Assembly: GCA_964486455.1 (NCBI GenBank)
Contig: CAZAMP010000018.1
Coordinates: forward strand, 14,971-78,970
Source of the DNA: an uncultured bacterium
Lineage (GTDB): Bacteria > Eisenbacteria > RBG-16-71-46 > CAZAMP01
DNA: 64,000 nt
Direction of reading: 5' to 3'
In this document: in pieces, positions 1-64,000 of the stretch
How the letters are laid out: the number at the start of each line of letters is the position of its first letter
Position numbering within the stretch: the stretch's first letter is position 1
Made by a program: the position numbers and the translations under genes
Notes under the pieces: model-generated
What the model was told of the DNA's origin: nothing
The model's input: only the letters and a program-made list of their open reading frames with translations
Databases searched by the model: none

Positions 1-1
1 T

Positions 2-544
2 CTACGCAAGCTCTTAAACCGCGCACGCCGCTCGGGCGCATCGGTCGAACCCGACCCGGAGTTTCGCTACTTCGACGACTTCATGCGCATGCTGGAGTCG
101 ACGTTCGACAAGCACGGGGGCCGAACGCCGACCGCGCAGGCCATGGCGGCACGTCTGGAGGTCTTCCGGGAAAAGACGAAGCTCTTCGTTCTGAAGGTTG
201 ACGACACACCCGCGGGCGCGATCCTTTGCCACTATTCCCCGACGACCTGCTACCTCTCGAAGATGCCGTCGTCGCCTGACGGGCAGCGCGATCACCGGAC
301 GAAGCTTCTCTATCACGCGGCGCTCCAGGACGCGTGCGAGAACGGATACCGATTTGCGGAGTTCGGTACGACCTCGATCCCGTCTCTCGCGTACTGGAAA
401 GAACGGTTCAAGGCGACACGTGTGCCGATGCGTCAGTACGAGCGTGAATGCTCTACGGTTCGCGTCGCGATCGCGAAGGCGCCCTGGATCGCCCGGCGGC
501 TCAAGAAAGAGGTATCGCGCGTGACGGAACGGCTGAAGAAGTAG
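2..544 (+). CDS. FemAB/CelD-like (Acetyltransf_6-type) transferase, C-terminal fragment; 5' end lies outside the window
   Basis: Frame is open from the window edge and the first ATG is at 83. The C-terminal region (YRFAEFGTTS...YWKERFKA) resembles the CelD/FemAB-family C-termini of the paralogs at 1743, 11448 and 15931. Confidence 0.55.
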   Translation, partial: LRKLLNRARRSGASVEPDPEFRYFDDFMRMLESTFDKHGGRTPTAQAMAARLEVFREKTKLFVLKVDDTPAGAILCHYSPTTCYLSKMPSSPDGQRDHRTKLLYHAALQDACENGYRFAEFGTTSIPSLAYWKERFKATRVPMRQYERECSTVRVAIAKAPWIARRLKKEVSRVTERLKK

Positions 545-589
545 TCGCTCTCGCTCCGCCGCTCTGCTCCCGCGTCCGCGCCCGCGCGC

Positions 590-1702
590 CTATCTTCGGA
601 AGCGGCCCTTGAGCGCACCCCACCCCGTTCGCTCAATCGGCACCGACGTGTCGACGAGCCCCACGTACTCTTCATCGATCGCGTCGCGCGGCATGGCACC
701 GCACTCGGCAAGCACCGCGGCGAGCGCGGCGGCGGCCGCCATCTCGGTGACGGGCGGTGCGGGCCAGCGAGTCTCCGCCGTCGCGTCGATCTGAGTTTCC
801 GTTGGGATGATGTTCCCCTCCAGATAGACCTCGGTGCTCGACGTCAGGACGATCGCGAGACTCTCGTCGCTCCGTTCACCCGGCGCGTAGACGTTCTTGA
901 CGAGATTGCCCATCGCGTAGTGGCGAAAGCGGGTCCCGTAGCCGGGGTCGCCTCCCCAATCGTCAACGGGCGGGTCCCAATCGGCGACGACGTTGTTCAC
1001 GAGATCGACGACGCCACAGTCGTGAATCTGCGGGTTTCGTTCGTCGCCGAGGACCAGCAGGTTGTGGTGGATCGATATCCGCTCGCACACGCACTCAGGG
1101 CACTCGCCCTGGTAGTGCCGATAGACGTACATGTTCTTGTGGTTGTCGGCCAGCAGGCACCACTGCACGGTGATGTCGCGCGCATCCTCGATGATGTCGA
1201 TGTTCCCGTCGCCCGCCCGCCGGAACGAGCAGTGATCGATGACGATGTCATGGGCGCCCCGCCCGATCTGGAGATTGTCGTGTCCGCCGTCGAAGCGGAG
1301 ATGGTGCAGGACGAAGTCGTGTGCCGTGTCGGGAGCGGTTGAAACCAGCCGGATCAGATCGAACGCACCGGGCACCGGCGGGCTGATCGTGATCCCGGGG
1401 TCGGGAGCGGTCGAGCCGTCGATCGTGACGTGATGATTGGTCAAGCGGATGGGCGACTCGAGGACGATCGTCCCACTGACGGCGAACCGTATGTCCCGAT
1501 TGGACTCCGAAAGGGCGTCCCGGAGTGTGCCGGGACCGTCGTCCGCGAGGCTGTCGACCACATAGACTGTTCCGCCCGCCCCGCCCTCGGTGTCGGCGCC
1601 GAACCCCTCCAGCGGCCGCCCCCCCAGCGGATCGGCGAACGGGGCGCTGACCCCAACCACAAGCCACGCAAGCAGTAACGCGCTACAGGATTTTTCCCGC
1701 AC
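590..1702 (-). CDS. Secreted right-handed beta-helix protein, pectate-lyase (PL1)-like polysaccharide lyase or epimerase candidate
   Basis: N-terminal signal peptide (MREKSCSALLLAWLVVGVSA). Repetitive beta-helix rungs (NIDIIEDARDITVQWC, HHNLLVLGDERNPQ, VVDLVNNVV) resemble the PL1 catalytic region. Family assigned by motif recall only. Confidence 0.5.
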   Translation of the reverse strand: MREKSCSALLLAWLVVGVSAPFADPLGGRPLEGFGADTEGGAGGTVYVVDSLADDGPGTLRDALSESNRDIRFAVSGTIVLESPIRLTNHHVTIDGSTAPDPGITISPPVPGAFDLIRLVSTAPDTAHDFVLHHLRFDGGHDNLQIGRGAHDIVIDHCSFRRAGDGNIDIIEDARDITVQWCLLADNHKNMYVYRHYQGECPECVCERISIHHNLLVLGDERNPQIHDCGVVDLVNNVVADWDPPVDDWGGDPGYGTRFRHYAMGNLVKNVYAPGERSDESLAIVLTSSTEVYLEGNIIPTETQIDATAETRWPAPPVTEMAAAAALAAVLAECGAMPRDAIDEEYVGLVDTSVPIERTGWGALKGRFRR

Positions 1703-1742
1703 TTCCGATAACTCCTATTGATGGCGCCGGTTCACGCCGGCG

Positions 1743-2906
1743 ATGACCGTGCCGAAACGGGATCCGATCTCCTATCCGAGTATAGACCACAAGGACATCC
1801 AGGGCCTGACAATGACGCTTTCGACACGAGCCACAGCATCCGCCGCCGAGATCAACGGACAGTTTCACACGCAGGTCGAATGCTGGGAGCGGCTCACATC
1901 GCTTCGCCATCCCGGATTCTTCCACTCGTTCGAGTGGATGCGACTCTGGATGAAGCACTTCGCCCAGGACCGCGACGTCCGGCTCCACACGGTCGGTGAC
2001 GGGCAAGCCGTCCGGCTGATCGCGCCGCTCCGCACGCGAGCCGTCCGACAGGGCCCGACCTCCGTTCGTATCACGGAGACCATCGGCACCCGGCATTTGC
2101 CGAACAACGATCTCATCTACGATCCGGACGGGCTATCCGGCTGGATCGATGCCCTCATGCAGCATCTCGCGAGCGAATGCCGGACGGACATCCTCCGCAT
2201 CACGGCGCTTCCCGAAGAGTCACCGTTGACCGATCTTCTCCGGGATCGATCGAACGGCCTGAAGAAGGCGGTGGAGGTCGAGAACGACGCGTGCAGAAAC
2301 CGCCACGTGATGCTCGACGCGGACTTCGAAGCGTACTACGCGTCCCGACCGAAGAACCTGCGGCGCGATCAGCGCCAGGGACTCAAGCGGCTGGCGAAGG
2401 AAGGGAGTGTCTCGACGCGCTTCTACCGCTCGATCGCCGAGTCGCCTACCGCTCTTGACGACTACTTCGAACTCTACTCGCGGAGCTGGCAGCAGTCCGA
2501 GCACTGGAAGGACTTCTTCAGCGAGGCGATCGCGCTACTCTCTTCGCTGGAAAAGCTGCGGCTTCTCTTCCTGGATCTGGATGGACGCGCCGTCGCCGGG
2601 CAGCTCGCGCTGGTCGACAACGGCACGCTCTACGTGCTCAAGAACTTCTACGACGAGAGCTACAAGAGGTTCTCCCCCGGCACGATCCTCGGCTTCGACA
2701 TGTTCGCCCGGACGATGCGGAACGACCAGGTCGGTTCCATCGACTACATGAAGGGCGACCAGCCGTACAAGGCGAGATGGGCCGAGAGCGTTCGCGTTCG
2801 CAGCGATTGGGCGATCCCGCTCACCTTTCGTGGATCGCTCGCGCTCAACATCAAGAACCTCGTCTCGGGGAACTCCGGCAACGGATCGAAGAACGGGGAC
2901 GAGTGA
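1743..2906 (+). CDS. CelD/FemAB-like GNAT-fold transferase (Acetyltransf_6-type)
   Basis: Motifs FEWMRLWMKHF and DYMKGDQPYKARWA are typical of the cellulose-biosynthesis CelD / BioF2-like family. An alternative start is at 1812. Confidence 0.7.
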   Translation: MTVPKRDPISYPSIDHKDIQGLTMTLSTRATASAAEINGQFHTQVECWERLTSLRHPGFFHSFEWMRLWMKHFAQDRDVRLHTVGDGQAVRLIAPLRTRAVRQGPTSVRITETIGTRHLPNNDLIYDPDGLSGWIDALMQHLASECRTDILRITALPEESPLTDLLRDRSNGLKKAVEVENDACRNRHVMLDADFEAYYASRPKNLRRDQRQGLKRLAKEGSVSTRFYRSIAESPTALDDYFELYSRSWQQSEHWKDFFSEAIALLSSLEKLRLLFLDLDGRAVAGQLALVDNGTLYVLKNFYDESYKRFSPGTILGFDMFARTMRNDQVGSIDYMKGDQPYKARWAESVRVRSDWAIPLTFRGSLALNIKNLVSGNSGNGSKNGDE

Positions 2907-2979
2907 TTGCACCGGCCGTGCTTTGGCCATAGTGTGACACGTCTCGTACGATCATCACCGCTTCCGGAGTGACACGTTC

Positions 2980-4428
2980 ATGAGGCTCGCGCAAACGGCC
3001 ACGTGGCTCGCGATCGGCCGGAGTATCAACGCCGCGTCGTCACTCATCCTGCCGATCGTCCTCGTTCGGATTCTCACTCAGGACGACTTCGGGTTCTTCA
3101 AGCAGGTCACTCTGGCGGCCACGCTGCTCGTGCCGTTCCTGCCGCTGGGTCTCGACCGGAGCGTGACGTATTTCGTTCCGCGAAAGGGCAGTCGGCCCGC
3201 GGAAGAGATCTCGACCGCCATCCTAGCCGCGCTGGTGCCGTCCGCGCTGGTTACCGCGGCGGCGCTCCTGTTTCCGTCCACGTTCGCGACGCTGTTCGGT
3301 TGCTCCGGGGCTCTCTACATTGTCGGCGCGACCGTCGCCTCGGCGGTGTCGACGGTCTTCTTCGAGCTCGCCAACCGATCGTTGATCGCCGTCGGCGCCG
3401 CTCGGACCGCCGCGCTTCTACCCGCCGCGGTCGGCGTGCCGCGGGCGATCGGGCTGGTCGCAGTCGCGCTCGTGGCCCGGTCGCTGTCGGCAATCTGCCT
3501 CGCGATCATCGGCTTCGCGCTGCTCTACGTCGTGGTGGGTATGTTCGCGCTCGTCCGGCGTGGCTACCTTCGCCCGGCGCTCGATCTGAAAGTCTTGGCC
3601 CGACAGTTACGCTACGGCGGAATGCTGGCGGTGATCACCGTCGTTCAGATCTGGTCCGTTCGCATCGATCGGTTTCTCGTATCCGTCGGACTCAGCCCCG
3701 CGCTGTTCGCGATCTACTCCGTCGGAAAGACACAGATCCCGTTCGTCAGGATCATTCCGGGCTCGCTCGGGTCGGCGACCGCGCCGCGCTACTCGAAGCT
3801 CGAATCGGAAGGCCGTCACCAGGACATGGCGGTCCTCTGGCGAAAGAGCGCCGAAGCACTGCTCCCGCTCTACTTCCTCATCGTCACGTTCCTCGCGGCC
3901 ACCGCGCACTGGACGGTCCCAATCGTCTTCACGGCCGACTACGCGGATGCCATCCCCATCTTTCGCGTCTTCGTGGTGACATACATCTTTCACGCGCTCG
4001 TCGGTATCGAACCGATTCTCCGAGCGCTCGCGGCCCTTCGCTTTCTTTTCATCACCGTGATGATCTCGTTGCCGGTTCGAATCGGACTCGGACTGGCGGC
4101 GCTCGAGATGGGCTCACTCTGGTTTCTGGCCGGCACGCAGATCATCGTCAACACCGTTCTGTTTGCCATTCGTCTCCTCTACATTCGCCGCCGCCTGGAC
4201 GTGACGTGGTCGACGCTGGTGCCGCACCACGGGCTGATCCTCCCGGCGCTGGCCTCCGCGGTCGGGTTGCTCATGACCTGGGGGATCCACGCGTGGCGCG
4301 GGGAAGAACCGATAACGGCGCTCATCGTGTCGGGCGTGGGATGGTGCGTGCTGACGGTCGTGGTTCTCTGGCGTCAGGGCCTCTGGAGACAGATCCTCTC
4401 GAGAAAGCGGGAAAGCCGATCGGCCTGA
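2980..4428 (+). CDS. Wzx-like polysaccharide flippase (MOP/PST family multi-TM protein)
   Basis: 482 aa, about 12-14 hydrophobic helices, N-terminal region typical of polysaccharide biosynthesis protein family. The overlapping +590 aa frame (3003..4775) is a GC-rich shadow ORF. Confidence 0.7.
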   Translation: MRLAQTATWLAIGRSINAASSLILPIVLVRILTQDDFGFFKQVTLAATLLVPFLPLGLDRSVTYFVPRKGSRPAEEISTAILAALVPSALVTAAALLFPSTFATLFGCSGALYIVGATVASAVSTVFFELANRSLIAVGAARTAALLPAAVGVPRAIGLVAVALVARSLSAICLAIIGFALLYVVVGMFALVRRGYLRPALDLKVLARQLRYGGMLAVITVVQIWSVRIDRFLVSVGLSPALFAIYSVGKTQIPFVRIIPGSLGSATAPRYSKLESEGRHQDMAVLWRKSAEALLPLYFLIVTFLAATAHWTVPIVFTADYADAIPIFRVFVVTYIFHALVGIEPILRALAALRFLFITVMISLPVRIGLGLAALEMGSLWFLAGTQIIVNTVLFAIRLLYIRRRLDVTWSTLVPHHGLILPALASAVGLLMTWGIHAWRGEEPITALIVSGVGWCVLTVVVLWRQGLWRQILSRKRESRSA

Positions 4429-5693
4429 TGCGTTCGATCGTAGAACGCCAATCGGTCTCGCGGCGGACCCGGAAGCTCATCCCCACGGTTCCACGCTTCG
4501 TAGAGCAGTTCCAGCTGCCGCGCGATCTCTTCCTCGTCATTAGGATGGGCGATCCAGCAGCCGCCGACCCGGCGGGCGAGTCTCGTCGTCGTGCCGTCCG
4601 GGCAGAGCAACAGGACCGGCCGCCCCACGGCGAGCACTTCGTAGAACTTGCCCGGCGTGTGACGGTTGGGTCCGCCCAGATCCCCCTCGAGCACGAGGTT
4701 CGCGCCGGCGTCCCGAAGGTGTCGCAGAACTTCGGCGTGGGGCGCGTAGCCGTGAAGCTCCACGACGCGGGATAGGCGACTCCCGGGCGCAATGACCGAC
4801 CTGACGCCGGCAACACTACCGAAGAACCGCACACGAAATCGATCGCCGTCGATCGTACCGGCTTCGAGCAGACCATCAATGGCGCGAAAGAGGGCGCGCG
4901 GATCTCGCCACGCGAAGAGCCCTCCCGCATAGGTCAACGTGAAGCGGTCGGTGGCCGGCTCGGCTTCGGGCTCGGCGGGCGGCGGGATGTCGTCCGGGTC
5001 GTAACCGTTCGGAACCCAAAAGCGGTCGCGGCCCCGCATCGCGGCGCGGTGGGCGGTGACGATCGCCGCGGCATGGGAAAGCACGCCGCGCTCCAGACGC
5101 GACGCGATCCGGCGGCGGATTCCGGAGAGCCCGAGCGCCGCGGGAACGGTGTCGGGTGGAAAGTCCGGATAGAGCCGATGCGTCCACGGATCGCGATAGT
5201 CGAGGACGAGTGGGATGCCGAGGCGGCGGCTCAAGAACTTCGCGACTAGCATCGGGCTCCACGGCGGGCCCGAGACGAGAATGACGTCCGGACGAAAACG
5301 GCGGGCGAGACGAAGACCGGCGAACGCGGCGAACGGAAACCAGCCCGCCTGAGGATCGGGAAGGCTAAGCGCGTCGAGCCCGATCATGATGACGTGGAGG
5401 AAGCGATCGAGGATGCGCCACACGCCGCCTGAGGGAATGCGCCGTCGGAGTCGCGCGACCAGGAGCCATGGGCTCGGGTCGGGCACGTGCACGCACGGCA
5501 CGCCGGAGGAGATCTCGTCAACTAAGCCGTCGTCCGTCCGCCAGATCCCCGCGGTCGGCCCCGCGAGCACGGCCACGGGCACACCGCGTCTTCCCCAGAG
5601 CTTGGCGAACTTCGCGGAGCGCTGGACACCTCCCCCGCCCTGCGGGGGGAAACGGTATGCGATGAGCATGATACGTGGGGCCATCCGACGCAT
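4374..5693 (-). CDS. GT4-like glycosyltransferase
   Basis: Internal start MRRMAPRIMLIAYRFPPQGGGGVQRS chosen within the 821-aa ORF 4374..6839. The upstream part of that ORF is antisense to the + strand GT4 gene. C-terminal GT-B Rossmann region is present. Confidence 0.6.
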   Translation of the reverse strand: MRRMAPRIMLIAYRFPPQGGGGVQRSAKFAKLWGRRGVPVAVLAGPTAGIWRTDDGLVDEISSGVPCVHVPDPSPWLLVARLRRRIPSGGVWRILDRFLHVIMIGLDALSLPDPQAGWFPFAAFAGLRLARRFRPDVILVSGPPWSPMLVAKFLSRRLGIPLVLDYRDPWTHRLYPDFPPDTVPAALGLSGIRRRIASRLERGVLSHAAAIVTAHRAAMRGRDRFWVPNGYDPDDIPPPAEPEAEPATDRFTLTYAGGLFAWRDPRALFRAIDGLLEAGTIDGDRFRVRFFGSVAGVRSVIAPGSRLSRVVELHGYAPHAEVLRHLRDAGANLVLEGDLGGPNRHTPGKFYEVLAVGRPVLLLCPDGTTTRLARRVGGCWIAHPNDEEEIARQLELLYEAWNRGDELPGPPRDRLAFYDRTHQADRLSRFLERICLQRP

Positions 5694-5780
5694 CGTGGCC
5701 CCTTTGCTCGGATGACGCAAGTACCCGAGCCATCGAGATGCGCCTTGACGGCGCCGGAGCGCATGATGACACTGGCCGCC

Positions 5781-6941
5781 ATGCGTAAGAAACGACTCGA
5801 ACGACTTCGGATCGGATTCGTGCTCGGCGAGCTCGGGATCGGCGGCGCCGAGCGGCAGCTCCTGAAGAAAATCGCCATACTGCAAGACCAAGGCGTGGAC
5901 TGCTTCGTGGTCACGCTTTCGAGCGGCGGCGATCTGACTCAGGCCTTCGCCGCGGAGAAGATCCGGCTTCACGAGATCCCTCGCGGGCACTCGCTCGAGG
6001 TCAGCCGGATGTGGAATCTCATCGGCATCCTGCTCCGCGAGCGACCCACCATCGTTCACGGGGAACTGTACGACGCGGGCGCCTACGCGCGTATCGCCTC
6101 GATGATGGCGGGCGTTCCGATTCGGATCCAGGCGATCCGGTCGACCTACCCGCGCCTCAATCCGAAGTACCGCCTTGCGGAGGAGATTCTCAAGTGGTTC
6201 ACCGACGCCTACATCGTGAACGCCGCCGCGATCAAGCGACGCACGATAGAGCTCCATCGTGTGAATTCGAAAAAGGTGCACGTCGTCTACAACCTCTACG
6301 ACGCCACCGAAGCGCCGCGCTGCACACCGGATGAGATGCGCCGCGAGCTGGGGCTCGTGCCCGGCCGCAAAGTCATCGGTCTCCTCGGCTCGTTCTCCCC
6401 CGAGAAGAACCACGAGCTGTTCTTGCGGTTCGCCCGCGCGCTTATCGATCGCGGAACGGACGCGGAGTTCATGCTCATCGGGGACGGCAAGCTCAGGCCG
6501 AAGATCGAGGCGCAGATTGCGCAGCTCGACCTCGGGTCGCGCGTGCGTCTCCTCGGACTTCGGAGGGACGTGCCCGATCTGCTTCAGGTCCTCGACATCT
6601 CGGTGAACTGCTCGTTTCGCGAAGGGCTCAACAACGCCATCCTGGAATCGCTGGCACTGGGCATCCCCGTTCTGGGGAGCCACGTCGGCGGCACACCCGA
6701 GCTGGTCGAGACGGGGGTGAACGGCGAGACGTTCGAGTCGGACTCGCTCGACGACATGATCGCCAAGGCAGAGATGATGATCCCGCGGATCGAGGAGTAC
6801 CGCGCCCGGATCCGCGAGAACCGCGGAGACTTTCTGCAACGGTTTCAGGCGGACGAGGTCACCCGCCAGACCCTGGACATCTACCTTAAGTGCTTGTCAA
6901 ATCGAGGGTTCGAGCTGGAGAGCCCACCCCACGCCCACTGA
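5781..6941 (+). CDS. GT4 glycosyltransferase (GT-B fold)
   Basis: RIGFVLGELGIGGAERQ N-terminal motif and EGLNNAILESLALGIPVLGSHVGGTPELV C-terminal motif (E-x7-E region). Start trimmed to the ATG at 5781; alternatives are 5712 and 5763. Confidence 0.75.
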   Translation: MRKKRLERLRIGFVLGELGIGGAERQLLKKIAILQDQGVDCFVVTLSSGGDLTQAFAAEKIRLHEIPRGHSLEVSRMWNLIGILLRERPTIVHGELYDAGAYARIASMMAGVPIRIQAIRSTYPRLNPKYRLAEEILKWFTDAYIVNAAAIKRRTIELHRVNSKKVHVVYNLYDATEAPRCTPDEMRRELGLVPGRKVIGLLGSFSPEKNHELFLRFARALIDRGTDAEFMLIGDGKLRPKIEAQIAQLDLGSRVRLLGLRRDVPDLLQVLDISVNCSFREGLNNAILESLALGIPVLGSHVGGTPELVETGVNGETFESDSLDDMIAKAEMMIPRIEEYRARIRENRGDFLQRFQADEVTRQTLDIYLKCLSNRGFELESPPHAH

Positions 6942-7091
6942 CCGGCAGAGCCACGGCAGCTTCGCTTCATGCTCCCCTCTTCTGTCTTGCCCCTGTCCCT
7001 GGAGGCCACGAATTTATCCGATAACAAAGACAGCGTACAGTGATCACACTGAAACCAACGATCCTCACACCATGACAGGCCGACCGGAGTA

Positions 7092-7301
7092 GTGAGCAAA
7101 ATGTATCCGATCGCAGAACTCCTCGGCATCGCGGGAGCAATCCTCGGTCTGGTTTGCACCTTCGCCATCTGGCGAAAGGTGCGCTACGAGAGACAGCATC
7201 TCGAAAGCTCTGACCTTGCCGGGAAGCGGCTAGTCAAGCCCGCTGGATTTGAGGATCTCAAGAATGCCCTGGACGCCACCGAAGATCGATGGCGACGGTG
7301 A
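7092..7301 (+). CDS. Small hypothetical membrane protein (one TM)
   Basis: 69-aa ORF in a lower-GC island with a single hydrophobic helix, followed by two hairpins. Weak support only. Confidence 0.25.
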   Translation: MSKMYPIAELLGIAGAILGLVCTFAIWRKVRYERQHLESSDLAGKRLVKPAGFEDLKNALDATEDRWRR

Positions 7302-7617
7302 AATCCTGCCTAGAGGTGTGTCAGGTTGGAGAGTTCCTCCAACCTGATGCATCATCCAAAGCTGGCTGTTGCCAGCCACATCGCCCGCTCCATGCTGTAC
7401 AAGTGTATGTGACACAATGAATTAGTAGCATTCGCTTGCGTGGTAGGGCCTGTCCTCAAGCGGAATCTCCATGTAGTTGCTGATGCCATCCATTTCCACG
7501 ACTAGTTGCGGTCTGGATCCTGCGACAGATACCATCCACTATCGATAGGCTGGCGGCGCGCCGATAAGACTATCGTGCTACAGCGCCTACATCATTCCGC
7601 ACTGATCCACTAAGGCC

Positions 7618-10326
7618 ATGCATAGGAGCAATCAAGTGCTATCGCGCACGATCATCATCAGTCTCAGCATCGCAGTCCTCGTCGCCGTCGCGGCGGGACC
7701 GGGCTTCGGGTTGACCGTTCGTTCGAGTCACCCGCGCATGTTCGTGTTGCCCGAAGACCTTCCGAAGGTCCGCGCGCGGTGCGCGATCCCCGACGGCAAC
7801 AACCAAGCGCAATACCCGAACGAGTGGAGCACGCATCTCGACCTCTACGAGCAGCTCACCGGGATGGTGGACGACTACCCATCGACGATTCCGGTCTGGG
7901 ACACGGCCGCCAACGGCACCAAGATGGCGAACCTTGCGACGATGTACCTTCTGAACTCGCATCGCTCTCAGGGAAACTCGTACCGCGAGAAGTTCATCGA
8001 GTGGTGGCGCGGAACGCTCGTCTACTCACGCGACCGGAATGGCGGCATCATCGGGCGCATCCTCTCCGGTAACGGGTGGGGCAAGGACGCGAACTGGTCG
8101 TACTGGACGTACGCGTACGACGCGGTCTACAACGCGCTCAGCTCCGACCATGCGCTTCGTGACAGCATCAGCACGCTCATCGGCCGGCAGGTCGAGGTAG
8201 CCTGGGACTCCCCCGACTACTACGAGGATCCGTTCTACAACGCGCCGTGGACCTCGGACGGGCTCCTCGGCGCCTGTCTCGCCGTCAAGGGCGACTATGG
8301 CGCGCGCGCGTGGAACCGCATCGAGCAGGAATTCGACGACTGGCTCGACCACGTCCATGAACGGAAGCTCGAGCAGAATCTGGCGCGGGTGTTGAACTAC
8401 CAGGGCCAGTATCCGATGTGCGGCGGCTACAAGAACCGGCGCATCAAGGAAGACGTGACGACCGCGCTCGCCTGGCGGACCGCCGTCACGGACGAGGACC
8501 CGTTCTTCGAGCACGCCGATCACTTCCGGCAGATCGATGATGCCTATCTCTGGCGGCTTCGCGCGAACTTCCGCGAGTCGGACTGCACCGGAGACGGCCG
8601 TCTCATCGGTCTGGTTGACGACACGCAGTGGCTCTACACGTATCCGTCCGCCTCGATCGACGAGAACGGCGAGGCGCTGTGGGTCCTCGACGAAACGGAA
8701 GAGCAGACCACCGCCGCCAGCGGAAACAAAGAGGTGTGGTTCCGCATCCTCTTCGACGACCGCTCGGTCCAGCGCGTGAACCCCGAGTCGTCGATGCAGA
8801 CGAACATCAAGCACTTCGGGGACCTGACCGTCGAGGACGGACGCACGTCGGAGTACACGTTCATTCGCAGCGACTGGAACTTCAACGTGAACGATCAGAA
8901 CTCCGTCTTCCTATCGTTCTTCTGCGGCCCGACGCTCGGCTGTCACGAGCACGGCGGGTCACAGGGACATCTCGCGATCTTTCGCGGCGATGACGTGATT
9001 TCGGCCCACGCGGGTCTCTACGATCGCCCCGAGAACCGTCACTCGAAGCGGTACGCCGCGCAGACCGTTTCGTACAACACGATCCTGGTCGCCGACCCCG
9101 ACAACCCGTACATCGCGGGCGAGACGGATTCGCTTCGCTACCTCATGCAGCTCGAGGGATGCCAGTTCGAGGCCGAGCGCGTGAACTGGGAGAGCTGCCA
9201 CCTGAACGCGCCGGACAAGCCGTTTCGGGAGGACTACATCCACGGAGGGGTCGACCGCCTGGAACAACTCGAGAACGGCGACACATATCTGCACGCCGAC
9301 TTCACGCGCGCCTACCCCAGCCCGCTCGCGCCCAACGACTGGCCGGACGGCGCGACGGTCGAGAACGCCACCCGTCAGGTGATGCTCGAGGCCGGGACGT
9401 TCGTCGTGGTGTGCGACCGCGTAACCTCCGTCAATCCGAACGCCGTCAAGCGTGTCCGGTGGCATTGCCCCAACCCGAACAGCTTCGTGCTGATCGACGG
9501 TTCCTGGACCGGGGGGACGCCGCCCTACACCGTGATCTACGGCGGAACGCCGGGGCAGTGGAGCACGGACGCCGTCCGGATTCGTTGGGACAGCTGGATC
9601 GACGATGTGGTAGGCGACTCCCGCATGTTCGGCACGATCCTCTACCCGGTCCCGGCCGCATCCGGCGGACCCGGACGAAAGCTCGTGCGCGTCGGCGGCT
9701 CGAATTCGTCCGGCGAGTGGAACATGGGCCGCACGTCGGGCGACAAGCCGTGCTGCGACGACCACAACGACGCGGACAACAGCTACGAGTTCTGGCTGCC
9801 CGAGGCGGAGTTCAATCAGAAGGCCCGCGCCCGAAACTGCTCGGGCGACTGCCAGACCGGCACGAGCGGCAACACCGAGCGATCGAACGGTTCCTACGGC
9901 TTCTGGGTCCTCGACACGGAAGCCACGGGCTGGAAGGACCACGTGTTCCTCCACGCTTTCGAAATCACGGCCAAGTCGCAGTCGCAGCCGACGATGATCG
10001 ACTACTTGGATGATGTCGACGCCGAGCACATCGGCTGTGAGATCCAGCTCGCCGGCACGAGCCGCATCAACGTCTTTAGCCGCGACGAAGAGCCGGACAT
10101 CCAGATCAGCTACCAGAGCTCGCTGCTCACACCGATCCAACACCTCATCGCGGACCTCGTGCCGGGACTGTATCTCGTCGAGGAACTGACGTCGGGGTTC
10201 ACGGCCCAGGTGACGGTGCGTGATCAATCGAACGTCGCGTCGTTCGAGACGCCGTCGGGCGGCACGTTCCGGGTAACGCGGATCGCGGGTGGGGGCGACG
10301 TAGCGCGCGTCGTTACCGCCGACTGA
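7618..10326 (+). CDS. Secreted heparinase II/III-like family protein (polysaccharide lyase or uronyl C5-epimerase candidate)
   Basis: N-terminal signal/TM, 902 aa. C-terminal region FFCGPTLGCHEHGGSQGHLAIFRGDDVISAHAGLYD matches the His-rich motif of the heparinase II/III C-terminal beta-sandwich domain. A possible GTG start at 7636 follows an AGGAG. Confidence 0.6.
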   Translation: MHRSNQVLSRTIIISLSIAVLVAVAAGPGFGLTVRSSHPRMFVLPEDLPKVRARCAIPDGNNQAQYPNEWSTHLDLYEQLTGMVDDYPSTIPVWDTAANGTKMANLATMYLLNSHRSQGNSYREKFIEWWRGTLVYSRDRNGGIIGRILSGNGWGKDANWSYWTYAYDAVYNALSSDHALRDSISTLIGRQVEVAWDSPDYYEDPFYNAPWTSDGLLGACLAVKGDYGARAWNRIEQEFDDWLDHVHERKLEQNLARVLNYQGQYPMCGGYKNRRIKEDVTTALAWRTAVTDEDPFFEHADHFRQIDDAYLWRLRANFRESDCTGDGRLIGLVDDTQWLYTYPSASIDENGEALWVLDETEEQTTAASGNKEVWFRILFDDRSVQRVNPESSMQTNIKHFGDLTVEDGRTSEYTFIRSDWNFNVNDQNSVFLSFFCGPTLGCHEHGGSQGHLAIFRGDDVISAHAGLYDRPENRHSKRYAAQTVSYNTILVADPDNPYIAGETDSLRYLMQLEGCQFEAERVNWESCHLNAPDKPFREDYIHGGVDRLEQLENGDTYLHADFTRAYPSPLAPNDWPDGATVENATRQVMLEAGTFVVVCDRVTSVNPNAVKRVRWHCPNPNSFVLIDGSWTGGTPPYTVIYGGTPGQWSTDAVRIRWDSWIDDVVGDSRMFGTILYPVPAASGGPGRKLVRVGGSNSSGEWNMGRTSGDKPCCDDHNDADNSYEFWLPEAEFNQKARARNCSGDCQTGTSGNTERSNGSYGFWVLDTEATGWKDHVFLHAFEITAKSQSQPTMIDYLDDVDAEHIGCEIQLAGTSRINVFSRDEEPDIQISYQSSLLTPIQHLIADLVPGLYLVEELTSGFTAQVTVRDQSNVASFETPSGGTFRVTRIAGGGDVARVVTAD

Positions 10327-10335
10327 GGCCGGATC

Positions 10336-11469
10336 ATGTCGGACGGTCCCCTCAAAATCCTCTTTCTGGCCGCGCCGTCGATGCCGCACGCGCGCCGCTG
10401 GATCGCGCAGCTCCAAGAGCGCGGCCATGAGGTGCGCGCGGCAACGCTGCACGAGATCCCGCCGGGGAACGCGGACCACACGATCGCGCTCAGAACACGC
10501 GGCGACGTGTCGCGTCCGACGGGCCCGAAAGACATCCTCGCGGCTATCCGTCCGCTCCGCCGGATGATCGCGTCGTTCGAGCCGGATCTCACGATCGCGT
10601 ACTACATGACCTCGTACGGCCTGCTGGCGGCACTCGTGAACGCGCCGTGCGTCATCGGCGCCACGGCGGGCGGCGACGTGCTCGTGGATCCGTATGACAG
10701 CCTCTTTCAGCGCATCCGCAACCGATTCATCCTCGCGATCAGCTTGGGTCACGCCAAAAAGGTCCTGGCCTGGGCGCCGCACGTGGCCGCGCGTCTACGG
10801 GAACTGGGTGTTCCGGAGGGGCGCATCTTCATCCAGCCGCGCGGCGTGGACCTCGAGAAATTCAAGCCCGCTAGCGGTCGGAGCAGTTCGCGGACCGTGA
10901 ACATCCTGTCGCTTCGGCAGTTCAAACCGCTCTATGAGATTCCGACGCTGGTGCGCGCGCTCGGCCGGCTGGACGACGACAACCTCACGTTTTCGGCCGC
11001 GTTGGTCGGTGATGGCCCGGAGCATCCTCGCATCGAGGAGATGGTCCGGGAGATGGGGCTCGACGACCGCGTGATCCTCCCGGGAACCGAGGACGAAAGC
11101 GGTGTCATCGAACGGCTCGGGAAAAGTGATATCTACGTATCCACGTCGTCGACCGACGGTGCGTCGGCGGCGCTTTTCGAGGCGATGGCGATGGGCGCGT
11201 ACCCGATCGTGACGGACATCGCCGCGAACCGAACGTGGATCACGCCGGGCACCAACGGCGATCTCTTCCCGGTCGGCGATGACGACGCGCTTGCCGGCGC
11301 GATCCGGAGCGCGATAGCAGACCCCGTCAGTCGCCGCCGGGCTACGGAGAACAACCTTGCGCTCGTCCGCGATAAGCTCGATTTTCGAAAAAACATGGTC
11401 CGGATCGAGACCGAGATGATGGCGACACTGCGATCGAGGAGAAACGGATGGGACTCGAAGGGCGTCTAG
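10336..11469 (+). CDS. GT4 glycosyltransferase
   Basis: KILFLAAPSMPHARRWIAQLQERGHEV N-terminal and STSSTDGASAALFEAMAMGAYPIVTD C-terminal motifs are typical of GT4. Confidence 0.75.
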   Translation: MSDGPLKILFLAAPSMPHARRWIAQLQERGHEVRAATLHEIPPGNADHTIALRTRGDVSRPTGPKDILAAIRPLRRMIASFEPDLTIAYYMTSYGLLAALVNAPCVIGATAGGDVLVDPYDSLFQRIRNRFILAISLGHAKKVLAWAPHVAARLRELGVPEGRIFIQPRGVDLEKFKPASGRSSSRTVNILSLRQFKPLYEIPTLVRALGRLDDDNLTFSAALVGDGPEHPRIEEMVREMGLDDRVILPGTEDESGVIERLGKSDIYVSTSSTDGASAALFEAMAMGAYPIVTDIAANRTWITPGTNGDLFPVGDDDALAGAIRSAIADPVSRRRATENNLALVRDKLDFRKNMVRIETEMMATLRSRRNGWDSKGV

Positions 11470-12971
11470 TAGATAGACGCGACGCGCTGGAAACGGAACC
11501 GTTTGCGAAAGCATGGAACGAAATGCCGACGCGGCGTGGGATTCAGGCTGACGTCTTCGACAGCCACGCGTGGGTGAGCGCTTGGTGCGACGCGGCGTCG
11601 CCGGAGCAGCGGGACACGCTTCGCATTCCGGCCGTGATGGATGGCGATCGTCCGGTCGCCGTACTGCCGCTCGTCGCCAAGTCGGCCCGCCGCTGGGACT
11701 GGTTGGGACTGGGTAGCCGTCTCCGGTATCGACCCGTTATCGGAACCGAGGCGCCGGACGATTCGATCCTCGACGCGCTCGCCGAGGCGGTGGCCTGCGC
11801 GGGCGCGCGCGAGCTTTCACTCTTGAACCTACCGTCCCGCGACCCGGTCGTGCGGTCGTTCGCGGGCGCGCTCGGACGCGCGGGCTACTTCGTGGCGCTC
11901 CGTGAGGGCTCGAGCGAGTGCCTCGCGACCGTCGACGACGGCTGGGCCGCGCACAAGAAGCGCTTCAAGCGATACGACCGGACCGTCAAGAGCAAGTCGA
12001 ACAAGCTCAAGGGGCTCGGTGAGCTGACCGTCACGATGTACGGCTCCGGCGGCGAACCCATCGCGGACGGCTTTGCGCACTACGCGGATCTTCATGCAAA
12101 GAGCTGGAAGGGAGAGATGAGTCCCTCCACCCGGTCACTCCGCCAGTCGCTGCTCACGCGCACGGCGGAGCTGGGATGGTCGCGCGTCTTCATCCTGGAC
12201 ATCGCCGGCGTTGCCGCCGCCGCTCACGTCTGGTTCCGCGTCGGTGACGTGGCCACGTGGCTCTCGACCGCGTACGACCAACGCCTCGCGGTGACCAGCC
12301 CGGGCACCATCCTCATGTGGCGCGCTCAGGAGCGGATTTTCGACGAGTCGACGCCGAGAATCGTCGATTTCCTGCCCGGTCGAAACCCGCAGAAGGACCA
12401 GCTTGGTCCGGACCGCGAACCGCTCTTGTCGTTGGAGGCGGCGAAGAAGAGCCTCGTGACCGGGATCACGTTCCCGCTCAAGCGCCAGCTCCGACGGGCC
12501 GCGCGCCGCGCGCGCCGCTATCTGCCCAACGGCAAGAAGAACGCGTCGGATGGCCCGGCCACAACGCCGGCGCGGCCGACACGCTCGCTCACGACTGGCC
12601 CGGGCGGTGACCCGATTCCCGCTTCACCCTTGAAGCTGGACGCCGTGACGAAGCGCTATCTCGCCGTCGCCGGAGGATTCCGCGGCACCGACGACATGGC
12701 CGAACACTGGGAAGAGGGCGACTCGTGGTGGCGGATCGGCGAGACACCGACCGCGCTCATTCGCCTCGGCGGTGAGGACGCGACCCCACGCGTGGTCAGG
12801 GAGATCGTTCTCCTGGACGACAACGCGAAAGATCGGGTCGACACGATCATCGGATCGCTGGCGTCCGAGACGGGCGGGGAGCTCACGGCGGATCTGCCGG
12901 CAATGAACGGCGAAGGAACGCCCGGCGAGCCGATCAAGGTGTACCAATCGGTCTTGCCCTGGCCGGGCTAG
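11448..12971 (+). CDS. CelD/FemAB-like transferase with a conserved approximately 110-aa C-terminal extension (paralog A)
   Basis: N-terminal DSHAWVSAWCDAASP CelD-type region, then a basic linker KRQLRRAARRARR, then a C-terminal module (EEGDSWWRIGE...VVREIVLL...VLPWPG) shared with the ORF at 15931. Confidence 0.7.
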   Translation: MGLEGRLVDRRDALETEPFAKAWNEMPTRRGIQADVFDSHAWVSAWCDAASPEQRDTLRIPAVMDGDRPVAVLPLVAKSARRWDWLGLGSRLRYRPVIGTEAPDDSILDALAEAVACAGARELSLLNLPSRDPVVRSFAGALGRAGYFVALREGSSECLATVDDGWAAHKKRFKRYDRTVKSKSNKLKGLGELTVTMYGSGGEPIADGFAHYADLHAKSWKGEMSPSTRSLRQSLLTRTAELGWSRVFILDIAGVAAAAHVWFRVGDVATWLSTAYDQRLAVTSPGTILMWRAQERIFDESTPRIVDFLPGRNPQKDQLGPDREPLLSLEAAKKSLVTGITFPLKRQLRRAARRARRYLPNGKKNASDGPATTPARPTRSLTTGPGGDPIPASPLKLDAVTKRYLAVAGGFRGTDDMAEHWEEGDSWWRIGETPTALIRLGGEDATPRVVREIVLLDDNAKDRVDTIIGSLASETGGELTADLPAMNGEGTPGEPIKVYQSVLPWPG

Positions 12972-13220
12972 TGCTGCCGGGGTAGCGCGATCCCGCGGCA
13001 GTACGGGCCTGGGCCACGCGGCTACGTTCTCCGCTTTTCGCCGGACCCGAAAATCCACCGAAAATTGTACCCAGGTACAAACTTAACTCACATTTTAACA
13101 ACAAGTTAAGGGATGGGCGTCGACAGGGGTGTCGGCTTTTTGACACTGCACAAAGCGCCTTGGAGCGACGGCAGGTGCCGCTCTGTCGGGTATCGCCCTA
13201 TCGAGGTCGGCGCCTGTGGA

Positions 13221-14216
13221 TTATTGCTCGCCGCGCTCGGCGTACTGAAGGGTGGTAACGGGAAGCTGGTCGCGGATCTCTCTCGCGAGAAGCTCCGTGA
13301 ACAGCGTCGAGCCGCGGCTGTTCAGATGGCTTCGATCGCGGAAGAACTCCGGATCCTGAAATGACGGATGGGCGGTCCCGTCGACCGCGAGGTACGGGAC
13401 ACATTCTTCGCGGGCCAGCGCGGTGTAGGCGGTTCGGGCCGGTCCGGCGTCGTGCTCCTCCGGATCATCCGCCCCCCGGTCACGGTGCTCGAAGCGCGGG
13501 CTCGTCACCAGCACCACCTGAACGCCGTGCTCCCGCGCCGTGGCGATGAAGTCGCGATACGTCTCGATGAGCTCGGGCCGAATCTCGGGCGGCGTCTCCC
13601 CCGCGTTCCTCCGGGCCTGCTCCTCGAGCTCATGCGCTTGCATCGTCCCGTCGAGCGGCACGAAGCCATCGTATCCCTTCTCGTTCGGGAACGAGAGATT
13701 GCGAACGATCGGCCCGATCAACGAATTGTAGCGGTAGATCCATGACTGAAGCTTGAAACCCGCAAACCGCCCGGCACCCTCAAGGATCTCATCGACGTCC
13801 GGGTTTCGGCCGTAGTAGGGCGCGAACATCGAGGCGCGCGTGGCGTCCTGCCGGTAGAGATCGCGCGGTTCCGTGTGGAGGATGAAGAGCTTCGCCGAGT
13901 TTTCACGGTCGAGCAGCAGAGACTGAAGCATGCGTCCGTAGAGGATCCCCTGCCCGTCACACCCCGCGTTGTATGCCGTGTATCCCAGCTCCCGCGTGAG
14001 CACGCGCGGATCGATGTGGTGGACCGCTCTCGAGCTTCCGAAGATGAAGATCTCGGCATCGCTCTGATCACACGCACGGTTGATGAGACCGACCGTCTCT
14101 CCGGTCTTGACCTTAGTGAGCGCGGACCGGAGGAGCAGCCCGACCGCCCGATCGATGATCACGAGACCGGCTATGAAGATCAGACTGCTGATGATTGCCC
14201 TGCGCCACATGTTCAT
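13221..14216 (-). CDS. Membrane-anchored SGNH/DltD-AlgX-like protein, probable periplasmic partner of the MBOAT O-acyltransferase
   Basis: N-terminal TM anchor, IFIFGSSRA motif (DltD-like GSS), located immediately downstream of the MBOAT gene on the same strand. Confidence 0.5.
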   Translation of the reverse strand: MNMWRRAIISSLIFIAGLVIIDRAVGLLLRSALTKVKTGETVGLINRACDQSDAEIFIFGSSRAVHHIDPRVLTRELGYTAYNAGCDGQGILYGRMLQSLLLDRENSAKLFILHTEPRDLYRQDATRASMFAPYYGRNPDVDEILEGAGRFAGFKLQSWIYRYNSLIGPIVRNLSFPNEKGYDGFVPLDGTMQAHELEEQARRNAGETPPEIRPELIETYRDFIATAREHGVQVVLVTSPRFEHRDRGADDPEEHDAGPARTAYTALAREECVPYLAVDGTAHPSFQDPEFFRDRSHLNSRGSTLFTELLAREIRDQLPVTTLQYAERGEQ

Positions 14217-14252
14217 CGTGCTCCTAAACGATCTCCGGAAGTCATACCGCCC

Positions 14253-15677
14253 CTAGAACTGGAAGTAGATGAACTGGCTTCCCCCGTCCACCGCGAGGAG
14301 GCCAATACCGACGATCAGACCATACCAGCACGCCCACCGAAGCCCTATCGGATAGCGCGCGATCGTCTCGCGCACGCTTCCCACCCGCTCCTGCATGACG
14401 TGCACGGCGAGGAGGATCGCGACGCCAAGCGTACCGTAGGTGAGCGTCATCGGATCAATGAACGGTTTGCCCGTCTCGGTCAGGATGCTCGCAATGATCG
14501 TCGTCGCGTCCGAGAGCGATCCCGCCCTGAAGAATATCCAGCTGAGGCACACCAGATGGAACGTTCCGACGATGCGGATCCCGTCCCACAGCCAGTTCAG
14601 CGATTTCGTCCGGTCGTAAAGACGCTGGATCATGGGATCGGTCATCCGCGAGATCGACAGCATCACGCCCTGGAGCCCGCCCCAGATCACGAAGTTCCAG
14701 CTCGCGCCGTGCCAGAGCCCGCCGAGAAGCATCGTGATCATCAGGTTCACGTAGGTGCGGTTCACGCCGTAGCGGTTGCCGCCCAGCGGAATGTAGAGAT
14801 AGTCCCGAAGCCACGACGAAAGCGAGATGTGCCACCGCCTCCAGAAATCCGTGATGCTCGTCGCGAAGTAAGGGCGGCGGAAGTTCAACATGATGTCGTA
14901 ACCGAGCACGCGCGCCGATCCGATGGCGATGTCGGAATAGCCCGAGAAGTCGCAGTAGATCTGAAACGCGAAGAGGTACGTCGCCAGCAAGAACGACGGC
15001 CCCTCGTGCGCGGGTACGTTGTTGTAGATCGAGTCCACGTAGAGTGCCAGCCGGTCGGCGATGACGACCTTCTTGAACAGCCCCCAGAGGACGAGCTGGA
15101 GTCCGCTCGTCACGCGGTGCCAGTCGATCCGTTTGACCCGATCGATCTGAGGCAGGAGGTTTTTCGCCCGCTCGATGGGCCCAGCGACGAGCTGCGGGAA
15201 GAATGCCACGTAGAGCGCGAAGCGCCCGAAGTGCCGCTCGGGCTCGATCTTCTTGCGATAGAGATCGATCGTGTAGCTCAGGGTCTGGAACGTGTAGAAG
15301 GAAATGCCGACCGGGAGCAGCACGTGGAGCGGTGGGACACTCCAGTTGAGCCCGATCGACGTGCAGAACTGCATCGCGCTCTCGTTGAAGAAATTCCAGT
15401 ACTTGAACGCGAAGAGCAGCCCGAGGTTCGTCGTGAGGCTGGCCAGAAGAAGCAAGCGCCGCCCCCGCGGTGATGGCTCTCTCGCCATCCCGAGACCGGC
15501 GAAGTAGTCGACGACGGTCGATAGAATGATCAGCCCGATATACGCCGCGTTCCAGCTCATGTAGAAGAAGTAGCTGGCCACGAGCAGCATGACCCAACGG
15601 AAGCGATGCGGCAGGAGGAAGTGCAACGCGACCACGGTCGGGAAGAAGAGCAGATACTCTATCGAGTTGAATAGCAT
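14253..15677 (-). CDS. MBOAT family O-acyltransferase (AlgI/DltB-like)
   Basis: Start trimmed to MLFNSIEYLLFF, the canonical MBOAT N-terminus. The conserved His region WHISLSSWLRDYLYIPLGGNR is present. The 30 codons upstream in the called ORF are unlikely to be coding. Confidence 0.8.
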   Translation of the reverse strand: MLFNSIEYLLFFPTVVALHFLLPHRFRWVMLLVASYFFYMSWNAAYIGLIILSTVVDYFAGLGMAREPSPRGRRLLLLASLTTNLGLLFAFKYWNFFNESAMQFCTSIGLNWSVPPLHVLLPVGISFYTFQTLSYTIDLYRKKIEPERHFGRFALYVAFFPQLVAGPIERAKNLLPQIDRVKRIDWHRVTSGLQLVLWGLFKKVVIADRLALYVDSIYNNVPAHEGPSFLLATYLFAFQIYCDFSGYSDIAIGSARVLGYDIMLNFRRPYFATSITDFWRRWHISLSSWLRDYLYIPLGGNRYGVNRTYVNLMITMLLGGLWHGASWNFVIWGGLQGVMLSISRMTDPMIQRLYDRTKSLNWLWDGIRIVGTFHLVCLSWIFFRAGSLSDATTIIASILTETGKPFIDPMTLTYGTLGVAILLAVHVMQERVGSVRETIARYPIGLRWACWYGLIVGIGLLAVDGGSQFIYFQF

Positions 15678-15930
15678 GCGATTCCTCGGTGATGGCCCTG
15701 CTGGAACAGTAGGCCGTCGCGCCGATCTCCGTCCGCGGTCGTAACGATCATGGACCCCGTGACACACATAATGATAGATCTAACTATCGACCTAAAAGCG
15801 TGCGAAGATTAGCCCAAGCATCCGAGAGATCCAAGCGGGGCTGGCGACCAATGGCATCCCCGTGATATTCAGATGGGCAACTCTACATACGATAACCGGG
15901 AAGCGACCGAGCCAGGAGTAGCGTGAGCGA

Positions 15931-17469
15931 ATGGGACTTCAGGCACGAACGTTCGACAACCTGGATGCGCTCGAGCCGATGGCCGACGCGTGGAACGCGC
16001 TTCCGCCGGCCCGCGGCCTCCATGCGGACATCTTCGACAGCCATGCCTGGTTCTCGACGTGGATGGAAGCCCACGGCCCGAAGCCGGGCTCGGTGCTTTC
16101 GATCCCCGCCGTGATCGAGGGGGACGCCCCGCGGGCACTCTTGCCCCTTCTCCGTCATCCGTCGGGCCGATTCGAGGGGGCCGGCGTGGGGGTGCGGCCG
16201 AGATACCGCCCCATCATCGGAACGGAGGAGCCCGATCCGGAAGCGTTTGGTCTCCTGACCGACGAGGTCGCCCGCGCGGGCGCAAAGGATCTCACGATCC
16301 TGAATCTCCCGTCACGGGACCCCGCCACCGAGGCGCTCCGGAGCGCGCTCGAGAAGTCCGGCTACCGCGTCCTCATCCGCGAGGGCAAGGAAGAGTGCAT
16401 CGCGAGCGTGGCCGACAGCTGGGACCTACACCGAAAGCCGCTCAAGAGTGTCGAGAAGAACGTCAAGCGATCGGTCAACCGCGCCAAGCGGCTGGGCGAG
16501 CTCGAGCTGGAGACGTTCGTCCCCGGTGGACGTCCGGCGCGGGATGCGCTTCAGACCTACGTGGACCTTCATCCCCATAGCTGGAAAGGCGCGGCCCCCG
16601 AGTCCACGGTAATCCGCTGGCAGGGCCTCATGGACCGAACCCAGCCGCTCGACTGGCCGCACGCGTACGTGCTCAAGATCTCCGGCATTCCGGCGGCGGC
16701 CATCACGTTCTTCTGCGTCGGCCCCGTCGCGATCGGCTATCGGAACGTCTACGACCAGCGAATGGCCGCGATCAGTCCCGGATCGATCCTCATGTGGTGG
16801 GCCCACGAGGACCTCATCAAACGGGTGCCGCTCAAGACGATCGACTACTTACCCGGGCGCGGCGCGCAGAAAGACCACTTCACCCAGATGTGCCCGAGAC
16901 TCTTGCTTCTGGAAGCCGTGAAGAAGACCGTTCTCTCCCCGCTCCTCTTTCCACTTCGGCGACAGCTTCGTCGGCTGCAACGTGCGAGAAGGGCCCGGCA
17001 GACGGACCAGCGCTGGCAGAAACCCGAGGAGACGGCTTCCGCCGAGACGCACACTCGGACGGTCACGGCGGAAGGGAAAGCCGCCGGTTACTCTATCTCG
17101 CCCCTCGAGATCGACAAGACGATCGAGCTGTACCTCTCGGTGTCGGGCCGCCACCGCGGCCTCAAGCAGATGACCGACCTCTGGTCGGAAGGAGACAGCT
17201 GGTGGCAGATCGGTGACGATCAAAGCGGAGAGTTGCCGATCGCTCTCGTCCGGCTGGGGTCTGATGCCGAGACGCCAAGACTGGTCCGGGAGATCATCCT
17301 CGTCGCCGGCGAAGCGGAGACAATCGACGGGGTGATCGAATCTCTCGCCACGGGCGTCGGCTCACCGGTCACGGCCGTGTTGCCCGACGAGCAGGGCGAG
17401 GCGGGGATACCGATTCCGGTGCACGAGGCGATCTTGCCCTGGCCCGAGCAATCCAAGTCACCCGCGTGA
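15931..17469 (+). CDS. CelD/FemAB-like transferase with a conserved C-terminal extension (paralog B)
   Basis: Collinear with 11448..12971 (DSHAWFSTWMEAHGP...; C-terminus SEGDSWWQIGD...LVREIILV...ILPWPE). Confidence 0.7.
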   Translation: MGLQARTFDNLDALEPMADAWNALPPARGLHADIFDSHAWFSTWMEAHGPKPGSVLSIPAVIEGDAPRALLPLLRHPSGRFEGAGVGVRPRYRPIIGTEEPDPEAFGLLTDEVARAGAKDLTILNLPSRDPATEALRSALEKSGYRVLIREGKEECIASVADSWDLHRKPLKSVEKNVKRSVNRAKRLGELELETFVPGGRPARDALQTYVDLHPHSWKGAAPESTVIRWQGLMDRTQPLDWPHAYVLKISGIPAAAITFFCVGPVAIGYRNVYDQRMAAISPGSILMWWAHEDLIKRVPLKTIDYLPGRGAQKDHFTQMCPRLLLLEAVKKTVLSPLLFPLRRQLRRLQRARRARQTDQRWQKPEETASAETHTRTVTAEGKAAGYSISPLEIDKTIELYLSVSGRHRGLKQMTDLWSEGDSWWQIGDDQSGELPIALVRLGSDAETPRLVREIILVAGEAETIDGVIESLATGVGSPVTAVLPDEQGEAGIPIPVHEAILPWPEQSKSPA

Positions 17470-17489
17470 GAAGCCACTTCTAGAACGCG

Positions 17490-18569
17490 CTACCTGAGCA
17501 ACCGCCGCTTGAGCGTCATCGCCTGCCGCATGAGATCCAGCACCGCCTTGCTCACCGGACGGAGTGTCTTCTGCCACGACCCGATCATGTGAACGTAGTC
17601 GCCCGCGAACTCGTGCTTGAACTTCCAGACGGTGAAGTTCGGGTGCTCCGGCTCCGGCTCGGGGCCGGGGCTCCCACCGAAGTTGTAGATTCGCTTCCCC
17701 AGCGAGCGATAGCGGCACATGGCCGTGTAGTGGAGAAACTGACCGGTTTGCGGACAGCCCTTCTCCCGCGCGGCGTCGAGCAGCGCCCCCCAGTGGTAGA
17801 TGGGATTCCCGGTGGCGCCCACGTAGAGATAATTCCGCGGCACGTCGCTGTATCGGGCCACGTAGAGATCGCCCAAACCAGCGCGTGAGAGAGGCAGGAG
17901 CACCTCGCGCGCGAACTCCTCGGGCAGCACTTCGAGCCCCTTGCGGCCGACCATCCCGCGATGGGCTGCGCCGAATGCCTCGTGATCCTCGGGAGAGTCC
18001 GTCCGCTCGACGACGAGCCCTTCTCTGATCGCCTTTCGGATGTGGCGCCGCGGGTTCTTGCCGAACCCCTTGAGCAACTCATCCTCCGAATCGGCGGTGA
18101 GATCGACGAAGTACGTGCCGAGTGGCGAGGCGAAGTCGAAGCCCGCGTTGCGCAACACCGCCTGAAGCGGCTCAGCATACGCGACCGGCGACCCTCCGAT
18201 CTGCCGGGGAATCTGGAGCGAGATCTCGACGACCGACGCGCGCAGCTCGGAAGCGCGTTCGAGGAGCGCCCCGAGAAAGCTCTCGAGGGTCGTCGGATCG
18301 GCCGGATCCGCTAGCGCGATCCCGCCGGACGTGCGAACGAACGGTCCCACGCCCACCCCGGGATCGCGGATGGCGAGAAGCGCGGCGGCCGTGAACGCGA
18401 CGCCGCCTTCACATGCGAGTATCTCCGCGCGGTGGCCGTAGAGATCCAGGGCGCGGGTGTAGAACGACGACTGCCGAACGGTCGAGCTGTCGACCGTCTG
18501 GAGCCATGCGTCCCAATCGTCGTATCGGTCGGGTGACAGAATGGTCATGTTGCTCCCGCTATGGCTCAT
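17490..18569 (-). CDS. FemAB-family protein (aminoacyl-transferase-like GNAT tandem fold)
   Basis: 359 aa with a C-terminal KFKHEFAGDY motif typical of the FemAB family. Last gene of the AsnB-CE4-GT4-FemAB operon. Confidence 0.65.
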   Translation of the reverse strand: MSHSGSNMTILSPDRYDDWDAWLQTVDSSTVRQSSFYTRALDLYGHRAEILACEGGVAFTAAALLAIRDPGVGVGPFVRTSGGIALADPADPTTLESFLGALLERASELRASVVEISLQIPRQIGGSPVAYAEPLQAVLRNAGFDFASPLGTYFVDLTADSEDELLKGFGKNPRRHIRKAIREGLVVERTDSPEDHEAFGAAHRGMVGRKGLEVLPEEFAREVLLPLSRAGLGDLYVARYSDVPRNYLYVGATGNPIYHWGALLDAAREKGCPQTGQFLHYTAMCRYRSLGKRIYNFGGSPGPEPEPEHPNFTVWKFKHEFAGDYVHMIGSWQKTLRPVSKAVLDLMRQAMTLKRRLLR

Positions 18570-19636
18570 GTCAGAAGCGCCTTATAGAATTCATGGTAGC
18601 GTGAAACCATCCGCGCAAGCGTGTATTCGTTCTCGACCCGGTTGCGGGCCGCCCGCGCGAGGCCGCGTGCCTTCTCCGGATCGTCCAGTAGTGATCGTAT
18701 GCCTGTCGCAATAGCGCCGGCGTCGGGCTCGACGAGTAGGCCGGCCTCTCCATCCGCAAGCACCTCTCGATTCCCGCCTACATCGGTGGCAACGATGGGA
18801 AGTCCCAGCGCCATCGCTTCGAGAAGCGCGTTGGACATGCCTTCCGATCGACTCGGCAACACGAAGAGATCGAGCGTCGGCAGGAATGACAGCGCGTCGA
18901 CGTCGTCCAGAAATTCCACGCCCTTGTCGGCGGTGTGGCGTTCCCGAAGTGCGGCTCCCCACGCGCGATCGGCCGGGCCGCCCATCTTGAGCGTCGCGTC
19001 GGGGCGATCCAACCGTGCGAACGCGTCGAGCAACAGGTCGGATCCCTTGACGGGACGAAGCCGGCCCAGTGTTCCGATCACGCGGAGCGTGTCGGGCACC
19101 GGGGTCGTCTCGGGAAATCCCGCGAGGTCGATTCCGTTAGGGATGACCGCCGACCGCTTTCGAGAAAGACCTTCCGTCTTGACGGCGAACGACTTGGTTG
19201 CCTGCGACACGCAGACGACGCGATCCACGAAGTTGTTCGCGAGTCTGTAGTAGTAGTGACGTCGGCGGACCGGTTGATTCCCTCGGCGACTCGTCACCAC
19301 CCGCATTCGCCCGCGTGGGATCGGGAAGATCGCCGCGAAAACATCGCACGGGAAACCGTACGCATGGAGCACATCCGGACGCGTTCGCGCCAGCAGCGAC
19401 CGCAGCCGCGAGCGCAGGCCGAGCACCCCAGCCAACCCCGGCTGATAGCCGAGCTCGTGAACCTCGACTCCCGAATCGCGAATGACGTCGAGCAGCTCGC
19501 CCCGCTCATGGAATACGATGAGTTCGGGCGCGATCCGATCGCGATCGAGGGCGGGCAGCAACCGGGCGAGGTGCGACTCCGCCCCACCGGTGGTGAGGTC
19601 CTGAATGAAGTACGCCACGCGAATCGGTTCTGTCAC
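18566..19636 (-). CDS. GT4 glycosyltransferase
   Basis: IRVAYFIQDLTTGGAESHLARLL N-terminus (also the pattern of PEP-CTERM-associated sugar transferases) and C-terminal EGMSNALLEAMALGLPIVATDVGGNREV. Shares 4 nt with the downstream gene. Confidence 0.75.
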   Translation of the reverse strand: MTEPIRVAYFIQDLTTGGAESHLARLLPALDRDRIAPELIVFHERGELLDVIRDSGVEVHELGYQPGLAGVLGLRSRLRSLLARTRPDVLHAYGFPCDVFAAIFPIPRGRMRVVTSRRGNQPVRRRHYYYRLANNFVDRVVCVSQATKSFAVKTEGLSRKRSAVIPNGIDLAGFPETTPVPDTLRVIGTLGRLRPVKGSDLLLDAFARLDRPDATLKMGGPADRAWGAALRERHTADKGVEFLDDVDALSFLPTLDLFVLPSRSEGMSNALLEAMALGLPIVATDVGGNREVLADGEAGLLVEPDAGAIATGIRSLLDDPEKARGLARAARNRVENEYTLARMVSRYHEFYKALLT

Positions 19637-19637
19637 G

Positions 19638-20633
19638 TTACCCCGTCCCCAGGACGCGGATCAGCATCCGTCCCTGTTCCTCGGAGTTCACGCCGAAACG
19701 GCGCAGCGCGAACGGGTCGCAGTCGGCCCGCACGATACCGCTTTGCGACGTGGTTGCGGTGCGGTAGCCGGCGCGCTCCACCATTGCCCGCACCGCGGCG
19801 TTCTCGTGTTGTCCGCTCCCCGGGTTCGGATAGGAGAAGTGGGTCACGGGACGTCCGATGACCTTCTCGAGGACGGCGCGGCTCTCGATGATCTCACGCT
19901 CGGCCTCGACGAGCGAAACGGCGGTCAGCAGTGGATGTGTGCACGTGTGCGCGCCGATCGTCATTCCGGCGTCGGCCATCTCTCGAAGCTCGTCGGCGGT
20001 CATCATGATTCCGGCATCGTCGGGACGTCCGTTTCCGGACCACGCGACGAGCGCGTCGAGGGCCTCTTCGCGCTCGGGCGCGGAGATCCCGCGAAGCCAC
20101 TGCGTGAGCCGGCGCGTGGACGCGCCCTTCGCCGCCGGGTTCGAGAGATCAACCTCGACGGGTGCCGGACACTCGCCGCGCGGCGAGAACCCGCCGGCGA
20201 AGAGCTGCATCAGCCTCACCGTCCAGACGGCGGGCGCGGGTGAAATGGAGTCCGAAACGATGTAGAACGTCGCCGTCGCCCCATGGCGGCGGAGAATGGG
20301 CAAGGCGTACTGGTAGTTGTCGCGATAGCCGTCGTCGAAGGTGATCACGACCCCGGGGCGCGACCCGGCGGGGCGACCCTTCTCCAGTCGGTCCATCGCG
20401 TCATCCAAGCTGATGATGTCGTAGTGTGACGCGATGCGCTCGATCTGCTCATCGAAGCGCTCGGGATCGAGGCAGATCGTCGTCGAGACGTAGGTCGCCT
20501 CGTCCTGCGGCGCGACGGAGTGGTAGCGCAGGATGATCGTGTTGTGTCGCGAGAAACGGACCTTCGCCACGGCGGACGAGTAGATCATGAACCGCTTCGC
20601 GCGGATCGCGGCCATCCGCATGGGTGATGGCAT
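19638..20633 (-). CDS. Polysaccharide deacetylase (CE4 / NodB homology domain)
   Basis: VITFDDGYRDNYQYALPILRRHGATATFYI (NodB motifs TFDDG and H-x4-H context) and a C-terminal FSYPNPG. Confidence 0.75.
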   Translation of the reverse strand: MPSPMRMAAIRAKRFMIYSSAVAKVRFSRHNTIILRYHSVAPQDEATYVSTTICLDPERFDEQIERIASHYDIISLDDAMDRLEKGRPAGSRPGVVITFDDGYRDNYQYALPILRRHGATATFYIVSDSISPAPAVWTVRLMQLFAGGFSPRGECPAPVEVDLSNPAAKGASTRRLTQWLRGISAPEREEALDALVAWSGNGRPDDAGIMMTADELREMADAGMTIGAHTCTHPLLTAVSLVEAEREIIESRAVLEKVIGRPVTHFSYPNPGSGQHENAAVRAMVERAGYRTATTSQSGIVRADCDPFALRRFGVNSEEQGRMLIRVLGTG

Positions 20634-20636
20634 AGG

Positions 20637-22583
20637 CTAGTGACTCACACTTTCCGCGGTTTGGGGTGACCGGGTCGATCCTGATGTCGGGCCCGATGAG
20701 AAATCCGTTTGCGTGCTCCGCAGAACATCCGTCTTGAACAGAAGCTCCATCGTCAGCACGGTCCAGAGTGCGCGCGCTTCCGCACGCGACAGGCCACCGG
20801 CGTCGGCGAACTCGGACTTGTCGAGGAGCCGCCGGACCCCCCGTCGATCGAAAATGCCACGCTCGGCGCACTCCCGCGATGCGATCACGTCCCGGTACTC
20901 GCCGAGCTTCCTCGGATCCCGGAACCACCGCGCGAGGTCGCCCACAAGCCCCCGATTCGGGATCCATTCGGAACGCGGAATGAAGTGTTCGTAGACACTT
21001 TGCTTCCAGTTCCTCCCGATCCGCTTCCCGTCGGGTCGGTTTGCGAGAAACCCCTGGGCGAACGAGAAAAGTGTAACGTCCTTCAGCGGATAGTCCAGCG
21101 CGAGTCCCAATCGGCGCGCAATGAGGCGCCGGCTGATGAGCGAGCTCGCGAAGAGATGATCATTGAACAGGCACCACCAGCTGTGCCGCTCGGCCAGACG
21201 GTGGCGGCCGACGCCGCGCGCCAGGCCGTCCGTGAAGTGCGGGGCCGGATCGAACGCGGCGCTCCGCCGCCCGAGAAGCGACATCACATTTCGGCCGTTT
21301 CGGAGCGTCCGCTCCGGGCACACCGCGATTCCGGCCAGCTCCTCGGGGCTCAGAGAGAGCAGCCACAGCGGCTCGCGGAGCCGCTTCGGTAGCCACGAGT
21401 GGATCGGGAGAAGCGCCCTGAGGGCGCGAGCGACGAGCGCTCCATGTCGCGACTGACTCGCGCGAATGGCACCGGGGCTGATCGGGGCAAACCCGGAGAT
21501 GGAGCCCGTGCCCATGTCGCCTGTCCAGAGCTGCCCCTCCCGCTGGCCCAGCTCGGAGACCGCGGCCGCCAAGAGCAAATGATTGTAGTACTTGGGTGGA
21601 AAGCCGGTGGCGGCCAGGTACGGCTCCAGGTGGCCCCGGAGATCCAGGTCCTCTTCCATGAACCGTCGGCAGGGGTAGCCGTGCCGGCGAGCGAAGTCGG
21701 CCGCGACGCGCGATTCGTCGAAGCCGGTCCGCTTGCCGATCGTAATCGCCTGGACGTCGGCACCGACCTCCGCGGCGATCGCCATGAGCACGCGGGAATC
21801 CAACCCCCCGCTCGTGAGCAGTGTCACCGCCTGGTTCGGCCTGTAGTTGACCCGAATTCGCACCGCCCGCCGGAGGAGGCCCGTGCCGAGCCGGCGATAG
21901 AGCGGATCGGAAGGGTCCTCGACCGACCCCCCGCGCATCGCGAACTCCGCCAGGTCGATCCGGTGGGGGTGCGTCTCCCCCGGCGCGACGCGGAGCATCT
22001 CATCGCAGTAAAGCCTTCTCACTCCGCGAAAGAGCGTTTGGTCATCCACGGGATTTCGGTTCACGACGTAGTCGACGACACGGCCGGCGTTGATCTCTCG
22101 GCCGAGACCTAGAGCGTCCGAGACGAGCTGTGGGGAGCTGTTCACGACGGCCGTGCCTCCCGCCGTGCCGTAGTAGAGCGTGCGTGAGGAGATCCTATCC
22201 GCGACCACGGTGACCCGAAGCGTCCCCGGAACCAGCTCTTCCCGGCTCACCGGATCGATGCCGGCGACCACGACGGCCACGAAGCGGCCGTTCGCCCGGG
22301 TCAGCTCATCCAGCACGTCGCCGGCGCCGTCACGATGGCCGAGGTGCTCGATGCCGCGGGTGCCAGCCATGTCGGGTGTGAACTCCGAGATCAGCTCGTA
22401 AACATGACCGATGACGACGATTTCCCCGTCGGCGACGGTATAGCGGGCGACCTCGGTTTCGTCGTCCGAAACCCACACGGAGGCGACGCTGGCCTGCCCG
22501 TCCCACCGTCCGACGCAGCGGGCCTTTGCCCCGCTCAAGACGGGGGTATCCTTGTCGGTCCGTGCGTGTACGAGATGGATCAC
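20637..22583 (-). CDS. Asparagine synthetase (AsnB)-family amidotransferase; N-terminal nucleophile Cys apparently absent
   Basis: PP-loop LTSGGLDSRVL is present. The glutaminase-like N-domain is present but starts MIHLVH... and no in-frame Cys2 is available upstream (a stop lies 8 codons upstream). Confidence 0.8.
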   Translation of the reverse strand: MIHLVHARTDKDTPVLSGAKARCVGRWDGQASVASVWVSDDETEVARYTVADGEIVVIGHVYELISEFTPDMAGTRGIEHLGHRDGAGDVLDELTRANGRFVAVVVAGIDPVSREELVPGTLRVTVVADRISSRTLYYGTAGGTAVVNSSPQLVSDALGLGREINAGRVVDYVVNRNPVDDQTLFRGVRRLYCDEMLRVAPGETHPHRIDLAEFAMRGGSVEDPSDPLYRRLGTGLLRRAVRIRVNYRPNQAVTLLTSGGLDSRVLMAIAAEVGADVQAITIGKRTGFDESRVAADFARRHGYPCRRFMEEDLDLRGHLEPYLAATGFPPKYYNHLLLAAAVSELGQREGQLWTGDMGTGSISGFAPISPGAIRASQSRHGALVARALRALLPIHSWLPKRLREPLWLLSLSPEELAGIAVCPERTLRNGRNVMSLLGRRSAAFDPAPHFTDGLARGVGRHRLAERHSWWCLFNDHLFASSLISRRLIARRLGLALDYPLKDVTLFSFAQGFLANRPDGKRIGRNWKQSVYEHFIPRSEWIPNRGLVGDLARWFRDPRKLGEYRDVIASRECAERGIFDRRGVRRLLDKSEFADAGGLSRAEARALWTVLTMELLFKTDVLRSTQTDFSSGPTSGSTRSPQTAESVSH

Positions 22584-22676
22584 GAGCGCGTCCTTTCGGC
22601 ATACTTATCCACCTCTACCATCGTCCTGTTCATGCCCGTTCTTGACATCGTCCACGGAGACAGGCATTACGGTGTC

Positions 22677-23882
22677 ATGAGAATCCTCTATATCGTCCAG
22701 TACTACAGCCGTCCCGACGAGCCCGGGGGCAGCCGGCCCTACCAGTTCGCCAAACACTGGACCGCAGCGGGACATGACGTGGAGATCATCACCGGCGCGG
22801 TGAACCACAAGACCGGAAAAGTCCACGAATCTGTCAGCGGTCGGCTGTCCGCGCCCGTACGGGAGGACGGCTTCACGGTGCGTCGCGTGCGGTCGTATCA
22901 CGCCTACAAAGGCAGCATGAACAAACGCTACGTCTCGTTTCTCTCCTACGCCCTGTCCGCCACGCTGATGGCCCCGCGCCGGCCGCGACCCGACGTGATC
23001 TTCGCGTCCTCGACACCGCTCACGACCGGGGCCGCGGGCGTGGTGCTCTCGAAGCTCACTGGGCTGCCGCTCGTGTTCGAGGCGCGCGACCTCTGGCCGA
23101 AAGCGGTCGTCGTCGCCGGGGTCATCGGAACGGGTTGGAAGCTCCGGGCCGCCGAAAAGATGGAGTCGTGGATCTACGACAATGCCGAGCACGTAGTGGT
23201 CGTCTCGCAAGGCGATCGGTTGGAATTGATCGAGCGTGGGCTCGACGCCGAACACGTTCACTGGGTGCCGAACGGCGTCGATGACTGGATGCTCCGGACC
23301 GATCCCCCGCCCGCGCCTGAACGAACGGGCCCGTTCGAGGTCTACTACGTCGGCGCCCACGGCAAGTGGAATCATCTCGATCGACTGCTCGACCTCGCCT
23401 CACGATGCGACGGCTCGATACGGTTCAGCCTCATCGGCGACGGCGATGTGAAGCCCGCGCTGATGGAGCGCGCCCGCCGCGACGGTCTCGCCAACGTGCG
23501 CTTCTTGGACCCGATGCCGAAGGAGCAGGCCTTCCGCGCGCTCGAGTCGGCGCATGCCACGATCGTCGTCTGCGGCACGCACGAGCACTACGAACAGTGG
23601 CTCCCCAACAAAGTTTTCGACTATCTCGCGGCGGGACGACCGATCTTCGTGCTCGGCACGGGCGAGCTGGCGCGGCTCATCGACGACGGCCGCTGTGGCC
23701 TCACGGCTCCGGCGACCGACCTCGACGGTGGGGCGGCGGCTCTCGGAACGCTGGCCGCGAGCGACAGGGCGACCCTGGACGCCATGGGGCGCGCGTCACG
23801 TTTGATCGCGGGTGACCGGTTCGCGAGGAGCATGCTGGCGGATCGGATGATCAACATCTTCGAAAACGCCCGAAGGCAATGA
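22677..23882 (+). CDS. GT4 glycosyltransferase (WcaI/WbuB-like)
   Basis: Start trimmed to MRILYIVQYYSRPDEPGGSRPYQF; the upstream 114 codons overlap the AsnB gene antisense. C-terminal GT-B domain. An alternative start is at 22632. Confidence 0.7.
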   Translation: MRILYIVQYYSRPDEPGGSRPYQFAKHWTAAGHDVEIITGAVNHKTGKVHESVSGRLSAPVREDGFTVRRVRSYHAYKGSMNKRYVSFLSYALSATLMAPRRPRPDVIFASSTPLTTGAAGVVLSKLTGLPLVFEARDLWPKAVVVAGVIGTGWKLRAAEKMESWIYDNAEHVVVVSQGDRLELIERGLDAEHVHWVPNGVDDWMLRTDPPPAPERTGPFEVYYVGAHGKWNHLDRLLDLASRCDGSIRFSLIGDGDVKPALMERARRDGLANVRFLDPMPKEQAFRALESAHATIVVCGTHEHYEQWLPNKVFDYLAAGRPIFVLGTGELARLIDDGRCGLTAPATDLDGGAAALGTLAASDRATLDAMGRASRLIAGDRFARSMLADRMINIFENARRQ

Positions 23883-26278
23883 AGCCGAAGTCCACCGCCC
23901 ATCTCGCGTTCTTCCCGGTGCTCCTCCTTGCGCTCCTTGCGTCCGCCGCCTTCGCTGGTCCTTCACAGGCGGCGCCGTCGCTGGACGATCTCCCACCCCA
24001 CCCGCGCCTCTTCCTGACTCAACCTGAGCTTGCGGCGCTGCGCGCGGATTGCCTGGGCGGTTCCAAGCGAGACCTCTACGGCATGATCCGGCGCTACGCC
24101 GAGCGAAAGCTCCCCAGGAAAGGCCCGACGGACAACCCCGTCCAGGTGTCCGTCTTCGCCTTCGTCTACCTCATCGAAGAGGACATGCGCTTCGGCAAAG
24201 AGGCCGTCCTGGGACTCATGCGCGTAGTTCGGCAGAAGAAGTGGTACGCGAAGCAGGAAGGCTACCAGTTCATGCCGATGGTCTACGACCACATCTACCC
24301 ACTTCTCACGCGCGCTCAGATCGATTCGGTGATCAGAGTGGCGCGGCTCAGGGTCAAGCCCGGACACTACGCGAAGTCGCCCTACTACAACCTCGAGGCG
24401 AACGCCGCGGCGAGCTGCGTCGTCAACGGCATCACGTTCTTCGGCGACGGAGACGCGTCATCGGACCGCCACTTCCGGGAGACGTTCGTCAACGGCTTCA
24501 ACAGATTGGCCGGCGAGGGAACGCATCACCCCGACACCGGAAGCGCCGAGCTTCGCGGCGGCGTGCTCCGCACGCGCCTCCACTACGCGCGCGACGGTGG
24601 CTACCACAAGGACCGCGCATACACGTGCAAGGATCTCGCGAGCCTGGTTCACTTCGCCGAGGCGATGCGCGCTCTGGGACTCTTCGACGCGTACGCGTTC
24701 GCGCGTGACTACTACGTCAACGTCGTCGACTACCTGCTCTGGATCACACGGCCCGACGGCACCGGGCTTCGCCAAACCACGGGACAGGGGCACCGGAGGC
24801 TCACGCCGCGCGGCTACGAGGCGCTCGCCGGGATCGGGCGTCAGTTCCGCCTGGGCAAAACCGCGTGGATGATCGATAACCGGTTGCTCGGAGACGGCGT
24901 CCCGCCCGCCTACGAGGCGGTTCTCTTCTGCATCCTCTGGGATCCGATGCTCGCTCCGGAGCCCCCCACGGTCGAGTCGATGGGAACGAGCAAAGCATTC
25001 AACGGCGGCGCGGCGCGATACGTCTATCGATCGGGATGGGACGTATCACCCGAGAGCCGGGACTTCGTCTTTCACATCGATGCGTCCGACTACATGGGTG
25101 ACAACGTCTACTGGACCGTCGGCGGGTTCGAGATCTTCTATCGCGGCGCGCTTGCCATCAAGTCCGGCAACTACGCCGCGTTCGACGATCACTACGGCCA
25201 CTACAACACGGCGACCATCTCCGCGAACTGCGTGATCGTCCGTGACGACGGGCAGAAGGAGATCCGAGATCGCAGCGGGCAGGACAACATCAGAAAGAGC
25301 ATCGGGCGGCCGGAGAAGCTCGGCGACGTTGCCGAGGGGAGTGTGCTCGATCGCGCGCGGATCGACTCCGTACGCACTCGCGTCGCGGGCGGACGCGAGT
25401 GGAGCCTGGTCTCGGTCACGCTTCGGCCGAAAGCGATCTACGTCAAGACAAAGAAGGCGGAAAGCTGGATCCGGCGCGTGCTCGTCACCGACGGCATCGC
25501 GGTGATCTACGATCGCGTGAAGGCCCGCGACGCGGACTTCCCGATCAGCTGGCTTCTGCACACCGTCGAGGAACCGGTCGTGAGCGGAGCGATATCGGAC
25601 GTGGACGTGCCGGGGCATATCAGCTGGCACGCGGGAGACACGTTTCATGTCACGCGCTCGATGCCGATCGAAAGCTCACCGAACGGAGGGAACCTTCACG
25701 GGACGAGGCTTCTGCCGCGGCATGCGCGGACACGCAAGGTGGGAGGCGACGGCTATTCGTTCTGGGTGGACAGCGCGCACCCCGTTCCCGGCGCTCAGCC
25801 GATGGGGCGGAACTTCGAAATCGGGCGGCCGGAAGTACGCTACAGCCGGCGCGAGGCGGGCGCCTGGCGGCTCGAGATCCACCCCATCGAGCCCGGGCCG
25901 GCGCAGGAGTTCCTCGTCGCGCTGCAGGCGAGCGACGAGGAGTATGGCGATACCTTCCAGCTCGTGCTGGACGCGGAAACCGCCGGCTTCGTGCACGACG
26001 GCGTGATGCTCGGGTTCTCGCGTACCGACCCTCCGCCGGAAAGACCTTCTTATCGACTGCACGGCGACGCGGAGCTGATCCTGCTGTTCGATTTGGCGCC
26101 GAGGACGGCGTACCGCATGGAGATCATCGACGAGAGCGACTCGACGGGGATGATGGTGAAGGGTCTCGCGAATCTGATGGAGCTACGAAGCGATGACCGG
26201 GGATGCGCAGTCGGCGAGATTCAGTTGCCGGCTGGAACTCGGTTCCGGCTGGATCCGCTCAAGGACGCTCTGCCGTAA
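23879..26278 (+). CDS. Secreted heparinase II/III-like family protein (second copy)
   Basis: Signal peptide (LAFFPVLLLALLASAAFAGPSQA). Central region SDYMGDNVYWTVGGFEIFYRGALAIKSGNY...DDHYGHYNTATISANCVIV resembles the heparinase II/III C-domain motif. 4-nt overlap with the upstream GT4. Confidence 0.6.
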   Translation: MKPKSTAHLAFFPVLLLALLASAAFAGPSQAAPSLDDLPPHPRLFLTQPELAALRADCLGGSKRDLYGMIRRYAERKLPRKGPTDNPVQVSVFAFVYLIEEDMRFGKEAVLGLMRVVRQKKWYAKQEGYQFMPMVYDHIYPLLTRAQIDSVIRVARLRVKPGHYAKSPYYNLEANAAASCVVNGITFFGDGDASSDRHFRETFVNGFNRLAGEGTHHPDTGSAELRGGVLRTRLHYARDGGYHKDRAYTCKDLASLVHFAEAMRALGLFDAYAFARDYYVNVVDYLLWITRPDGTGLRQTTGQGHRRLTPRGYEALAGIGRQFRLGKTAWMIDNRLLGDGVPPAYEAVLFCILWDPMLAPEPPTVESMGTSKAFNGGAARYVYRSGWDVSPESRDFVFHIDASDYMGDNVYWTVGGFEIFYRGALAIKSGNYAAFDDHYGHYNTATISANCVIVRDDGQKEIRDRSGQDNIRKSIGRPEKLGDVAEGSVLDRARIDSVRTRVAGGREWSLVSVTLRPKAIYVKTKKAESWIRRVLVTDGIAVIYDRVKARDADFPISWLLHTVEEPVVSGAISDVDVPGHISWHAGDTFHVTRSMPIESSPNGGNLHGTRLLPRHARTRKVGGDGYSFWVDSAHPVPGAQPMGRNFEIGRPEVRYSRREAGAWRLEIHPIEPGPAQEFLVALQASDEEYGDTFQLVLDAETAGFVHDGVMLGFSRTDPPPERPSYRLHGDAELILLFDLAPRTAYRMEIIDESDSTGMMVKGLANLMELRSDDRGCAVGEIQLPAGTRFRLDPLKDALP

Positions 26279-28259
26279 GGCCGGCGTCTTCCCAAGTGAA
26301 ACGGTAGATGCTCGTCGCTCCGTCGGGCGATACGAAATCGGCGGGACGATCGGACAGCAGCGACTGAAGCGACGGGTCCATCTTCTCGCTTTCACTCTTG
26401 AGGTGAGATCCCTTGGCAAACACCCAGACCACCGGCCACTTCTCGCAGTATGCCAGGAAATCGTCCAGCGTCGGGATCAACTCGGCGCTCAGGTAGATAT
26501 CTCGGATCGTGCCGAGCGAATCCACGTAGGCCTGACGGCCCCACCCCCGCCAACGTGTCCATGCATCGACCCGCTCCAGATAAGCGTAGGTCATGAGCCA
26601 GTCCGTCGCCACAACCCTATCACCGGGTTCCAACCGCGGCCGCAGCCATTCCACGGCGCTCTCGATGTCCCACGCCACCCGCGTGCCGGGGGTCCACCAG
26701 TCCTCACCGGTCTCACGAGTCACGTAGGCCGTCGACTTCTGCAGAACCCCACCCATGAGAAACGCGATAGCGGCGAGCGCGGTCACGGCGATCGGCATGG
26801 GCGCGGTCCGAGGCCCGCCCCGCGAAACGAGCTGGTTGAGCCAGTCGAGACCCCGCACGACCGACCAGCCGGCGAGAAGCCCCCAAAGCGGCCAGATCTC
26901 GACGAGAAACCGGGCCTGCGTCTTCCACGTGAGAAGCCCGCGGGTCAAGAGCAGGAGGATCACCGCCAGTAGAAGAAAGCGCTCTCCAAACGTTGCGTTC
27001 CCCCGCCAGGCGCGAACGGTGATCGCCACCGCACCCGCGCAGGCCGCGATGCCGACCGGCAGCGCATCGAGGAGGTAGCTGAGGTAGCGTGCCGGCCAAC
27101 GCAGGATGATCTCGACGGAATCACGGAGTCCACAACCCATGGACTTGGCGGCGACAACCCAGACGATCCCCGCGATCATGACGGTGACGAGCCCGATCGC
27201 AAGCGCCCGTGATCCCGTCGGGCCCGGAAAGAGTTCGTCCTTGTGAAGAATCAGGATCACCATGGCGGCGACGGCCACGCCCACTTGATGCACTCCGGCG
27301 GCCGCGAGTGCGAACGCGAGGCCGAGCATGCCGAGAAGTCGAGTGAGCCACGGCCGCCCGCGGGTCGCCGAGATGGCCACGACGGCGAACACAACGGCGA
27401 AGACGACGCCCAGCGCGTAAGGGCCGATGTCCCCGATCAGCATCGTCGACAGCGCCCACGGATCCTGGGAGAGCGTATCCTGAATCGGCTGAGAGGCGAC
27501 CTTCTCGGCAATGTCGGGAACCGGTTCCACCGCATTCTCATGGCCGCCCATGAACGCGCTCCGGTTCCAGGCCTGGTGCCACTTGGCGACGGCGATCAAC
27601 ACCGTCGCCGACACCAATACGGAAAGGCGCATGCGCCATGATGACCACCGAACGAGTACCGGGATGAAAAGCACGCATAATGTCCCGCCTAGCTGGTGCG
27701 CCCCCATCGACAGTAGGACCAATGCAGAGGCTATCCAGAGATCGCGGTGCTTCCCCGATTCCCAGAGCCGATACACCGCGAACATCGCCAACATCGCGAG
27801 AAGTGAGTAGAGCGAGTACATGCGGACGTATCGCCCAAGCATGACCTCTTCCCACACAACGGCGAAGATCACCGCGCCCGCGACAGCGCTCCACGCTCCA
27901 ACCCATGGCCGACCGAGTCGGAGCACCGCCACCCCACCGAGCACCGAGAAAAAGATCGACACGAGACGCGGCAGCCAGTCCGTATGCGTGGCCGCGAGCG
28001 GCGCGATCACATAGTGATAGAGCGGGGCCCGGAGGTAGAGATGACCGGAGGGGAGCTGGGGCTCTCCGGTCTCGGCGATCCCACGCGCGACGATCGTGCT
28101 GATATCCTCGTCACCGTGAAGTCCCTGCCGATCCAGGAAAGGCAGACGGAAGAGCAGCATCAGGAGGATCACCGCCAGGAGGATCCCCCATCCCATTCGC
28201 GTGGTTGGAGCGGTCACACTGCTCATTCGGCTTCCTTGTTCACCCGCCGGACCTGCCAA
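26259..28259 (-). CDS. GT-C family glycosyltransferase (ArnT/PMT-like, polyprenyl-phosphate-sugar dependent) with C-terminal periplasmic domain
   Basis: 666 aa with more than 10 TM helices. First periplasmic loop LHGDEDISTIVARGIAETG carries the DE/DD motif of GT39/GT83. Overlaps the upstream CE4 gene by 20 nt. Confidence 0.6.
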   Translation of the reverse strand: MAGPAGEQGSRMSSVTAPTTRMGWGILLAVILLMLLFRLPFLDRQGLHGDEDISTIVARGIAETGEPQLPSGHLYLRAPLYHYVIAPLAATHTDWLPRLVSIFFSVLGGVAVLRLGRPWVGAWSAVAGAVIFAVVWEEVMLGRYVRMYSLYSLLAMLAMFAVYRLWESGKHRDLWIASALVLLSMGAHQLGGTLCVLFIPVLVRWSSWRMRLSVLVSATVLIAVAKWHQAWNRSAFMGGHENAVEPVPDIAEKVASQPIQDTLSQDPWALSTMLIGDIGPYALGVVFAVVFAVVAISATRGRPWLTRLLGMLGLAFALAAAGVHQVGVAVAAMVILILHKDELFPGPTGSRALAIGLVTVMIAGIVWVVAAKSMGCGLRDSVEIILRWPARYLSYLLDALPVGIAACAGAVAITVRAWRGNATFGERFLLLAVILLLLTRGLLTWKTQARFLVEIWPLWGLLAGWSVVRGLDWLNQLVSRGGPRTAPMPIAVTALAAIAFLMGGVLQKSTAYVTRETGEDWWTPGTRVAWDIESAVEWLRPRLEPGDRVVATDWLMTYAYLERVDAWTRWRGWGRQAYVDSLGTIRDIYLSAELIPTLDDFLAYCEKWPVVWVFAKGSHLKSESEKMDPSLQSLLSDRPADFVSPDGATSIYRFTWEDAGLTAERP

Positions 28260-29280
28260 ACCTCAAGTTTCGTAACAGCAGGACGTCAAAAACCCCCAGC
28301 AACTCCGCTTCGAAGAGCGTCCAGGAGAAGTCCCTTCCCGTCAGTGAGTACTTCGGCTCACTGACCCCGATTCTTGGGATTCGAAATGGATCCGAGCGCA
28401 ATGAATAGTAGCCTTTCTCCGTCGTGAAAGCGTAAGTGAATCCGGCGCCTCGGACCCGATCCACGATTCGATCGTCGTGGCTCCCATTGGGATAGGCGAA
28501 GAGCTCGAGCCCACTCCCCAGTCGCTCGGACAGATCGTTTCGGCATCCGTCGATCTCGCCTTCCAGCTCGGCACCGGTGCAGTGGGTCAGAATGGCGTGG
28601 GCGCGGCCGTGACCGGCGAATTCCGCCCCTTCGCCGAGCATGGCGCGGGCCTGGTCGAACGTCATGGCCTGGGGAACCTCGTGAGGGTCGATCCGCGCCG
28701 CCGCCGTGACGATCAGCTCCCGTACCTCATCGCGAAGCGCGGAGTACGGCAGCCCCTTCAGCCGAGCGATGGCCGACTCCGCCGCATGCCCGTACGTGGC
28801 CTCCCCTACGCCACTGACCGGATAGGCCGAGCCACCTTCCGGGCGGTGAGTGGCGGCCACGATCTCCCACCAGAGCGGGGAGATCCCGGCGACGAATTCC
28901 GTGGTGAGGCAAAATATGGCCGTGGCGCCGACCTCACGAAGAATGGGCCAGGCGTTGACGGCATTGTCGAGATAGCCATCGTCGAACGTGATGGCCATAT
29001 GCGGGCGGGGGTCGCCGCGCCGGGCGGCCGACACGCAATCCTCCCACGGGGCGACTCGGTATCGCCGGGTGACCTCCGCGACCAGCTTCGCGAATAGCTC
29101 GGTCGGCACGCCCATCGGAACGCGGGCGTCCGGATCGCCGTCGACCCGATGCAGCCAGAGAACGGGAATCTGCCCTCGCCGCGCGCGATGACGCCTGAGC
29201 CAGCGCAATATGCCGGTGGCACGGAGAACGGCGGCAATGATCCATTTGACCAGCTGCACCGCTCTCTGGAAGCTTCCCAT
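28240..29280 (-). CDS. Polysaccharide deacetylase (CE4 / NodB domain)
   Basis: ITFDDGYLDNAVNAWPILREVGATAIFCL and FAYPNGSHDDRIV motifs. Confidence 0.7.
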   Translation of the reverse strand: MGSFQRAVQLVKWIIAAVLRATGILRWLRRHRARRGQIPVLWLHRVDGDPDARVPMGVPTELFAKLVAEVTRRYRVAPWEDCVSAARRGDPRPHMAITFDDGYLDNAVNAWPILREVGATAIFCLTTEFVAGISPLWWEIVAATHRPEGGSAYPVSGVGEATYGHAAESAIARLKGLPYSALRDEVRELIVTAAARIDPHEVPQAMTFDQARAMLGEGAEFAGHGRAHAILTHCTGAELEGEIDGCRNDLSERLGSGLELFAYPNGSHDDRIVDRVRGAGFTYAFTTEKGYYSLRSDPFRIPRIGVSEPKYSLTGRDFSWTLFEAELLGVFDVLLLRNLRFGRSGG

Positions 29281-29521
29281 CAGATCTCCTGCTCTGCGCG
29301 GGTCCCCCGCAGATACTCCCGTATGGCCGAGTTCTTAGCAGAACGCGGTCCAATAGGAAAGCCCGGGGGCCCAGGCTCGGCTCTCGGGCCACGAAAGCGC
29401 GATTCCCCGCCTCCTTCCCGCTTGTCGGCCCCTGGAAACGCAAGTAGACTTTCCCGGCCTTTCTACAGACAGGATCGGGTGCCGGAGGCCCCGTGGGGAC
29501 AGCAATCGGAGGTGTGGTGAT

Positions 29522-30497
29522 GTCGAAGAGGGAGATGAGAAACATCCTGGTGACGGGTGCCGTCGGCCAGATCGGATCGGAGCTGACGCTGGCACTCCGG
29601 GAACGCTATGGCTCGGAAAATGTTGTGGCGACTGGGAGAAAGACGGATCCCACCCCCGATCTCCGCGACTCCGGACCGTTCTACTTCATCGACGTGACGC
29701 AGCGCGCTTCGCTCGACGTCGTGATCAAGAAGCACAACATCGACACGATCTACCACATGGCGGCCGTCCTCTCCGCGACCGGCGAAAAGAACCCACCGCT
29801 CTGCTGGGACGTGAACATGAACGGCACGCTCAATGTGCTGGAAGCGGCGCGCGATTACGAGATGGCGCGCGTGATCATGCCGTCGTCGATCGCCGTCTTC
29901 GGACCGCTCTCGCCCCGCGACAACACGCCGCAAGACACGATCCTCTGTCCCTCCACGATGTACGGCGTGACGAAGGTCGCGGGCGAAGTGCTCTGCAACT
30001 ACTACGTGCAGCGATTCGGCGTGGATATCCGCGGGCTTCGCTACCCGGGCATTATCTCGAGCGAAACACTGCCGGGCGGCGGAACGACCGACTACGCGGT
30101 GGCCATCTACTACGACGCGGTCAAGCACAACAAATACACCTGCTTCGTTCGCGAAGACACGGTGCTCCCGATGATGTACATGCCCGACTGCATCAAGGCG
30201 ACGATCGATCTCGCCGAGGCGGAGTTCGACACGCTCAAGCACCATGCTGATTTCAACGTCGGCGCGTTCAGCTTCTCCGTGGGCGAACTCGCCGCGAGCA
30301 TCGCGAAGTATATGCCTGGCTTCACGTGTACCTACGAGCCGGACTTCCGGCAGGCGATCGCGGATTCGTGGCCGAGGTCTCTGGATGACAGCGCCGCCCG
30401 CGAGGAGTGGGGTTGGAAGCCGGGCTACGACCTCGATGCGATGACGAAGGATATGCTGGAGAAGCTCAAGGCGAGGCACGAGAAGGGCGAGCTGTAG
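29522..30497 (+). CDS. NAD-dependent epimerase/dehydratase-family SDR, L-threonine 3-dehydrogenase-like
   Basis: ILVTGAVGQIGSEL Rossmann motif and YGVTK (YxxxK) catalytic motif, with overall collinearity to short-type TDH. Start trimmed to MSKREMRN (the ORF is called from 29493). Confidence 0.7.
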
Positions 30498-30594
30498 GCA
30501 ACCTGCGCCGGAACGCGAGCCGCGCGGACGGCCGAACCACACCGGCCGCCCCGCCGCTTCCGGCGGAGCCGAACCCCATAGGGCCTCTCGTACG

Positions 30595-31356
30595 ATGAAG
30601 CAGAAGCTGATCATCGTTCCCGCGTACAACGAGGCCGCCAACATCGTTGGCGTAATCGCCGATCTGCGTGAGCACTGTCCGGGTTTCGACATCGTCGTGA
30701 TCAACGACCACTCCACGGACGGCACGGCCGCAGCCGCGTTGGCGGCCGGCGTGGAGCTTCTCGACCTCCCGGTCAATCTCGGGATCGGCGGCGCTGTTCA
30801 GACCGGCTTCCGCTACGCCTGGCGGCACGGCTACGACCTCGTCGTTCGTGTGGACGGCGACGGCCAACATCGCGCTGATCAGATCCCGTCGCTCATCGCG
30901 CCTATCCTCAACGGCAACGCCGATTGCGTTAACGGCTCGCGCTTTCTGAACCGGGACGGACGCGCCGACTGGCCACGCGCGCGACGGGCGGGGACGATGG
31001 TCTTCTCCGTTCTGAGCAAGCTGCTGCTCAGGAAACGGATCACCGACGCCACTTCCGGGTTTCGCGCGTACTCCCGCCGTGTCATCAGACACCTGGCTGA
31101 GCACTATCCCGAGGACTATCCCGAACCGGAGATCGTGAATCGGCTCGTGCAGCTCGGCATGCGGCTCGAGGAAGTGCCGGTCACGATGCGCAAGCGTGGC
31201 GGCGGAACGTCGTCGATCACGTTCCTCAAATCGATCTACTACATGGTCAAGGTCGTGATGGCCGTCCTGATCAATACGCCGGTCTTTCCGTCGCGGAAGA
31301 GATCGCCGGGGACGCCAGAAAGCTCCCCCGGAACATCCACGAGGAGCGAACCGTGA
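30595..31356 (+). CDS. GT2 glycosyltransferase, polyprenyl-phosphate sugar synthase-like (DPM1/ArnC/GtrB-type)
   Basis: LIIVPAYNEAANI and VVINDHSTDGT motifs, plus VDGDGQH (DxD region). Confidence 0.75.
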   Translation: MKQKLIIVPAYNEAANIVGVIADLREHCPGFDIVVINDHSTDGTAAAALAAGVELLDLPVNLGIGGAVQTGFRYAWRHGYDLVVRVDGDGQHRADQIPSLIAPILNGNADCVNGSRFLNRDGRADWPRARRAGTMVFSVLSKLLLRKRITDATSGFRAYSRRVIRHLAEHYPEDYPEPEIVNRLVQLGMRLEEVPVTMRKRGGGTSSITFLKSIYYMVKVVMAVLINTPVFPSRKRSPGTPESSPGTSTRSEP

Positions 31357-31769
31357 CGCGATTCCAGATCATCGCGTTCTTCGCCGGATTAGCCTTTCTT
31401 CTCGTGATCGTGCAGCTGATCCGCCGGCATCATCTCAAGGAGAAGTACAGTCTGATCTGGTTTCTCGCGGCGCTTCTGTTGATCGTGTTCGCCGTGTGGA
31501 GAAGCCTGGTCGAGATACTCGCGAATCTCTTCGGCATCGACTACGCGCCTGCGGTGTTGTTGCTGTTGCTCGTCTTCATTGGGGCCGGGTTCTTCCTGGC
31601 GTTCTCGGTCATCGCGACGAAGCTCTCGAACCGGAGCCGGCGGCTCGCCCAGGAGGTCGCGTTGCTCAAGAATGAGCTGGCGGCGATGGAGGGTCGCGCC
31701 GGCGGCGCGAGCGACCGGCGGAACGACGAATCCGGCGGTGCAACGGACCAACCGGCAGATTCATCGTAG
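31353..31769 (+). CDS. DUF2304-like small membrane protein (GT2 partner)
   Basis: Three TM helices and translationally coupled (4-nt overlap) to the GT2. This family commonly accompanies GT2 polyprenyl-P-glycosyltransferases. Confidence 0.5.
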   Translation: MTRFQIIAFFAGLAFLLVIVQLIRRHHLKEKYSLIWFLAALLLIVFAVWRSLVEILANLFGIDYAPAVLLLLLVFIGAGFFLAFSVIATKLSNRSRRLAQEVALLKNELAAMEGRAGGASDRRNDESGGATDQPADSS

Positions 31770-31795
31770 CGCACCGCGCCCAAAGGAGGCTTCTC

Positions 31796-32218
31796 ATGCC
31801 GTCCGTCTTCACTCGAATCATCAACGGCGAGTTCCCCGGACGCTTCGTCTGGCGCGATGATCAGTGTGTCGCGTTTCTCACCATCAATCCGCTCAAGCCC
31901 GGGCACACGCTGGTCGTGCCGCGCGCCGAGGTCGATCATTGGATCGATATGGATGAGTCGCTCGTCTCCCACCTGAACCTCGTTGCGCTGAAGATCGGGA
32001 AGGCGATCGACAAGGTGTTTTCGCCGGCCAAGGTCGGCGTGATTCTCGCGGGACTCGAGGTGCCGCACGTTCACATCCACGTGTTGCCGATCTGGAGCGA
32101 GTCGGACCTCAACTTCGCGAACGCGGAGCGCGAACCCGACCCGGCGGCGCTGGACGACGCGGCGGAGAAGATCCGGGCGGAGCTGAAGGCGCTCGGTTTT
32201 CGGGAGGTTTCGGAGTAG
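31796..32218 (+). CDS. HIT family (histidine triad) protein
   Basis: HVHIHVLP histidine triad motif in a 140-aa protein. Confidence 0.8.
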   Translation: MPSVFTRIINGEFPGRFVWRDDQCVAFLTINPLKPGHTLVVPRAEVDHWIDMDESLVSHLNLVALKIGKAIDKVFSPAKVGVILAGLEVPHVHIHVLPIWSESDLNFANAEREPDPAALDDAAEKIRAELKALGFREVSE

Positions 32219-32425
32219 CCGCGGCCGGAGACGGCCGTCGGACGCCCCGTGCAGAGCGATGGTGGCCGCGATAGGTTGACGATTTTTCGCAAGTCGGTAT
32301 AGAATCTATTGACAGTAGATCCCCCTCATCGACCGATCGCCGGTGAGCCGGAACGCCTCGGCTTTGGTGTAACCGGTTACGTAACAACGGATTGCTTGTC
32401 TGCGCCCCGCAACTTCGGAGGGAAA

Positions 32426-34147
32426 ATGTCAGCTTGCCGATATGCTGCCGCACCACGGCCGACCGCCGGGGTGACCGTGACACTATTTATTGTCACCCTT
32501 GCAGTCGCCTTGAGTGGCGTGACGCCCGCCGCCGCCGTAACTAAAGCTCCCCCAAAGAGTTTCACCGAATCGGTCGCCGATCTGTCGACGGTCGCCCGGA
32601 CTGCAATGCCACCTGTCGACGAGGCGGCGCTCGTCGAGGAGGACGAGGACCGCTACGCCACCGGCTGGGACGGCCCGTTTCGCTTCGCCGCTCCCCACTT
32701 CGTGAACATCGACTTCCTGACCGAGGCCACGCCGGAGTTGGTGAACGACGGCGGGACGATGTGGCGGCTCCGCGTCGTCTCGGAGGGCGCGCGCACGATC
32801 AATATCGGCATCGCCGGGTTCGAGCTCCCGGTCGGCGCGACGTTTCACATGTATCCCAGCGATCTCCACACGTACGTGGGTCCGTTCGGGTCGGCGGATC
32901 ACATCGCGGAGCGCGAGTTCTGGAGCCCGGTGATTCCCGGCGATCAGATCGTCTTGGAGCTCTACGTGCCGGCCGACGCCGCGTTCACGCCGACCCTCGA
33001 GATCATTCAGGTCAACCACGACTACATCGGGTTCGGTGACATCGACTCGGACCCGGACGGGCACATGATGCAGGGCTGGTGCAACAACGACGTCGTCTGT
33101 CCCGAAGGCGATCCCTGGCGCGACGAGATCCGCTCGGAAGGTGTGTACACGATCAACGGGAGTTGGATGTGTTCGGGTCAGATGCTGAACAGCGTTGCGG
33201 AGACACCGCCTCCCTACTTTCTGACGGCGGATCACTGCGGCATCAGCGGCGGCAATGATCACGCGGTTCGGATCTACTGGAACTTCGAGTCGCCGGACTG
33301 CGGCGATCTCTGCTGCGGAAGCCTCAGCGACAGCCAGCAGGGAACGATCTTCCGCGCGGACTACTCGACGTCGGACTTCTGCCTCGTCGAGCTCTCGCAG
33401 GATCCCGACCCCGACTTCGACGTCTACTACTCGGGCTGGGACGCCCGCGAAGAGAACGCGCCGCAGAGATGCACCGCCATTCATCATCCGAACACGGACG
33501 AGAAGGCGATCAGCTTCAACTACGACCCGATCACCGTCACGAGCTACTTGAGCAACAGCGTTCCCGGAAACGGTTCGCACTGGCGCGTGGACGATTGGGA
33601 AGACGGCACGACCGAGCCGGGTTCGTCCGGGTCGGGGATCTGGGACGAGAACCACCATCTCGTCGGACAGCTCCATGGCGGGTATGCCTCTTGCTCGTCG
33701 ATCACGTCGGACTGGTACGGACGCTTCTCGGTGTCGTGGGACGACGGAAGCAACCAGAGCTCGCGGCTCAGAGATTGGCTCGATCCCGACAACACCGGTA
33801 CGCGGGTGCTCGACGGTCGCGATCCGGATGACCCGCTTGCGGTGGACGGCGATCAGGCGGTCCCTGGTGCGGCGACGCTGCTCGCGGTCAATCCGAATCC
33901 ATTCAGTCGGTCGACGGAGATCCGGTTCGAGCTCACGTCGGCGGGCAATGTTGCCGTCACGATCCACGACGTCGCGGGGCGGATCGTGTCGTCGGTTCCG
34001 GCCAAGTCATACGGCGCCGGCGAGTCGCGCGTAAGCTGGGATGGAAACGATGCGAACGGCATGCCGCTGCCGGCGGGCGTCTACTTCGTCCGGCTGGCCG
34101 TTGGCGAGCGATCGGTAGGAACGACCAAGATCGTCATGATGCGGTAG
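32426..34147 (+). CDS. Secreted S1-family (trypsin/lysyl-endopeptidase-like) serine peptidase with C-terminal T9SS/FlgD-Ig-like sorting domain
   Basis: Start trimmed to MSACRYAAA... (preceded by GGAGGGAAA) with a signal peptide. LTADHC (His) and EPGSSGSGIWD (GxSGS Ser) motifs. C-terminal approximately 80 aa NPNPFSRSTEIRFEL...GVYFVRL. Confidence 0.6.
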   Translation: MSACRYAAAPRPTAGVTVTLFIVTLAVALSGVTPAAAVTKAPPKSFTESVADLSTVARTAMPPVDEAALVEEDEDRYATGWDGPFRFAAPHFVNIDFLTEATPELVNDGGTMWRLRVVSEGARTINIGIAGFELPVGATFHMYPSDLHTYVGPFGSADHIAEREFWSPVIPGDQIVLELYVPADAAFTPTLEIIQVNHDYIGFGDIDSDPDGHMMQGWCNNDVVCPEGDPWRDEIRSEGVYTINGSWMCSGQMLNSVAETPPPYFLTADHCGISGGNDHAVRIYWNFESPDCGDLCCGSLSDSQQGTIFRADYSTSDFCLVELSQDPDPDFDVYYSGWDAREENAPQRCTAIHHPNTDEKAISFNYDPITVTSYLSNSVPGNGSHWRVDDWEDGTTEPGSSGSGIWDENHHLVGQLHGGYASCSSITSDWYGRFSVSWDDGSNQSSRLRDWLDPDNTGTRVLDGRDPDDPLAVDGDQAVPGAATLLAVNPNPFSRSTEIRFELTSAGNVAVTIHDVAGRIVSSVPAKSYGAGESRVSWDGNDANGMPLPAGVYFVRLAVGERSVGTTKIVMMR

Positions 34148-34227
34148 GATCGTGTCAGAAGAGGAAGTACGTACAGAAGGGGCGCCGAGTGGCGCCCATT
34201 CTTATTGGCTGCATTTTTCGCGCGGAG

Positions 34228-35133
34228 CTAGGCGATCATCTCCGCGCTCTCGTGCGCACGCGCAATGCGGTTCTCGTTGAGCCCCACCCAGAACGCGTTG
34301 ACGCCGTCGAGCATGTCGCGACCGCCGCGCATGAACTTCTCCTCGTCGAAGCCTTCGGTGAAGAACGCCTCCTCCAGCTCGTCCATGACGTGGAGCTTGT
34401 GATTCTCTTCCACCTTGTCGTGCCAGGTGAAGAACGCGAGCGGGAGATCGGACTGCTCGCGCTTCTTGAAGATCTCGAGACCGCGGACGAGCTCCTTCCA
34501 GAAACCCGCCGCCGCCCACGTCTCGACCGCGAAGCTTGCGCCCTCGGCGATGTTCGGATCTGCCGAGCCGTAGATCCGCGCGAGCTCGTCGCAGAAGAAG
34601 AGCGTCGACGGCGTGCCGTGACGCCGCTTGCCCATCTCTTCGAACTCGAGATCGAGAACTCGGCCCATTCGGGAGAGCCACTCGAAGTGCGCGGCCTTGA
34701 ACTTGAACATTCCGCCATCGACGGTTCCCTCGGTGGATACGAGATCGGGATCGCCTTCACGGTCCGGATCGGTGACGCCCTGCGGCCGGCCATTGCCGCC
34801 CTTCTTGTTGTAGATCACACCCAGCTCGTTGAGGAGAATCTCCTTCGACGCGCGCATGCCTTCGAGTGTGGTCGCGTTGATGGTCTTCTGAAGCTGCGCG
34901 ATGAGAAAGAGATTCGAGAAGACCGAGAACTGCACGATGAAATGCCGGAGGTCTTCGCGCCCGTACTCCCCCTTCTCGAACCAGCGCGTGTAGGCGTTGT
35001 CCGTGATCACGGGATGCGGCATCAGCTCCTGGTTGATACGCTCGACGAAGCTGCTAAATCGGTCGAACTGGTCTTGCGTGATCTCGCCGGACGTCTTGCG
35101 GGCCATCATGTCGTCGGATACGGCCAATCGCAT
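34228..35133 (-). CDS. Haem-oxygenase-like fold, iron-containing redox enzyme family protein (TenA/PqqC/CADD-like), hypothetical
   Basis: Start trimmed to MRLAVSDD (AAGGAG RBS immediately upstream; the upstream ORF part lies in AT-rich non-coding DNA). All-helical protein with E/H-containing motifs. Family assignment is tentative. Confidence 0.4.
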   Translation of the reverse strand: MRLAVSDDMMARKTSGEITQDQFDRFSSFVERINQELMPHPVITDNAYTRWFEKGEYGREDLRHFIVQFSVFSNLFLIAQLQKTINATTLEGMRASKEILLNELGVIYNKKGGNGRPQGVTDPDREGDPDLVSTEGTVDGGMFKFKAAHFEWLSRMGRVLDLEFEEMGKRRHGTPSTLFFCDELARIYGSADPNIAEGASFAVETWAAAGFWKELVRGLEIFKKREQSDLPLAFFTWHDKVEENHKLHVMDELEEAFFTEGFDEEKFMRGGRDMLDGVNAFWVGLNENRIARAHESAEMIA

Positions 35134-35436
35134 ACGATTCTCCTTGTCTGTGCGTCTACGGAAATGGCGCGGTGGTGATTGCGTGCGTGGTAGTGAATTA
35201 TGATAAAAATTACAGGAGAATCGCTCGAAAAACAAATCAGAAAGCGCTCACGACAGCTCGAGCGGGCGCGGCTCATCGCTTCCGTCTTCGTGCGCGCTCA
35301 GATGCTAATGCGATCATCTACTGGTTTTCTCGTAGCGCGGACTCACGCACGCTACACGTCGAGTCTTCGTCCCACACGCAGAACACGCTTCCCGTCGTGA
35401 CGAACGCCGTCATATCGACGGAGACAGGTTCACGCA

Positions 35437-35484
35437 AAGAAAACCCCGCGCGGAGGCGCACGAGATGCGCCCGGCGCACGGGGT
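35437..35484 (-). terminator. Rho-independent terminator downstream of the 35508..36065 gene
   Basis: Minus-strand reading: GC-rich stem CCCCGUGCGC...GCGCGCGGGG (one mismatch) followed by UUUUCUU. Confidence 0.5.
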
Positions 35485-35507
35485 CCGAATCCTGACCGCT
35501 AGAGCGC

Positions 35508-36065
35508 CTAGTGACCGTGCTTGGAATGATCGTGGCCGGCATGCGGATCCTTCATCTGCATGGAGGCCCGGGCCAGAAGCGCGCTGGTGTCACGGGCCAT
35601 CGAGGCATAGGCGTGGAGCGCCTTCACGCCCTCGCTCGTCGATGACGTCGCGACGACAATCTTGCCGAGGGCCGTCGTGAACTCCTCAACCTCGATGTCA
35701 CCCCGCGACATCAAGCCGTGCATCCCCGAACAGAACGGACACAGATGCTCTTCCGCTTCCTTCGGCGAATAGTCCATTGCGGTCTTGCGCGTGACCGCGC
35801 ACTTCGACTCGCACTCGCGAAGCTGTGGGACCAGCTTTTCGTCCGCGAGCATGAATGCCGACACGAAGCCGGTGTCTGTCTCATGAACATCGTAGCGAAT
35901 CTGCGGGCCGAGCTGCGGGTATTCCATCATCGGCTTGCAGGACGTGCAGCTCATCATCTTGTGCATCGCCTGCTCCGGTGTCATGTCAATGGCCATAGCC
36001 CAGGAGGCGACCAACGAGACGGAGAGCATCGTAATACCGAGGACCTTCTTCATTTCTTCCTCCAA
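35508..36065 (-). CDS. Secreted Cys/His-rich hypothetical protein (possible metal-binding)
   Basis: Signal peptide, CxxC-like Cys pairs (CTSCKP, CPFCSG) and a His-rich C-terminus HAGHDHSKHGH. Terminator downstream. Confidence 0.4.
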   Translation of the reverse strand: MEEEMKKVLGITMLSVSLVASWAMAIDMTPEQAMHKMMSCTSCKPMMEYPQLGPQIRYDVHETDTGFVSAFMLADEKLVPQLRECESKCAVTRKTAMDYSPKEAEEHLCPFCSGMHGLMSRGDIEVEEFTTALGKIVVATSSTSEGVKALHAYASMARDTSALLARASMQMKDPHAGHDHSKHGH

Positions 36066-36365
36066 GTGACTTCGAACCTTGCTTGGCCCGCGCGGCGGTC
36101 GATGCCAGCCGCCAGGCCGTCATCCTCCGATCGTCCCCGACGGACCCTTCGGAGTTCCAGTGGACTATAGAGAAGTGAGCACGTGAGATAAAAGATTACG
36201 TTGCCGATTCAGTTAATACCTGAATCAGGAACTCAGGAACGTGTTTACCATCAGTACGTTGCCCAAGAGCGCCGTCTAATCTATAATTATACTTACAGTT
36301 CATGTGATGCTGGCACGCATACACCGCAGTTCCTCACATCCTGGATGTGTAGAAGGAGCCCACTC

Positions 36366-38396
36366 ATGCACAGGCTGGGTAGCCGTTTGCGACACGCGAG
36401 TCTGATGTGCTTTGCCCTATCGATCGCCTTCTCACTGCACGCTCACGCGGGGGAAATCGGAGACAGCTTCATCCCGGTGCTACAACAGGCGGGACCTGAC
36501 GAGTTCGTTTCGGGAATCGTCATGCTGAGCGAGCAGCTCGACCTTGACTGGATTGAGAACGAGATAGCGGCCCGCGAGTACACGAGCCGATGGCGCCGGC
36601 ATGGTTTCGTCATTCGACGGGCGCAATCCCTTGCCGCGCGCACGCAAGGTGATCTTCTCGTAGCGCTCGAGGGATACAAACGCCAGGGCAAGGTCGCCAA
36701 CTACAAGCCGTATTGGATAGCGAACCTCGTGGTGGTGGACGCCACACCTTCCGTCTTCTATGACCTCACGCTACGAGCCGACGTCGGGCTCATTCACTTC
36801 AACGCACCGATTGATCTGCGTATCGCGGAGACGGCGCTCGACGAGCCACTTCCTGCGACGGAGACCTACTACCCAGGTCAGTTCTGCATCAATGTCGGCC
36901 CCGCCTGGGATCTTGGCTACACAGGAAGCGGGACTCTCGTTTGCTCCTTCGACTCCGGAGCCGACGGCAGCCACGAGGCGCTGGCGGACACGTGGCGCGG
37001 CGCCGAGACCGGAGTCGAGTGGTGGGAAGCGTGGCGTGATCCCTACGGCGGAACCGAGTTCCCGTACGACACGCAGAATCACGGCACACACGTTCTGGGA
37101 ATCATGTGCGCAACGCCTCCGGGCGGAGATCCGATCGGCATTGCCTATGACACTAAGTGGATCGCGGCATGGATCGGCTACAACGTCGGCGAAATCATCG
37201 GATGCTATCAGTGGGCGGCCGACCCGGACAGCAACTCGACCACGATCGACGACGTTCCCGACGTCGTGAACAACTCCTGGGGCACGACGCTGGACTGCGA
37301 TGACACGTATTGGGCGGCCATCGACGTCATCGAGGCGGCCGGCATCGTCAATACCATCGCGGTCGACAACCGAGGGCCCGATTCCATGACCGTCAATTCC
37401 CCCGAGAGCCGCATCGACACACCGTACAAGAACTTCGGCGTCGGAAACGTCGATCCCAACCAGCTCGGCTATCCCATTCGTCCGAACAGCGGTCGCGGTC
37501 CGTCGCCGTGCGACAGCGTGACGATCAAACCTGAAGTGACGGCACCGGGGACGAGCATCTACAGCACGCTCCCCGGCGATGACTACGGAAGCAAAACGGG
37601 AACGTCGATGGCCTGCCCGCACGCGTCCGGCGCCGTCGCGATCTTGCGACAAGTCAATCCGGACCTGGGCGTCGACGAGATCAAGCAGTACCTCATGGAT
37701 ACCGCGAACGACAAGGGCGATCCCGGCGAGGACAACACGTACGGCTGGGGGATCATCGATGTCGGCGCCGCCGTTGCCGCCGTTCTTGCCGAAACCAGCC
37801 CGTTGCCCTACCCGATCAATCTCTCGGGCATGTTCGATGCGCCGAACGAGGTGGAACTGAGCTGGGAACTGCCCGCCGGCGGAAGCGGCTCGTGGGGCAG
37901 CATCCTGAAATTCAATATCTATCGCACGACGCCGGGGACTCCGTTTCCCGAATTCCCGATCGACACGACCGCCGCCGACACACTCGCGTATTCGGACATC
38001 GATCTTGGAGCCGGGCTCTACGACTATGTCGTGACCGCGGTGTACGCGGGCGGGGAGAGCAGCCCCAGCAACCTCGTCACTGTCGAGATCCCGGATCCGC
38101 TGGGTGTGACGGCAGTCGAGCGCGCCGCCACGTCCGCGCTTCTGACCAGCGCGCCCAATCCGTTCCAGCCGTTCACGACACTCAGATATCACTTGGCGGA
38201 GGGCTACCCCGCCCGGATCACGATCCACGACGCGGGTGGGCGCACGGTGCGCGAGCTGGACGTCCAAGGGGGCAATGGAGAGGTCGTCTGGGACGGACGC
38301 GACTCAGCGGAGCGAAAGTTGGCGAGCGGCGTCTACTTTGCCCGCCTCCGGCAGAATGGCGTAAGCGTTAGCCAGCGACTGATCTTGATCCGATAG
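36366..38396 (+). CDS. Secreted subtilisin-like S8 serine peptidase with C-terminal T9SS/FlgD-Ig-like sorting domain
   Basis: Start trimmed to MHRLGSRL (AGGAG upstream; the first 55 called codons lie in an AT-rich leader). Catalytic motifs DSGADGSHEA (Asp), HGTHVLG (His) and GTSMACPHASG (Ser). C-terminal NPFQPFTTLRYHL...GVYFARL domain. Confidence 0.8.
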   Translation: MHRLGSRLRHASLMCFALSIAFSLHAHAGEIGDSFIPVLQQAGPDEFVSGIVMLSEQLDLDWIENEIAAREYTSRWRRHGFVIRRAQSLAARTQGDLLVALEGYKRQGKVANYKPYWIANLVVVDATPSVFYDLTLRADVGLIHFNAPIDLRIAETALDEPLPATETYYPGQFCINVGPAWDLGYTGSGTLVCSFDSGADGSHEALADTWRGAETGVEWWEAWRDPYGGTEFPYDTQNHGTHVLGIMCATPPGGDPIGIAYDTKWIAAWIGYNVGEIIGCYQWAADPDSNSTTIDDVPDVVNNSWGTTLDCDDTYWAAIDVIEAAGIVNTIAVDNRGPDSMTVNSPESRIDTPYKNFGVGNVDPNQLGYPIRPNSGRGPSPCDSVTIKPEVTAPGTSIYSTLPGDDYGSKTGTSMACPHASGAVAILRQVNPDLGVDEIKQYLMDTANDKGDPGEDNTYGWGIIDVGAAVAAVLAETSPLPYPINLSGMFDAPNEVELSWELPAGGSGSWGSILKFNIYRTTPGTPFPEFPIDTTAADTLAYSDIDLGAGLYDYVVTAVYAGGESSPSNLVTVEIPDPLGVTAVERAATSALLTSAPNPFQPFTTLRYHLAEGYPARITIHDAGGRTVRELDVQGGNGEVVWDGRDSAERKLASGVYFARLRQNGVSVSQRLILIR

Positions 38397-38516
38397 GCGT
38401 CGCGCGAAAGATCTCCCAGAGATATCACGACACGATGACAAACGAAGGCCCGGAGCCGAGTGCCCCGGGCCTTCTACCGTGCGGTCTGCCTGGTCGCACG
38501 GTTTTCATTCTGTCGT

Positions 38517-39617
38517 CTAGTACGCGATCCCTTTAGCCGCTGCCTGCGCGCGGATCATCTTGAGCACCTGCGCGTCGAAGGAGTCGTCGGCTCCCGCGTC
38601 CGCCAGCTTGTCCGCGATGTACGCGTCGCGTTCCCGGCTCAGGTCAGCGATCTTCTCTTCGATCACGCCGCGCTTGGCTTCCTGCTCCTCGACATACTCG
38701 CGAATCTCATCCTCGCTCATCCCCTCGAGCTCATCGGGCAACATGTCCGGCTCGAGATCGCCCAGCGAGACGTCGCCCGCGCTCACGGCATCGATGAGGT
38801 CGCGATCGCTCATGCGACCGCTCGATGCCTTGTACGCCGCCCGCTCCGCGGCCATGGGCGCATCCAGCTTCGCCAGCTCCCCCATGCCGGCTGCGGCGTA
38901 CTCCCGCTCTTCCTCTTCGCCCCAGAACACGACCGTGTCGTGCAACTCATCGCTTAGCGCAGCGAGCTCGTCATCCATGGGCGTCGGGATCATTCGCATC
39001 CCGCCGGATTGCTCGACGGACGTGTACTCGCCTTCACCAAGGCGGGCGATCTCATCCCAGTATCCGGCCGTCTCAAACATGTCACCGCACTGAACCGCGT
39101 TGATCACGATGTTGTCGATTACGGCGTCCATGCAGACCGTCTCGTAGTCGAAGCCGTCGTCATAGTCGACGTGAGGCGGCGCATCTCCGACGAGAAAGAC
39201 GATCTTGAGCGTCTCGATATCGTCACTCCAGGAGATCTCATGCACCGCGTCGTGGAGCGCCTTGTTGACGTGCTCGGGGGTATCGCCGCCGCCGTCCGCG
39301 TTGAACGACATGAGCTCTCTGTACACGGCATCGAGATCGCCGTTGAGATCGGTGACGCGCGTCACGTAGTCGTCGCCGTGATCACGATAGGCGACGAGTC
39401 CGACCTCGATCTCTGGGGTAGGTGTCCCCTTGATGATCTGGTTTGCGATCCACCAGATCTTCTGCTTCGCGCCCTCGATGAGTCCCGACATGCTCCCGGT
39501 CGTGTCGAGGACGAACACCACTTCCACCTTGGGCGTTGTGATGATCTCAGGATTTGCGTGTGCCGCGCCGGCCACGAGCATGATGGCGAGCGACGCGATG
39601 GTGATTAGCTTTCTCAT
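38517..39617 (-). CDS. Secreted von Willebrand factor A (VWA) domain protein
   Basis: Signal peptide, MIDAS motif VFVLDTTGSMSG, and an acidic coiled-coil C-terminus. Confidence 0.7.
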   Translation of the reverse strand: MRKLITIASLAIMLVAGAAHANPEIITTPKVEVVFVLDTTGSMSGLIEGAKQKIWWIANQIIKGTPTPEIEVGLVAYRDHGDDYVTRVTDLNGDLDAVYRELMSFNADGGGDTPEHVNKALHDAVHEISWSDDIETLKIVFLVGDAPPHVDYDDGFDYETVCMDAVIDNIVINAVQCGDMFETAGYWDEIARLGEGEYTSVEQSGGMRMIPTPMDDELAALSDELHDTVVFWGEEEEREYAAAGMGELAKLDAPMAAERAAYKASSGRMSDRDLIDAVSAGDVSLGDLEPDMLPDELEGMSEDEIREYVEEQEAKRGVIEEKIADLSRERDAYIADKLADAGADDSFDAQVLKMIRAQAAAKGIAY

Positions 39618-39627
39618 GGCACTTCTC

Positions 39628-41754
39628 CTAGGTTGCTATCCGATACGTGCTGCCATCGAACACGAAGGTGATGTTCGATCCGAGTGACAGGAACTTGCCG
39701 ATTTCGGGGTGTTTCTTCATGAGGTCGAAGTACTCACGACTCAGGAACTCGATCTCTGTGACGCGCGAGTCCGCGTCGAATTCGGAGTCGGTCCATTCGT
39801 CGGGCCCTCCGAAGAACGTTTTGCCGCCGACGTGCCGCACCTGTTCCTCGCCCTGGACGGGAAGGACCTCGCGCTTCTTCGCTTCGCTCAGCTCATCGCT
39901 CATAGCGACAGAGCCCCGCCCACCGCGCGAGAAGAGGGCGTCGCCTACGTGGCCCCACGTGCTTCCCGCCTCGGGGCGAAGATCCATCTCTCGAGCCAGC
40001 TCGGGTTCCTCCTCGACGATCAGATAGGACGTGTACGGGGTGATGATCCCGTACTCCTTCGATAGCTTGACCACCTCGTCCACGAGCTCCTCATTCTCAC
40101 CGTGGAGCCGGATCTCGCTGACCAGATAGGCGATCTTTCGAGACGCCCAGAGTCGCGGGATGAAGTCGTTGTCGCTGTTGCGATCCGCGAAGCGAGCGTC
40201 ATAGACGAACGTCTTCTCGCTACCGCGCACGTCCCCCGACAGTCGAACGGCCGTAGACCCGCCGTCCGAGTATCGACCGAAGAGCACGAGCTGCGATCCG
40301 TTGAAGATGTCCGGAAGTTCGACGGGGAAGATGTCGCTCACGTCGACGCGCCCGAAGTCGAGCGCGATATCCGAGAGGACCGGCTCGCTCACCTTCGAAT
40401 AGAAGCTCGCGACCTTGGTCTCGATGTTCTCTTCCGGCTTGACGTACGCCACCGTCCCGCGGTTTTCGGCGGAGAGACGATCGAGTAGATGGGTGTTCAC
40501 GTCGTAACCGACCCCGAACGTGAAGATGCGCAGCCGGTCGTCATTGGAATCACGCACGTTCTCGAGGATCGTCCCCACGTCGGTCTCCCCCACCGTCGGC
40601 TCGCCATCGGTGAGGAAGATCACCATCTGCGGATTGTCCGATCGCGCGCTACCCAGCGCGGTGCGAAGCGCCTTGTCGATCGCGGTTCCCCCGCGTGCGC
40701 GGATCTTGGAAACGAACCGGCGCGCCCGCGCGACGTTGTCGTCCGATGCGCGCACCAAGCCGTCATCGAAGCCGTTCACGGCCGTAGCGAAGGTGATGAT
40801 ATTGAACCGATCACCGGCGTTCAGACGCTCGAGACAGAACTCGAGGGCACCCTTCGCCTGATCGATTTTCTCTCCGACCATCGATCCGGAAACGTCGATC
40901 ACGAATACGACGTCCTTCTCGATGACGACACGATCGTCCATCAGCTCGCCTGGCGCGAGGAGCAGCGCGAAGAAGCCGTCGTCCCCCCGGAGCTTGTGCG
41001 TGAGCAGGTTCAGTCCCATGTCCTTCTCTGAAACCGTGTAATAGAGAAGGAAGTCGCGGTCGGGTTTCACGTCTTTCTCTTCGTAACCGACGGTCGCGCG
41101 CCGCTCCTCGACATCGATGTCCGTGTCGTGGCTCGGGCAGTAGACGCTCTTGATCGGAACGTCGCTGCGAATGTCGACGGCAACGGTGACCTCGTCGAGG
41201 TTCGTCGCCGAGAACTTCTCGGTGTTGAGTGGATAGCGATAGCCGACGAGCCCCGCATCGTAGCGAAGGAGCTCCTCGTACTCGAGCTGGATCCGCGTTT
41301 CGCCGTGACGCGGAATCGGATAGACCCGTGCGCGAAACATGTCTCGTCCGACATATTCGAGAAGCGCGGGATCCTTCATGCGCCTGACGATGTCCTCGTA
41401 GATCTGCCGCGCTTCGTCGGCGGCGAGCAGTTCCGCCGTCACCTTCTTTCCGTTCATCCACATGGCGAAGTCGATGATCGACGCGCTCTCGGGGATCGGG
41501 AAAATGTAGGTCCCCTCGATGTCCCGGTCGTTGTTGTTGACGAAGACCTGGTCGATCTTGGTCGTGGCCGTCTGTGCTTCGATCGACACGTTCACTCGGT
41601 GATACTCGATCGAGAACGGGTCGGGGTTCGGCAGATCACCCGGGATGGGCCGGGGAATCAGAATCCCGTCCGCCTGCGCCGACGCGGCGGCGAGAAGCGC
41701 GATTCCGGCCAAGATGGCGGGCCACCTGACTGTTTTCGTATGACGTGGGTGCAT
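39628..41754 (-). CDS. VIT (vault/inter-alpha-trypsin) plus VWA domain protein, secreted
   Basis: Start trimmed to MHPRHTKTVRW (AAAGGAGGGA RBS upstream), followed by a signal peptide. VIT-like N-domain and VWA MIDAS VVFVIDVSGSMVG. Confidence 0.7.
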   Translation of the reverse strand: MHPRHTKTVRWPAILAGIALLAAASAQADGILIPRPIPGDLPNPDPFSIEYHRVNVSIEAQTATTKIDQVFVNNNDRDIEGTYIFPIPESASIIDFAMWMNGKKVTAELLAADEARQIYEDIVRRMKDPALLEYVGRDMFRARVYPIPRHGETRIQLEYEELLRYDAGLVGYRYPLNTEKFSATNLDEVTVAVDIRSDVPIKSVYCPSHDTDIDVEERRATVGYEEKDVKPDRDFLLYYTVSEKDMGLNLLTHKLRGDDGFFALLLAPGELMDDRVVIEKDVVFVIDVSGSMVGEKIDQAKGALEFCLERLNAGDRFNIITFATAVNGFDDGLVRASDDNVARARRFVSKIRARGGTAIDKALRTALGSARSDNPQMVIFLTDGEPTVGETDVGTILENVRDSNDDRLRIFTFGVGYDVNTHLLDRLSAENRGTVAYVKPEENIETKVASFYSKVSEPVLSDIALDFGRVDVSDIFPVELPDIFNGSQLVLFGRYSDGGSTAVRLSGDVRGSEKTFVYDARFADRNSDNDFIPRLWASRKIAYLVSEIRLHGENEELVDEVVKLSKEYGIITPYTSYLIVEEEPELAREMDLRPEAGSTWGHVGDALFSRGGRGSVAMSDELSEAKKREVLPVQGEEQVRHVGGKTFFGGPDEWTDSEFDADSRVTEIEFLSREYFDLMKKHPEIGKFLSLGSNITFVFDGSTYRIAT

Positions 41755-41998
41755 GGTGCGTCCCTCCTTTGCCCTCTCATGATCGTGAGGCCATCCGACA
41801 GACGTCTGATGCGCCCTCACGCCAATGGAGTCGCGAAAGAGGGGGGAATCGTTTACAGAGGACAGAACTAACTGCGGGACAAAAGGATAGGCCTCCTGAT
41901 CGGGAGGCCTATCGCTCATGATCGGCGCGGTCGTGGCCGCTGTTTGTGACGGATCCCGCCAGGCCGAAGCGCCGAAGATACGTTCGTCGAATCCGGGG

Positions 41999-43153
41999 CT
42001 AGTTCGTGAAGTGCGCCTTCACTTGCCCCCACGTCGACTTTTCGACCGGGGAGGTTCCACACCCCTCTTGCCACGCGCCCCGATAGCCGCAGTCGTCCGT
42101 CGGTATGCACGGAGAGTCACTCTGAATCGTCCAGTTGCGGTCCGTGTCGGGATCGGACGCGCAGAATTCCGGATCCACACTGAGGTTCCACATCTGCCCG
42201 TCCTGCCCCGCGAGGCAGTCGACCCAATCACCGCCCGTGTTGCCGAAGACGACGCAGCACACGAGGTTCGCCTCCGAGAGCCCACCACACTGAACCGGCG
42301 TGGAAATGTCGTTGAACGCGATGATCGAGTGGTTCATCGTGATCGATGAGGCCGAATCCATGAAGATGGCGGCACCCTGCGGGGCGGTATTCCCCGTCAT
42401 GGTCACGGTAGCCATGAAGGACGTCGAACTCTGGTCGAGGTACATGCCGCCACCCCCGGCGCTCGCCGCGTTGCCGGAGAACGTGCAGAACGTGACATGG
42501 GGTGATGAGAATGAGTGCGCGTAGAGTCCTGCTCCCTCCACGGCGGTGTTCCCCAGGAAACGGCAGCCGGAGATGACCGGCATCGGCCCCGAGACAATGA
42601 AGAGCCCGCCCCCATTCCCATCGGATGTACTTCCCTCAAAGACACATTCGTTGAACATCGGCGACGAGTTGGCCACGTAGGCGCCCCCGCCAGCGACGGT
42701 CGCCTCCCCGTTCAAGAAGACACAATTGAGGAACGTTGGGTCTGAATCTTCCACACAGGAGACGGCTGCGCCGTTCTCCGCATAGCCGTTGACGATGGTG
42801 ATGCCCGAAACCATGGCGACCGCTGTCTCTTGACTGTAGAAAAGGAAACCCCGATGGGGGTCTCCCATGCTGCCCTCACAGTCAATGATACAGGTCTCGG
42901 GAGTGCCGTTGAGTGACATGACGATGACGTCCTTGCCGCCGAAATCCAGGTCACGATTGCCGGCACCGGTGTAGGTCCCGTCCTCGAGTTGTATGAAGTC
43001 ACCGGGATTGGCCGCGTCGATGGCGGCCTGGATCGTCGGATAGTCGCCGGATCCGTCCGCGGCCACTCGGATGAGCGCGCCGTAGGCCGTGACCGGAATC
43101 GTCACTAGAGAGAGAAAGGCCGCCGCCAGCACCATCACCGTCAGTCGTCTCAT
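41999..43153 (-). CDS. Secreted right-handed parallel beta-helix repeat protein (tandem paralog 1)
   Basis: Start trimmed to MRRLTVMVLAAAFLSL (AAGGAG upstream) with a signal peptide. Gly/Asn/Ser-rich beta-helix rungs. Cys-rich C-terminal module GDWVDCLAGQDGQMWNLSVDPEFCASDPD...SPCIPTDDC. Confidence 0.6.
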   Translation of the reverse strand: MRRLTVMVLAAAFLSLVTIPVTAYGALIRVAADGSGDYPTIQAAIDAANPGDFIQLEDGTYTGAGNRDLDFGGKDVIVMSLNGTPETCIIDCEGSMGDPHRGFLFYSQETAVAMVSGITIVNGYAENGAAVSCVEDSDPTFLNCVFLNGEATVAGGGAYVANSSPMFNECVFEGSTSDGNGGGLFIVSGPMPVISGCRFLGNTAVEGAGLYAHSFSSPHVTFCTFSGNAASAGGGGMYLDQSSTSFMATVTMTGNTAPQGAAIFMDSASSITMNHSIIAFNDISTPVQCGGLSEANLVCCVVFGNTGGDWVDCLAGQDGQMWNLSVDPEFCASDPDTDRNWTIQSDSPCIPTDDCGYRGAWQEGCGTSPVEKSTWGQVKAHFTN

Positions 43154-43448
43154 GTCATGTCTCCTTGTCGGGATCACCGAATCGCGATCGTCCGAGCGTT
43201 TGAATGCGACGTTCGAGCTCGCCGTTCGAGTGGACGTGTGTGACGCACGCCCGGCCATTTCCGAGCGGGTCAGTCGTACAGTTCCCCACCAAAAGGCGTT
43301 ACCATTTCATGATCGAACAATCAGATTAACATGACGTCGACGTTCAGACGAGCCGAAATGCTTTCCCCGCAATCCTCTGCGGAATCCTCAAGTCGAGCTT
43401 CGGTTACCGAACCTACGGATGGTGGCCGATGTGTGTCGTGGCCCGGGA

Positions 43449-44636
43449 CTAGTGGTCGACTGAAGGCTCTATACGGTAGGCGGCCTTGATTCTTCCCCAC
43501 GTCGAGTCTTCGACCGGGGACGTTCCACACCCTTCCTGCCACGCGCCGCGATAGTCGCAATCGTCGGTCGGCATGCAGGGTGAGTCGATCTGAATCGTCC
43601 AGTTGCGGTCCGCGTCCGGATCGGACGAGCAGAACTCCGGATCCACGTTGAGGTTCCACAACTGTCCGTCCTGCCCCGCGAGGCAATCGACCCAATCCCC
43701 ACCCGCATTGCCGTAGACGACGCAGCAGCCGAGCGTCGCTTGCGAGAGCAGCCCGCACGCGACCGCGGCACCATCGGCATTGAACGCGACGATCGAGTCG
43801 TTCATGACGAGAGACGCGTGCGATCCAACGGAAACCGCAGCGCCCGTCGAAGCGGCATTGCCCGTGAGCGTCGTCAGCACGATGAAGAAGAGCGAGTCGT
43901 CGTCGACAAAGATACCGCCGCCCTCCGTGCCCGCCGCGTTGCCGGAGAACGTGCAATACATGATGTGGGGCGCCGAAGAGCCGTGTCCATGGATCCCTCC
44001 TCCGGCGTCGGCCGCGCTGTTTCCGATGAAGCGGCAGCCGAAAAGCACCGGGGAAGGGCCGGCCGCGATAGCGAGCCCTCCGCCGCTCGCTTCCGAGCTG
44101 TTCCCCTCGAAGACACAGTTGGTGAACGTCGGCGACGAGTCGGCAACAAATGCGCCCCCACCGGCGGTGGTCGCAACGCATTCCAGGAAGACGCAGCTGA
44201 GGAACGTCGGGGACGATCCTTCCATGCAGACGACGGCGGCACCGGTGTCCGCATAGCCGTTGAGTACGGTAATCCCCTCGACCCTGGCCTCATCCGTCTC
44301 GCCGTTTTCGAATATGAAGCCGCGATGCGGATCCCCGGCGCTACCCTCGCAATCGATGACGCAGGCCTCTGGACTGCTGTCGAACCCTATGACCACGATG
44401 TCTTTGCCGCCGAACGTCAGATCTCGATTGCCCGCGCCTCTGTACGTTCCTGCCTCGAGCTGTATGAAATCGCCGGGCTTGGCAACGTCGATGGCTTCCT
44501 GGATCGTCGGATAGTCGCCTGACTCGTCCGCGGCAACGCGGAGGAGGGCCGCGTCCGACGTGAGCGGCAACGCTACTATCGAAGGAAGGACCGACGTCAG
44601 GGCCACAATCAGTCGCCTCATAAGCCATCCTCTCAA
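43449..44636 (-). CDS. Secreted right-handed parallel beta-helix repeat protein (tandem paralog 2)
   Basis: Collinear with 41999..43153, including the same C-terminal Cys-rich module (GDWVDCLAGQDGQLWNLNVDPEFCSSDPD...). Confidence 0.6.
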   Translation of the reverse strand: MRGWLMRRLIVALTSVLPSIVALPLTSDAALLRVAADESGDYPTIQEAIDVAKPGDFIQLEAGTYRGAGNRDLTFGGKDIVVIGFDSSPEACVIDCEGSAGDPHRGFIFENGETDEARVEGITVLNGYADTGAAVVCMEGSSPTFLSCVFLECVATTAGGGAFVADSSPTFTNCVFEGNSSEASGGGLAIAAGPSPVLFGCRFIGNSAADAGGGIHGHGSSAPHIMYCTFSGNAAGTEGGGIFVDDDSLFFIVLTTLTGNAASTGAAVSVGSHASLVMNDSIVAFNADGAAVACGLLSQATLGCCVVYGNAGGDWVDCLAGQDGQLWNLNVDPEFCSSDPDADRNWTIQIDSPCMPTDDCDYRGAWQEGCGTSPVEDSTWGRIKAAYRIEPSVDH

Positions 44637-44760
44637 GCAGGTGATGACCGAGCGGAGAGGATATCACGTATCGATCGCGGCAATGCGCAAAGACCTTCCG
44701 GCATCGATCTATGCAACCATGGGTTATACTTACCCTTCCATCTGACGGAAGGAGACCGCC

Positions 44761-45438
44761 ATGGCGCCCATGAAGGTTTTCGTCCAACCCGCGCTGGCGC
44801 TTCTGATCGCAACGACGCTCGCCACCGGAATCGCGGATGCGCAGCCCGTCGATGCCGAGGTGACACTGAACCTCTTCACGAACGGCTGGTATGGAGCAAG
44901 TTGCCAGGGTTTCGAGGAGAACCACTACACGCGCTGCGATGACGTGGAGAACCATCCCGTGCCGCCCGAAGCCAACATGATGTTCTTGTGGGTGATCGTC
45001 AGCCGCGAAGGTGGGTTTCCGAACGGAATAGGAGGCCTGCAGTTCGGGATCGAGTACGACGGTCCTGCAACCATGCACTGGAACCTTTGCACAAGCGGTG
45101 CCGAAATCCCCCAGGGCGGCTGGCCCGAAAGTGGCGCGGGAAACGCCGTGACTTGGGAGGGGGGGTGCCACAACCCACCGGGCGAGAACGCCCGCGTGGG
45201 CCACTTCATTCTCTACGGCGAGCTCACTGGCACGTTTCGGCTTACCGCCGACCCGCGGGTCGGCCAAGCGGTGTGGGCCGACTGCACTCCCAACTCCTAC
45301 GAGATCTGCCCAGGCAATCTCGCCGTGATAGACATCGAAGAACACGCGTTCCCGCTGTGCGGCGACAACTGCGGAGCCACTCCGATTCGTGTACGATCCT
45401 GGAGCCGAATCAAGAGCCACTACAGATCCGGAACGTAA
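44761..45438 (+). CDS. Secreted Cys-rich hypothetical protein
   Basis: Signal peptide (VFVQPALALLIATTLATGIADA) and 10 Cys. No family assigned. Confidence 0.4.
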   Translation: MAPMKVFVQPALALLIATTLATGIADAQPVDAEVTLNLFTNGWYGASCQGFEENHYTRCDDVENHPVPPEANMMFLWVIVSREGGFPNGIGGLQFGIEYDGPATMHWNLCTSGAEIPQGGWPESGAGNAVTWEGGCHNPPGENARVGHFILYGELTGTFRLTADPRVGQAVWADCTPNSYEICPGNLAVIDIEEHAFPLCGDNCGATPIRVRSWSRIKSHYRSGT

Positions 45439-45475
45439 TAGAGATCTTGGCGAGTCGAACACAATGGAGGAAACG

Positions 45476-45685
45476 ATGCGGTACGGCGCGCGGAACAAGC
45501 TCACGGCCAAGGTGAAGTCGATCAAGAAGGGCCAGGTGATGGGTCTCGTAAAGTTCGACGTGACGACACCCTCCGAGATGGCCTCCGTTCTCACCGTGGA
45601 ATCGATCGAGCACCTCGACCTCAAAGAAGGCGACGAGATCCAGCTGGTGATCAAGGCAATCCATGTTCTGCCCGTGAGGGACTAG
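45476..45685 (+). CDS. TOBE-domain (Mop-like molybdate/oxyanion-binding) small protein
   Basis: MRYGARNKLTAKVKSIKKGQVMGLVKFDV matches the Mop/TOBE N-terminus. A GGAGG lies 5 nt upstream of the ATG at 45476. Confidence 0.6.
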   Translation: MRYGARNKLTAKVKSIKKGQVMGLVKFDVTTPSEMASVLTVESIEHLDLKEGDEIQLVIKAIHVLPVRD

Positions 45686-45875
45686 CCGAACAAGGACGGA
45701 ACGGACCGGCCACGCCCCGATCACGGGGCTTCAGGCCCAGATCGTCATGGCGCATACCGCCCCCCTCGGATTACTATTTGCCGATCTGACTAGCTCTCTC
45801 ATACGGGTCGGTCCGGTAGCGCCGGCCGCGACGCACGCCCGGGCGGCCCCTTCGACATCACGGAAGGAGTCGTTC

Positions 45876-48665
45876 ATGTTTCGCGCCACTCCACGCCTGA
45901 TCGTCCCGCTGGCCACTACACTCATCGCGTGCATCGCACCGTTCGCGGTCGCCGACAGTCCTCCGACGTCCGATCTTCCAAAGGGAATCGAGTTCGTCAC
46001 GTCGGTGGAGGGCATCACGGAGTACCGTCTCGACAACGGTCTGCAGGTTCTTCTCTTTCCGGATCCTTCGAAGCAGACCACGACAGTTTGCATCACGTAT
46101 CTCGTCGGGTCGAAGCACGAAGGCTACGGCGAGACGGGGATGGCTCACCTCCTCGAGCACCTCGTGTTCAAGGGTTCGGAGAATCACCCGGACATTCCTC
46201 AGGAACTCACAGCGCATGGCTGCCGCCCGAACGGATCGACCTGGGTGGATCGCACGAACTACTTCGAAACGTTCGCCGCTACCGATGAAAACCTCGAGTG
46301 GGCCCTCGATCTCGAGTCGGACCGGATGATCAACTGCTTCATCTCGCGTAAGGATCTGGATTCCGAGATGACCGTCGTCAGAAACGAGTTCGAGATGGGT
46401 GAGAACAGCCCGATGCGCGTCCTCGAGGAGCGCGTCTACTCGACGGCCTACCTCTGGCACAACTACGGCAAGTCGACCATCGGTGCGCGGTCTGACATCG
46501 AGAACGTTCCGATCGATAGGCTGAAGGCGTTCTACACGAAGTGGTACCGGCCCGACAACGCCGTGCTCGTGGTATCCGGTCGGTTCGACGCCCAACGCAC
46601 GCTGGCACTCATTGACGAGAAATTCAGCCCGCTCACGCCCCCTGACATTCCGCTCCACCACACGTACACGATCGAACCGGCGCAGGACGGCGAACGCAGT
46701 GTCATGCTCCGGCGGGTGGGCGACACGCAGGCGGTCGCTCTCGCCTACCACATTCCTTCAGCTGTGCATCCCGACTACGCGCCCGTGCAGGCGCTGTCAT
46801 TCCTGCTGGGCGATACGCCGTCGGGCGCCCTCCATGAAGCGCTCGTCGAGACGAACCTGGCCGCTACAGTTCGCGCGCGCGCGGACCGTTTCGCGGACCC
46901 CGGCCTTCTCTACATGACGGCCGAGGTCCGGGCGGATCGATCCCTCGATGCGGCGCGAGAAGAAATGATCGCGGTCGTCGAGGGATTCGCGGAGACGCCC
47001 CCAACCGAGGAGGAGGTGGACCGCGCGAAAACCAACCTACTCCGCAACTGGGAAATGCGGCTCAGAAATTCCCAGTGGGCGGCAATCGGTCTCAGCGAGT
47101 GGTGCGCGCAGGGCGACTGGCGCCTCTTCTTCCTCCATCGTGACAACCTGCAGCAGGTCACCGCCGAAGACGTTCACCGCGTGGCCGGCGAATATCTCGT
47201 CACGACCAACCGAACGGTTGGGCTCTACGTCCCCACCGACGAACCGGCGCGCGCCGATGTGCCCGAGACCCCGGTCGTGGCCGAGTTGCTCGAGGGCTAC
47301 GCCGGCAGCGAGGCGATGGCGACGGGTGAGGAATTCGACGCGACCCCGGAGAACATCGAGTCGCGCGTCGTGCGGGAAAGCCTGCCCGGCGGCCTCAATC
47401 TGGTGCTCCTCCCGAAGAAGACACGCGGAGAGAAGGTGAACCTCTCTCTTTCGCTTCACTTCGGTGACGAGAAGAGCCTCCGAAACAAGGCGCGGATCGG
47501 CGAGATCACCGCGCGCATGCTGAACCGCGGCACGAAGAACCGCTCCCGCCAAGAGATCGAGGACGAGATCGATCGTCTCAAGGGGCGCGTCTCTGTCTGG
47601 GGCATGGCCGCCGGCGTGACCGGGTCGATCGAGACGACGCGGGAGAACTTCCCGGATGCGCTAGCGCTGCTGGCCGAGATTCTCCAAGAGCCGACGTTTC
47701 CGGAGTCAGAGCTCGAGCAGCTGCGCGAGGAAACGCTTCTTCAGCTCGAAGAGTGGACGACCAATCCCCGCGTGCTCGCCCAGATCACTTACGCGCGACA
47801 CATGAACCCCTGGCCGAAAGAGGACGTGCGTTACACCGCCACGTTGGATGAGGAGATCGAAGAGATCAAGCTGCTGACGCGCGAAGATCTCGCCGAGTTC
47901 CATGCCGACTTCTACGGCGCGAGCTATGGCGAGCTTGGGATCGTCGGCGACATCGATCCGGAAGAGGCCACGGCACTCGCCTCGCAGCTCTTCGACGACT
48001 GGAAGAACGCCACGCCGTACGAGCGGCTCACCGAAGAGTTCAGCGACCGGCCTGCGGTCATCGAATCGATCGAGGTGCCGGACAAAGAGAGCGCCGTGTT
48101 TCGGGCCGGGACACGCGTCAACATGCGCGACGACAACCCGGACTATCCGGCCATGGTTCTCGGCAACTTCATGACCGGCGGCGGCTTCTTGAACTCTCGT
48201 CTGGCTACGCGGATCCGCCGGACCGACGGGCTCAGCTACGGCGTCGGATCGTTCTTCTACGCCGACGCGTGGGACGAGGTCGGAGCCTTTGGGGCGTTCG
48301 CGATCTATGCGCCGCAGAACGACGCGAAACTGATCACGGCATTCGAGGAGGAAATCCAGCGCGTTCTCGACAGCGGCTTCGCGGACGAGGAGATCGCCGA
48401 GGCAAAGTCCGGTTGGCTGCAGTCACGCGAGGTCTCGCGCAGTCAGGAGCGGGAGTTGGTCGGCGCGCTGGCGCGTCGCCAGGAGCAGGGACGCACGCTC
48501 GCGTGGGACGCGCTTCTCGAGACCAAAATCGCGGAGCTTACGAACACGCAGATCCTCGAAGCGTTTCGAAAGTACATCGATCTGAAGAAGATCTCGATTG
48601 TGCGCGCGGGAAACTTCGCGGGGGCGGCGGAAAAGGCCGCCGCCGTCGCCGAGCGGGCGGACTGA
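45876..48665 (+). CDS. M16 family (pitrilysin/insulinase-like) zinc peptidase, two tandem M16 units, secreted
   Basis: Start trimmed to MFRATPRL (GGAAGGAG upstream) with a signal peptide. Inverted zinc motif HLLEHLVFKG (HxxEH). Confidence 0.8.
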   Translation: MFRATPRLIVPLATTLIACIAPFAVADSPPTSDLPKGIEFVTSVEGITEYRLDNGLQVLLFPDPSKQTTTVCITYLVGSKHEGYGETGMAHLLEHLVFKGSENHPDIPQELTAHGCRPNGSTWVDRTNYFETFAATDENLEWALDLESDRMINCFISRKDLDSEMTVVRNEFEMGENSPMRVLEERVYSTAYLWHNYGKSTIGARSDIENVPIDRLKAFYTKWYRPDNAVLVVSGRFDAQRTLALIDEKFSPLTPPDIPLHHTYTIEPAQDGERSVMLRRVGDTQAVALAYHIPSAVHPDYAPVQALSFLLGDTPSGALHEALVETNLAATVRARADRFADPGLLYMTAEVRADRSLDAAREEMIAVVEGFAETPPTEEEVDRAKTNLLRNWEMRLRNSQWAAIGLSEWCAQGDWRLFFLHRDNLQQVTAEDVHRVAGEYLVTTNRTVGLYVPTDEPARADVPETPVVAELLEGYAGSEAMATGEEFDATPENIESRVVRESLPGGLNLVLLPKKTRGEKVNLSLSLHFGDEKSLRNKARIGEITARMLNRGTKNRSRQEIEDEIDRLKGRVSVWGMAAGVTGSIETTRENFPDALALLAEILQEPTFPESELEQLREETLLQLEEWTTNPRVLAQITYARHMNPWPKEDVRYTATLDEEIEEIKLLTREDLAEFHADFYGASYGELGIVGDIDPEEATALASQLFDDWKNATPYERLTEEFSDRPAVIESIEVPDKESAVFRAGTRVNMRDDNPDYPAMVLGNFMTGGGFLNSRLATRIRRTDGLSYGVGSFFYADAWDEVGAFGAFAIYAPQNDAKLITAFEEEIQRVLDSGFADEEIAEAKSGWLQSREVSRSQERELVGALARRQEQGRTLAWDALLETKIAELTNTQILEAFRKYIDLKKISIVRAGNFAGAAEKAAAVAERAD

Positions 48666-48917
48666 TAGCAGGCGTTCATCACAAATCCGCGCTTCGTAGC
48701 GGCGGCGTTGTCAACATGTAGGGCCACGCCGCCGCTCAGGCGCCCGTGACATACGACCTACCGAAACAACGTGCGAGGGTCGCGCGAGAAGAAGTCCCCG
48801 AGCGACAATTTGCTCAGTGATTGAGTAAGATTACTCAGCCATTGAGCAAGACATATAATCCACTGAAATCACATCGGATAGGGGAAACAAATCATCAGGA
48901 AGAACGCACTCTCGCCC

Positions 48918-50750
48918 CTAGAAAACCCCATGGAGCGGTCCACCGGAAGCGGCCAACTCGTCCACGCGGCGGGTCACCTTCGGGTCCTCGACGAGCGGTC
49001 GGGCGTGGTGCGGCTTGATCCGCGCATCGATGATGAGCGGCCCGCGGCATCCCCAGTGCTTGTGCTCGGTGAAGGCACCGACCCCGTGGACGTCGTGCGA
49101 TGGATTCGAGCGTGTGAATGTGACCCACAGGAAGTTGGAGAGCGACTCGGCGGCAAACGTGATGTCGTCCACGAGGACGATTAGCGCGATTCCATCAGAC
49201 ACGTCCGTCGCTTCGAGCAAGCGCGCGAACGACTCGGCCTGAGCGTAACCTGTGTCCTTGTCGACGAACGCACGTGCGCCGACGACTAGCACCCCCGGCA
49301 GGATCAGCTTTGCATCACCGAGCCCATCCGGTACAGAGAAGCTACTCGACAGCTCCGTCGCTAGCGCACGCCTTGCCGCGCCCGCCGCGGCGATCACGAG
49401 CTTCGAACCCTCATTGAGCCCCGTCCCCGTGTAATCGAGCGTGTCGATCGTCGTTCGTGTCTGGAAGTGAAGATCGCGCGTCCAGTCGACCCGCTCAAGC
49501 ATGTGACGGAAGAAGCCCTCCACGTCGTTGACATTCAGATCGGGATCGTCCTCCCCCGCCACGATAAAGAGATATTTCGAGAGCGACGCCTGCCCGTAGC
49601 CCAGCACCGCGTTCGCGATCGTAAGGATCTCCTTCGGTGTGCGCTCCTCGAACGGCACGTAGCGCTCGCTCCCGATCGCGAGCATGAGCGGATGCACACC
49701 CGCCGCGTCAACCGCGTGCATGGCGTGAAGCCCCGGAATCTCCTTCGGCACCAGCGGCTCGGTGAGCTCGTGAACCAGCTCGCCGAATGTCGTGTCTTCC
49801 TGCGGCGGGCGTCCCACCACCGTGAACGGCCAGATTGCGTCACGTCGATGGTAGACGGCATGCACTTTGAGATAGGGGAAGTCATGCGTGTCGCTGTAGT
49901 AGCCCAGGTGATCACCGAACGGCCCCTCCGGCAACGCCTCGTCGAGTGACATTGTGCCGGTGATGCAGAAGTCCGCGTCGGCCGCGATCACGTGCCCGTC
50001 TCGAGTCGTGTGGCGGAAGCGACGGCCGCCGAGCATCCCCGCGAAGAAGAGCTCGGACATCCCTTCTGGAAGCGGCATCACGGCGGCGAACGCGTTTGCC
50101 GGCGGTCCGCCCACGAAGATGCTCACCTTGAGCGGCTCGCCACGACGGACCGCTGCGGCGTGATGCACCCCAATCCCGCGGTGGATCTGATAGTGCAGCC
50201 CGATCTGTCGATTCAGCTCGTACTCGTTTCCGCTGAGCTGGCTCCGATACATCCCCAGGTTCGATTGCCTGACGCCCGGACGATCGGGATCTTCCGTGTA
50301 GACCTGCCCCATCGTGACGAACGGGCCGCCGTCTTCGGGCCAGCCGACGATGGCCGGGAGCTGATCGATCGTGGTCTCGGATTCGAGCACGGGGCCGCCG
50401 CCGACTCGGCGCGGCAACGTCTTGAATGCGGTGAACGGCGACGAGGCATAGGTCATCGGCGAACGCCAGAAGTCGGACGGATTCGCTTTGAGCCGCATGA
50501 TCGTCTTCACGCGCTCATACGTGTCGCGAAAGATGAAGCGCGCTCGCTCGGGGGTCCCGAAGAGATTCCCCAGCGCCGGGAACGGGCTCCCCTTCACCCG
50601 TTCGAAGAGTACCGCGGGGCCACCGGCCGCGTAGACGCGCCGTTGAATCTCGGCGATCTCGAGATGCGGATCGATCTCCTCGCCGACGCGGCGCAACATG
50701 CCGTGACGCTCGAGATCATCGACGCACTCGCGAAGGTTTCGGTAGCCCAC
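48918..50750 (-). CDS. UbiD-family decarboxylase
   Basis: 610 aa. N-terminal LRECVDDLERHGMLRRV and overall collinearity with UbiD / prenylated-FMN-dependent decarboxylases. Confidence 0.8.
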   Translation of the reverse strand: MGYRNLRECVDDLERHGMLRRVGEEIDPHLEIAEIQRRVYAAGGPAVLFERVKGSPFPALGNLFGTPERARFIFRDTYERVKTIMRLKANPSDFWRSPMTYASSPFTAFKTLPRRVGGGPVLESETTIDQLPAIVGWPEDGGPFVTMGQVYTEDPDRPGVRQSNLGMYRSQLSGNEYELNRQIGLHYQIHRGIGVHHAAAVRRGEPLKVSIFVGGPPANAFAAVMPLPEGMSELFFAGMLGGRRFRHTTRDGHVIAADADFCITGTMSLDEALPEGPFGDHLGYYSDTHDFPYLKVHAVYHRRDAIWPFTVVGRPPQEDTTFGELVHELTEPLVPKEIPGLHAMHAVDAAGVHPLMLAIGSERYVPFEERTPKEILTIANAVLGYGQASLSKYLFIVAGEDDPDLNVNDVEGFFRHMLERVDWTRDLHFQTRTTIDTLDYTGTGLNEGSKLVIAAAGAARRALATELSSSFSVPDGLGDAKLILPGVLVVGARAFVDKDTGYAQAESFARLLEATDVSDGIALIVLVDDITFAAESLSNFLWVTFTRSNPSHDVHGVGAFTEHKHWGCRGPLIIDARIKPHHARPLVEDPKVTRRVDELAASGGPLHGVF

Positions 50751-50940
50751 TGCGCATCACCTCTCTCACGAGGATGGCCGCTCAACCGATCTGCTCTCAG
50801 CCGGACCGGCGGGTCGACAATATCGGGACCCCGCGATCGGCGTTGGATATTAGACCACAATGCCCATACACTCACACACTTGTGGCCAAGATGTCGCGTT
50901 TCGATCTCGCGATTGGGTTCATAGCCATCGGAGGCAGATC

Positions 50941-51870
50941 GTGATCGAAGTCGAGAGCCTGCGAAAGCAGTACGGCGATCTCACCGCCGTCGATGATGTG
51001 AGCTTCGTCGCCGAGCCGGGGGCCATCTTCGGGCTGCTGGGACCGAACGGCGCGGGCAAGTCGACGACGATCGGCTGTATCTCCGGACTCCTCAAACCGA
51101 GCGCCGGCCGCATCCGGGTGAAGGGCCACGACGTGGTGACCGACGGCACCGCCTCCCGGAAGACGCTCGGCATCGTCCCGCAGGAACTCGCCCTCTACGA
51201 GGACCTTTCCGCCCGCGAGAACCTACACTACTGGGCCTCCGCCTACGGGCTCGGGGGTACAGAGCTCAAGCGCCGCCTGGACGAGGTCCTGGAGCTTGTC
51301 GGGCTCTCGGATCGCGCCAAGGAAGCGGTGAAGAAGTTCAGCGGCGGCATGAAACGCCGGCTCAACTTCGCCTGCGGCATCGTCCACCGGCCCAAGGTGC
51401 TGCTCCTGGACGAGCCGACGGTCGGCGTCGATCCGCAGAGCCGGGTGCGGCTGTTGGACCTCGTTCGCAGCGAAACAGCGAACGGCACCTGCGTCCTCTA
51501 CACGACGCACTACATGGAAGAGGCCGAACATCTCTGCGACAAGCTCGCGATCATCGATCACGGCAAGATTATCGCGGCCGGCAGTCTCGCCGAGCTGCGC
51601 TCCATGCTCGGCGAGCGCGATCTCGTCCGGCTCTTCGGTCGCTTCGACCCGACCACGGTCCCCGAAGCGCTCGGCGGCGTCGACGACGTCGAGCTCGTTC
51701 AGGTGGAAGAGACCCTTCTGACGTTGGCGACGCCTCAGGCCTCGAAGAAGCTCTCCGACATCTTCAACGCGCTCGCGGCAATCGGCGCGGAGGTGCGCGA
51801 AAGCACGCTCACACAGCCCAGCCTCGAGACACTCTTCATCAAGCTCACCGGGCGGGAGCTCAGGGAGTAG
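50941..51870 (+). CDS. ABC transporter ATP-binding protein (ABC-2 type)
   Basis: GTG start after a GGAGG. Walker [10 protein letters not shown], signature FSGGMKRRL and Walker B LLLDEPT. Confidence 0.85.
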
Positions 51871-51872
51871 CG

Positions 51873-53117
51873 ATGCGCTTCGTCTGGAGCAGTGCCCTCA
51901 AGGACATCCGCCGCCATCAGCGCGATCCCATGGGCTTCATCTATTGGATGGGGATCCCGCTCATCATCGGCGGGCTCATCATGCTTGCCTTCGGGGGAGG
52001 CGGCGGCGTCAAGCCGCAGGCGCACGTTCTGGTGGCCGATGAGGACGACAGCTTCGTGAGCGGCCTGCTGATCGGCGCGATGAGCCAAGAAGCCGCGGGC
52101 GGCCTGATCCGCATGGAAGAAGTTGAGCTGGGCGCGGGCCACGCGCGCATGGACAAAGGAGAGGCGACCGCGTTGCTCGTGATCCCCGACGGTTTCGGAC
52201 GGGCGGTCCTCCTGGAGGAGCCGATCTCCCTCGGCCTCGTCACCAACCCCTCGGAGCGTATTCTCCCGGCGATCGTGGAAGAGAGCCTGGGGATTCTCGT
52301 CGACGGCCATTTCTACGTTCATCGCTTGATCGGTGACGACCTTCGCGCGTTCGCCGGCGGCCCTCCCGCCGGTGGAAACACGTTCCCCGACGAACGGATC
52401 GCGGCGTTCAGCGTGAGGATCAACCAGACCATGGATCGCATCTCGGCGATGCTGTTCCCACTGGTTGTCCGGCTCGAAACAACTATCGAATCGAAAGACG
52501 ATGAGCAGGAAGGCCCGACGTTCGGCACCCTCCTCATGCCGGGGATCCTCTTCATGGCGCTCCTCTTCATGGCGAACGGACTCGCCGCGGACCTCTGGCA
52601 GGAGCGGGACCAACACACGCTCCGGCGGATCGTCGTGTCGCCGCAGAGCACGGCCGCTTTCCTTGGCGGCAAGCTACTCTCCGGAACGGTGATGATGCTG
52701 TTCGTGAGCCTCGTCGCGCTCGGCCTGGGCTATCTCGTGTTCGACCTCGCGTGGAAGACGTTGCCGCTGGCCGCGCTCTGGTCCGCCTTCGCGGGCGTGT
52801 TGTTGACGGTAATCATGACGTTTCTCAACATGCTGGCCTCCAGCCAGCGCGCCGCCAACGTGCTCACGACGGTGTTGATCTTTCCGCTCATGATGATCGG
52901 CGGGAGCTTCTTCCCGTTCGAAGCGATGCCCGACTGGATGGCGGCGGTCGGCCGCCTGACACCGAACGGCTGGGCGCTGGAGCATCTCAAGCGAATCATC
53001 TGGCAGATGGCAGATGCGGCGTCCCTCGGCGTCGCCTTCGTCGGTCTCTTGGTGGTGGCGGTCGTTCTCTTCGTGGCCTGCGCCGTGCGGCTGCGTATGA
53101 GCTTCGCGCGGGGTTGA
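51873..53117 (+). CDS. ABC-2 family transporter permease
   Basis: 6 TM helices, with a large loop after TM1. Confidence 0.7.
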   Translation: MRFVWSSALKDIRRHQRDPMGFIYWMGIPLIIGGLIMLAFGGGGGVKPQAHVLVADEDDSFVSGLLIGAMSQEAAGGLIRMEEVELGAGHARMDKGEATALLVIPDGFGRAVLLEEPISLGLVTNPSERILPAIVEESLGILVDGHFYVHRLIGDDLRAFAGGPPAGGNTFPDERIAAFSVRINQTMDRISAMLFPLVVRLETTIESKDDEQEGPTFGTLLMPGILFMALLFMANGLAADLWQERDQHTLRRIVVSPQSTAAFLGGKLLSGTVMMLFVSLVALGLGYLVFDLAWKTLPLAALWSAFAGVLLTVIMTFLNMLASSQRAANVLTTVLIFPLMMIGGSFFPFEAMPDWMAAVGRLTPNGWALEHLKRIIWQMADAASLGVAFVGLLVVAVVLFVACAVRLRMSFARG

Positions 53118-53120
53118 CGG

Positions 53121-54260
53121 ATGAAAAGCGCGCTCTTCATCGCACGAAAAGAAGTCCAGTACATGCTCAAGGCCAAAGAGACGCTTCTCTGGGTCTTCAT
53201 CATGCCGCCCATATTCTTCTTCTTCATCGGAACGATCACGAGCGGCTTCGGACCGAGAGCGGAGCGACAGGACCGACTTGCCGTGAGGCAGGGTGCCGAC
53301 GCCGGCTTCCTCGTCGACCAGCTCATCCATCGGCTCGAAGAGCGTGACTATGAGATCGTCGAGCCCGAGACGGATGAGATATTCACGACGTACAACCGTC
53401 GCCTCTCGATCCCCGCTGCGTTCACGGATTCCGTGCTTGCCGGTACGCCGACCACGGTGGCGCTGGCGTACAAGGAGGGTGGGCTCACCAACGACTATGA
53501 CAAGGTGCGGGTGATGCGAGCGGTCTATACGGTGCTCGCCGACATGATCGTGAGCGGCGAGATGGACCACGCACCAACACCCGAAGGGTTCGCGCGGCTC
53601 AACGAGATGCCACGCACCTTATCGATCGACGTGTCGGCGGCCGGCGAGCGAACGCGCCCGCCCACGGGATACGAACAGGCCATTCCGGGCATCATGGTGA
53701 TGTTCACGTTGCTCATCATGGTGACCAGCGGCGCCATCATGCTCGTGATCGAGCGACGTCAGGGTCTTCTGCGACGTCTCGCGTCGACTCCGATCAGTCG
53801 ATTCAACGTCGTCGTCGGAAAGTGGGGCGGCAAGCTCGCGCTCGCCATCGTTCAGATCGCATTCGCCATGGTGATCGCGCTCCTGCCGCCGTTCAACATG
53901 GTCTGGGGAGCGGACTGGGGCATGATCCTCGTCGTGATGTTGGCCTACGCGATGATGATGGCGGCGATCGGACTGCTTCTCGGCACGTTCGCGCGAACCG
54001 ACGGCCAGGCGGCCGCGATCGGCGTGATCGCGTCGAACGTGCTGGCCGCGCTGGGCGGCTGCTGGTGGCCGGTGGAGATCCTTCCCCCGTGGATGCAGAC
54101 ACTGCAGCTCTTCACGCCGACCGGATGGGCGATGGACGCGCTCCACAAGCTGATCAGCTTCGGAGCGGGCCCGCTCAGCGCAATCCCGCACGTCGTCGGG
54201 ATGTCCATCGGCGCGGTCATTCTACTCGCCGTGTCGGCGAAGACATTCCGGTTCGAGTGA
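53121..54260 (+). CDS. ABC-2 family transporter permease (second subunit)
   Basis: Same architecture as 51873..53117. Separated from the upstream permease by 3 nt. Confidence 0.7.
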   Translation: MKSALFIARKEVQYMLKAKETLLWVFIMPPIFFFFIGTITSGFGPRAERQDRLAVRQGADAGFLVDQLIHRLEERDYEIVEPETDEIFTTYNRRLSIPAAFTDSVLAGTPTTVALAYKEGGLTNDYDKVRVMRAVYTVLADMIVSGEMDHAPTPEGFARLNEMPRTLSIDVSAAGERTRPPTGYEQAIPGIMVMFTLLIMVTSGAIMLVIERRQGLLRRLASTPISRFNVVVGKWGGKLALAIVQIAFAMVIALLPPFNMVWGADWGMILVVMLAYAMMMAAIGLLLGTFARTDGQAAAIGVIASNVLAALGGCWWPVEILPPWMQTLQLFTPTGWAMDALHKLISFGAGPLSAIPHVVGMSIGAVILLAVSAKTFRFE

Positions 54261-54310
54261 CGGGATGGCGGTGGCCATGACCACCGCGGCCCATCACGCA
54301 GTGAGTTCGA

Positions 54311-54577
54311 TCACTCGCCCGGGCCGTCCCCCGTCACCTCTCCCTGCCCCTGCATCTCACGCTCGGCGATGAGGTCCTCGAGGCGTTCCTTCTCCATCAC
54401 GAGATCCTCGAGCGCCATGGCCTCGTAGTCGCTGTCCGATTCGCCGGAGATCTCTATTCCTTGCTTGCGCAGCCATCCATCGATCTGACGCTGGTTGCGC
54501 TTGTAGGCATAGAAACCGACTGCCGCGGCTCCGAGTCCGATGACGAAGCCGGTCACGTGGTTGTTGTTTACCGCCAT
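54311..54577 (-). CDS. Small hypothetical membrane protein
   Basis: 88-aa ORF with one TM helix and an acidic tail. Weak support. Confidence 0.3.
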   Translation of the reverse strand: MAVNNNHVTGFVIGLGAAAVGFYAYKRNQRQIDGWLRKQGIEISGESDSDYEAMALEDLVMEKERLEDLIAEREMQGQGEVTGDGPGE

Positions 54578-54632
54578 TTTCGTCGCATCCTCCCGTACCG
54601 AGCTCTCTCCGGTCGCCGGCGAGAGCTCCGGT

Positions 54633-55541
54633 CTATGTGTCCGTATTCAATCGTCCATCAACCATCGAGCCGAAACGCAGGCGGATGCCGTCCGGCAGCC
54701 CCCCTGTTCCTTCGAGCCCGTCGCCGTGCTCGCACGCGACCTCGTTGAGTTCGGCGAGTAGCTGCCGCCGCCCGTAGGCGCCGCCCGTCTTCCCGCGACT
54801 GACAAAGCTCCCCATGAGCTGTCGGATGCGGCGCCTCTGGGAGAGCGCCGGATCGGGTGTGAGATGTATGTCGTAGCTCACGAGTCCGCCCTCTCCTTCC
54901 CGAACGACGGGCTGGACGAGAACGCCGTCGTGGGGCGCTTCGAACAGATGCCTTCCAAACGTGGCCGCCCACGTCAGAACCGACGCCTTGAAGAGATTCC
55001 CCCGAGGGAACGCCGTCACGAGATATCCGAGCGAAAGAACCTCGGGATCGTAGTAGCCGCGCTCCGACACCTCCCGCCACGCATGATCGAGCACCGCGTA
55101 GGCGGTACCGGCGCCGGCGAGCCAGTCCGCGGGACTCCTTCGCATCGGGCGTCGCGTCGCCCACCGCAAAAGCCCGGCCGACAGCAACAGCACGCCCGAG
55201 AGAACCGCGCTGCTCGTGAAGTCCTCCTTGTCCGGCTCCGCCAAGAGCCGTACCGGCAGGGCGTCGTTGTCCAACGAAAGCGCGATCGCCACGCGTAGCG
55301 CGATCTCCTCGGTCGTGAACTGCGCGGTACGATGCCGAACCAGAAGCGAGCGGGTCGCGGGCGAGAAACGCAAGTGCTCGATCCCGGCATGTCCGCTCAG
55401 TGCCGCGATCATCCGCTCCACGTCCGCGGGCATGTGGGAGAGTCGCATGCGAACGCGCCCGGGCAAGCGGTGGATGATGGTCACCGCGGGTCGAACCGTC
55501 TGCTCCTGCCCCGCCGTTCGGACGACGTCGTTCCGGTTCAC
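54633..55541 (-). CDS. Cysteine-less HMA-like (ferredoxin-fold) domain protein, 4th gene of the P-type ATPase operon
   Basis: N-terminal HRLPGRVRMRL...IEHLRFSPATRSLLVRH module. Start overlaps the ATPase stop (ATGA). Confidence 0.5.
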   Translation of the reverse strand: MNRNDVVRTAGQEQTVRPAVTIIHRLPGRVRMRLSHMPADVERMIAALSGHAGIEHLRFSPATRSLLVRHRTAQFTTEEIALRVAIALSLDNDALPVRLLAEPDKEDFTSSAVLSGVLLLSAGLLRWATRRPMRRSPADWLAGAGTAYAVLDHAWREVSERGYYDPEVLSLGYLVTAFPRGNLFKASVLTWAATFGRHLFEAPHDGVLVQPVVREGEGGLVSYDIHLTPDPALSQRRRIRQLMGSFVSRGKTGGAYGRRQLLAELNEVACEHGDGLEGTGGLPDGIRLRFGSMVDGRLNTDT

Positions 55542-57742
55542 CGTATTCTCTCCACGTCGTGTAGAAGAAGTCGCGACGAGTTCAGCACGACCGCCACTGT
55601 CGTGGCGTTGTGCAGGACCGCCCCCCAGAAGACCGGAAGAACGCCGCTTGCCGCCAGCACCAGGCCGAGCGTGTTCACCCCGATCGCCGTGCCGAAGTTC
55701 TGACGAACGGTCGCCATCGTCTTCTGCGCCAGCCGGATCACCGCGGGGATCATGAGCGGCTCCTCGCTGGTGATCGTGATGTCGGCCGCCTCCATCGCGA
55801 TGTCGGTTCGCGTCCCGCCCATGGCGATCCCGACGTCGGCGTAGGCAAGCGCCGGAGCGTCATTGATCCCGTCACCCACCATCACGACCCGTGATCCCTT
55901 CGATTGCAGCTTGAGGATCGTGTCGGCCTTGTCGTCGGGGAGCACTTCTGCTTCGAATCGATCCATCGCCATCCGGCTCGCGACGATCTCGGCGTGCTGC
56001 TCGACGTCGCCCGTGAGCAGGATGATGTCGTCCATCCCGCTCTGTCTCAGCCGGTTCAGTGCCTTCTTCATGTTCTCGCGGAGCGAGTCCTGGATCCCGA
56101 GCACGCCGATCAGATACTTACCACGCGCGACGTAGATGATGTTCTCACCCTTTCGAGCGAGCGCACTCACCGCTTCCTCCGCCGACGCCAGGCCGATGCC
56201 GTTCTCCATCATGAAGCGGCGGCTGCCGACGCGGATCGTGCTTCTCGCCACCCGCGTCGAGACGCCGCGCGCCGTGTGCGTTTCGTTGTCCGTGTGGCGG
56301 GGGATTTCCCAGCCGCCGCGACGCGCGCGATCCATGATGGCGACCGCCATCGGATGCGTACTCGTCTCCTCGGCCGCCGCGGCGAGCCGCACGAGGTCCT
56401 GCCGCTCGACGTTGTCGCGTAGCGGAACGACAGACGTCACGCGGGGACGGCCCTCCGTCATCGTTCCCGTCTTATCCAACACCAGTGTCTCGGCCTCGGA
56501 AAGGAGCTCGAGGTAGTTGCTGCCCTTGACGAGCACGCCGAAGCGCGCCGCCGTGCAGATGGCCGCCGAGAGCGCGGTGGCCGTCGAAAGTCTCACGCCG
56601 CACGAGTAGTCGATAATGAGCATGTTGAGCGCGCGGCTCGTCTTGCCGGTGATGATGAGCACGAGGAGCGCTAGAGCGAAGTTCGCGGGGATGAACTGAG
56701 CGCTGAACTTGTCGGCGAACGCCTGAATCGTCGCCTTTCGGTGGGACGCCTCCTCCACCATGTTGACGATGCGTGAGACGGCCGTCTCATCACCGACCTT
56801 CTCGGCGCGGATGACGAGCTTCCCGCTCGTCACGACGGTTCCGGCGAAGACCATCGTGCCGATGACCTTTCGCGCCGGCATGAACTCCCCGGTGATCGAC
56901 GCCTGATCCACCGCGGCCTCGCCCGACTCGACCTTTCCATCGACGCTGATCTTCTCGCCGGTGTGGACGATGATCCGGTCGCCCACCTGCAACGCATCGA
57001 GAGGCACGTGCTCTTCGGTGCCGTCCTTGCGAAGCCGCCACACCTGCTCTTCGCCCACCGACAACATCTCGCGGATCGCCTTGCGCGTTCGCTCCATGGT
57101 CCAGGCCGTGAGAAGTTCGGCGATGTCGGCGAGCCAAATGATCGTGAGCGCGGACGTATCGCGACCGGCGACGATGCTCGAGAGGATGGCGCTCGCGCTG
57201 AGTGTATCCGCGTTGGGCCGAAAGCTCTCCCGGAGCGACGCCCAGCCGCTCTTGAGTATTGGGACCGCCAGCGACAGGCTCGTCAGCGCGGGCATGGTCA
57301 AGAACCGCCCGATGAACGTCGTCGGTGGCGTCACGCTACCCCGGCGCATCCAGACGAAGAGCAACGTCACCGTCGTCGCGACGACCCGCCCGATCAACTC
57401 GCTGACCGGCTCTTCCTGAAGGCGACGTTCCTGGACGGTGAGTCTCGCCTGCTCGGCGCGCTGTTCCTTGTAGGCCGCGAGCGAATACGTGCCCACAACC
57501 GACTCGACGAGATCGAGGACGTCCTCCCCGCCGAGGCGGCTGCGATCGCAATGGACGAGAACATTGCGCGTGATGATCGACACCGTGACGGAGTCGATGC
57601 CCGACATCTCGATCAGGCGGTCGTGGATCTCACTTACGTACTCACCCAGGTAGCCCAGAGCGGGCGACGCTACGCGGATCCGGCCGGCGAGCTCGTGGCG
57701 GATCTCGCAATGCGTCAGCGGTTTTCTACGTTTCCACCACAT
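55538..57742 (-). CDS. P-type ATPase, P1B-like (heavy-metal-type) with atypical SCG transmembrane motif and N-terminal cysteine-less HMA-like domain
   Basis: DKTGTMTEG phosphorylation motif, GDGINDAPAL hinge and TGE-like actuator region. The CPC position reads DYSCGVRL. Start trimmed to MWWKRRKPL. Confidence 0.85.
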   Translation of the reverse strand: MWWKRRKPLTHCEIRHELAGRIRVASPALGYLGEYVSEIHDRLIEMSGIDSVTVSIITRNVLVHCDRSRLGGEDVLDLVESVVGTYSLAAYKEQRAEQARLTVQERRLQEEPVSELIGRVVATTVTLLFVWMRRGSVTPPTTFIGRFLTMPALTSLSLAVPILKSGWASLRESFRPNADTLSASAILSSIVAGRDTSALTIIWLADIAELLTAWTMERTRKAIREMLSVGEEQVWRLRKDGTEEHVPLDALQVGDRIIVHTGEKISVDGKVESGEAAVDQASITGEFMPARKVIGTMVFAGTVVTSGKLVIRAEKVGDETAVSRIVNMVEEASHRKATIQAFADKFSAQFIPANFALALLVLIITGKTSRALNMLIIDYSCGVRLSTATALSAAICTAARFGVLVKGSNYLELLSEAETLVLDKTGTMTEGRPRVTSVVPLRDNVERQDLVRLAAAAEETSTHPMAVAIMDRARRGGWEIPRHTDNETHTARGVSTRVARSTIRVGSRRFMMENGIGLASAEEAVSALARKGENIIYVARGKYLIGVLGIQDSLRENMKKALNRLRQSGMDDIILLTGDVEQHAEIVASRMAMDRFEAEVLPDDKADTILKLQSKGSRVVMVGDGINDAPALAYADVGIAMGGTRTDIAMEAADITITSEEPLMIPAVIRLAQKTMATVRQNFGTAIGVNTLGLVLAASGVLPVFWGAVLHNATTVAVVLNSSRLLLHDVERIR

Positions 57743-57752
57743 CGTCCGACCT

Positions 57753-58178
57753 TCAGTCCGTGAGCAGTCTTTGCGGTACGGTGAGATGAGGGTTGAGCCC
57801 GAGTGATCCATCGAGCGACGTCTTGACGAACTCGACGAGCTGCCCACGCCGGGCGTACAGCCGGTCCGCCGGTTGCGCCTCAAGTCGTTCGCGGTTTCGA
57901 AGGATGACCTCGAAGAGTGCGCTCAGATAGCCGAGCACTTCATCTTCCTTCACGCTGGCCGCATCGTAGAGAATCAAGATATTCCCCGAGACGTGGTCGG
58001 TGCTGACTTCTCGAATCTGATCCGGAACGGTGAAGAGCGCCGTCAAGAGATCAATGATCTCGGACCGGTTTCCGGTGACCTTCTTGAGCCACGGAAGATG
58101 CACGCGGAGACGTCCTGGAAGACGATGGAGCACGCGCGGCTTGAAGATGAGTCGGAAAACCGCGTTGGACATCTTCAT
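57753..58178 (-). CDS. Cysteine-less HMA-like domain protein (2nd gene of the operon)
   Basis: LHRLPGRLRVHLPWLKKVTGNRSEIIDLL...ILILYD. The ATG overlaps the stop of the upstream gene (ATGA). Confidence 0.5.
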   Translation of the reverse strand: MKMSNAVFRLIFKPRVLHRLPGRLRVHLPWLKKVTGNRSEIIDLLTALFTVPDQIREVSTDHVSGNILILYDAASVKEDEVLGYLSALFEVILRNRERLEAQPADRLYARRGQLVEFVKTSLDGSLGLNPHLTVPQRLLTD

Positions 58179-58765
58179 GCGTGTTCCCCGGCGCCTCGAC
58201 CGCGCAGCATGTGTGTCGCCCACCAGAGTAGAGTGAACCCGGTGGGGAGAGAGCTTCGCCCTTCCATGATGAGCTTACGTACGCCGAGCCCCGCCATCGC
58301 GAGCGCCCCCAAGGTCCAGAGGTCGACGAGCCCTCCCGTCTTCTCGTACACCGCCCGGTTGACGCTCTGTCCGTAGTCCTGCAGCTCGCGGGCCACGGTG
58401 GGAACCGGAGCGCGCTCCAGCTCTTCCTCCAGCCCAAGCAGTCTGGCGATCGCGGCGAGTAGCAGGTCGGCTCGTAGCGCGTCCGGATCGAAATGGATCA
58501 AGACGCCTCCCGAGAGCGCACTGATGTCGAGACGATGAATCCCGCTCACCCCGCCGAGCTTCGACTCGAGACGCTCCCGTCCTACCTCGTTCCCGACGAG
58601 CGACGGGACGCGGAAGCGCGCGCGGCCGGGCAACGTGTGCTCGACATGGATAGGCCCGGTGCGAAACGCCGGCACCGACGATCCGGCCCTTGCGGATCTC
58701 TGCCCGCGACCCTTTCCCCGCCGTCGCAGGAGAGCGGCAATGATCATCCCGGTCAGGATGTGCAT
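58175..58765 (-). CDS. Cysteine-less HMA-like domain membrane protein (1st gene of the operon)
   Basis: N-terminal TM, then HVEHTLPGRARFRVPSLVGNEVGRERLESKLGGVSGIHRLDISALSGGVLIHFD and a C-terminal TM. GAGGA RBS upstream. Confidence 0.5.
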   Translation of the reverse strand: MHILTGMIIAALLRRRGKGRGQRSARAGSSVPAFRTGPIHVEHTLPGRARFRVPSLVGNEVGRERLESKLGGVSGIHRLDISALSGGVLIHFDPDALRADLLLAAIARLLGLEEELERAPVPTVARELQDYGQSVNRAVYEKTGGLVDLWTLGALAMAGLGVRKLIMEGRSSLPTGFTLLWWATHMLRGRGAGEHA

Positions 58766-58788
58766 CCGACCATCCTCATCACAGATTA

Positions 58789-58802
58789 TTAGCTGCAGCT
58801 AA
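58789..58802. promoter_or_regulatory. Palindromic operator-like site TTAGCTGCAGCTAA (copy 1 of an approximately 22 bp motif), 24 bp upstream of the ATPase-operon start
   Basis: Perfect 14-bp palindrome. With its flank (TTAGCTGCAGCTAACTTCTTAG) it is the inverted counterpart of the site at 58917-58930. Confidence 0.5.
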
Positions 58803-58916
58803 CTTCTTAGTGACTCCGCCGCGGCCCCACGCGCCGACGATCGACACGAGACTATACCCACCGGCGCCGAACGGGCGCAAGGGGCAAGCTTCCCGAAATG
58901 CAGTCGTTTGAAGAAG

Positions 58917-58930
58917 TTAGCTATGGCTAA
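58917..58930. promoter_or_regulatory. Palindromic operator-like site TTAGCTATGGCTAA (copy 2, inverted orientation)
   Basis: The reverse complement with its flank (TTAGCCATAGCTAACTTCTTC) matches copy 1 at 18 of 21 positions. Lies between the MntR/DtxR-like gene and the ATPase operon. Confidence 0.5.
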
Positions 58931-58964
58931 TATTCAACGGATCTCAACGCGAAACAGCTCCGCG

Positions 58965-59417
58965 TCACGTTGCCGAATCGAGGCGCCGCCGGCGTCCCTG
59001 CGCGTGGATTCGATGCTGTAGCCGCCGGATCCACGCATCGGAGGAGAGGGAGAAGCCGACGAGCAGTTCCAATCGCCAGAGCGCCTCCGGGCCCAGATGA
59101 TGACCCAGGCGGCTGATCATCGGCTGGGCCTCGGCCGTCCCCATGGCGAGGATGTCCTCGAAAAGCCTTGTCAGACAACGATTTCTGCGGACGATGTCGC
59201 TTCCGGCGCGGCGGCCCGCCTCCGTCAGCACGATGTCTCCGTAGGCCTTGTGCGTGATGAGCCCGCGCTTGGTGAGCTGCGAGACCGCCCGGCTGGCACT
59301 CGGCAGTCTCACCCCCAAGCGTGCCGCCAGGTCCCGGACCCGAACACGGCCGTCCTCGGAGAGTCGATAGATCCACTCCAGATAGCTCTCCTGGCTCGGC
59401 GTCAGCTCCACGGGCAT
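58965..59417 (-). CDS. DtxR/MntR-family metal-dependent transcriptional regulator (short, MntR-like, no SH3 domain)
   Basis: Start trimmed to MPVELTPSQESYLEWIY (GGAGG RBS upstream). Winged-helix LAARLGVRLPSASRAVSQLTKRGLI, then a metal-site/dimerisation region. Confidence 0.75.
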   Translation of the reverse strand: MPVELTPSQESYLEWIYRLSEDGRVRVRDLAARLGVRLPSASRAVSQLTKRGLITHKAYGDIVLTEAGRRAGSDIVRRNRCLTRLFEDILAMGTAEAQPMISRLGHHLGPEALWRLELLVGFSLSSDAWIRRLQHRIHAQGRRRRLDSAT

Positions 59418-59649
59418 CGCTCCTCCAAACTGTCCACAAAAAGTTAGTCTACCGCTAAGATTGCGCCAACGCAAGCCGGGAAGCCGACCTGGGACCCCAT
59501 CGCGCTCGGCCATGTGAATGACCGTGCAACCTTGCCGGGCCGCCAGGGCACTCAGGAATGACGGCGGTCGACCGGCATGTGGCCGGCTGGAGTCGGCACG
59601 CACCGCCCGATTAGCTTTCTGAAACTCCCTCAATCCGAAAGGACCTGAA

Positions 59650-60876
59650 ATGTTGAGATTCAAGTCGATCGTCCTGCTGGCCGGGATCGTCGCTCTGCTG
59701 ACAGCGAGCACGGTCATTGCCGCGGAGCCCGTCCACGTCACGTCGTTCAAGTCGGCGCGGAAGCTCGCGGCCAAGCAGGAGCTGCCGATCCTCCTGAAGA
59801 TGGGCAAGGAGTTCTGCACGTCATGCAGCAAGTTCGATCAGGCCGTCGATGAGGATGACGAGTTTCGCGATGTGATCGAGAAGAACGTCGTCCTGTGTGT
59901 GATCGACGTGCGAAAGGGCGAGGGCGCCGAGCTCGCGCGTCGGTACCACGCGTCCGACTATCCGATCCCAACGTTCATTCTGACGAACAGCCACGGCGAG
60001 GAGATGGACCGGTGGCTCGGCTACTGGGACAGCGACAACTTCGTCAAGCATCTGACCGCGGCCGTCGAGAACCCGATCACGGTTGACAAGCGGATGGCGC
60101 GCTTCCAGGAAAGCCCGACGGAAGCAGATGCGCGAAAGCTGGCAGAGCTACGCGACTATCAGGGTCTCTTCGCGGAGGCCGTCGCCTATTTCCGCCGTGC
60201 CCAGGCGCTCAATCCCGACTCCGAAACCGACTACGACCTCTACGTGCTCAGCGCGATGACACAGGGCGAGTACGACAACATCTTCACCGCGGACGAGGTG
60301 AAGGCGCAGGCGGACCGCGTCGTGTCGACCGAGACCTGTGGCGCCACCGGGTACATGAAGGCCGCGATGTCGATGGCCAAGGTAGCCAAGCACACGAAGG
60401 ACAACAGCTACTACACGCCTTACCTGGCGTTGGCCATAGAGAAGACGGAAGGCAAAGAGGACGACCCGAAGCTCCTGAAGGGGCGCGTCAACCTCCTTCC
60501 GGATTACGCGCTCTACGTGGAGAAGGACGAGGATAAGGCGATCGCGCTGAAGAAGGAATTCTTCGCCAAAGCGGCCGGAGAAGAAGACTGGATGACCGTC
60601 GCCAACATGCTCAACAACTTCGCGTGGTGGTGCTTCGAAAACGAGTTCAATCTCGATGAGGCCGAGGAGCTTGCCCGCCAAGGCATCGAGTTCGCCAAGC
60701 CGGGCAACCAGAAGGCCAACATCTTCGATACGGTGGCCGAGATTTGCAACCTGAAGGGCGACTGCGGCGACGCCGTCACGCTCATCCGTATGGCCGTCGC
60801 GGAGGACCCGGAGAACGAGTATTTCCAGAAGCAGCTCGGACGGTTCGAGGAGCTACTTCGAGCGCAGTCGGACTAG
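59650..60876 (+). CDS. Secreted thioredoxin-fold protein with C-terminal helical (TPR-like) domain
   Basis: Signal peptide and a CTSC (CxxC) motif 30 aa after the signal cleavage region. Family assignment is tentative. Confidence 0.5.
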   Translation: MLRFKSIVLLAGIVALLTASTVIAAEPVHVTSFKSARKLAAKQELPILLKMGKEFCTSCSKFDQAVDEDDEFRDVIEKNVVLCVIDVRKGEGAELARRYHASDYPIPTFILTNSHGEEMDRWLGYWDSDNFVKHLTAAVENPITVDKRMARFQESPTEADARKLAELRDYQGLFAEAVAYFRRAQALNPDSETDYDLYVLSAMTQGEYDNIFTADEVKAQADRVVSTETCGATGYMKAAMSMAKVAKHTKDNSYYTPYLALAIEKTEGKEDDPKLLKGRVNLLPDYALYVEKDEDKAIALKKEFFAKAAGEEDWMTVANMLNNFAWWCFENEFNLDEAEELARQGIEFAKPGNQKANIFDTVAEICNLKGDCGDAVTLIRMAVAEDPENEYFQKQLGRFEELLRAQSD

Positions 60877-60984
60877 CGACATCCCCTCCCCGCGGAGGGT
60901 GGCGGAGCGGTGGGGCTCGAATGGGTCCCATCGCGCCGCCCGTTTCGCGTGCGTGCGCCGATAGAGAGTATACTTACGACAGCC

Positions 60985-61563
60985 ATGGCACTGATAGACA
61001 CTCGACATAGCGGTCCCGATCCCGAGGATCGAAAGCTCGTCGAAAAGTTCCTGCGACGTCGACAGGAGAAGGTGTTCCGCGCGATCTACCAGCGTCACAC
61101 ACCGGCGATCTATCAGATCCTGGTGCGCATGTTGCGCGGCGACGCATCGAACGCGGAAGAGGTCCTCCAGGTTGCGTGGGTTCGCGCCATCGAAAGGCTG
61201 GAGACGTTTCGCTGGGAGTCGAGCCTTCGCAGCTGGCTCATTGGGATCGCGCTCAACTGCTCTCGCGAGTTCCTGCGCCGGCAGCGCCGCACGGAGCCGG
61301 CGGAGCCGTGGGCGGTCGACGAGCTCCCGGCGCTTCGAAGGGCGGCCGGGGAACTGAATCGGATCGATCTCGAACGGGCCATCGCGCACTTGCCCGATGG
61401 CTACCGGGAAGTCCTGATCCTGCATGATATCGAGGGGTATACTCACAACGAGATCGGGGAATTCCTCGGTATCGAAACCGGAACATCAAAAAGTCAGCTG
61501 TCCCGGGCGCGAAGAGCCATGCGTGCCCGGCTGAGCGACGTGGGAAGCGTGCAAAATGGATGA
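60985..61563 (+). CDS. ECF-type RNA polymerase sigma-70 factor
   Basis: Start trimmed to MALIDTRH. Region-2 motif AEEVLQVAWVRAIERL and region-4 motif ILHDIEGYTHNEIGEFLGIETGTSKSQLSRAR. Confidence 0.8.
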   Translation: MALIDTRHSGPDPEDRKLVEKFLRRRQEKVFRAIYQRHTPAIYQILVRMLRGDASNAEEVLQVAWVRAIERLETFRWESSLRSWLIGIALNCSREFLRRQRRTEPAEPWAVDELPALRRAAGELNRIDLERAIAHLPDGYREVLILHDIEGYTHNEIGEFLGIETGTSKSQLSRARRAMRARLSDVGSVQNG

Positions 61564-61978
61564 CAACGGCATGAACGAACTCAGCCCGCGCGAACAGGAC
61601 GCTCTGCGTTCATTGTCCGGAAGCGGCGCGTACTCAAGATCGCTCGAGAACCGTATCGCGAAGACGCTCAAGAGCGAGGGTTTGATCACGCCCTCGGCGT
61701 CGATCTGGGGCCGCGCGGCCAAAGTCGGTGGCATGGTCGCTGCACTGATCGCGGCGTTCGTCTTGGGAACCCAATACGGAAACCGCGGCACCGAGATGGG
61801 CGATCAACCTATGCCGGTGGCCTCGCCGGGCCCCGATGTACCGGAGTATGAGTCCTCGCGCACGGGTGAGTTCGAGTACACGGCCTATCACATGGACATG
61901 GACGATCTCCTCGAAAGCGATGCGGTGGAGACCGGACAGGAACGCCACAGCGTGCATGTGAAAAGCCTCGACTACTGA
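61556..61978 (+). CDS. Putative anti-sigma factor (single-pass membrane protein)
   Basis: 8-nt overlap with the sigma gene and one TM (KVGGMVAALIAAFVLG). Assigned by position only. Confidence 0.4.
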   Translation: MDDNGMNELSPREQDALRSLSGSGAYSRSLENRIAKTLKSEGLITPSASIWGRAAKVGGMVAALIAAFVLGTQYGNRGTEMGDQPMPVASPGPDVPEYESSRTGEFEYTAYHMDMDDLLESDAVETGQERHSVHVKSLDY

Positions 61979-62036
61979 TTGAGTCCTCTCGGCATTTGCC
62001 CGACAATACAGTCCGTTTCCCTCAAACGGATGGGCA

Positions 62037-63446
62037 ATGCGACCGACGACGAACAGATCAGGTTCCGCCGTATGCATCGCACTCGTGCTGTTGCTGCTCT
62101 TCGTGTACGGCTGCGCGCGTGACGAACGCCCCAATCTGATCATCGTTCTCGTCGACACATTGCGCGCCGACCATCTCGGCTACCACGGCTACGAGCGCGA
62201 CACATCCCCGACCATCGACGCGCTCGCGGATTCGTCGATCCGATTCATGAACCACTACTCGCACGCATCGCGAACGGGCCCCGCGGTGGCGAGCATTTTC
62301 ACGGGTCTTCATCCGCGAAGCCACGGCGTCGTCAATCCGCTCACTCACTTCGACGCGAAGGGGACGCTCGGGGATGAGCAAACCACGCTCGCCGAAATCC
62401 TCTCCGAGAACGGATACGACTGCTACGGATACGTCGCGAACATCAACGTGAAGGCGGAGTTCGGCTTCGCCCAGGGTTTCGACACCTACGAGTGGATCGA
62501 GAAGCGCGTCGTCTCCGGCCTGGAGCGCGCGGCCCGGGGGATGATCCAGCCGGCCATCGCGGAGGAGATCAGCGCCGCCGCCACGGCGAAGCTGGCGGAT
62601 CGACGGGAACCGTTCTTTCTGTATCTGCACTACATGGAAACACACACTCCGTATGCGGCCCCCCTGCGGTACCGATTCAAGTACGTCGACCCCGATTACG
62701 ACGGGGTCATGACCGGTCTCCACCTTCAGCTCGATGAAATCATCGCGGGCAGGTTGAGCGCGGACGCGGACGACGGCGCCCACCTGAACGCGCTCTACGA
62801 TCAGGAGATCCGCTACTTCGACGACGAGTTCCGGAAGCTACTCGGCTTCCTCGATGAACGGGGACTGCGGGAGAACACGATCATCGTCTTCGTGGCCGAC
62901 CACGGAGAGGAGTTCTTTGATCACGGATCCGTGCTTCACGGCTACACGCTCTATGATGAACAGCTTCACGTGCCGTGCTTCATCCACGATCCGAGGGCCG
63001 ACTCCCCGCGCGCGCTGGACACCATCACCCGACACGTGGACATTCTGCCGACGCTGCTCGAGCTGATGGACGTTCCGTCCACCGGTGACGTTCAGGGCCG
63101 GAGCCTGGCGCCGGCCTTTCGCGGCGAGGATCTACCCGATTCATCCACGCCCGTCCTTGCCCAGGCGAGCCTTCGCGCGGTGAAGACCATTCAGCAGCAG
63201 TCGTTCACGCTGGACGGCTGGAAGCTGATCGAAACGATGGTGCCCACGCCCGGAGAAGAGCTTTACCACGTAGCCGAAGACCCGGCGGAGAGTCGCGATC
63301 TGCTTGCCGAACAGCCCGATGTCGCGGCGCGATTGCGTGATGAGATGCGGCGCTTCGTGGAAACGCTCCCTGTCGGCACGGGTGGGGTCGTCGAGTTATC
63401 CGAAGACGACAAGGCGAGGCTCAGGTCGCTGGGCTATCTAAAGTAG
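62037..63446 (+). CDS. Sulfatase family protein (Ser-type, S-x-A-x-R variant), lipoprotein
   Basis: Lipobox VYGCAR. LVDTLRADHLGYHGY metal site and a SHASRTGPA modification motif. Confidence 0.7.
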   Translation: MRPTTNRSGSAVCIALVLLLLFVYGCARDERPNLIIVLVDTLRADHLGYHGYERDTSPTIDALADSSIRFMNHYSHASRTGPAVASIFTGLHPRSHGVVNPLTHFDAKGTLGDEQTTLAEILSENGYDCYGYVANINVKAEFGFAQGFDTYEWIEKRVVSGLERAARGMIQPAIAEEISAAATAKLADRREPFFLYLHYMETHTPYAAPLRYRFKYVDPDYDGVMTGLHLQLDEIIAGRLSADADDGAHLNALYDQEIRYFDDEFRKLLGFLDERGLRENTIIVFVADHGEEFFDHGSVLHGYTLYDEQLHVPCFIHDPRADSPRALDTITRHVDILPTLLELMDVPSTGDVQGRSLAPAFRGEDLPDSSTPVLAQASLRAVKTIQQQSFTLDGWKLIETMVPTPGEELYHVAEDPAESRDLLAEQPDVAARLRDEMRRFVETLPVGTGGVVELSEDDKARLRSLGYLK

Positions 63447-63464
63447 GTCCCGGACGGCTCCCCG

Positions 63465-64000
63465 CTACTGAAGTAGGACGACGCGTCGCGTCTGGGTTCC
63501 ACCCTTCGCCACGAGTTGCAGGAAGTACGTGCCGGGGGCAACCCGCGCGCCGGAGAATGTTGTCGCATCCCAGACTATGACCCCACTCGCAACATCAGAT
63601 GCGTATCGCCGGACCAACCGACCGCCCACATCGAAGACCATGAGCGCCATGTTCTCATGATCCACTTGATACGACACGCTGACCGAGCGCCTAAATGGAT
63701 TTGGTGTCACGAACAGTTCTACGGTTGACCTGGTTGCTTCCCAGTCATGAACACCGATGATCCCACACCCCTGACCAAACGCACCGATCAGTCCACAATC
63801 GTATTCATCGGGATGGTTTCCGGTGAGGCACGGCGAGTTCGCCGCCAGTGCGAAGTCGCCGCTCGGAGCGTCGCAGAAGAGGGGATGTCCGGAGAAGTTC
63901 CCATCCACGCCGTACTGATCGGCAATGCAGTCTGTCCAGTCGCCATCCACATTGCCGTATACGTCTACGCAGCTGAGCATTGCGCTGCTGGTCCCGTCGC
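63465..64000 (-). CDS. Secreted protein, C-terminal part only (gene start lies beyond the window end); beta-helix C-terminal Cys-rich module plus T9SS/FlgD-Ig-like sorting domain
   Basis: Stop at 63465 and the frame is open to the window edge. GDWTDC...PLFCDAPSGDFALAANSPC module, then TPNPFRRSVSVSYQV...GTYFLQL tail. Confidence 0.5.
   Translation of the reverse strand, partial: DGTSSAMLSCVDVYGNVDGDWTDCIADQYGVDGNFSGHPLFCDAPSGDFALAANSPCLTGNHPDEYDCGLIGAFGQGCGIIGVHDWEATRSTVELFVTPNPFRRSVSVSYQVDHENMALMVFDVGGRLVRRYASDVASGVIVWDATTFSGARVAPGTYFLQLVAKGGTQTRRVVLLQ

Follow-up and report, generated by a model that had tools for sequence, protein, structure and literature searches.

Why should the enzymes of an exosortase-associated EPS cassette stand together in a locus where no exosortase is to be seen? 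The question is raised by four genes in a row on the minus strand (17490-22583) of a 64-kb stretch of DNA, here called the window, from an uncultured lineage. In the order of transcription, these encode an AsnB-like protein, a CE4 (NodB-type) deacetylase, a GT4 glycosyltransferase and a FemAB-like protein, in open reading frames of 648, 331, 356 and 359 amino acids. A preliminary description had assigned these classes, and Pfam matches agree. It had further called the set the hallmark of EPS loci associated with exosortase A, which left two alternatives: the exosortase lies elsewhere, or the genes operate independently of PEP-CTERM sorting. The answer developed here, to which we assign a probability of roughly 55%, is that the four genes form one operon for a cytoplasmic sugar-tailoring and transfer module that serves a Wzx-exported surface glycan and has no need of an exosortase.

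The AsnB-like gene (20637-22583) is transcribed first, followed by those for the CE4 enzyme (19638-20633), the GT4 enzyme (18566-19636) and the Fem-like protein (17490-18569). Read from the sequence, the first two junctions are gaps of 3 nt and 1 nt, and at the third the last start shares 4 nt (ATGA) with the GT4 stop; the preliminary description gave the same spacing. An independent gene call begins the CE4 gene 12 nt later (at 20621, for a protein of 327 amino acids), which makes the first gap 15 nt. The GC3 values of the four reading frames, 0.74-0.86, are typical for real genes (GC is 64% in the window). On one side, 48 intergenic nucleotides (22584-22631) separate the operon from a divergent GT4 gene on the plus strand (22632-23882). 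Its WcaI-like product has Pfam GT4 domains, scores 101 bits against a WcaI-family subfamily model, and is matched by an ortholog with 70% identity at the corresponding place of a related locus, L013. On the other side, after a 20-nt gap, lies a convergent Acetyltransf_6 gene. Bounded in this way, the four genes are a self-contained block. Promoters are presumably in the divergent intergenic region, an assignment made by position only; no sigma-70 consensus was found there, and a scan for consensus promoters and terminators was uninformative. Thus, that the four genes share one transcript is an inference that leans on their spacing and on the gene order conserved in L013.

NCBIfam holds curated models, associated with XrtA/PEP-CTERM, for exactly these classes (TIGR03108, TIGR03006, TIGR03088 and TIGR03019), and all of the proteins but the CE4 enzyme have such a model as their top NCBIfam match. 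To this extent, the likeness to the hallmark set stands. However, the scores fall short of the curated cut-offs by factors of 2.7 to 16: 50.4 bits against 816.9 for the AsnB-like protein, 19.7 against 276.2 for the CE4 enzyme, 151.5 against 409.05 for the GT4 enzyme, and 18.8 against 260.35 for the Fem-like protein. With all four so far under, membership in the exosortase-associated subfamilies was rejected for each protein. Along with scores this low, the preliminary description had named clustering with housekeeping homologs as what would speak against its reading. Such clustering was not seen; instead, the proteins cluster as rare clades of their own inside Wzx-type glycan loci.

That no exosortase is visible in the window proved correct, and the search could be extended. 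Pfam found none in some 75 kb of the contig (all main reading frames plus flanks). There was none either among the window proteins scanned with NCBIfam, a set that takes in all membrane proteins that are unannotated or polytopic, and seven related loci likewise have no exosortase within 10 kb. No window reading frame of at least 50 amino acids has a PEP-CTERM tail. Bona fide systems usually keep epsH/xrtA within the same cluster. The exosortase gene is adjacent in Nitrosomonas eutropha, and two further species have a similar arrangement (PMC7468200). All of this argues against a divergent but genuine XrtA/PEP-CTERM EPS cassette, whose exosortase and PEP-CTERM substrates would be encoded elsewhere in the genome. 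On its side, besides the top model matches, are a CE4+DUF3473 deacetylase in a relative locus (L004), an architecture that we take to be typical of XrtA-associated deacetylases, and the small part of the genome (about 75 kb) that is visible. We consider such a cassette quite unlikely; between the two alternatives, the evidence favours operation independent of PEP-CTERM sorting. Nor is the missing exosortase a paradox, since exosortase systems and type IX secretion systems are both known to have this enzyme set. EpsH alone is confined to genomes with PEP-CTERM (Haft 2006, PMC1569441), and the same set works with the type IX secretion sortase, also in species that have no exosortase (PMC7468200).

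What, then, might the four proteins do? None of the four has a predicted signal peptide or transmembrane segment. They would therefore be cytoplasmic, which fits a supply of cytoplasmic aminoacyl-tRNA and ATP. The first is an AsnB-fold adenylating enzyme with a degenerate N-terminal glutaminase-like domain. Pfam detects Asn_synthase (42.4 bits) in residues 236-304 only, and no GATase domain. The PP-loop SGGLDS (258-263) and a TGD motif (354-356) are present; the Cys nucleophile, RGPD and NGE[IV]Y are absent throughout the clade, and outgroups begin MCGI. Judged from these sequences, the clade has lost the glutaminase nucleophile and kept the PP-loop. Its AF2 model (pTM 0.75) has the two-domain AsnB fold, with TsnB9, beta-lactam synthetase, carbapenam synthetase and AsnB as the top Foldseek matches. 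The clade is very rare (10 representatives in 1.84 billion), and its nearest outgroups are TIGR03108-like polysaccharide amidotransferases of the WbpS/WbqG type. Two of the three relatives examined are in polysaccharide loci; the locus of one relative, L005, is not of the glycan type. The AsnB-like gene is absent from L013, a syntenic locus, and its step is therefore optional.

The CE4 de-N-acetylase matches Polysacc_deac_1 in two stretches (85.6 bits) and has its motifs intact: TFDD (98), HTCTH (229) and RPVTHFSYP. The GT4 protein, a retaining glycosyltransferase and a distant relative of the TIGR03088 "stp2" proteins, matches Glycos_transf_1 (110 bits) and Glyco_transf_4 (75 bits), and has an EX7E motif at 265-273. 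The last protein, a tandem-GNAT aminoacyl transferase of the Fem type, matches FemAB (40.5 bits, above the gathering score) and Acetyltransf_6 (33 bits), and its family profile finds Staphylococcus aureus FemX (6snr) with an E-value of 2.6e-18. The 11 best Foldseek matches of its AF2 model (pLDDT 91) are all aminoacyl-tRNA-dependent transferases. Among these, Weissella FemX superimposes with TM scores of 0.77/0.82 (rmsd 3.1), and Sbb17/Sba18 act on an amino sugar. Lower-ranked matches include users of acetyl-CoA, the tandem-GNAT fold being common to both. If the model is a guide, the product expected from this fold is an aminoacyl one whose alpha-amine is free.

Fem transferases (FemX), AsnB-like amidotransferases (LtsA/AsnB1) and CE4 enzymes (PgdA) all have members directed to peptidoglycan. 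One might ask, therefore, whether the operon is a set for remodelling the cell wall, either peptidoglycan or a wall polymer. The proteins of known structure that are nearest to the Fem-like protein do act on peptidoglycan precursors, and a neighbouring MBOAT protein best matches DltB (161.9 bits, below the cut-off). However, PgdA-type enzymes are extracytoplasmic, and the CE4 enzyme here has no export signal. No peptidoglycan-synthesis genes were found near the operon, and the conserved partner of the Fem-like gene is a GT4 gene, not a Mur or Mra gene. Further, the glycan locus that surrounds the operon exceeds 40 kb and has Wzx, multiple GT4 and lyase genes. A set for the cell wall is, on this evidence, very improbable. 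The Wzx-type setting, also proposed earlier, is borne out by a flippase with 12 predicted transmembrane segments on the plus strand at 2980-4428 (Polysacc_synt_3, E 9.8e-14).

This locus is, of course, rich in similar genes (five GT4, two CE4 and five Acetyltransf_6 paralogs), and the AsnB-like gene comes and goes. Perhaps, then, generic EPS genes became adjacent by chance, and their chemistry is uncoupled. Comparison with other Wzx loci speaks otherwise. Three of these encode orthologs of both the GT4 protein (62, 56 and 53% identical) and the Fem-like protein (48-66%). The GT4 gene directly precedes its partner in L013 and L015 and comes two genes before it in L014; beside them in the three loci is a deacetylase-type gene (CE4, DUF2334 and CE4). 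The CE4 ortholog in L013 is 67% identical and holds the same position. Thus, the pair recurs with a deacetylase-type gene, at 48-67% identity, in three loci that are otherwise rearranged, and the 4-nt overlap of start and stop suggests translational coupling. Adjacency by chance is for these reasons hard to credit. The conserved core, as far as sequence comparison can define it, is the GT4 and Fem-like pair, which three other Wzx loci have retained together with a deacetylase-type gene. In L017, a Fem-like gene (46% identity) no longer adjoins a GT4 ortholog. The four-gene "cassette" is not one fixed unit, because L013 does not have the AsnB-like gene.

Most likely, then, the module deacetylates a sugar, N-aminoacylates it, transfers it and modifies a carboxyl group; here, we infer what the substrates and the product are and in which order the steps follow. 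The CE4 enzyme would act on an amino sugar, either activated or lipid-linked, and take off its N-acetyl group to give a free amine, which the Fem-type transferase would acylate with an amino acid from aminoacyl-tRNA. The GT4 enzyme, the conserved partner of the Fem-like protein, would then move the sugar into an undecaprenyl-linked repeat unit. As an optional decoration, the glutaminase-less AsnB-fold enzyme may adenylate a carboxylate with ATP and couple it to ammonia or another amine. That carboxylate would most likely belong to a uronic acid or to the newly added amino acid. It is conjectural because neither WbpA/B/E/D nor any uronic-acid-forming dehydrogenase was seen in the contig. Last, the finished unit would be flipped by Wzx. 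The scheme builds on the observed gene arrangement, enzyme classes, intact catalytic motifs, glutaminase loss, Fem fold, cytoplasmic location, GT4-Fem conservation and lack of a nearby exosortase.

Known systems offer precedents for its parts. Beta-lactam and carbapenam synthetases are enzymes of the AsnB fold that do not hydrolyse glutamine; like the AsnB-like protein, they have the two-domain fold, keep the PP-loop adenylation site and have lost the N-terminal Cys nucleophile. However, identity is 12-15%, and they belong to beta-lactam clusters rather than to a glycan locus. For the AsnB-like protein, amidation between two molecules is just as likely as closure of a ring. The aminoacyl-tRNA-dependent Fem transferases (S. 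aureus FemX/FemA, Weissella viridescens FemX, Sbb17/Sba18) share with the Fem-like protein the tandem-GNAT fold, the FemAB match and a WKFKxEF motif, invariant in the family here and aligned to WAFKKVW of FemX. They differ in identity (about 16%), in the coiled-coil insertion of the S. aureus type, absent here, and in a context of peptidoglycan or antibiotic biosynthesis rather than a polysaccharide locus. The EPS genes associated with XrtA/PEP-CTERM, a system defined, with EpsH, by Haft et al. (2006, PMC1569441), resemble the operon in their four classes and in the full-length alignment of the GT4 protein to TIGR03088. They differ in the low scores here, in an exosortase and PEP-CTERM proteins absent from window, flanks and related loci, and in the glutaminase, lost here, of the amidotransferase.

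The same four classes make up the Wbp/Vim pathway, which provides Porphyromonas gingivalis and Tannerella forsythia with a linking sugar (a vimA-vimE-vimF operon plus wbpS; PMC7468200, PMC13086638). There, VimE, a CE4 enzyme, is the deacetylase; VimA, a match to TIGR03019, attaches Ser or Gly; the gene for VimF, a GT4 protein, is next to theirs; and the uronamide is the product of WbpS (Veith et al. 2020, PMC7468200). WbpS is non-essential in P. gingivalis (PMC13086638), which the lack of an AsnB-like gene in L013 parallels. The hosts also have T9SS-tagged cargo in common. Here, 10-14 kb downstream on the plus strand, a secreted trypsin-like protease (32309-34147; Por_Secre_tail, FlgD_ig) and a subtilase (36201-38396; Peptidase_S8, FlgD_ig) carry T9SS type A C-terminal sorting domains (TIGR04183, 33.8 and 25.2 bits; cut-off 23).

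A special case of the sugar-tailoring explanation, with a defined biological role, suggests itself: the operon, like vim, might make an aminoacylated "linking sugar", and T9SS cargo proteins would be joined by their C-termini to its free amine on the surface glycan. The shared classes, the tagged proteases, the aminoacyl product expected from the Fem fold and the dispensable AsnB-type step speak for it. Against it, no PorU/V/Z or other T9SS machinery was seen within 75 kb, the locus has no Wbp genes, and the P. gingivalis vim operon is small and not set in a 40-kb locus with multiple glycosyltransferases and five Acetyltransf_6 paralogs. Further, the AsnB-like protein, which has no glutaminase and reaches 50 of the 817 bits required, is not of the WbpS type. 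This role is tentatively offered and rather doubtful. The sugar-tailoring module itself has a broader likeness to the Wbp/Vim pathway. The differences are plain: WbpS-type (TIGR03108-family) enzymes have a glutaminase, the four genes form one operon here, and the Wbp/Vim organisms are oral Bacteroidota rather than an uncultured lineage with 64% GC. The logic is the same: deacetylation, N-aminoacylation and transfer, with optional carboxyl amidation, for a Wzx/Wzy-type glycan. Likened by enzyme class, the operon is best read as a functional analog of vimA/vimE/vimF plus wbpS of organisms with type IX secretion.

The four genes of interest are packed tightly on the minus strand. An AsnB-like open reading frame (20637-22583, 648 aa) is followed by a CE4 frame (19638-20633, 331 aa), a GT4 frame (18566-19636, 356 aa), and a Fem-like frame (17490-18569, 359 aa). 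Read directly from the sequence, the genes lie 3 nt apart at the first junction and 1 nt apart at the second, and they overlap by 4 nt (ATGA, start/stop) at the third, just as the preliminary description of this DNA had it. A gene call made independently on the metagenome places the CE4 start 12 nt further in; the junction is still tight. Third-position GC in the four frames is 0.74-0.86, which matches real genes in a window that is 64% GC. The upstream edge of the operon faces a divergent GT4 gene across 48 intergenic nt, and the downstream edge meets a convergent Acetyltransf_6 gene whose end is 20 nt off. Scans for consensus promoters and terminators were uninformative, and Rfam and tRNA scans found nothing. 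The gene spacing, together with the same order (CE4, GT4, Fem) in a relative, argues for a single transcript.

The enzyme classes are also those originally named. Pfam places the first protein in Asn_synthase, the second in Polysacc_deac_1, the third in Glycos_transf_1/Glyco_transf_4 (GT4), and the fourth in FemAB and Acetyltransf_6. The operon lies inside a glycan locus that runs from before the start of the window to about 31.4 kb, and that contains a Wzx flippase with 12 TM segments (2980-4428). Here, the preliminary description spoke of a Wzx-type locus without a visible exosortase, and this holds: Pfam finds no exosortase in any main ORF of the window.

That description also took the four classes to be the hallmark of exosortase-associated loci. 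Part of this view stands. NCBIfam has XrtA/PEP-CTERM-associated models for all four classes, and these models are the top NCBIfam match for three of the four operon proteins. However, all four scores fall far below the cut-offs. The AsnB-like protein scores 50.4 bits against TIGR03108 (cut-off 816.9), in a partial match over residues 125-303. The CE4 protein scores 19.7 bits against TIGR03006 (cut-off 276.2), with the PgaB and PdaB models scoring higher. The GT4 protein comes closest, with 151.5 bits against TIGR03088 (cut-off 409.05); this is a full-length match and its best, and is sub-threshold. The Fem-like protein scores 18.8 bits (E 6.9e-4) against TIGR03019 (cut-off 260.35).

The partners that such a cassette would serve were sought more widely. 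NCBIfam models showed no exosortase in the set of window proteins scanned with them, which included every unannotated or polytopic membrane protein. The window comes from an 80.6-kb metagenome scaffold, and precomputed Pfam annotations list no exosortase in the 10 kb to its left or in the ~2 kb to its right, where the contig ends. Nor does one lie within 10 kb in the loci of seven relatives (four chosen by the Fem-like protein, three by the AsnB-like protein). A regular expression run on the C-termini of six-frame ORFs of at least 50 aa in the window found no PEP-CTERM-like tail (a PEP motif, a TM helix, and a basic tail). A 666-aa protein with 10 TM segments (26259-28259) was considered as a hidden exosortase and rejected, having weak matches only to PMT_2 and to Agl23-type GT-C proteins.

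This outcome is consistent with what is known of the exosortase-correlated families. Genomes negative for PEP-CTERM also contain strong homologs of the glycosyltransferase, deacetylase, and sugar-transferase families that correlate with EpsH; EpsH alone is exclusive to PEP-CTERM genomes (Haft et al., 2006; PMC1569441). Because of these homologs, the low scores, and the lack of exosortase and PEP-CTERM tail in the regions searched, membership of the operon in the XrtA-associated set is not supported at the sequence level. The other possibility first offered, that the genes operate independently of PEP-CTERM sorting, is the one that the same evidence favors. Thus, the "exosortase hallmark" appears to be a portable sugar-aminoacylation kit that is found also in plain Wzx-type loci of uncultured bacteria. 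Because it occurs there, PEP-CTERM sorting should not be inferred from the four classes alone.

The loci of relatives indicate which parts of the kit are conserved. A word-indexed search returned eleven Fem-like relatives (47-68% identity), and three long contigs, here called L013, L014, and L015, were examined. In all three, a GT4 ortholog lies directly upstream of the Fem-like ortholog, or two genes upstream, with a deacetylase-type gene alongside. In L013, the GT4, Fem-like, and CE4 proteins are 62%, 66%, and 67% identical to those of the operon. In L014 (GT4 56%, Fem-like 55%), the deacetylase-type gene is a DUF2334 gene; in L015 (GT4 53%, Fem-like 48%), it is a longer CE4. A Wzx gene is present within the examined stretch of L014 and of L015. 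L017, a further locus found by its Fem-like protein (46% identity), is again a Wzx locus and has lost the adjacent GT4 ortholog. A metagenome scan with the Fem-like alignment found two loci only, one of them a 2.5-kb fragment.

L013 (GCA_975963955.1, contig CDLTLD010000104.1, 1701-13351) is syntenic with the Wzx-containing locus of the window, with eight genes in the same order at 59-70% protein identity. It is cleanly without the AsnB-like gene and without a pair of MBOAT and GDSL-like genes that the window carries. Because these are cleanly absent, L013 offers a natural comparison for the function of the accessory genes.

Canonical AsnB genes containing a GATase domain lie nearby in L014 and L015; they were considered as orthologs of the AsnB-like gene and rejected, as they give no BLAST match at 1e-5. 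Two of the three loci examined for relatives of the AsnB-like protein are polysaccharide loci, with GT, CE4, Acetyltransf_6, ATP-grasp, or AMP-binding genes; the third relative lies outside a polysaccharide locus. Since the relatives keep GT4 and Fem-like genes and vary in the amidotransferase type, the core that is conserved consists of a GT4 and a Fem-like gene with a deacetylase, to which a variable amidotransferase-type partner may or may not be added. The conserved pair probably installs amino-acid-bearing sugars.

One further gene of L014 deserves mention. Between its GT4 ortholog and its DUF2334 gene (8429-9178) lies a gene for a 249-aa protein that matches the C-terminal half of the Fem-like protein at 31% identity, and that may be a half-size GNAT partner.

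The Fem-like protein belongs to the Fem family, both by Pfam FemAB (40.5 bits against a gathering score of 24) and by its tandem-GNAT fold. Its family profile matches FemX of S. aureus (6snr, E 2.6e-18), as well as FemX of Weissella and a peptide synthase, newly solved, that depends on aminoacyl-tRNA. The AlphaFold model has a pLDDT of 91 and a pTM of 0.88. Its best eleven PDB fold matches are all aminoacyl-tRNA-dependent transferases (FemX, FemA, Weissella FemX, Sbb17/Sba18), with Weissella FemX giving TM 0.77/0.82 and an rmsd of 3.1 A. Aminoacyl-phosphatidylglycerol synthases rank next, and acetyl-CoA GNATs rank lower. This ranking of structural neighbors points to aminoacyl-tRNA as the probable acyl donor. 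The family has an invariant W-K-F-K-x-E-F motif that aligns to "WAFKKVW" in FemX; its Phe-Lys pair is presumably catalytically important in Weissella FemX.

Four Acetyltransf_6 (PF13480) paralogs lie in the window besides the Fem-like gene (83-544, 1743-2906, 11448-12971, and 15931-17469 on the plus strand), and another lies in the left flank (11159-12223 of the contig, L007). The Fem-like protein was considered as a further copy of these and rejected, there being no BLAST relationship (E > 0.1).

The Pfam Asn_synthase match of the AsnB-like protein (42.4 bits against 21) is confined to the PP-loop region. There, SGGLDS stands at 258-263, and S-x-G-x-D-S is invariant in a six-member alignment (A1); in a ten-sequence alignment (A3), conservation of the PP-loop Asp is 90%, with Glu in one member. 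The protein thus has a PP-loop ATP pyrophosphatase synthetase domain, with the canonical SGE motif changed to TGD. Its structural model (pTM 0.75) has the full two-domain AsnB fold, and the best fold matches are TsnB9, beta-lactam synthetase, carbapenam synthetase, and AsnB. The family profile matched nothing among PDB sequences at E <= 0.01.

The family is also very small. When 1.84 billion cluster representatives were searched exhaustively with HMMER, ten proteins came up at E <= 1e-30; full-length members score at least 531 bits, against 108 bits for the full-length protein next in rank. In 185,579 GTDB species-representative genomes, a pattern scan found none, except one distant match at 25%. 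The nearest outgroups have TIGR03108, the WbpS/WbqG-type polysaccharide amidotransferase branch, as their best model (304-580 bits), whereas the clade itself scores 28-50 bits against it. Three outgroups (P0026, P0029, P0031) start with MCGI and have RGPD and NGE[IV]Y. All three features are missing in every one of seven clade members, so that a class II (Ntn) glutaminase, with its Cys nucleophile, RGPD, and NGE[IV]Y, is not recognizable in these sequences. Because the PP-loop and the AsnB fold are kept and the glutaminase signatures are lost, the protein is predicted to be an ATP-dependent carboxylate-adenylating enzyme that obtains no ammonia from glutamine by the Ntn mechanism. Here, then, would be a very rare AsnB-fold clade that gave up glutamine hydrolysis.

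A pathway can be proposed from these assignments. The CE4 protein, which has TFDD, HTCTH, and R-P-x-x-H-F-S-Y-P motifs, would deacetylate a sugar, and the Fem-like protein would N-aminoacylate it. The GT4 protein, which has its EX7E motif, would transfer the sugar. The AsnB-like protein would add an optional, ATP-dependent modification of a carboxyl group. All four operon proteins lack both a signal peptide and true TM segments. Because of this, all four steps would be cytoplasmic and would precede flipping by Wzx, a location that fits the need for ATP and aminoacyl-tRNA.

The surrounding locus is large and has features of its own. It holds five GT4 genes and one GT2 gene, two CE4 genes, an NAD-dependent epimerase, the 10-TM GT-C-like protein, an MBOAT gene with a GDSL-like partner, and genes for a PelZ-like and two HepB-like secreted proteins of lyase type. 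Leftward of the window, a further 10 kb carries an ATP-grasp-like gene, DUF218, a phosphodiesterase, one more GT4, a GMC oxidoreductase, and an LPG_synthase_TM protein. Unlike the operon CE4, the second CE4 of the locus (28240-29280, minus strand) has an N-terminal TM segment; it keeps TFDD and is without the canonical H[ST]xxH motif for metal binding. Its site of action may be extracytoplasmic, or its catalysis may be altered. A mechanical call of an 821-aa minus-strand ORF at 4374-6839 is a read-through artefact whose 5' part overlaps a real plus-strand GT4 gene (5712-6941). The true GT4 gene lies in its 3' part, between 4374 and a start at about 5630-5700, and has 431 aa according to the metagenome gene call.

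The density of putative acyl and aminoacyl transferases in this one glycan locus is unusual. Two of the Acetyltransf_6 copies, of 507 and 512 aa, are 44% identical to each other and lie on either side of the MBOAT/GDSL pair; both are kept in L013 (59-60% identity). The pair itself (13221-14216 and 14253-15767, minus strand), an MBOAT and a membrane-anchored GDSL/SGNH-like protein, has no counterpart in L013. It resembles an O-acylation system of the AlgI/AlgJ, PatA/PatB, or DltB/DltD style; the best curated match of the MBOAT is DltB, at a sub-threshold 161.9 bits against a cut-off of 375. The three lyase-like proteins (7618-10326 and 23879-26278, plus strand; 590-1702, minus strand) are secreted, have no Pfam domains, and bear a distant similarity to polysaccharide lyases: two to HepB heparinase (18 and 64 bits) and one to PelZ (65 bits). 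Their probable role in the locus is glycan processing. The 902-aa one is kept in L013 at 59% identity.

What might an aminoacyl sugar be for? In Porphyromonas, proteins are anchored through such a sugar, which provides the acceptor amine. A trypsin-like protease (32309-34147, plus strand) and a subtilase (36201-38396, plus strand), both secreted and encoded 10-14 kb downstream of the operon, carry FlgD_ig / T9SS type A C-terminal sorting domains, at 33.8 and 25.2 bits against the TIGR04183 cut-off of 23. Because both exceed this cut-off, the organism probably has a type IX secretion system (T9SS), and the sugar made here might serve in the same way. No T9SS machinery, however, is visible in 75 kb of the contig, and for this reason the anchoring role is considered unlikely.

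Another type of tail was also seen. Four proteins with signal peptides (41999-43258, minus; 43449-44636, minus; 44761-45438, plus; 590-1702, minus) share a motif at the extreme C-terminus, with no TM segment after it. Two are beta-helix proteins, one is of unknown type, and the PelZ-like lyase encoded in the glycan locus completes the set. In its strict form, the tail reads CGTSPVE[KD]STWG[QR][VI]KA.[FY]; looser forms end in RSWSRIKSHYR and GWGALKGRFRR. NCBIfam sorting-domain models do not match the tail, which may be an uncurated sorting or anchoring tag.

A bolder version of the anchoring idea can be drawn, which is about as unlikely. Here, the free alpha-amine of the aminoacyl sugar would be the nucleophile that attaches the T9SS-tagged proteases, or the proteins with [ST]WGx[IV]Kxx[FY] tails, to the Wzx-exported glycan. 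Were this true, Fem, CE4, and GT4 (with or without the AsnB-type enzyme) would be a general "acceptor-sugar" kit, present here in an uncultured lineage, on which exosortase and T9SS-sortase systems would both draw, as might further C-terminal sorting systems. The AsnB-like enzyme, having no glutaminase, would then couple the sugar to some amine that is not ammonia. The attachment chemistry of surface proteins in T9SS, exosortase, and related systems would follow one biosynthetic logic.

By analogy, the operon is best read as a member of a broader functional kind, whose enzymes deacetylate, N-aminoacylate, and transfer a sugar. The best experimentally grounded analogue appears to be the Wbp/Vim pathway of Porphyromonas gingivalis and Tannerella forsythia, which makes the linking sugar of these T9SS species. 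There, VimE (CE4) is proposed to strip the C-2 N-acetyl group. VimA, which matches TIGR03019, sets whether Ser or Gly is installed, as interspecies complementation showed. The sugar, once complete, is proposed to be transferred by VimF (GT4), encoded beside VimA and VimE. The uronamide comes from WbpS (AsnB-type), as mass spectrometry of mutants showed, and this step is dispensable for cargo attachment (PMC7468200, PMC13086638). The same enzyme set adjoins exosortase genes in Nitrosomonas eutropha, with similar arrangements in Nitrosococcus and Desulfovibrio, and vimA/vimE pairs occur in Pseudomonas, Aeromonas, and Vibrio species without exosortases (PMC7468200).

The likeness is, of course, not complete. 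The Fem-like protein resembles VimA in class and fold and may be its counterpart; a GT4 and a CE4, the latter with its motifs intact and lacking an export signal, share its operon and may correspond to VimF and VimE. Cargo with T9SS C-terminal sorting domains is encoded by the same organism, as the two window proteases attest. In contrast, WbpS is a glutamine-dependent enzyme (eps_aminotran_1), while the AsnB-like protein is without the glutaminase nucleophile and motifs and reaches just 50 bits against TIGR03108. Predicted to draw no ammonia from glutamine by the Ntn mechanism, it is similar in principle to the beta-lactam and carbapenam synthetases. WbpA, WbpB, WbpE, and WbpD, which supply the 2,3-diacetamido uronic acid, were not found at the locus: Pfam shows no UDP-sugar dehydrogenase, GFO/IDH/MocA-type (WbpB-type) oxidoreductase, DegT-type aminotransferase, or hexapeptide acetyltransferase in the window and left flank. 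It does not follow that they are absent from the genome, because the Wbp genes of P. gingivalis, where VimA is PGN_1056, are dispersed under separate locus tags (PMC13086638). The operon differs from the known examples, then, in having no local Wbp genes, in its glutaminase-less AsnB clade, in gathering all four genes into one operon, and in the very large, acyltransferase-rich locus that surrounds it.

Follow-up and report, generated by a model that had tools for sequence, protein, structure and literature searches.

Genes of a putative glycan-decoration system at the edge of an EPS gene cluster in an uncultured bacterium

Gene order at the edge of the EPS cluster

The window analyzed here, a 64-kb stretch of DNA from an uncultured bacterium, carries an EPS gene cluster of ~29 kb with predicted lipid-linked-sugar genes at its edge. 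The genes of this region are as follows:

26259..28226 (−): predicted GT-C glycosyltransferase, read from its probable ATG at 28226; the ORF from TTG 28259 covers 26259–28259 and encodes 666 aa
28240..29280 (−): predicted CE4 (NodB) de-N-acetylase, immediately upstream of the GT-C gene and in one operon with it
29520..30497 (+): SDR-type L-threonine 3-dehydrogenase (TDH), 325 aa, between both halves
30595..31356 (+): predicted short GT2 polyprenyl-phosphate glycosyltransferase of the GacI/PpgS type, 253 aa
31353..31769 (+): DUF2304 small membrane protein with 3–4 TM segments, translationally coupled to the GT2 gene

The open reading frames listed in a preliminary description of this DNA, 26259–28259 (−), 28240–29280 (−), 30595–31356 (+), and 31353–31769 (+), were borne out. 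The description had the two halves facing each other directly, with the GT2 side divergent from the CE4 gene. It overlooked the intervening TDH gene, which is the one truly divergent from the CE4 gene and lies between the GT2 synthase and GT-C genes, themselves 2.3 kb apart. The TDH product aligned to threonine dehydrogenases in the PDB with 433 bits (E = 7.7e-129), compared to 66 bits for the best UDP-glucose 4-epimerase. We therefore rejected this SDR gene as a UDP-GlcNAc 4-epimerase gene; an epimerase would have made a PpgS-like pathway complete. An 84% identical TDH orthologue lies upstream of the GT2–DUF2304 genes in a related locus (L020). The gene looks like a housekeeping gene and probably stands outside the glycosylation module. 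On the other side, the GT2–DUF2304 pair is bordered by a HIT gene.

Three start codons were considered for the GT-C gene, namely ATG 28226, TTG 28259 (666 aa), and ATG 28196 (the JGI call, 645 aa). ATG 28226 is probably the better start, as it carries an AAGGAAG Shine-Dalgarno sequence. It is located 13 nt past the CE4 stop codon, and the CE4/GT-C overlap reported previously turns into a 13-nt gap; the overlap requires the TTG at 28259. When scanned for promoters and terminators, this stretch gave background-level signals only.

No GtrA, SMR, MATE, Wzx, or other dedicated flippase gene was found in the 26–32-kb segment of the window, and the sole Wzx-type flippase gene of the window (2980–4428) is 22 kb away. 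A Wzy polymerase was not recognizable within the 64-kb window, and the long ORFs of the window contained no further GT-C candidate. A second CE4 paralogue is present in the locus.

The GT2–DUF2304 pair and the CE4 protein

The GT2 protein matched Pfam PF00535 (E = 1.3e-26), and its best NCBIfam models were, in order, PpgS (113.7 bits), AglJ, Dol-P-hexose transferase, PgfS, and ArnC, all of them polyprenyl- or dolichyl-phosphate enzymes. DPMS (5mlz, E = 5.8e-12) and ArnC were the best PDB matches. In the alignment with these two proteins, the DGDGQH motif of the GT2 protein (DxDxQH) coincides with DADLQH, and the GSR and SGF motifs are aligned as well. The features expected of polyprenyl-phosphate specificity are thus present, and the earlier assignment of the protein to the polyprenyl-phosphate glycosyltransferases stands. 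These data support the prediction that the GT2 protein is the synthase of a polyprenyl-phosphate-sugar donor. Since its 113.7 bits fall below the curated cut-off of 370 for the PpgS equivalog (NF058614), it is not a PpgS orthologue.

With a single amphipathic or hydrophobic helix, the GT2 protein belongs to the short type without TM helices. Its stop codon shares 4 nt (GTGA) with the start of the DUF2304 gene, and GAGGAG is found 6 nt upstream, which confirms the translational coupling proposed before. The DUF2304 protein was identified by Pfam PF10066 (E = 3.4e-23). A short GT2 without TM helices directly before DUF2304 is the arrangement that defines the GacI–GacJ and PpgS–Rv3632 pairs; GacJ and Rv3632 belong to the DUF2304 family and stimulate GacI and PpgS, respectively. 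GacI (GlcNAc) and PpgS (GalNAc) are the only two characterized enzymes with a DUF2304 partner. By analogy, the donor sugar made here is probably a HexNAc. More than 7600 GT2 homologues were obtained at E ≤ 1e-20; the best 120 are ~50–65% identical, and one of these is fused to DUF2304. The GT2–DUF2304 pair belongs to a very large family distributed over many phyla and could therefore serve another acceptor system.

The CE4 protein matched Pfam PF01522 (E = 3.1e-17). Its AlphaFold model (pLDDT 92.6) displays a permuted NodB fold with an active-site set of His, Asp, Asp-His-His, and a distal Arg. TFDD 98–101, H224, H228, AYPNG, and R303 are invariant, and H44 is nearly so. According to the model, the protein belongs to the PplD/IcaB/PgaB structural subclass. 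It has neither the TM anchor nor the linker known from PplD. Hydropathy analysis revealed a weak hydrophobic segment at residues 7–25 (KD 1.62), followed by RRHRARR, and the N-terminal helices are modeled at high confidence beside the domain. No clear signal peptide is apparent, and the CE4 protein is probably cytoplasmic.

From the adjacency of the CE4 and GT-C genes, the preliminary description had concluded that an N-deacetylated donor is transferred, as with aminoarabinose. This conclusion was not supported. Three CE4 orthologues (L022–L024) have no GT-C neighbor, and synteny with threonine dehydrogenase is kept in L022 and L023; the CE4 paralogue of the locus likewise speaks against it. 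The absence of GT-C neighbors, together with a fold ranking in which ArnD was not the closest protein, led us to reject, as the leading reading, a CE4 protein that acts like ArnD on the lipid-linked monosaccharide.

The GT-C protein and the loci of its relatives

Our assignment of the 666-aa protein to the GT-C fold rests on fold and family evidence, because the sequence alone scores below threshold: Pfam PMT_2 gave 19.8 bits, short of the 26.1-bit cut-off. PMT_2 was matched by six of eight close family members (best E = 5e-9), with no other Pfam match. The NCBIfam search retrieved Agl23 alone (E = 3e-5) and neither an ArnT nor a PMT model. Compared with the PDB, the single sequence gave no match and an eight-sequence profile gave matches at chance level only; the family profile found ArnT as the only solved protein (E = 0.0017). 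At the sequence level, the protein thus appears to be a distant relative, and not a member, of PMT_2 and the ArnT/PMT-like GT39/GT83 families. Foldseek returned oligosaccharyltransferases (OSTs) and ArnT as top matches. The OSTs ranked above ArnT, so a polyprenyl-PP-oligosaccharide donor is conceivable for the GT-C protein.

The protein comprises about 13 TM or hydrophobic segments; its C-terminal alpha/beta domain (~135 aa) carries ATDW and GRVDxW as residues conserved in the family. A GDEDIS motif directly follows TM1. Its D is invariant and its E nearly invariant in 45 family members, down to ~20% identity, which agrees with the periplasmic DE motif noted earlier. Numbered from ATG 28226, the pair is D39/E40, and R66 and R135 are arginines of interest. 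The family amounts to ~237 members at E < 1e-30 and 3775 at E < 1e-3. The protein thus shows what is expected of the transferase in three-component systems, namely a GT-C fold with acidic residues in the predicted first external loop. Fold and family evidence together support the prediction of a PMT/ArnT-like GT-C-fold integral membrane glycosyltransferase that is not of the Wzy or WaaL type. A grouping with O-antigen ligases or polymerases, which would have contradicted the preliminary description, was not observed.

We compared nine loci with GT-C orthologues, six of which have annotated flanks; a scan of genome contigs yielded six loci only, most of them short. The orthologues lie in EPS loci, among Wzz, Wzy, Wzx, GT4, CE4, and AsnB-like genes, which counts in favor of the EPS route proposed below. 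The ends of two ArnC-like GT2 genes overlap the GT-C start codon in L008 and L010, so that these genes are translationally coupled to the GT-C gene. Over its full length, the ArnC model scores them at 177–190 and 97–101 bits. The same GT2–DUF2304 pair as in the window occurs in L020 and L021, and a Wzx gene adjoins the GT-C or GT2 gene in L012 and L021. An Acidobacteria genome exhibits the gacIJKL-like order GT2–DUF2304–GT2–Wzx–weak PMT_2 protein. The coupling and the Acidobacteria gene order would be in keeping with a functional link between such synthases and GT-C enzymes. Against it counts that a polyprenyl-phosphate GT2 gene is present on the same contig in only four of the nine orthologous loci.

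A putative route for glycan decoration

Taken together, we propose that these genes supply two of the three components needed for a system of extracytoplasmic glycan decoration, a mechanism to which we assign a probability of roughly 55%. At the cytoplasmic face of the membrane, the GT2 protein would load polyprenyl phosphate with a sugar, most likely HexNAc, taken from a nucleotide sugar, with its activity raised by the bound DUF2304 protein. The lipid-linked monosaccharide would then be flipped by some other protein, to which we assign none of the genes of this region. On the periplasmic side, the GT-C protein would rely on conserved arginines and on the D-E motif of its first external loop to add single side-chain sugars from the flipped donor to a polymer, which is probably the EPS specified by the neighboring genes; acceptor binding may fall to the conserved C-terminal domain. 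The co-transcribed, active-looking CE4 protein would act as a GlcNAc/HexNAc de-N-acetylase of the PplD/IcaB/PgaB type. Its target is more probably the glycan, or the repeat unit of that glycan while still lipid-linked, than the monosaccharide donor. The pairing of a donor synthase with a periplasmic transferase, as put forward in the preliminary description, is hence retained for the GT2, DUF2304, and GT-C protein types and agrees with the coupling in L008 and L010; the deacetylated donor is the part that found no support.

The neighborhood of the two halves might be coincidental, with TDH–GT2–DUF2304–HIT forming an independent unit that supplies another envelope glycosylation system and the GT-C protein receiving its donor from a different synthase. 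The ubiquity and high conservation of the GT2 family, the TDH and HIT genes on either side of the pair, and the five of nine GT-C loci without a polyprenyl-phosphate GT2 in view are compatible with this explanation. The closest relative genome bears on both sides of the question. It retains the TDH–GT2–DUF2304 order, but about 13.5 kb away from the GT-C gene; CE4–GT-C and TDH–GT2–DUF2304 nevertheless share one 21.5-kb contig, on which they flank a single EPS locus. The pair thus borders a GT-C-carrying EPS locus in both genomes, the window offers no second GT-C candidate, and GT-C orthologues elsewhere are coupled directly to polyprenyl-phosphate GT2 genes. We therefore consider a coincidence unlikely.

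A clearly improbable alternative is that the GT-C protein resembles an oligosaccharyltransferase, ligase, or polymerase and moves the Wzx-flipped, polyprenyl-PP-linked EPS repeat to a chain, an anchor, or a protein. The window does contain Wzx without a recognizable Wzy, and the GT-C and Wzx genes of L012 overlap by 4 nt. The contig, Ga0118727_1000820, however, runs about 15 kb past window position 1 and may hold a Wzy gene there, and in L008, Wzy_C and Wzz of the locus itself adjoin the GT-C gene. Moreover, a WWDYG-type OST motif is absent from the translated GT-C sequence, the family profile retrieves ArnT rather than OSTs, PMT_2 is the sole Pfam match, and the coupling partners in L008 and L010 are ArnC-like synthases of monophosphate-linked sugars.

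Equally little speaks for a bacterial PMT-like protein O-glycosyltransferase that decorates secreted proteins with the polyprenyl-phosphate sugar: proteases with FlgD_ig/Por-tail sorting domains are encoded nearby (32309–34147 and 36201–38396), but the orthologues reside among polysaccharide-synthesis genes wherever flanks are annotated, Pfam detected neither PMT (PF02366) nor MIR domains, and the C-terminal domain is unrelated to the luminal domains of PMTs.

The proposed decoration of EPS by the GT2 and GT-C proteins resembles several known systems, among them GacI/GacJ/GacK/GacL of Streptococcus pyogenes, which attaches GlcNAc side chains to the group A carbohydrate. Both feature a short GT2 without TM helices followed by DUF2304, and a GT-C protein that adds, or here would add, the sugar of a lipid-phosphate donor to a polysaccharide on the outer side of the membrane. 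PplD, the closest structural match of the CE4 protein, is the de-N-acetylase of the same streptococcal polysaccharide. In contrast to the Gac genes, the GT2–DUF2304 pair has no adjoining Wzx-type flippase gene, the genes fall into two units that are divergent or lie apart, the GT-C protein appears to belong to another, uncharacterized sequence family (GacL being compared by description only), and the closest relatives of the host are Eisenbacteria MAGs.

In Mycobacterium tuberculosis, PpgS (Rv3631), Rv3632, and Rv3779 add GalN to arabinogalactan. Here, the likeness lies in PpgS as best NCBIfam match of the GT2 protein, in Rv3632 as a DUF2304 protein, and in a wall polysaccharide that receives its sugar from a GT-C protein (Rv3779, likewise compared by description only). 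The SDR genes differ, as Rv3634c is a UDP-GlcNAc 4-epimerase. ArnC/ArnD/ArnE-F/ArnT, which place aminoarabinose on lipid A, also combine a polyprenyl-phosphate GT2, a NodB-fold amidase, and a GT-C transferase, and the synthase genes to which the GT-C genes of L008 and L010 are coupled are ArnC-like. Unlike ArnC, the GT2 protein is short and devoid of TM helices; ArnA/ArnB and ArnE/F genes are missing, and the setting is an EPS locus instead of lipid A modification. The three-component GtrA/GtrB/Gtr* paradigm of O-antigen glycosylation and related systems (GT136) comprises a lipid-phosphate-sugar synthase and a GT-C protein with an extracytoplasmic domain after TM1 (PMC11127046). This general mechanism and the hallmark synthase/GT-C pair recur here. 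Neither GtrA nor a MATE flippase is encoded near the genes, and the GT2 protein is without the two TM helices found at the C-terminus of GtrB, having a DUF2304 partner instead.

This type of locus, in which a lipid-linked sugar is made inside and attached outside, is already well known, and our understanding of such glycan-decoration systems is unchanged by it. The locus would extend decoration in the style of GacIJL and PpgS–Rv3632–Rv3779 to an uncultured lineage near the Eisenbacteria MAGs. In addition, it draws attention to a GT-C family of moderately large size, mostly missed by current domain libraries, that offers clear invariant residues for mutagenesis. This may help with annotation and with the prediction of EPS side-chain chemistry from metagenomes.

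More speculatively, and in our view doubtful, the GT-C protein may represent an uncharacterized family (~237 clusters at E < 1e-30, most of them without a name) with a conserved C-terminal domain of its own that decorates the EPS of Eisenbacteria and neighboring lineages with an amino sugar, a recurrent PplD/PgaB-like CE4 partner converting the transferred or lipid-linked HexNAc to HexN. Such a family would found a new CAZy family. It would also suggest which type of enzyme might serve as deacetylase in the mycobacterial GalN pathway, a pathway that needs a deacetylase and a flippase, both still missing.

Gene order of the predicted polyprenyl-phosphate-sugar module

The genes at 26259–31769 are best read as a system of a known kind, in which a polyprenyl-phosphate-sugar synthase and its DUF2304 activator feed a periplasmic GT-C enzyme that decorates a polysaccharide. 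The three-component paradigm of extracytoplasmic glycosylation (PMC11127046) provides the background. The short glycosyltransferase GT2 would make the polyprenyl-P-sugar, aided by the small membrane protein DUF2304, and the GT-C, a PMT/ArnT-like candidate, would take it for transfer. The closest characterised analogues of the predicted module are GacI/J/L, PpgS/Rv3632/Rv3779, and ArnC/T, and the transferred sugar is probably HexNAc. That the two halves work together is inferred, as are the flippase and the acceptor. The added value is modest and lies in the GT-C family, which comes from an uncultured phylum and has poor annotation.

26259–28259, minus strand: GT-C, 666-aa ORF (ORF list; coordinates as in the preliminary description)
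28240–29280, minus strand: CE4 (NodB-type de-N-acetylase), 346-aa ORF (ORF list; Pfam Polysacc_deac_1, E=3.1e-17)
29520–30497, plus strand: TDH (L-threonine 3-dehydrogenase), 325-aa gene (PDB L-threonine 3-dehydrogenases, 433 bits)
30595–31356, plus strand: GT2, 253-aa ORF (ORF list; Pfam Glycos_transf_2, E=1.3e-26)
31353–31769, plus strand: DUF2304, 138-aa ORF (ORF list; Pfam DUF2304, E=3.4e-23)

The window is part of the 80.7-kb JGI metagenome contig Ga0118727_1000820, and four near-identical contigs share its gene order. The two halves had been described as divergent; CE4 indeed has a divergent neighbour across a 240-nt spacer, but this neighbour is TDH and not GT2. The proposed overlap of the CE4 3′ end with GT-C depends on a TTG start at 28259. 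An alternative ATG at 28226, preceded by AAGGAAG, lies 13 nt past the CE4 stop, and the JGI gene call begins GT-C at the ATG at 28196. CE4 and GT-C are one operon whichever start is used.

The TDH product matched solved L-threonine 3-dehydrogenases with E=7.7e-129 (433 bits); an assignment as UDP-GlcNAc 4-epimerase was rejected, the best UDP-glucose 4-epimerase reaching 66 bits. A 2-amino-3-ketobutyrate ligase partner was not seen. TDH is of the SDR type, and copies occur in three comparison loci from other genomes, L020 (9017–9994), L022 (8847–9809), and L023 (12720–13694). In L020, TDH again lies upstream of GT2-DUF2304, and the TDH-CE4 adjacency is kept in distant relatives: L022 has the order TDH, CE4-DUF4301-902-aa protein, and L023 has CE4-DUF4301-TDH. 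A 97-nt spacer separates the TDH stop from the GT2 start; it contains a perfect 6-bp GC hairpin (30551–30566, plus strand; CCGCCG-CTTC-CGGCGG), which is not a canonical terminator because no T-run follows it.

The GT-C protein and the GT2-DUF2304 pair

From its sequence alone, the assignment of the GT-C is weak: it scored 19.8 bits against Pfam PMT_2 (cut-off 26.1), matched Agl23 with E=3e-5, and gave no match in the PDB. Family and fold comparisons make a far stronger case. A word-indexed search returned about 8 close homologues, and an exhaustive profile search 3775 relatives (E<1e-3), 237 of them at E<1e-30; these align over the full length, C-terminal domain included. A few of them, from MAGs of Eisenbacteria, Latescibacterota, and Acidobacteriota, are labelled 'GT39 family' or 'ArnT-like'. 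Oligosaccharyltransferases (OSTs) and ArnT were the top Foldseek matches, and neither the family nor the fold matches included Wzy or WaaL types, which upholds the original PMT/ArnT-like assignment over a grouping with O-antigen ligases or polymerases. The claimed DE motif past TM1 was likewise borne out by a 45-sequence family alignment, with D39 invariant and E40 nearly so. Also kept are Y64, R66, R87, R132, R135, Y137, H177, and R439 and, in the C-terminal domain, residues including D520, Y549, D554, D576, Y578, and W601. The only meaningful PDB match of the 45-sequence profile was ArnT (E=0.0017), spanning the YxR/YFEK region entering TM2. Hydropathy indicates ~13 segments; given an N-in start, the C-terminal alpha/beta domain would lie outside the membrane.

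In the loci with annotated flanks in view, GT-C orthologues lie among polysaccharide-synthesis genes.

Gene order around GT-C orthologues in comparison loci from other genomes
L005: carbamoyltransferase, CE4, GT-C, AsnB-like, MBOAT
L006: CE4 (14-nt overlap), GT-C, UDP-glucose dehydrogenase
L008: Wzz, ..., two GT2, GT-C, CE4, ..., Wzy_C, GT4s
L010: AsnB-like, two GT2, GT-C
L012: CE4 divergent, GT-C overlapping Wzx, CE4, FemAB-like

A polyprenyl-P GT2 is encoded on the same contig in four of nine GT-C orthologous loci. Both GT2 of L008 and L010 are of the ArnC/GtrB type with C-terminal TM helices (177–190 and 97–101 bits against the ArnC model, matched over its full length), and the 3′ end of the second overlaps the GT-C start codon. 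This coupling is the strongest argument that the GT-C family would employ polyprenyl-monophosphate sugar donors. In the second GT2 (L008 8941–9906; L010 9012–10004), TDRFQA replaces DGDLQN and LDGP replaces DDGS. This protein probably binds neither metal nor donor and may be a partner subunit without activity of its own, the counterpart of DUF2304 for the short GT2. In the closest relative, with a GT-C 45% identical to that of the window, CE4-GT-C-AsnB-like and TDH-GT2-DUF2304 units flank EPS genes ~13.5 kb apart on one 21.5-kb contig (identities: TDH 84%, GT2 65%, DUF2304 70%). An Acidobacteria genome carries a gacIJKL-like row, GT2-DUF2304-GT2-Wzx-621-aa protein, the last with weak PMT_2 similarity.

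The best NCBIfam matches of GT2 are exclusively polyprenyl- or dolichyl-phosphate glycosyltransferases (PpgS 113.7 bits, AglJ 93, Dol-P-hexose transferase 78, then PgfS and ArnC), all below the equivalog cut-offs. The nearest solved structures are Pyrococcus Dol-P-Man synthase and ArnC; DGDGQH falls on their metal/donor motif, DADLQH, and GSR and SGF are kept as well. GT2 thus retains the polyprenyl-P features with which it had been credited. Its stop codon shares GTGA with the DUF2304 start, and GAGGAG lies 6 nt upstream; therefore, the translational coupling suggested earlier is real. GacJ and Rv3632 are DUF2304 family members, Rv3632 stimulates PpgS, and fusions of the two domains are also known. 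One such fusion (P0286) occurred among the GT2 homologues, which number >7600 at E<=1e-20 in many phyla, the best 120 at ~50–65% identity.

CE4 and its genomic context

TFDD (98–101), H224, H228, AYPNG, and R303 are invariant in the CE4 family and H44 nearly so; the structure model has a pLDDT of 92.6. No convincing signal peptide was found (residues 7–25 are weakly hydrophobic and followed by RRHRARR), and CE4 is therefore presumably cytoplasmic. Its adjacency to GT-C had been taken to indicate an N-deacetylated sugar, as with aminoarabinose. CE4 adjoins GT-C in five of nine loci. The CE4s beside other GT-C orthologues are paralogues (35–132 bits). CE4 orthologues, at 47–57% identity, have a context unlike that of the window: in L022 and L023 they are accompanied by the same threonine dehydrogenase, by DUF4301, and by a protein homologous to the 902-aa one of the window, with neither GT-C nor GT2-DUF2304 in these loci, and in L024 CE4 stands on its own. 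Adjacency is thus no evidence for a sugar deacetylated on the lipid carrier, and an aminoarabinose-like role of CE4 is not supported. The window holds a second CE4, and the adjacency is a recurrent theme of CE4-rich loci.

The predicted EPS locus and the remaining genes

Judged by gene content, positions 1 to ~29.3 kb are an EPS locus, which also includes several GT4s and two CE4s.

1743–2906, 11448–12971, 15931–17469, 17490–18569: four Acetyltransf_6/FemAB-like genes
2980–4428: Wzx
7618–10326, plus strand: 902-aa protein, marginal HepB match (E=4.6e-4), weaker heparinase-like similarity than the 799-aa protein
13221–14216: GDSL-like protein
14253–15767: MBOAT
19638–20633: second CE4
20637–22583: AsnB-like amidotransferase
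23879–26278, plus strand: 799-aa heparinase-II/III-like secreted protein with signal peptide; partial heparin/heparan-sulfate lyase HepB match (E=7e-18)
62037–63446 (outside the EPS locus): sulfatase

The four FemAB-like genes, together with the AsnB-like, MBOAT, and GDSL-like genes, suggest a modified polysaccharide that is heavily acylated, amidated, or aminoacylated. No Wzy-like polytopic protein was found within the 64-kb window. The 799-aa gene and the convergent GT-C gene share 20 nt at their 3′ ends. A 370-aa ORF (590–1702, minus strand) had a partial pectate-lyase PelZ match as its sole hit (NCBIfam, E=5.7e-18), and a 335-aa ORF (34228–35235, minus strand) had no Pfam match. Two secreted proteases (32309–34147 and 36201–38396, plus strand), one trypsin-like (lysyl-endopeptidase-like) and one a subtilase, end in FlgD_ig/Por_Secre_tail domains, consistent with a T9SS-type sorting signal in an organism that is Eisenbacteria-like or of the FCB group. 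Unrelated genes elsewhere in the window, including those at 38517–41919 (minus), 45747–48665 (plus), 48918–50750 (minus), and 55538–57883 (minus), encode VWA/VIT-domain proteins, an M16 peptidase pair-domain protein, a UbiD-family decarboxylase, a P-type ATPase, and ABC-2 permeases.

Follow-up and report, generated by a model that had tools for sequence, protein, structure and literature searches.

The window, by which we mean the whole 64-kb stretch of DNA analysed here, contains a regulator gene, a 199-bp spacer that holds two palindromic sites, and then a tightly packed five-gene operon that reaches from 58765 to 54311, all of these genes lying on the minus strand (Table 1). An earlier, sequence-only reading of the same DNA had described the downstream genes as an ATPase operon; that description is confirmed, and the identification of the operon as a fez-like cluster is added by the present analysis. 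We call the operon fez-like because its ATPase signatures, R-rich motifs and GxxxG protein agree, with one deviation in an ATPase motif, with the definition of Grant et al. (10.1101/2020.01.10.902569; Nature 2022), in which, as given in the part of that work drawn on here, a fez cluster consists of a P1B-6 ATPase, FezB, with D[Y/F]SCA and HNxxT, together with R-rich motifs and GxxxG proteins. Judged from its genes alone, the five-gene operon is a fez-like (ferrosome-type) cluster.

Table 1. Genes, predicted operators and candidate promoter elements at the locus (window coordinates)
Feature	Coordinates	Strand	Remarks
DtxR/MntR-family two-domain regulator, 150 aa	58965..59417	-	Pfam Fe_dep_repress 6e-13 and Fe_dep_repr_C 3e-9; no SH3 domain; recognition helix LPSASRAV
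Gene 1, 196-aa HMA_2 protein, FezC-like	58175..58765	-	Pfam HMA_2 4e-40; R-rich LPGRARFRV; hydrophobic C-terminus
Gene 2, 141-aa HMA_2 protein	57753..58178	-	Pfam HMA_2 3e-7; R-rich LPGRLRVHL
Gene 3, P1B-type ATPase, 734 aa	55541..57742	-	TIGR01525 1e-163; DYSCG, HNATT (candidate FezB/P1B-6 signatures); N-terminal GRIRV
Gene 4, 302-aa R-rich protein (LPGRVRMRL)	54633..55541	-	Follows the ATPase in all fez-like loci
Gene 5, 88-aa FezA-like protein, last in the operon	54311..54577	-	N-terminal hydrophobic GxxxG segment (GFVIG)
Distal operator (site A), predicted	58917..58930	.	Gene-strand core TTAGCCATAGCTAA; extended form 58913-58934; perfect 10/10 core; PWM score 25.9, from a matrix trained on the sites it scores
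Proximal operator (site B), predicted	58789..58802	.	Core TTAGCTGCAGCTAA; perfect; PWM score 23.2, from the same matrix; 23 nt upstream of the operon ATG
Candidate -35 TTGAGA	58942..58947	-	11 nt upstream of site A; putative, with a poor -10 (TAGCTA)
Alternative candidate promoter between the sites	58851..58880	-	TTGCGC (58880-58875), 18 nt, TATAGT (58856-58851); putative, -35 matching at 3/6 positions, hence under the threshold of the promoter scan
Atypical site in the regulator's own promoter, putative	59444..59458	.	Gene strand TTAGC-GG-TAGACT-AA; 5-bp spacer, right half ACTAA; -10 TAGACT inside

R-rich motifs occur in four of the operon proteins, the ATPase and three others. The DYSCG and HNATT motifs of the ATPase are invariant in the 10 orthologs examined, with the exception of the one in L032, which has HNTCT. 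The TM4 motif ends in G and the published signature in A, membership being read here by motif and the P1B-6 assignment standing as a candidate one. Shared with the fez clusters of Grant et al. are a candidate P1B-6 ATPase with DYSC[A/G] and HNxxT, the N-terminal R-rich motifs, the small GxxxG protein and the DtxR neighbour, whereas the TM4 ending, the gene order and the presence of two HMA_2 proteins mark a particular sub-type. Fur and DtxR genes are common neighbours of fez clusters according to the same part of that work (10.1101/2020.01.10.902569), which names DtxR as a neighbour only and gives no operator. Orthologs of gene 1 come after the regulator in 12 loci, and a Pfam search with the 302-aa R-rich protein gave no match. 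The mechanical ORF of the ATPase (55538-57883, minus strand) starts at a TTG, is 781 aa long and overlaps with the gene before it; the ATG at 57742 is favoured both by homologs and by gene calls.

The regulator is recognised by two Pfam domains: the N-terminal winged-helix DNA-binding domain PF01325 (residues 4-60; E = 6.3e-13, 49.2 bits versus a cut-off of 26) and the helical dimerisation/metal-binding domain PF02742 (residues 65-122; E = 2.7e-9, 37.3 bits versus a cut-off of 27). Both lie above cut-off, in agreement with the sequence-only reading, which had called the gene MntR/DtxR-like. By sequence, the closest solved structures are DR2539, MntR, IdeR and DtxR. Alignments to DtxR and IdeR stop near residue 116, leaving no SH3-like C-terminal domain and an MntR-like architecture. 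The NCBIfam MntR models are the top matches, far below the equivalog cut-off (67.6 versus 138 bits). A protein search returned 51 homologs with 40%-63% identity.

Within the spacer, TTAGCTGCAGCTAACTTCTTAG at 58789-58810 and GAAGAAGTTAGCTATGGCTAA at 58910-58930 are both present at the coordinates previously reported, and each contains a perfect TTAGC-N4-GCTAA as claimed. Copy 1 and the reverse complement of copy 2 had been said to match at 18 of 21 positions; a recount gives 17/21, and 18/21 is reached only when an RNA-level G-U pair is counted. The layout described earlier holds, with corrected figures: the end of core 1 lies 23 nt (rather than 24 bp) upstream of the ATG at 58765, and the two copies, formerly placed about 115 bp apart, have 128 bp between core centres and a gap of 100 bp between the 21-mers. 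A further 34 nt separate the stop codon of the regulator from the start of core 2.

When up to one mismatch is allowed, sites A and B are the only occurrences of TTAGC-N4-GCTAA within 64 kb, compared to 0.23 in shuffled sequence, and 3/100 shuffles reach two copies. The 20-bp form TTAGC-N4-GCTAACTTCTT, which includes the CTTCTT flank, likewise has two matches in the window, both of them the known sites, on opposite strands. At two mismatches the core is found at six sites in the 64-kb window versus 7.3 expected. Since there is no excess, the motif cannot be put down to base composition within the window, nor is it dispersed there as a repeat, and the dispersed repeat that the sequence-only reading had itself set against its proposal finds no support there.

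Homologous regulators adjoin the same cluster or feoAB in at least six phyla. The five-gene module also accompanies the regulator in L011, a MAG of Gemmatimonadaceae, in candidate division GN15 (L015), in six Desulfobacterales MAGs and on several unbinned contigs. The closest relatives (L030, P0002 contig) have the order regulator-feoAB-fez, and in L005 the regulator is placed between a divergent fez operon and feoAB. In ~400 kb of non-redundant loci we found 20 perfect cores, compared to 0.27 in shuffles; all perfect cores in these loci adjoin the regulator, the first fez gene or feoA, and the repeat is GCTAA in all 20. A symmetrised matrix over the sites gives AAAGTTAGC-N4-GCTAACTTT, an extended consensus that explains much of the AAG/CTT flank similarity between the two copies in the window. 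The predicted role of the palindrome as a conserved operator of this regulator subfamily is well supported, and the operator reading put forward from the window by itself is borne out by the recurrence of the core beside orthologous regulators in many phyla.

The number and placement of the sites vary. The window, L006 and L011 have two sites between regulator and fez, L015 has one, and L030 has two between regulator and feoA. This two-site layout behind the regulator stop codon, with a distance of 116-146 bp from site to site, is common to the window, L006, L011 and L030. In L005, L011, L015 and L030, equivalents of site B precede the first fez or feoA gene by 2-81 nt, the motif abutting the feoA start codon at 9 nt in L005 (a single site) and at 2 nt in L030. 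Most loci have one site ~50 bp upstream of the regulator itself. The two-site layout is not universal, since a scan of the L005 locus found no site between regulator and fez, the sole site being the one before feoAB, and the Desulfobacterales loci also have none between regulator and fez. Because the only site in the Desulfobacterales loci is upstream of the regulator, a single regulator-fez transcript is suggested for them.

Several features of individual loci may be recorded here. In the Desulfobacterales, the ~300-400 bp gap between regulator and fez (L016 8471-8794, L020 7241-7610, L021 6355-6666) has hydrophobic-looking coding potential. The 585-bp spacer between regulator and feoAB in L005 contains two repeated blocks of ~150-200 bp with (CAGCGA)n hexamer arrays (6560-7010), and the operator comes after them. 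In a locus from Planctomycetota (L013), the regulator gene and that of a 439-aa exported protein of unknown function (6209-7528, minus strand) diverge from a region of 460 bp that holds three perfect sites 74-98 bp apart (7533-7718), with no fez or feo genes nearby. Homologs of the 88-aa GxxxG protein are encoded directly behind the regulator and operator in two Ignavibacteria loci in which no ATPase is shown (L012 6293-6526, L014 8534-8785), and behind feoB in L005 (9545-9796); among the members of the regulon, it may be the most persistent one.

A blind scan of a metagenome collection for AAGTTAGC-N4-GCTAACTT returned at least 120 loci, covering 732 kb. Among the matches listed, feoAB is present in 12 of 120 loci, within ~30-300 bp of the motif in most of the 12, and a DtxR-family gene (28%-37% identity) in 9 of 120. 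By a rough estimate, well under one locus of each kind would be expected by chance; the other matches are probably for the most part chance occurrences in a very large database. A perfect 20-bp palindrome lies immediately upstream of feoAB on four unrelated contigs (L088 6830, from human gut; L050 8592; L056 5356; L138 4422), and two of these (L050, L138) additionally encode a distant DtxR relative (36%-37% identity). This type of predicted operator is therefore much more widespread than the fez-linked subfamily.

A literature search for the exact motif led to classical DtxR papers only. In IdeR, each monomer reads one CCTAA repeat, and a 14-bp single-dimer consensus, TTAGGNNNNCCTAA (TTAGG-N4-CCTAA), has been proposed (Marcos-Torres et al. 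2021, PMC8464063). The 5-N4-5 geometry of the present sites equals that consensus, so that the resemblance to a DtxR/IdeR iron-box half-site pointed out in the sequence-only reading is upheld: inverted 5-bp repeats with a 4-bp spacer are common to both, the T-A-A core of the repeat is identical, the reader would be a wHTH dimer of the same family, and P39, S40(T) and S42 of the recognition helix are conserved. The repeat, however, is GCTAA and not CCTAA, a difference of one base per half-site. Gln43 of IdeR, which contacts the first base of the repeat, makes the only direct base hydrogen bond, and the aligned residue in the present family is Arg, within LPS(V/A)SRAV. An Arg-guanine contact would be a reasonable cause of the changed base; the residue numbering in this alignment follows what we take to be the DtxR sequence. 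A further difference, from the 19-bp two-dimer box of IdeR, is that no second, overlapping repeat pair is present, the flanks being WWAG/CTWW only. One dimer per site is therefore expected, which fits the two-domain, MntR-like architecture without the SH3-like third domain of IdeR and DtxR. The sites of the present family also differ in standing as separate pairs 116-146 bp apart.

Two other groups of known systems invite comparison. The MntR-type regulators (B. subtilis MntR, D. radiodurans DR2539, E. coli MntR) likewise have two domains, a similar size and one dimer per palindrome, but their genomic context is mntH or mntABC and not the iron-related feoAB and fez. The Fur-repressed fez operons of C. 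difficile and Desulfovibrio resemble the present locus in having an iron-responsive repressor site, here a predicted one, before a FezB cluster, with induction on iron limitation to be expected. They differ in that the repressor is Fur and not DtxR and the operator sequence is another one; the hosts considered here are uncultivated, and ferrosomes have never been observed in them. Among the Fur-controlled cases, delta-proteobacteria have been described as having Fur control, not DtxR, including a Fur-controlled P-type ATPase in Desulfovibrio (Rodionov 2004), a C. difficile fur mutant over-produces ferrosomes, and ferrosomes are reported to form "in response to iron limitation".

A consensus scan of 58600-59700 for sigma-70 promoters and terminators found nothing, and the promoter elements discussed here are thus hand-read candidates. 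In ten relatives (L006, L008, L009, L011, L012, L014, L015, L030, L032, L033) the operator lies inside the regulator's own promoter, the design being TTGACA, 11 nt and TT(A/T)CC-C-TAsGCT-AA, with the -10 element inside a slightly weakened operator. L015 deviates in its -35 (TTGCCT) and L012 in a G for the central C. Such a predicted design is one of classic autorepression. The arrangement of TTGAGA, 11 nt and site A upstream of the operon has the same geometry as the TTGACA-N11-operator arrangement of these promoters. The 3' end of site B runs into a -10-like AATAAT (58790 to 58785, minus strand), the third candidate for the operon. For all three candidate operon promoters, site B is at or downstream of the start site and site A at or upstream of the promoter, a layout that fits repression by occlusion, roadblock or looping; the occlusion geometry at the operon promoter is a guess.

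The promoter of the window regulator itself (59474-59444) has TTGCGT as its -35 (59469-59474), followed after 10 nt by the atypical site, and the 17-bp spacing between -35 and -10 is kept. The sequence-only reading had proposed this third site as a weaker, possibly autoregulatory one. It exists, but the pattern has no significance on its own (one match versus 0.33 expected, with 27% of shuffles reaching at least one). It is nonetheless probably a shifted or weakened operator, because it is positionally equivalent to the autoregulatory operators of the relatives. Autoregulation is plausible to that extent, the 5-bp spacer of the window site being atypical. The 232-bp promoter region of the regulator is shared with a divergent gene (59650-60876, plus strand) whose product is a thioredoxin-like/TPR protein of 408 aa with a signal-like N-terminus.

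Taking these observations together, we consider it likely that the two palindromes are operators at which the adjacent DtxR/MntR-family regulator represses the fez-like operon when Fe2+ is sufficient. One regulator dimer would occupy each 14-bp TTAGC-N4-GCTAA (extended form AAAGTTAGC-N4-GCTAACTTT). Sites A and B would bracket or overlap the promoter of the five-gene operon, and operator occupancy would block its transcription. If the family and the Fur-controlled fez operons are a guide, the operators would be occupied under Fe2+ sufficiency, and on iron limitation the operon would be expressed together with feoAB-type uptake genes. In this scheme we infer which protein binds, with which metal, where the promoter lies and what sign the regulation has; the likeliest logic is repression when iron is sufficient. 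The motif abuts feoA, and in L030 the fez genes follow feoAB with no site of their own, which implies that fez would be co-regulated with ferrous-iron uptake and expressed when iron is low.

Fe2+ as the metal of the family is something we infer from the residues in the ligand columns (N-E-D-H/C-E-H) and from genomic context. The N, E, H-or-C and E columns are kept in 94%-100% of the 51 homologs, and the window regulator alone has S, M, S and G there (S11, M100, S103, G105); the family as a whole has the conserved ligands, and the window regulator does not. At the columns of MntR D8/E11/H77/E99/E102/H103, where MntR reads D-E-H-E-E-H, the homologs have N (51/51), E (47/51), D/S/H, H/C (47/51), E (50/51) and H (50/51), that is, N-E-D-H-E-H for the family, and the window regulator S-E-N-S-G-H. 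It departs from the other homologs at six of the 50 columns conserved at ≥85%, and three of the six are ligand-like (N11S, E100M, E105G). Further changes are an S at the H/C103 column and an N at the D79 column, and the C-terminal VGxTxxHAG tail of the relatives is absent. The identical protein is found on 18 contigs from several samples, and hence the substitutions are not a sequencing error.

Canonical metal activation of the window regulator is questionable because its ligand-like residues are substituted, and its binding to both perfect operators is plausible. The protein may be metal-independent, may respond to something else, or may be backed by a paralog outside the window. The sequence-only proposal of metal-dependent repression by the neighbouring gene thus fares differently in its two parts, the operator and repressor reading gaining from the cross-phylum sites and the metal dependence being weakened by the S/M/S/G substitutions and the missing tail. 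The most probable of the alternatives, though unlikely on balance, is that the operators are real and the regulator no longer senses metal, being either a metal-independent repressor, constitutive or differently signalled, or a decaying gene, with another DtxR-family iron sensor from elsewhere in the genome then serving the sites. The substitutions and the lost tail would be accounted for in this way, as would the atypical 5-bp spacer in the regulator's own promoter and the distribution of divergence along the protein, whose DNA-binding domain has a normal identity (0.67 versus a family norm of 0.70) and whose C-terminal domain has diverged (0.51 versus 0.64). The occurrence of one identical protein on 18 contigs, on the other hand, points to a stable allele; E10, C81 and H106, which are invariant, are still present, as is the recognition helix, the cores of the two fez operators are perfect, and no second DtxR gene was found in the 64-kb window. 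Somewhat less likely again, in our view, is the fuller picture in which the DtxR-family repressor of this lineage has kept its DNA-binding domain and perfect operators and lost its canonical metal site, placing the ferrosome genes under metal-independent or differently signalled control by a DtxR fold, possibly with looping between operators 128 bp apart.

DtxR-family proteins can activate iron-storage genes, as IdeR does with bfrA. The present regulator could in the same way, acting through the upstream site A, activate a storage operon at high iron as IdeR does on bacterioferritin genes, although we regard this as improbable. Fez has a storage function, site A is upstream of the candidate TATAGT promoter, and IdeR and DtxR are dual regulators in actinobacteria according to the part of PMC1382209 drawn on here. 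Whichever candidate promoter is taken, however, site B comes between it and the start codon, the position of the motif at the feoA start codons fits repression, the fez genes of L030 lack a site of their own behind feoAB, and the known fez operons are induced by iron limitation.

A role at the RNA level, in which the two 21-nt arms of a read-through or distal-promoter transcript would pair as a long-range stem in the 5' leader and affect stability or translation, is very improbable. The predicted fold does pair the arms (MFE -79.2 kcal/mol, z = -2.6 versus shuffles), with the G-U pair bringing the match to the 18/21 given above. Against this, each core is self-complementary by itself, the hallmark of a dimer-binding site; single sites stand alone in many loci; and the ribosome-binding site is outside the stem. 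No Rfam family matched the region at E up to 1, and so no known riboswitch or sRNA is present. The long-range stem was set aside in view of the site pairs of other loci (L006, L011, L030), whose spacers and flanks do not covary. It is hardly credible that an AT-rich palindrome pair arose here by chance, or that the arms are terminal inverted repeats belonging to a small mobile element: inverted 21-bp arms ~100 bp apart do resemble a MITE and the intergenic region is AT-richer (56% versus 63% GC), but a MITE or dispersed repeat is rejected by the two copies in 64 kb together with the presence of the same core at orthologous positions across phyla in unrelated flanking DNA.

The favoured mechanism, repression of the fez-like operon by its neighbouring regulator, is ordinary gene control and reveals no new kind of it. 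What is added here is the fez-like identity of the operon, the operator consensus of the subfamily, its tie to the single-dimer IdeR consensus, and the ligand-poor allele. Control of ferrosome (fez) clusters has so far been known only for Fur-controlled cases. The predicted operator provides something concrete and testable for a two-domain DtxR subfamily, widespread and as yet uncharacterised, whose members accompany feoAB and fez in Gemmatimonadota, GN15, Ignavibacteria, Desulfobacterales and others. It allows regulons to be predicted in uncultured genomes, and would bring the genes for ferrous-iron uptake and those for ferrosomes under a single regulator. As a natural variant, the ligand-poor allele of the window could throw light on the coupling of metal sensing to DNA binding in this fold.
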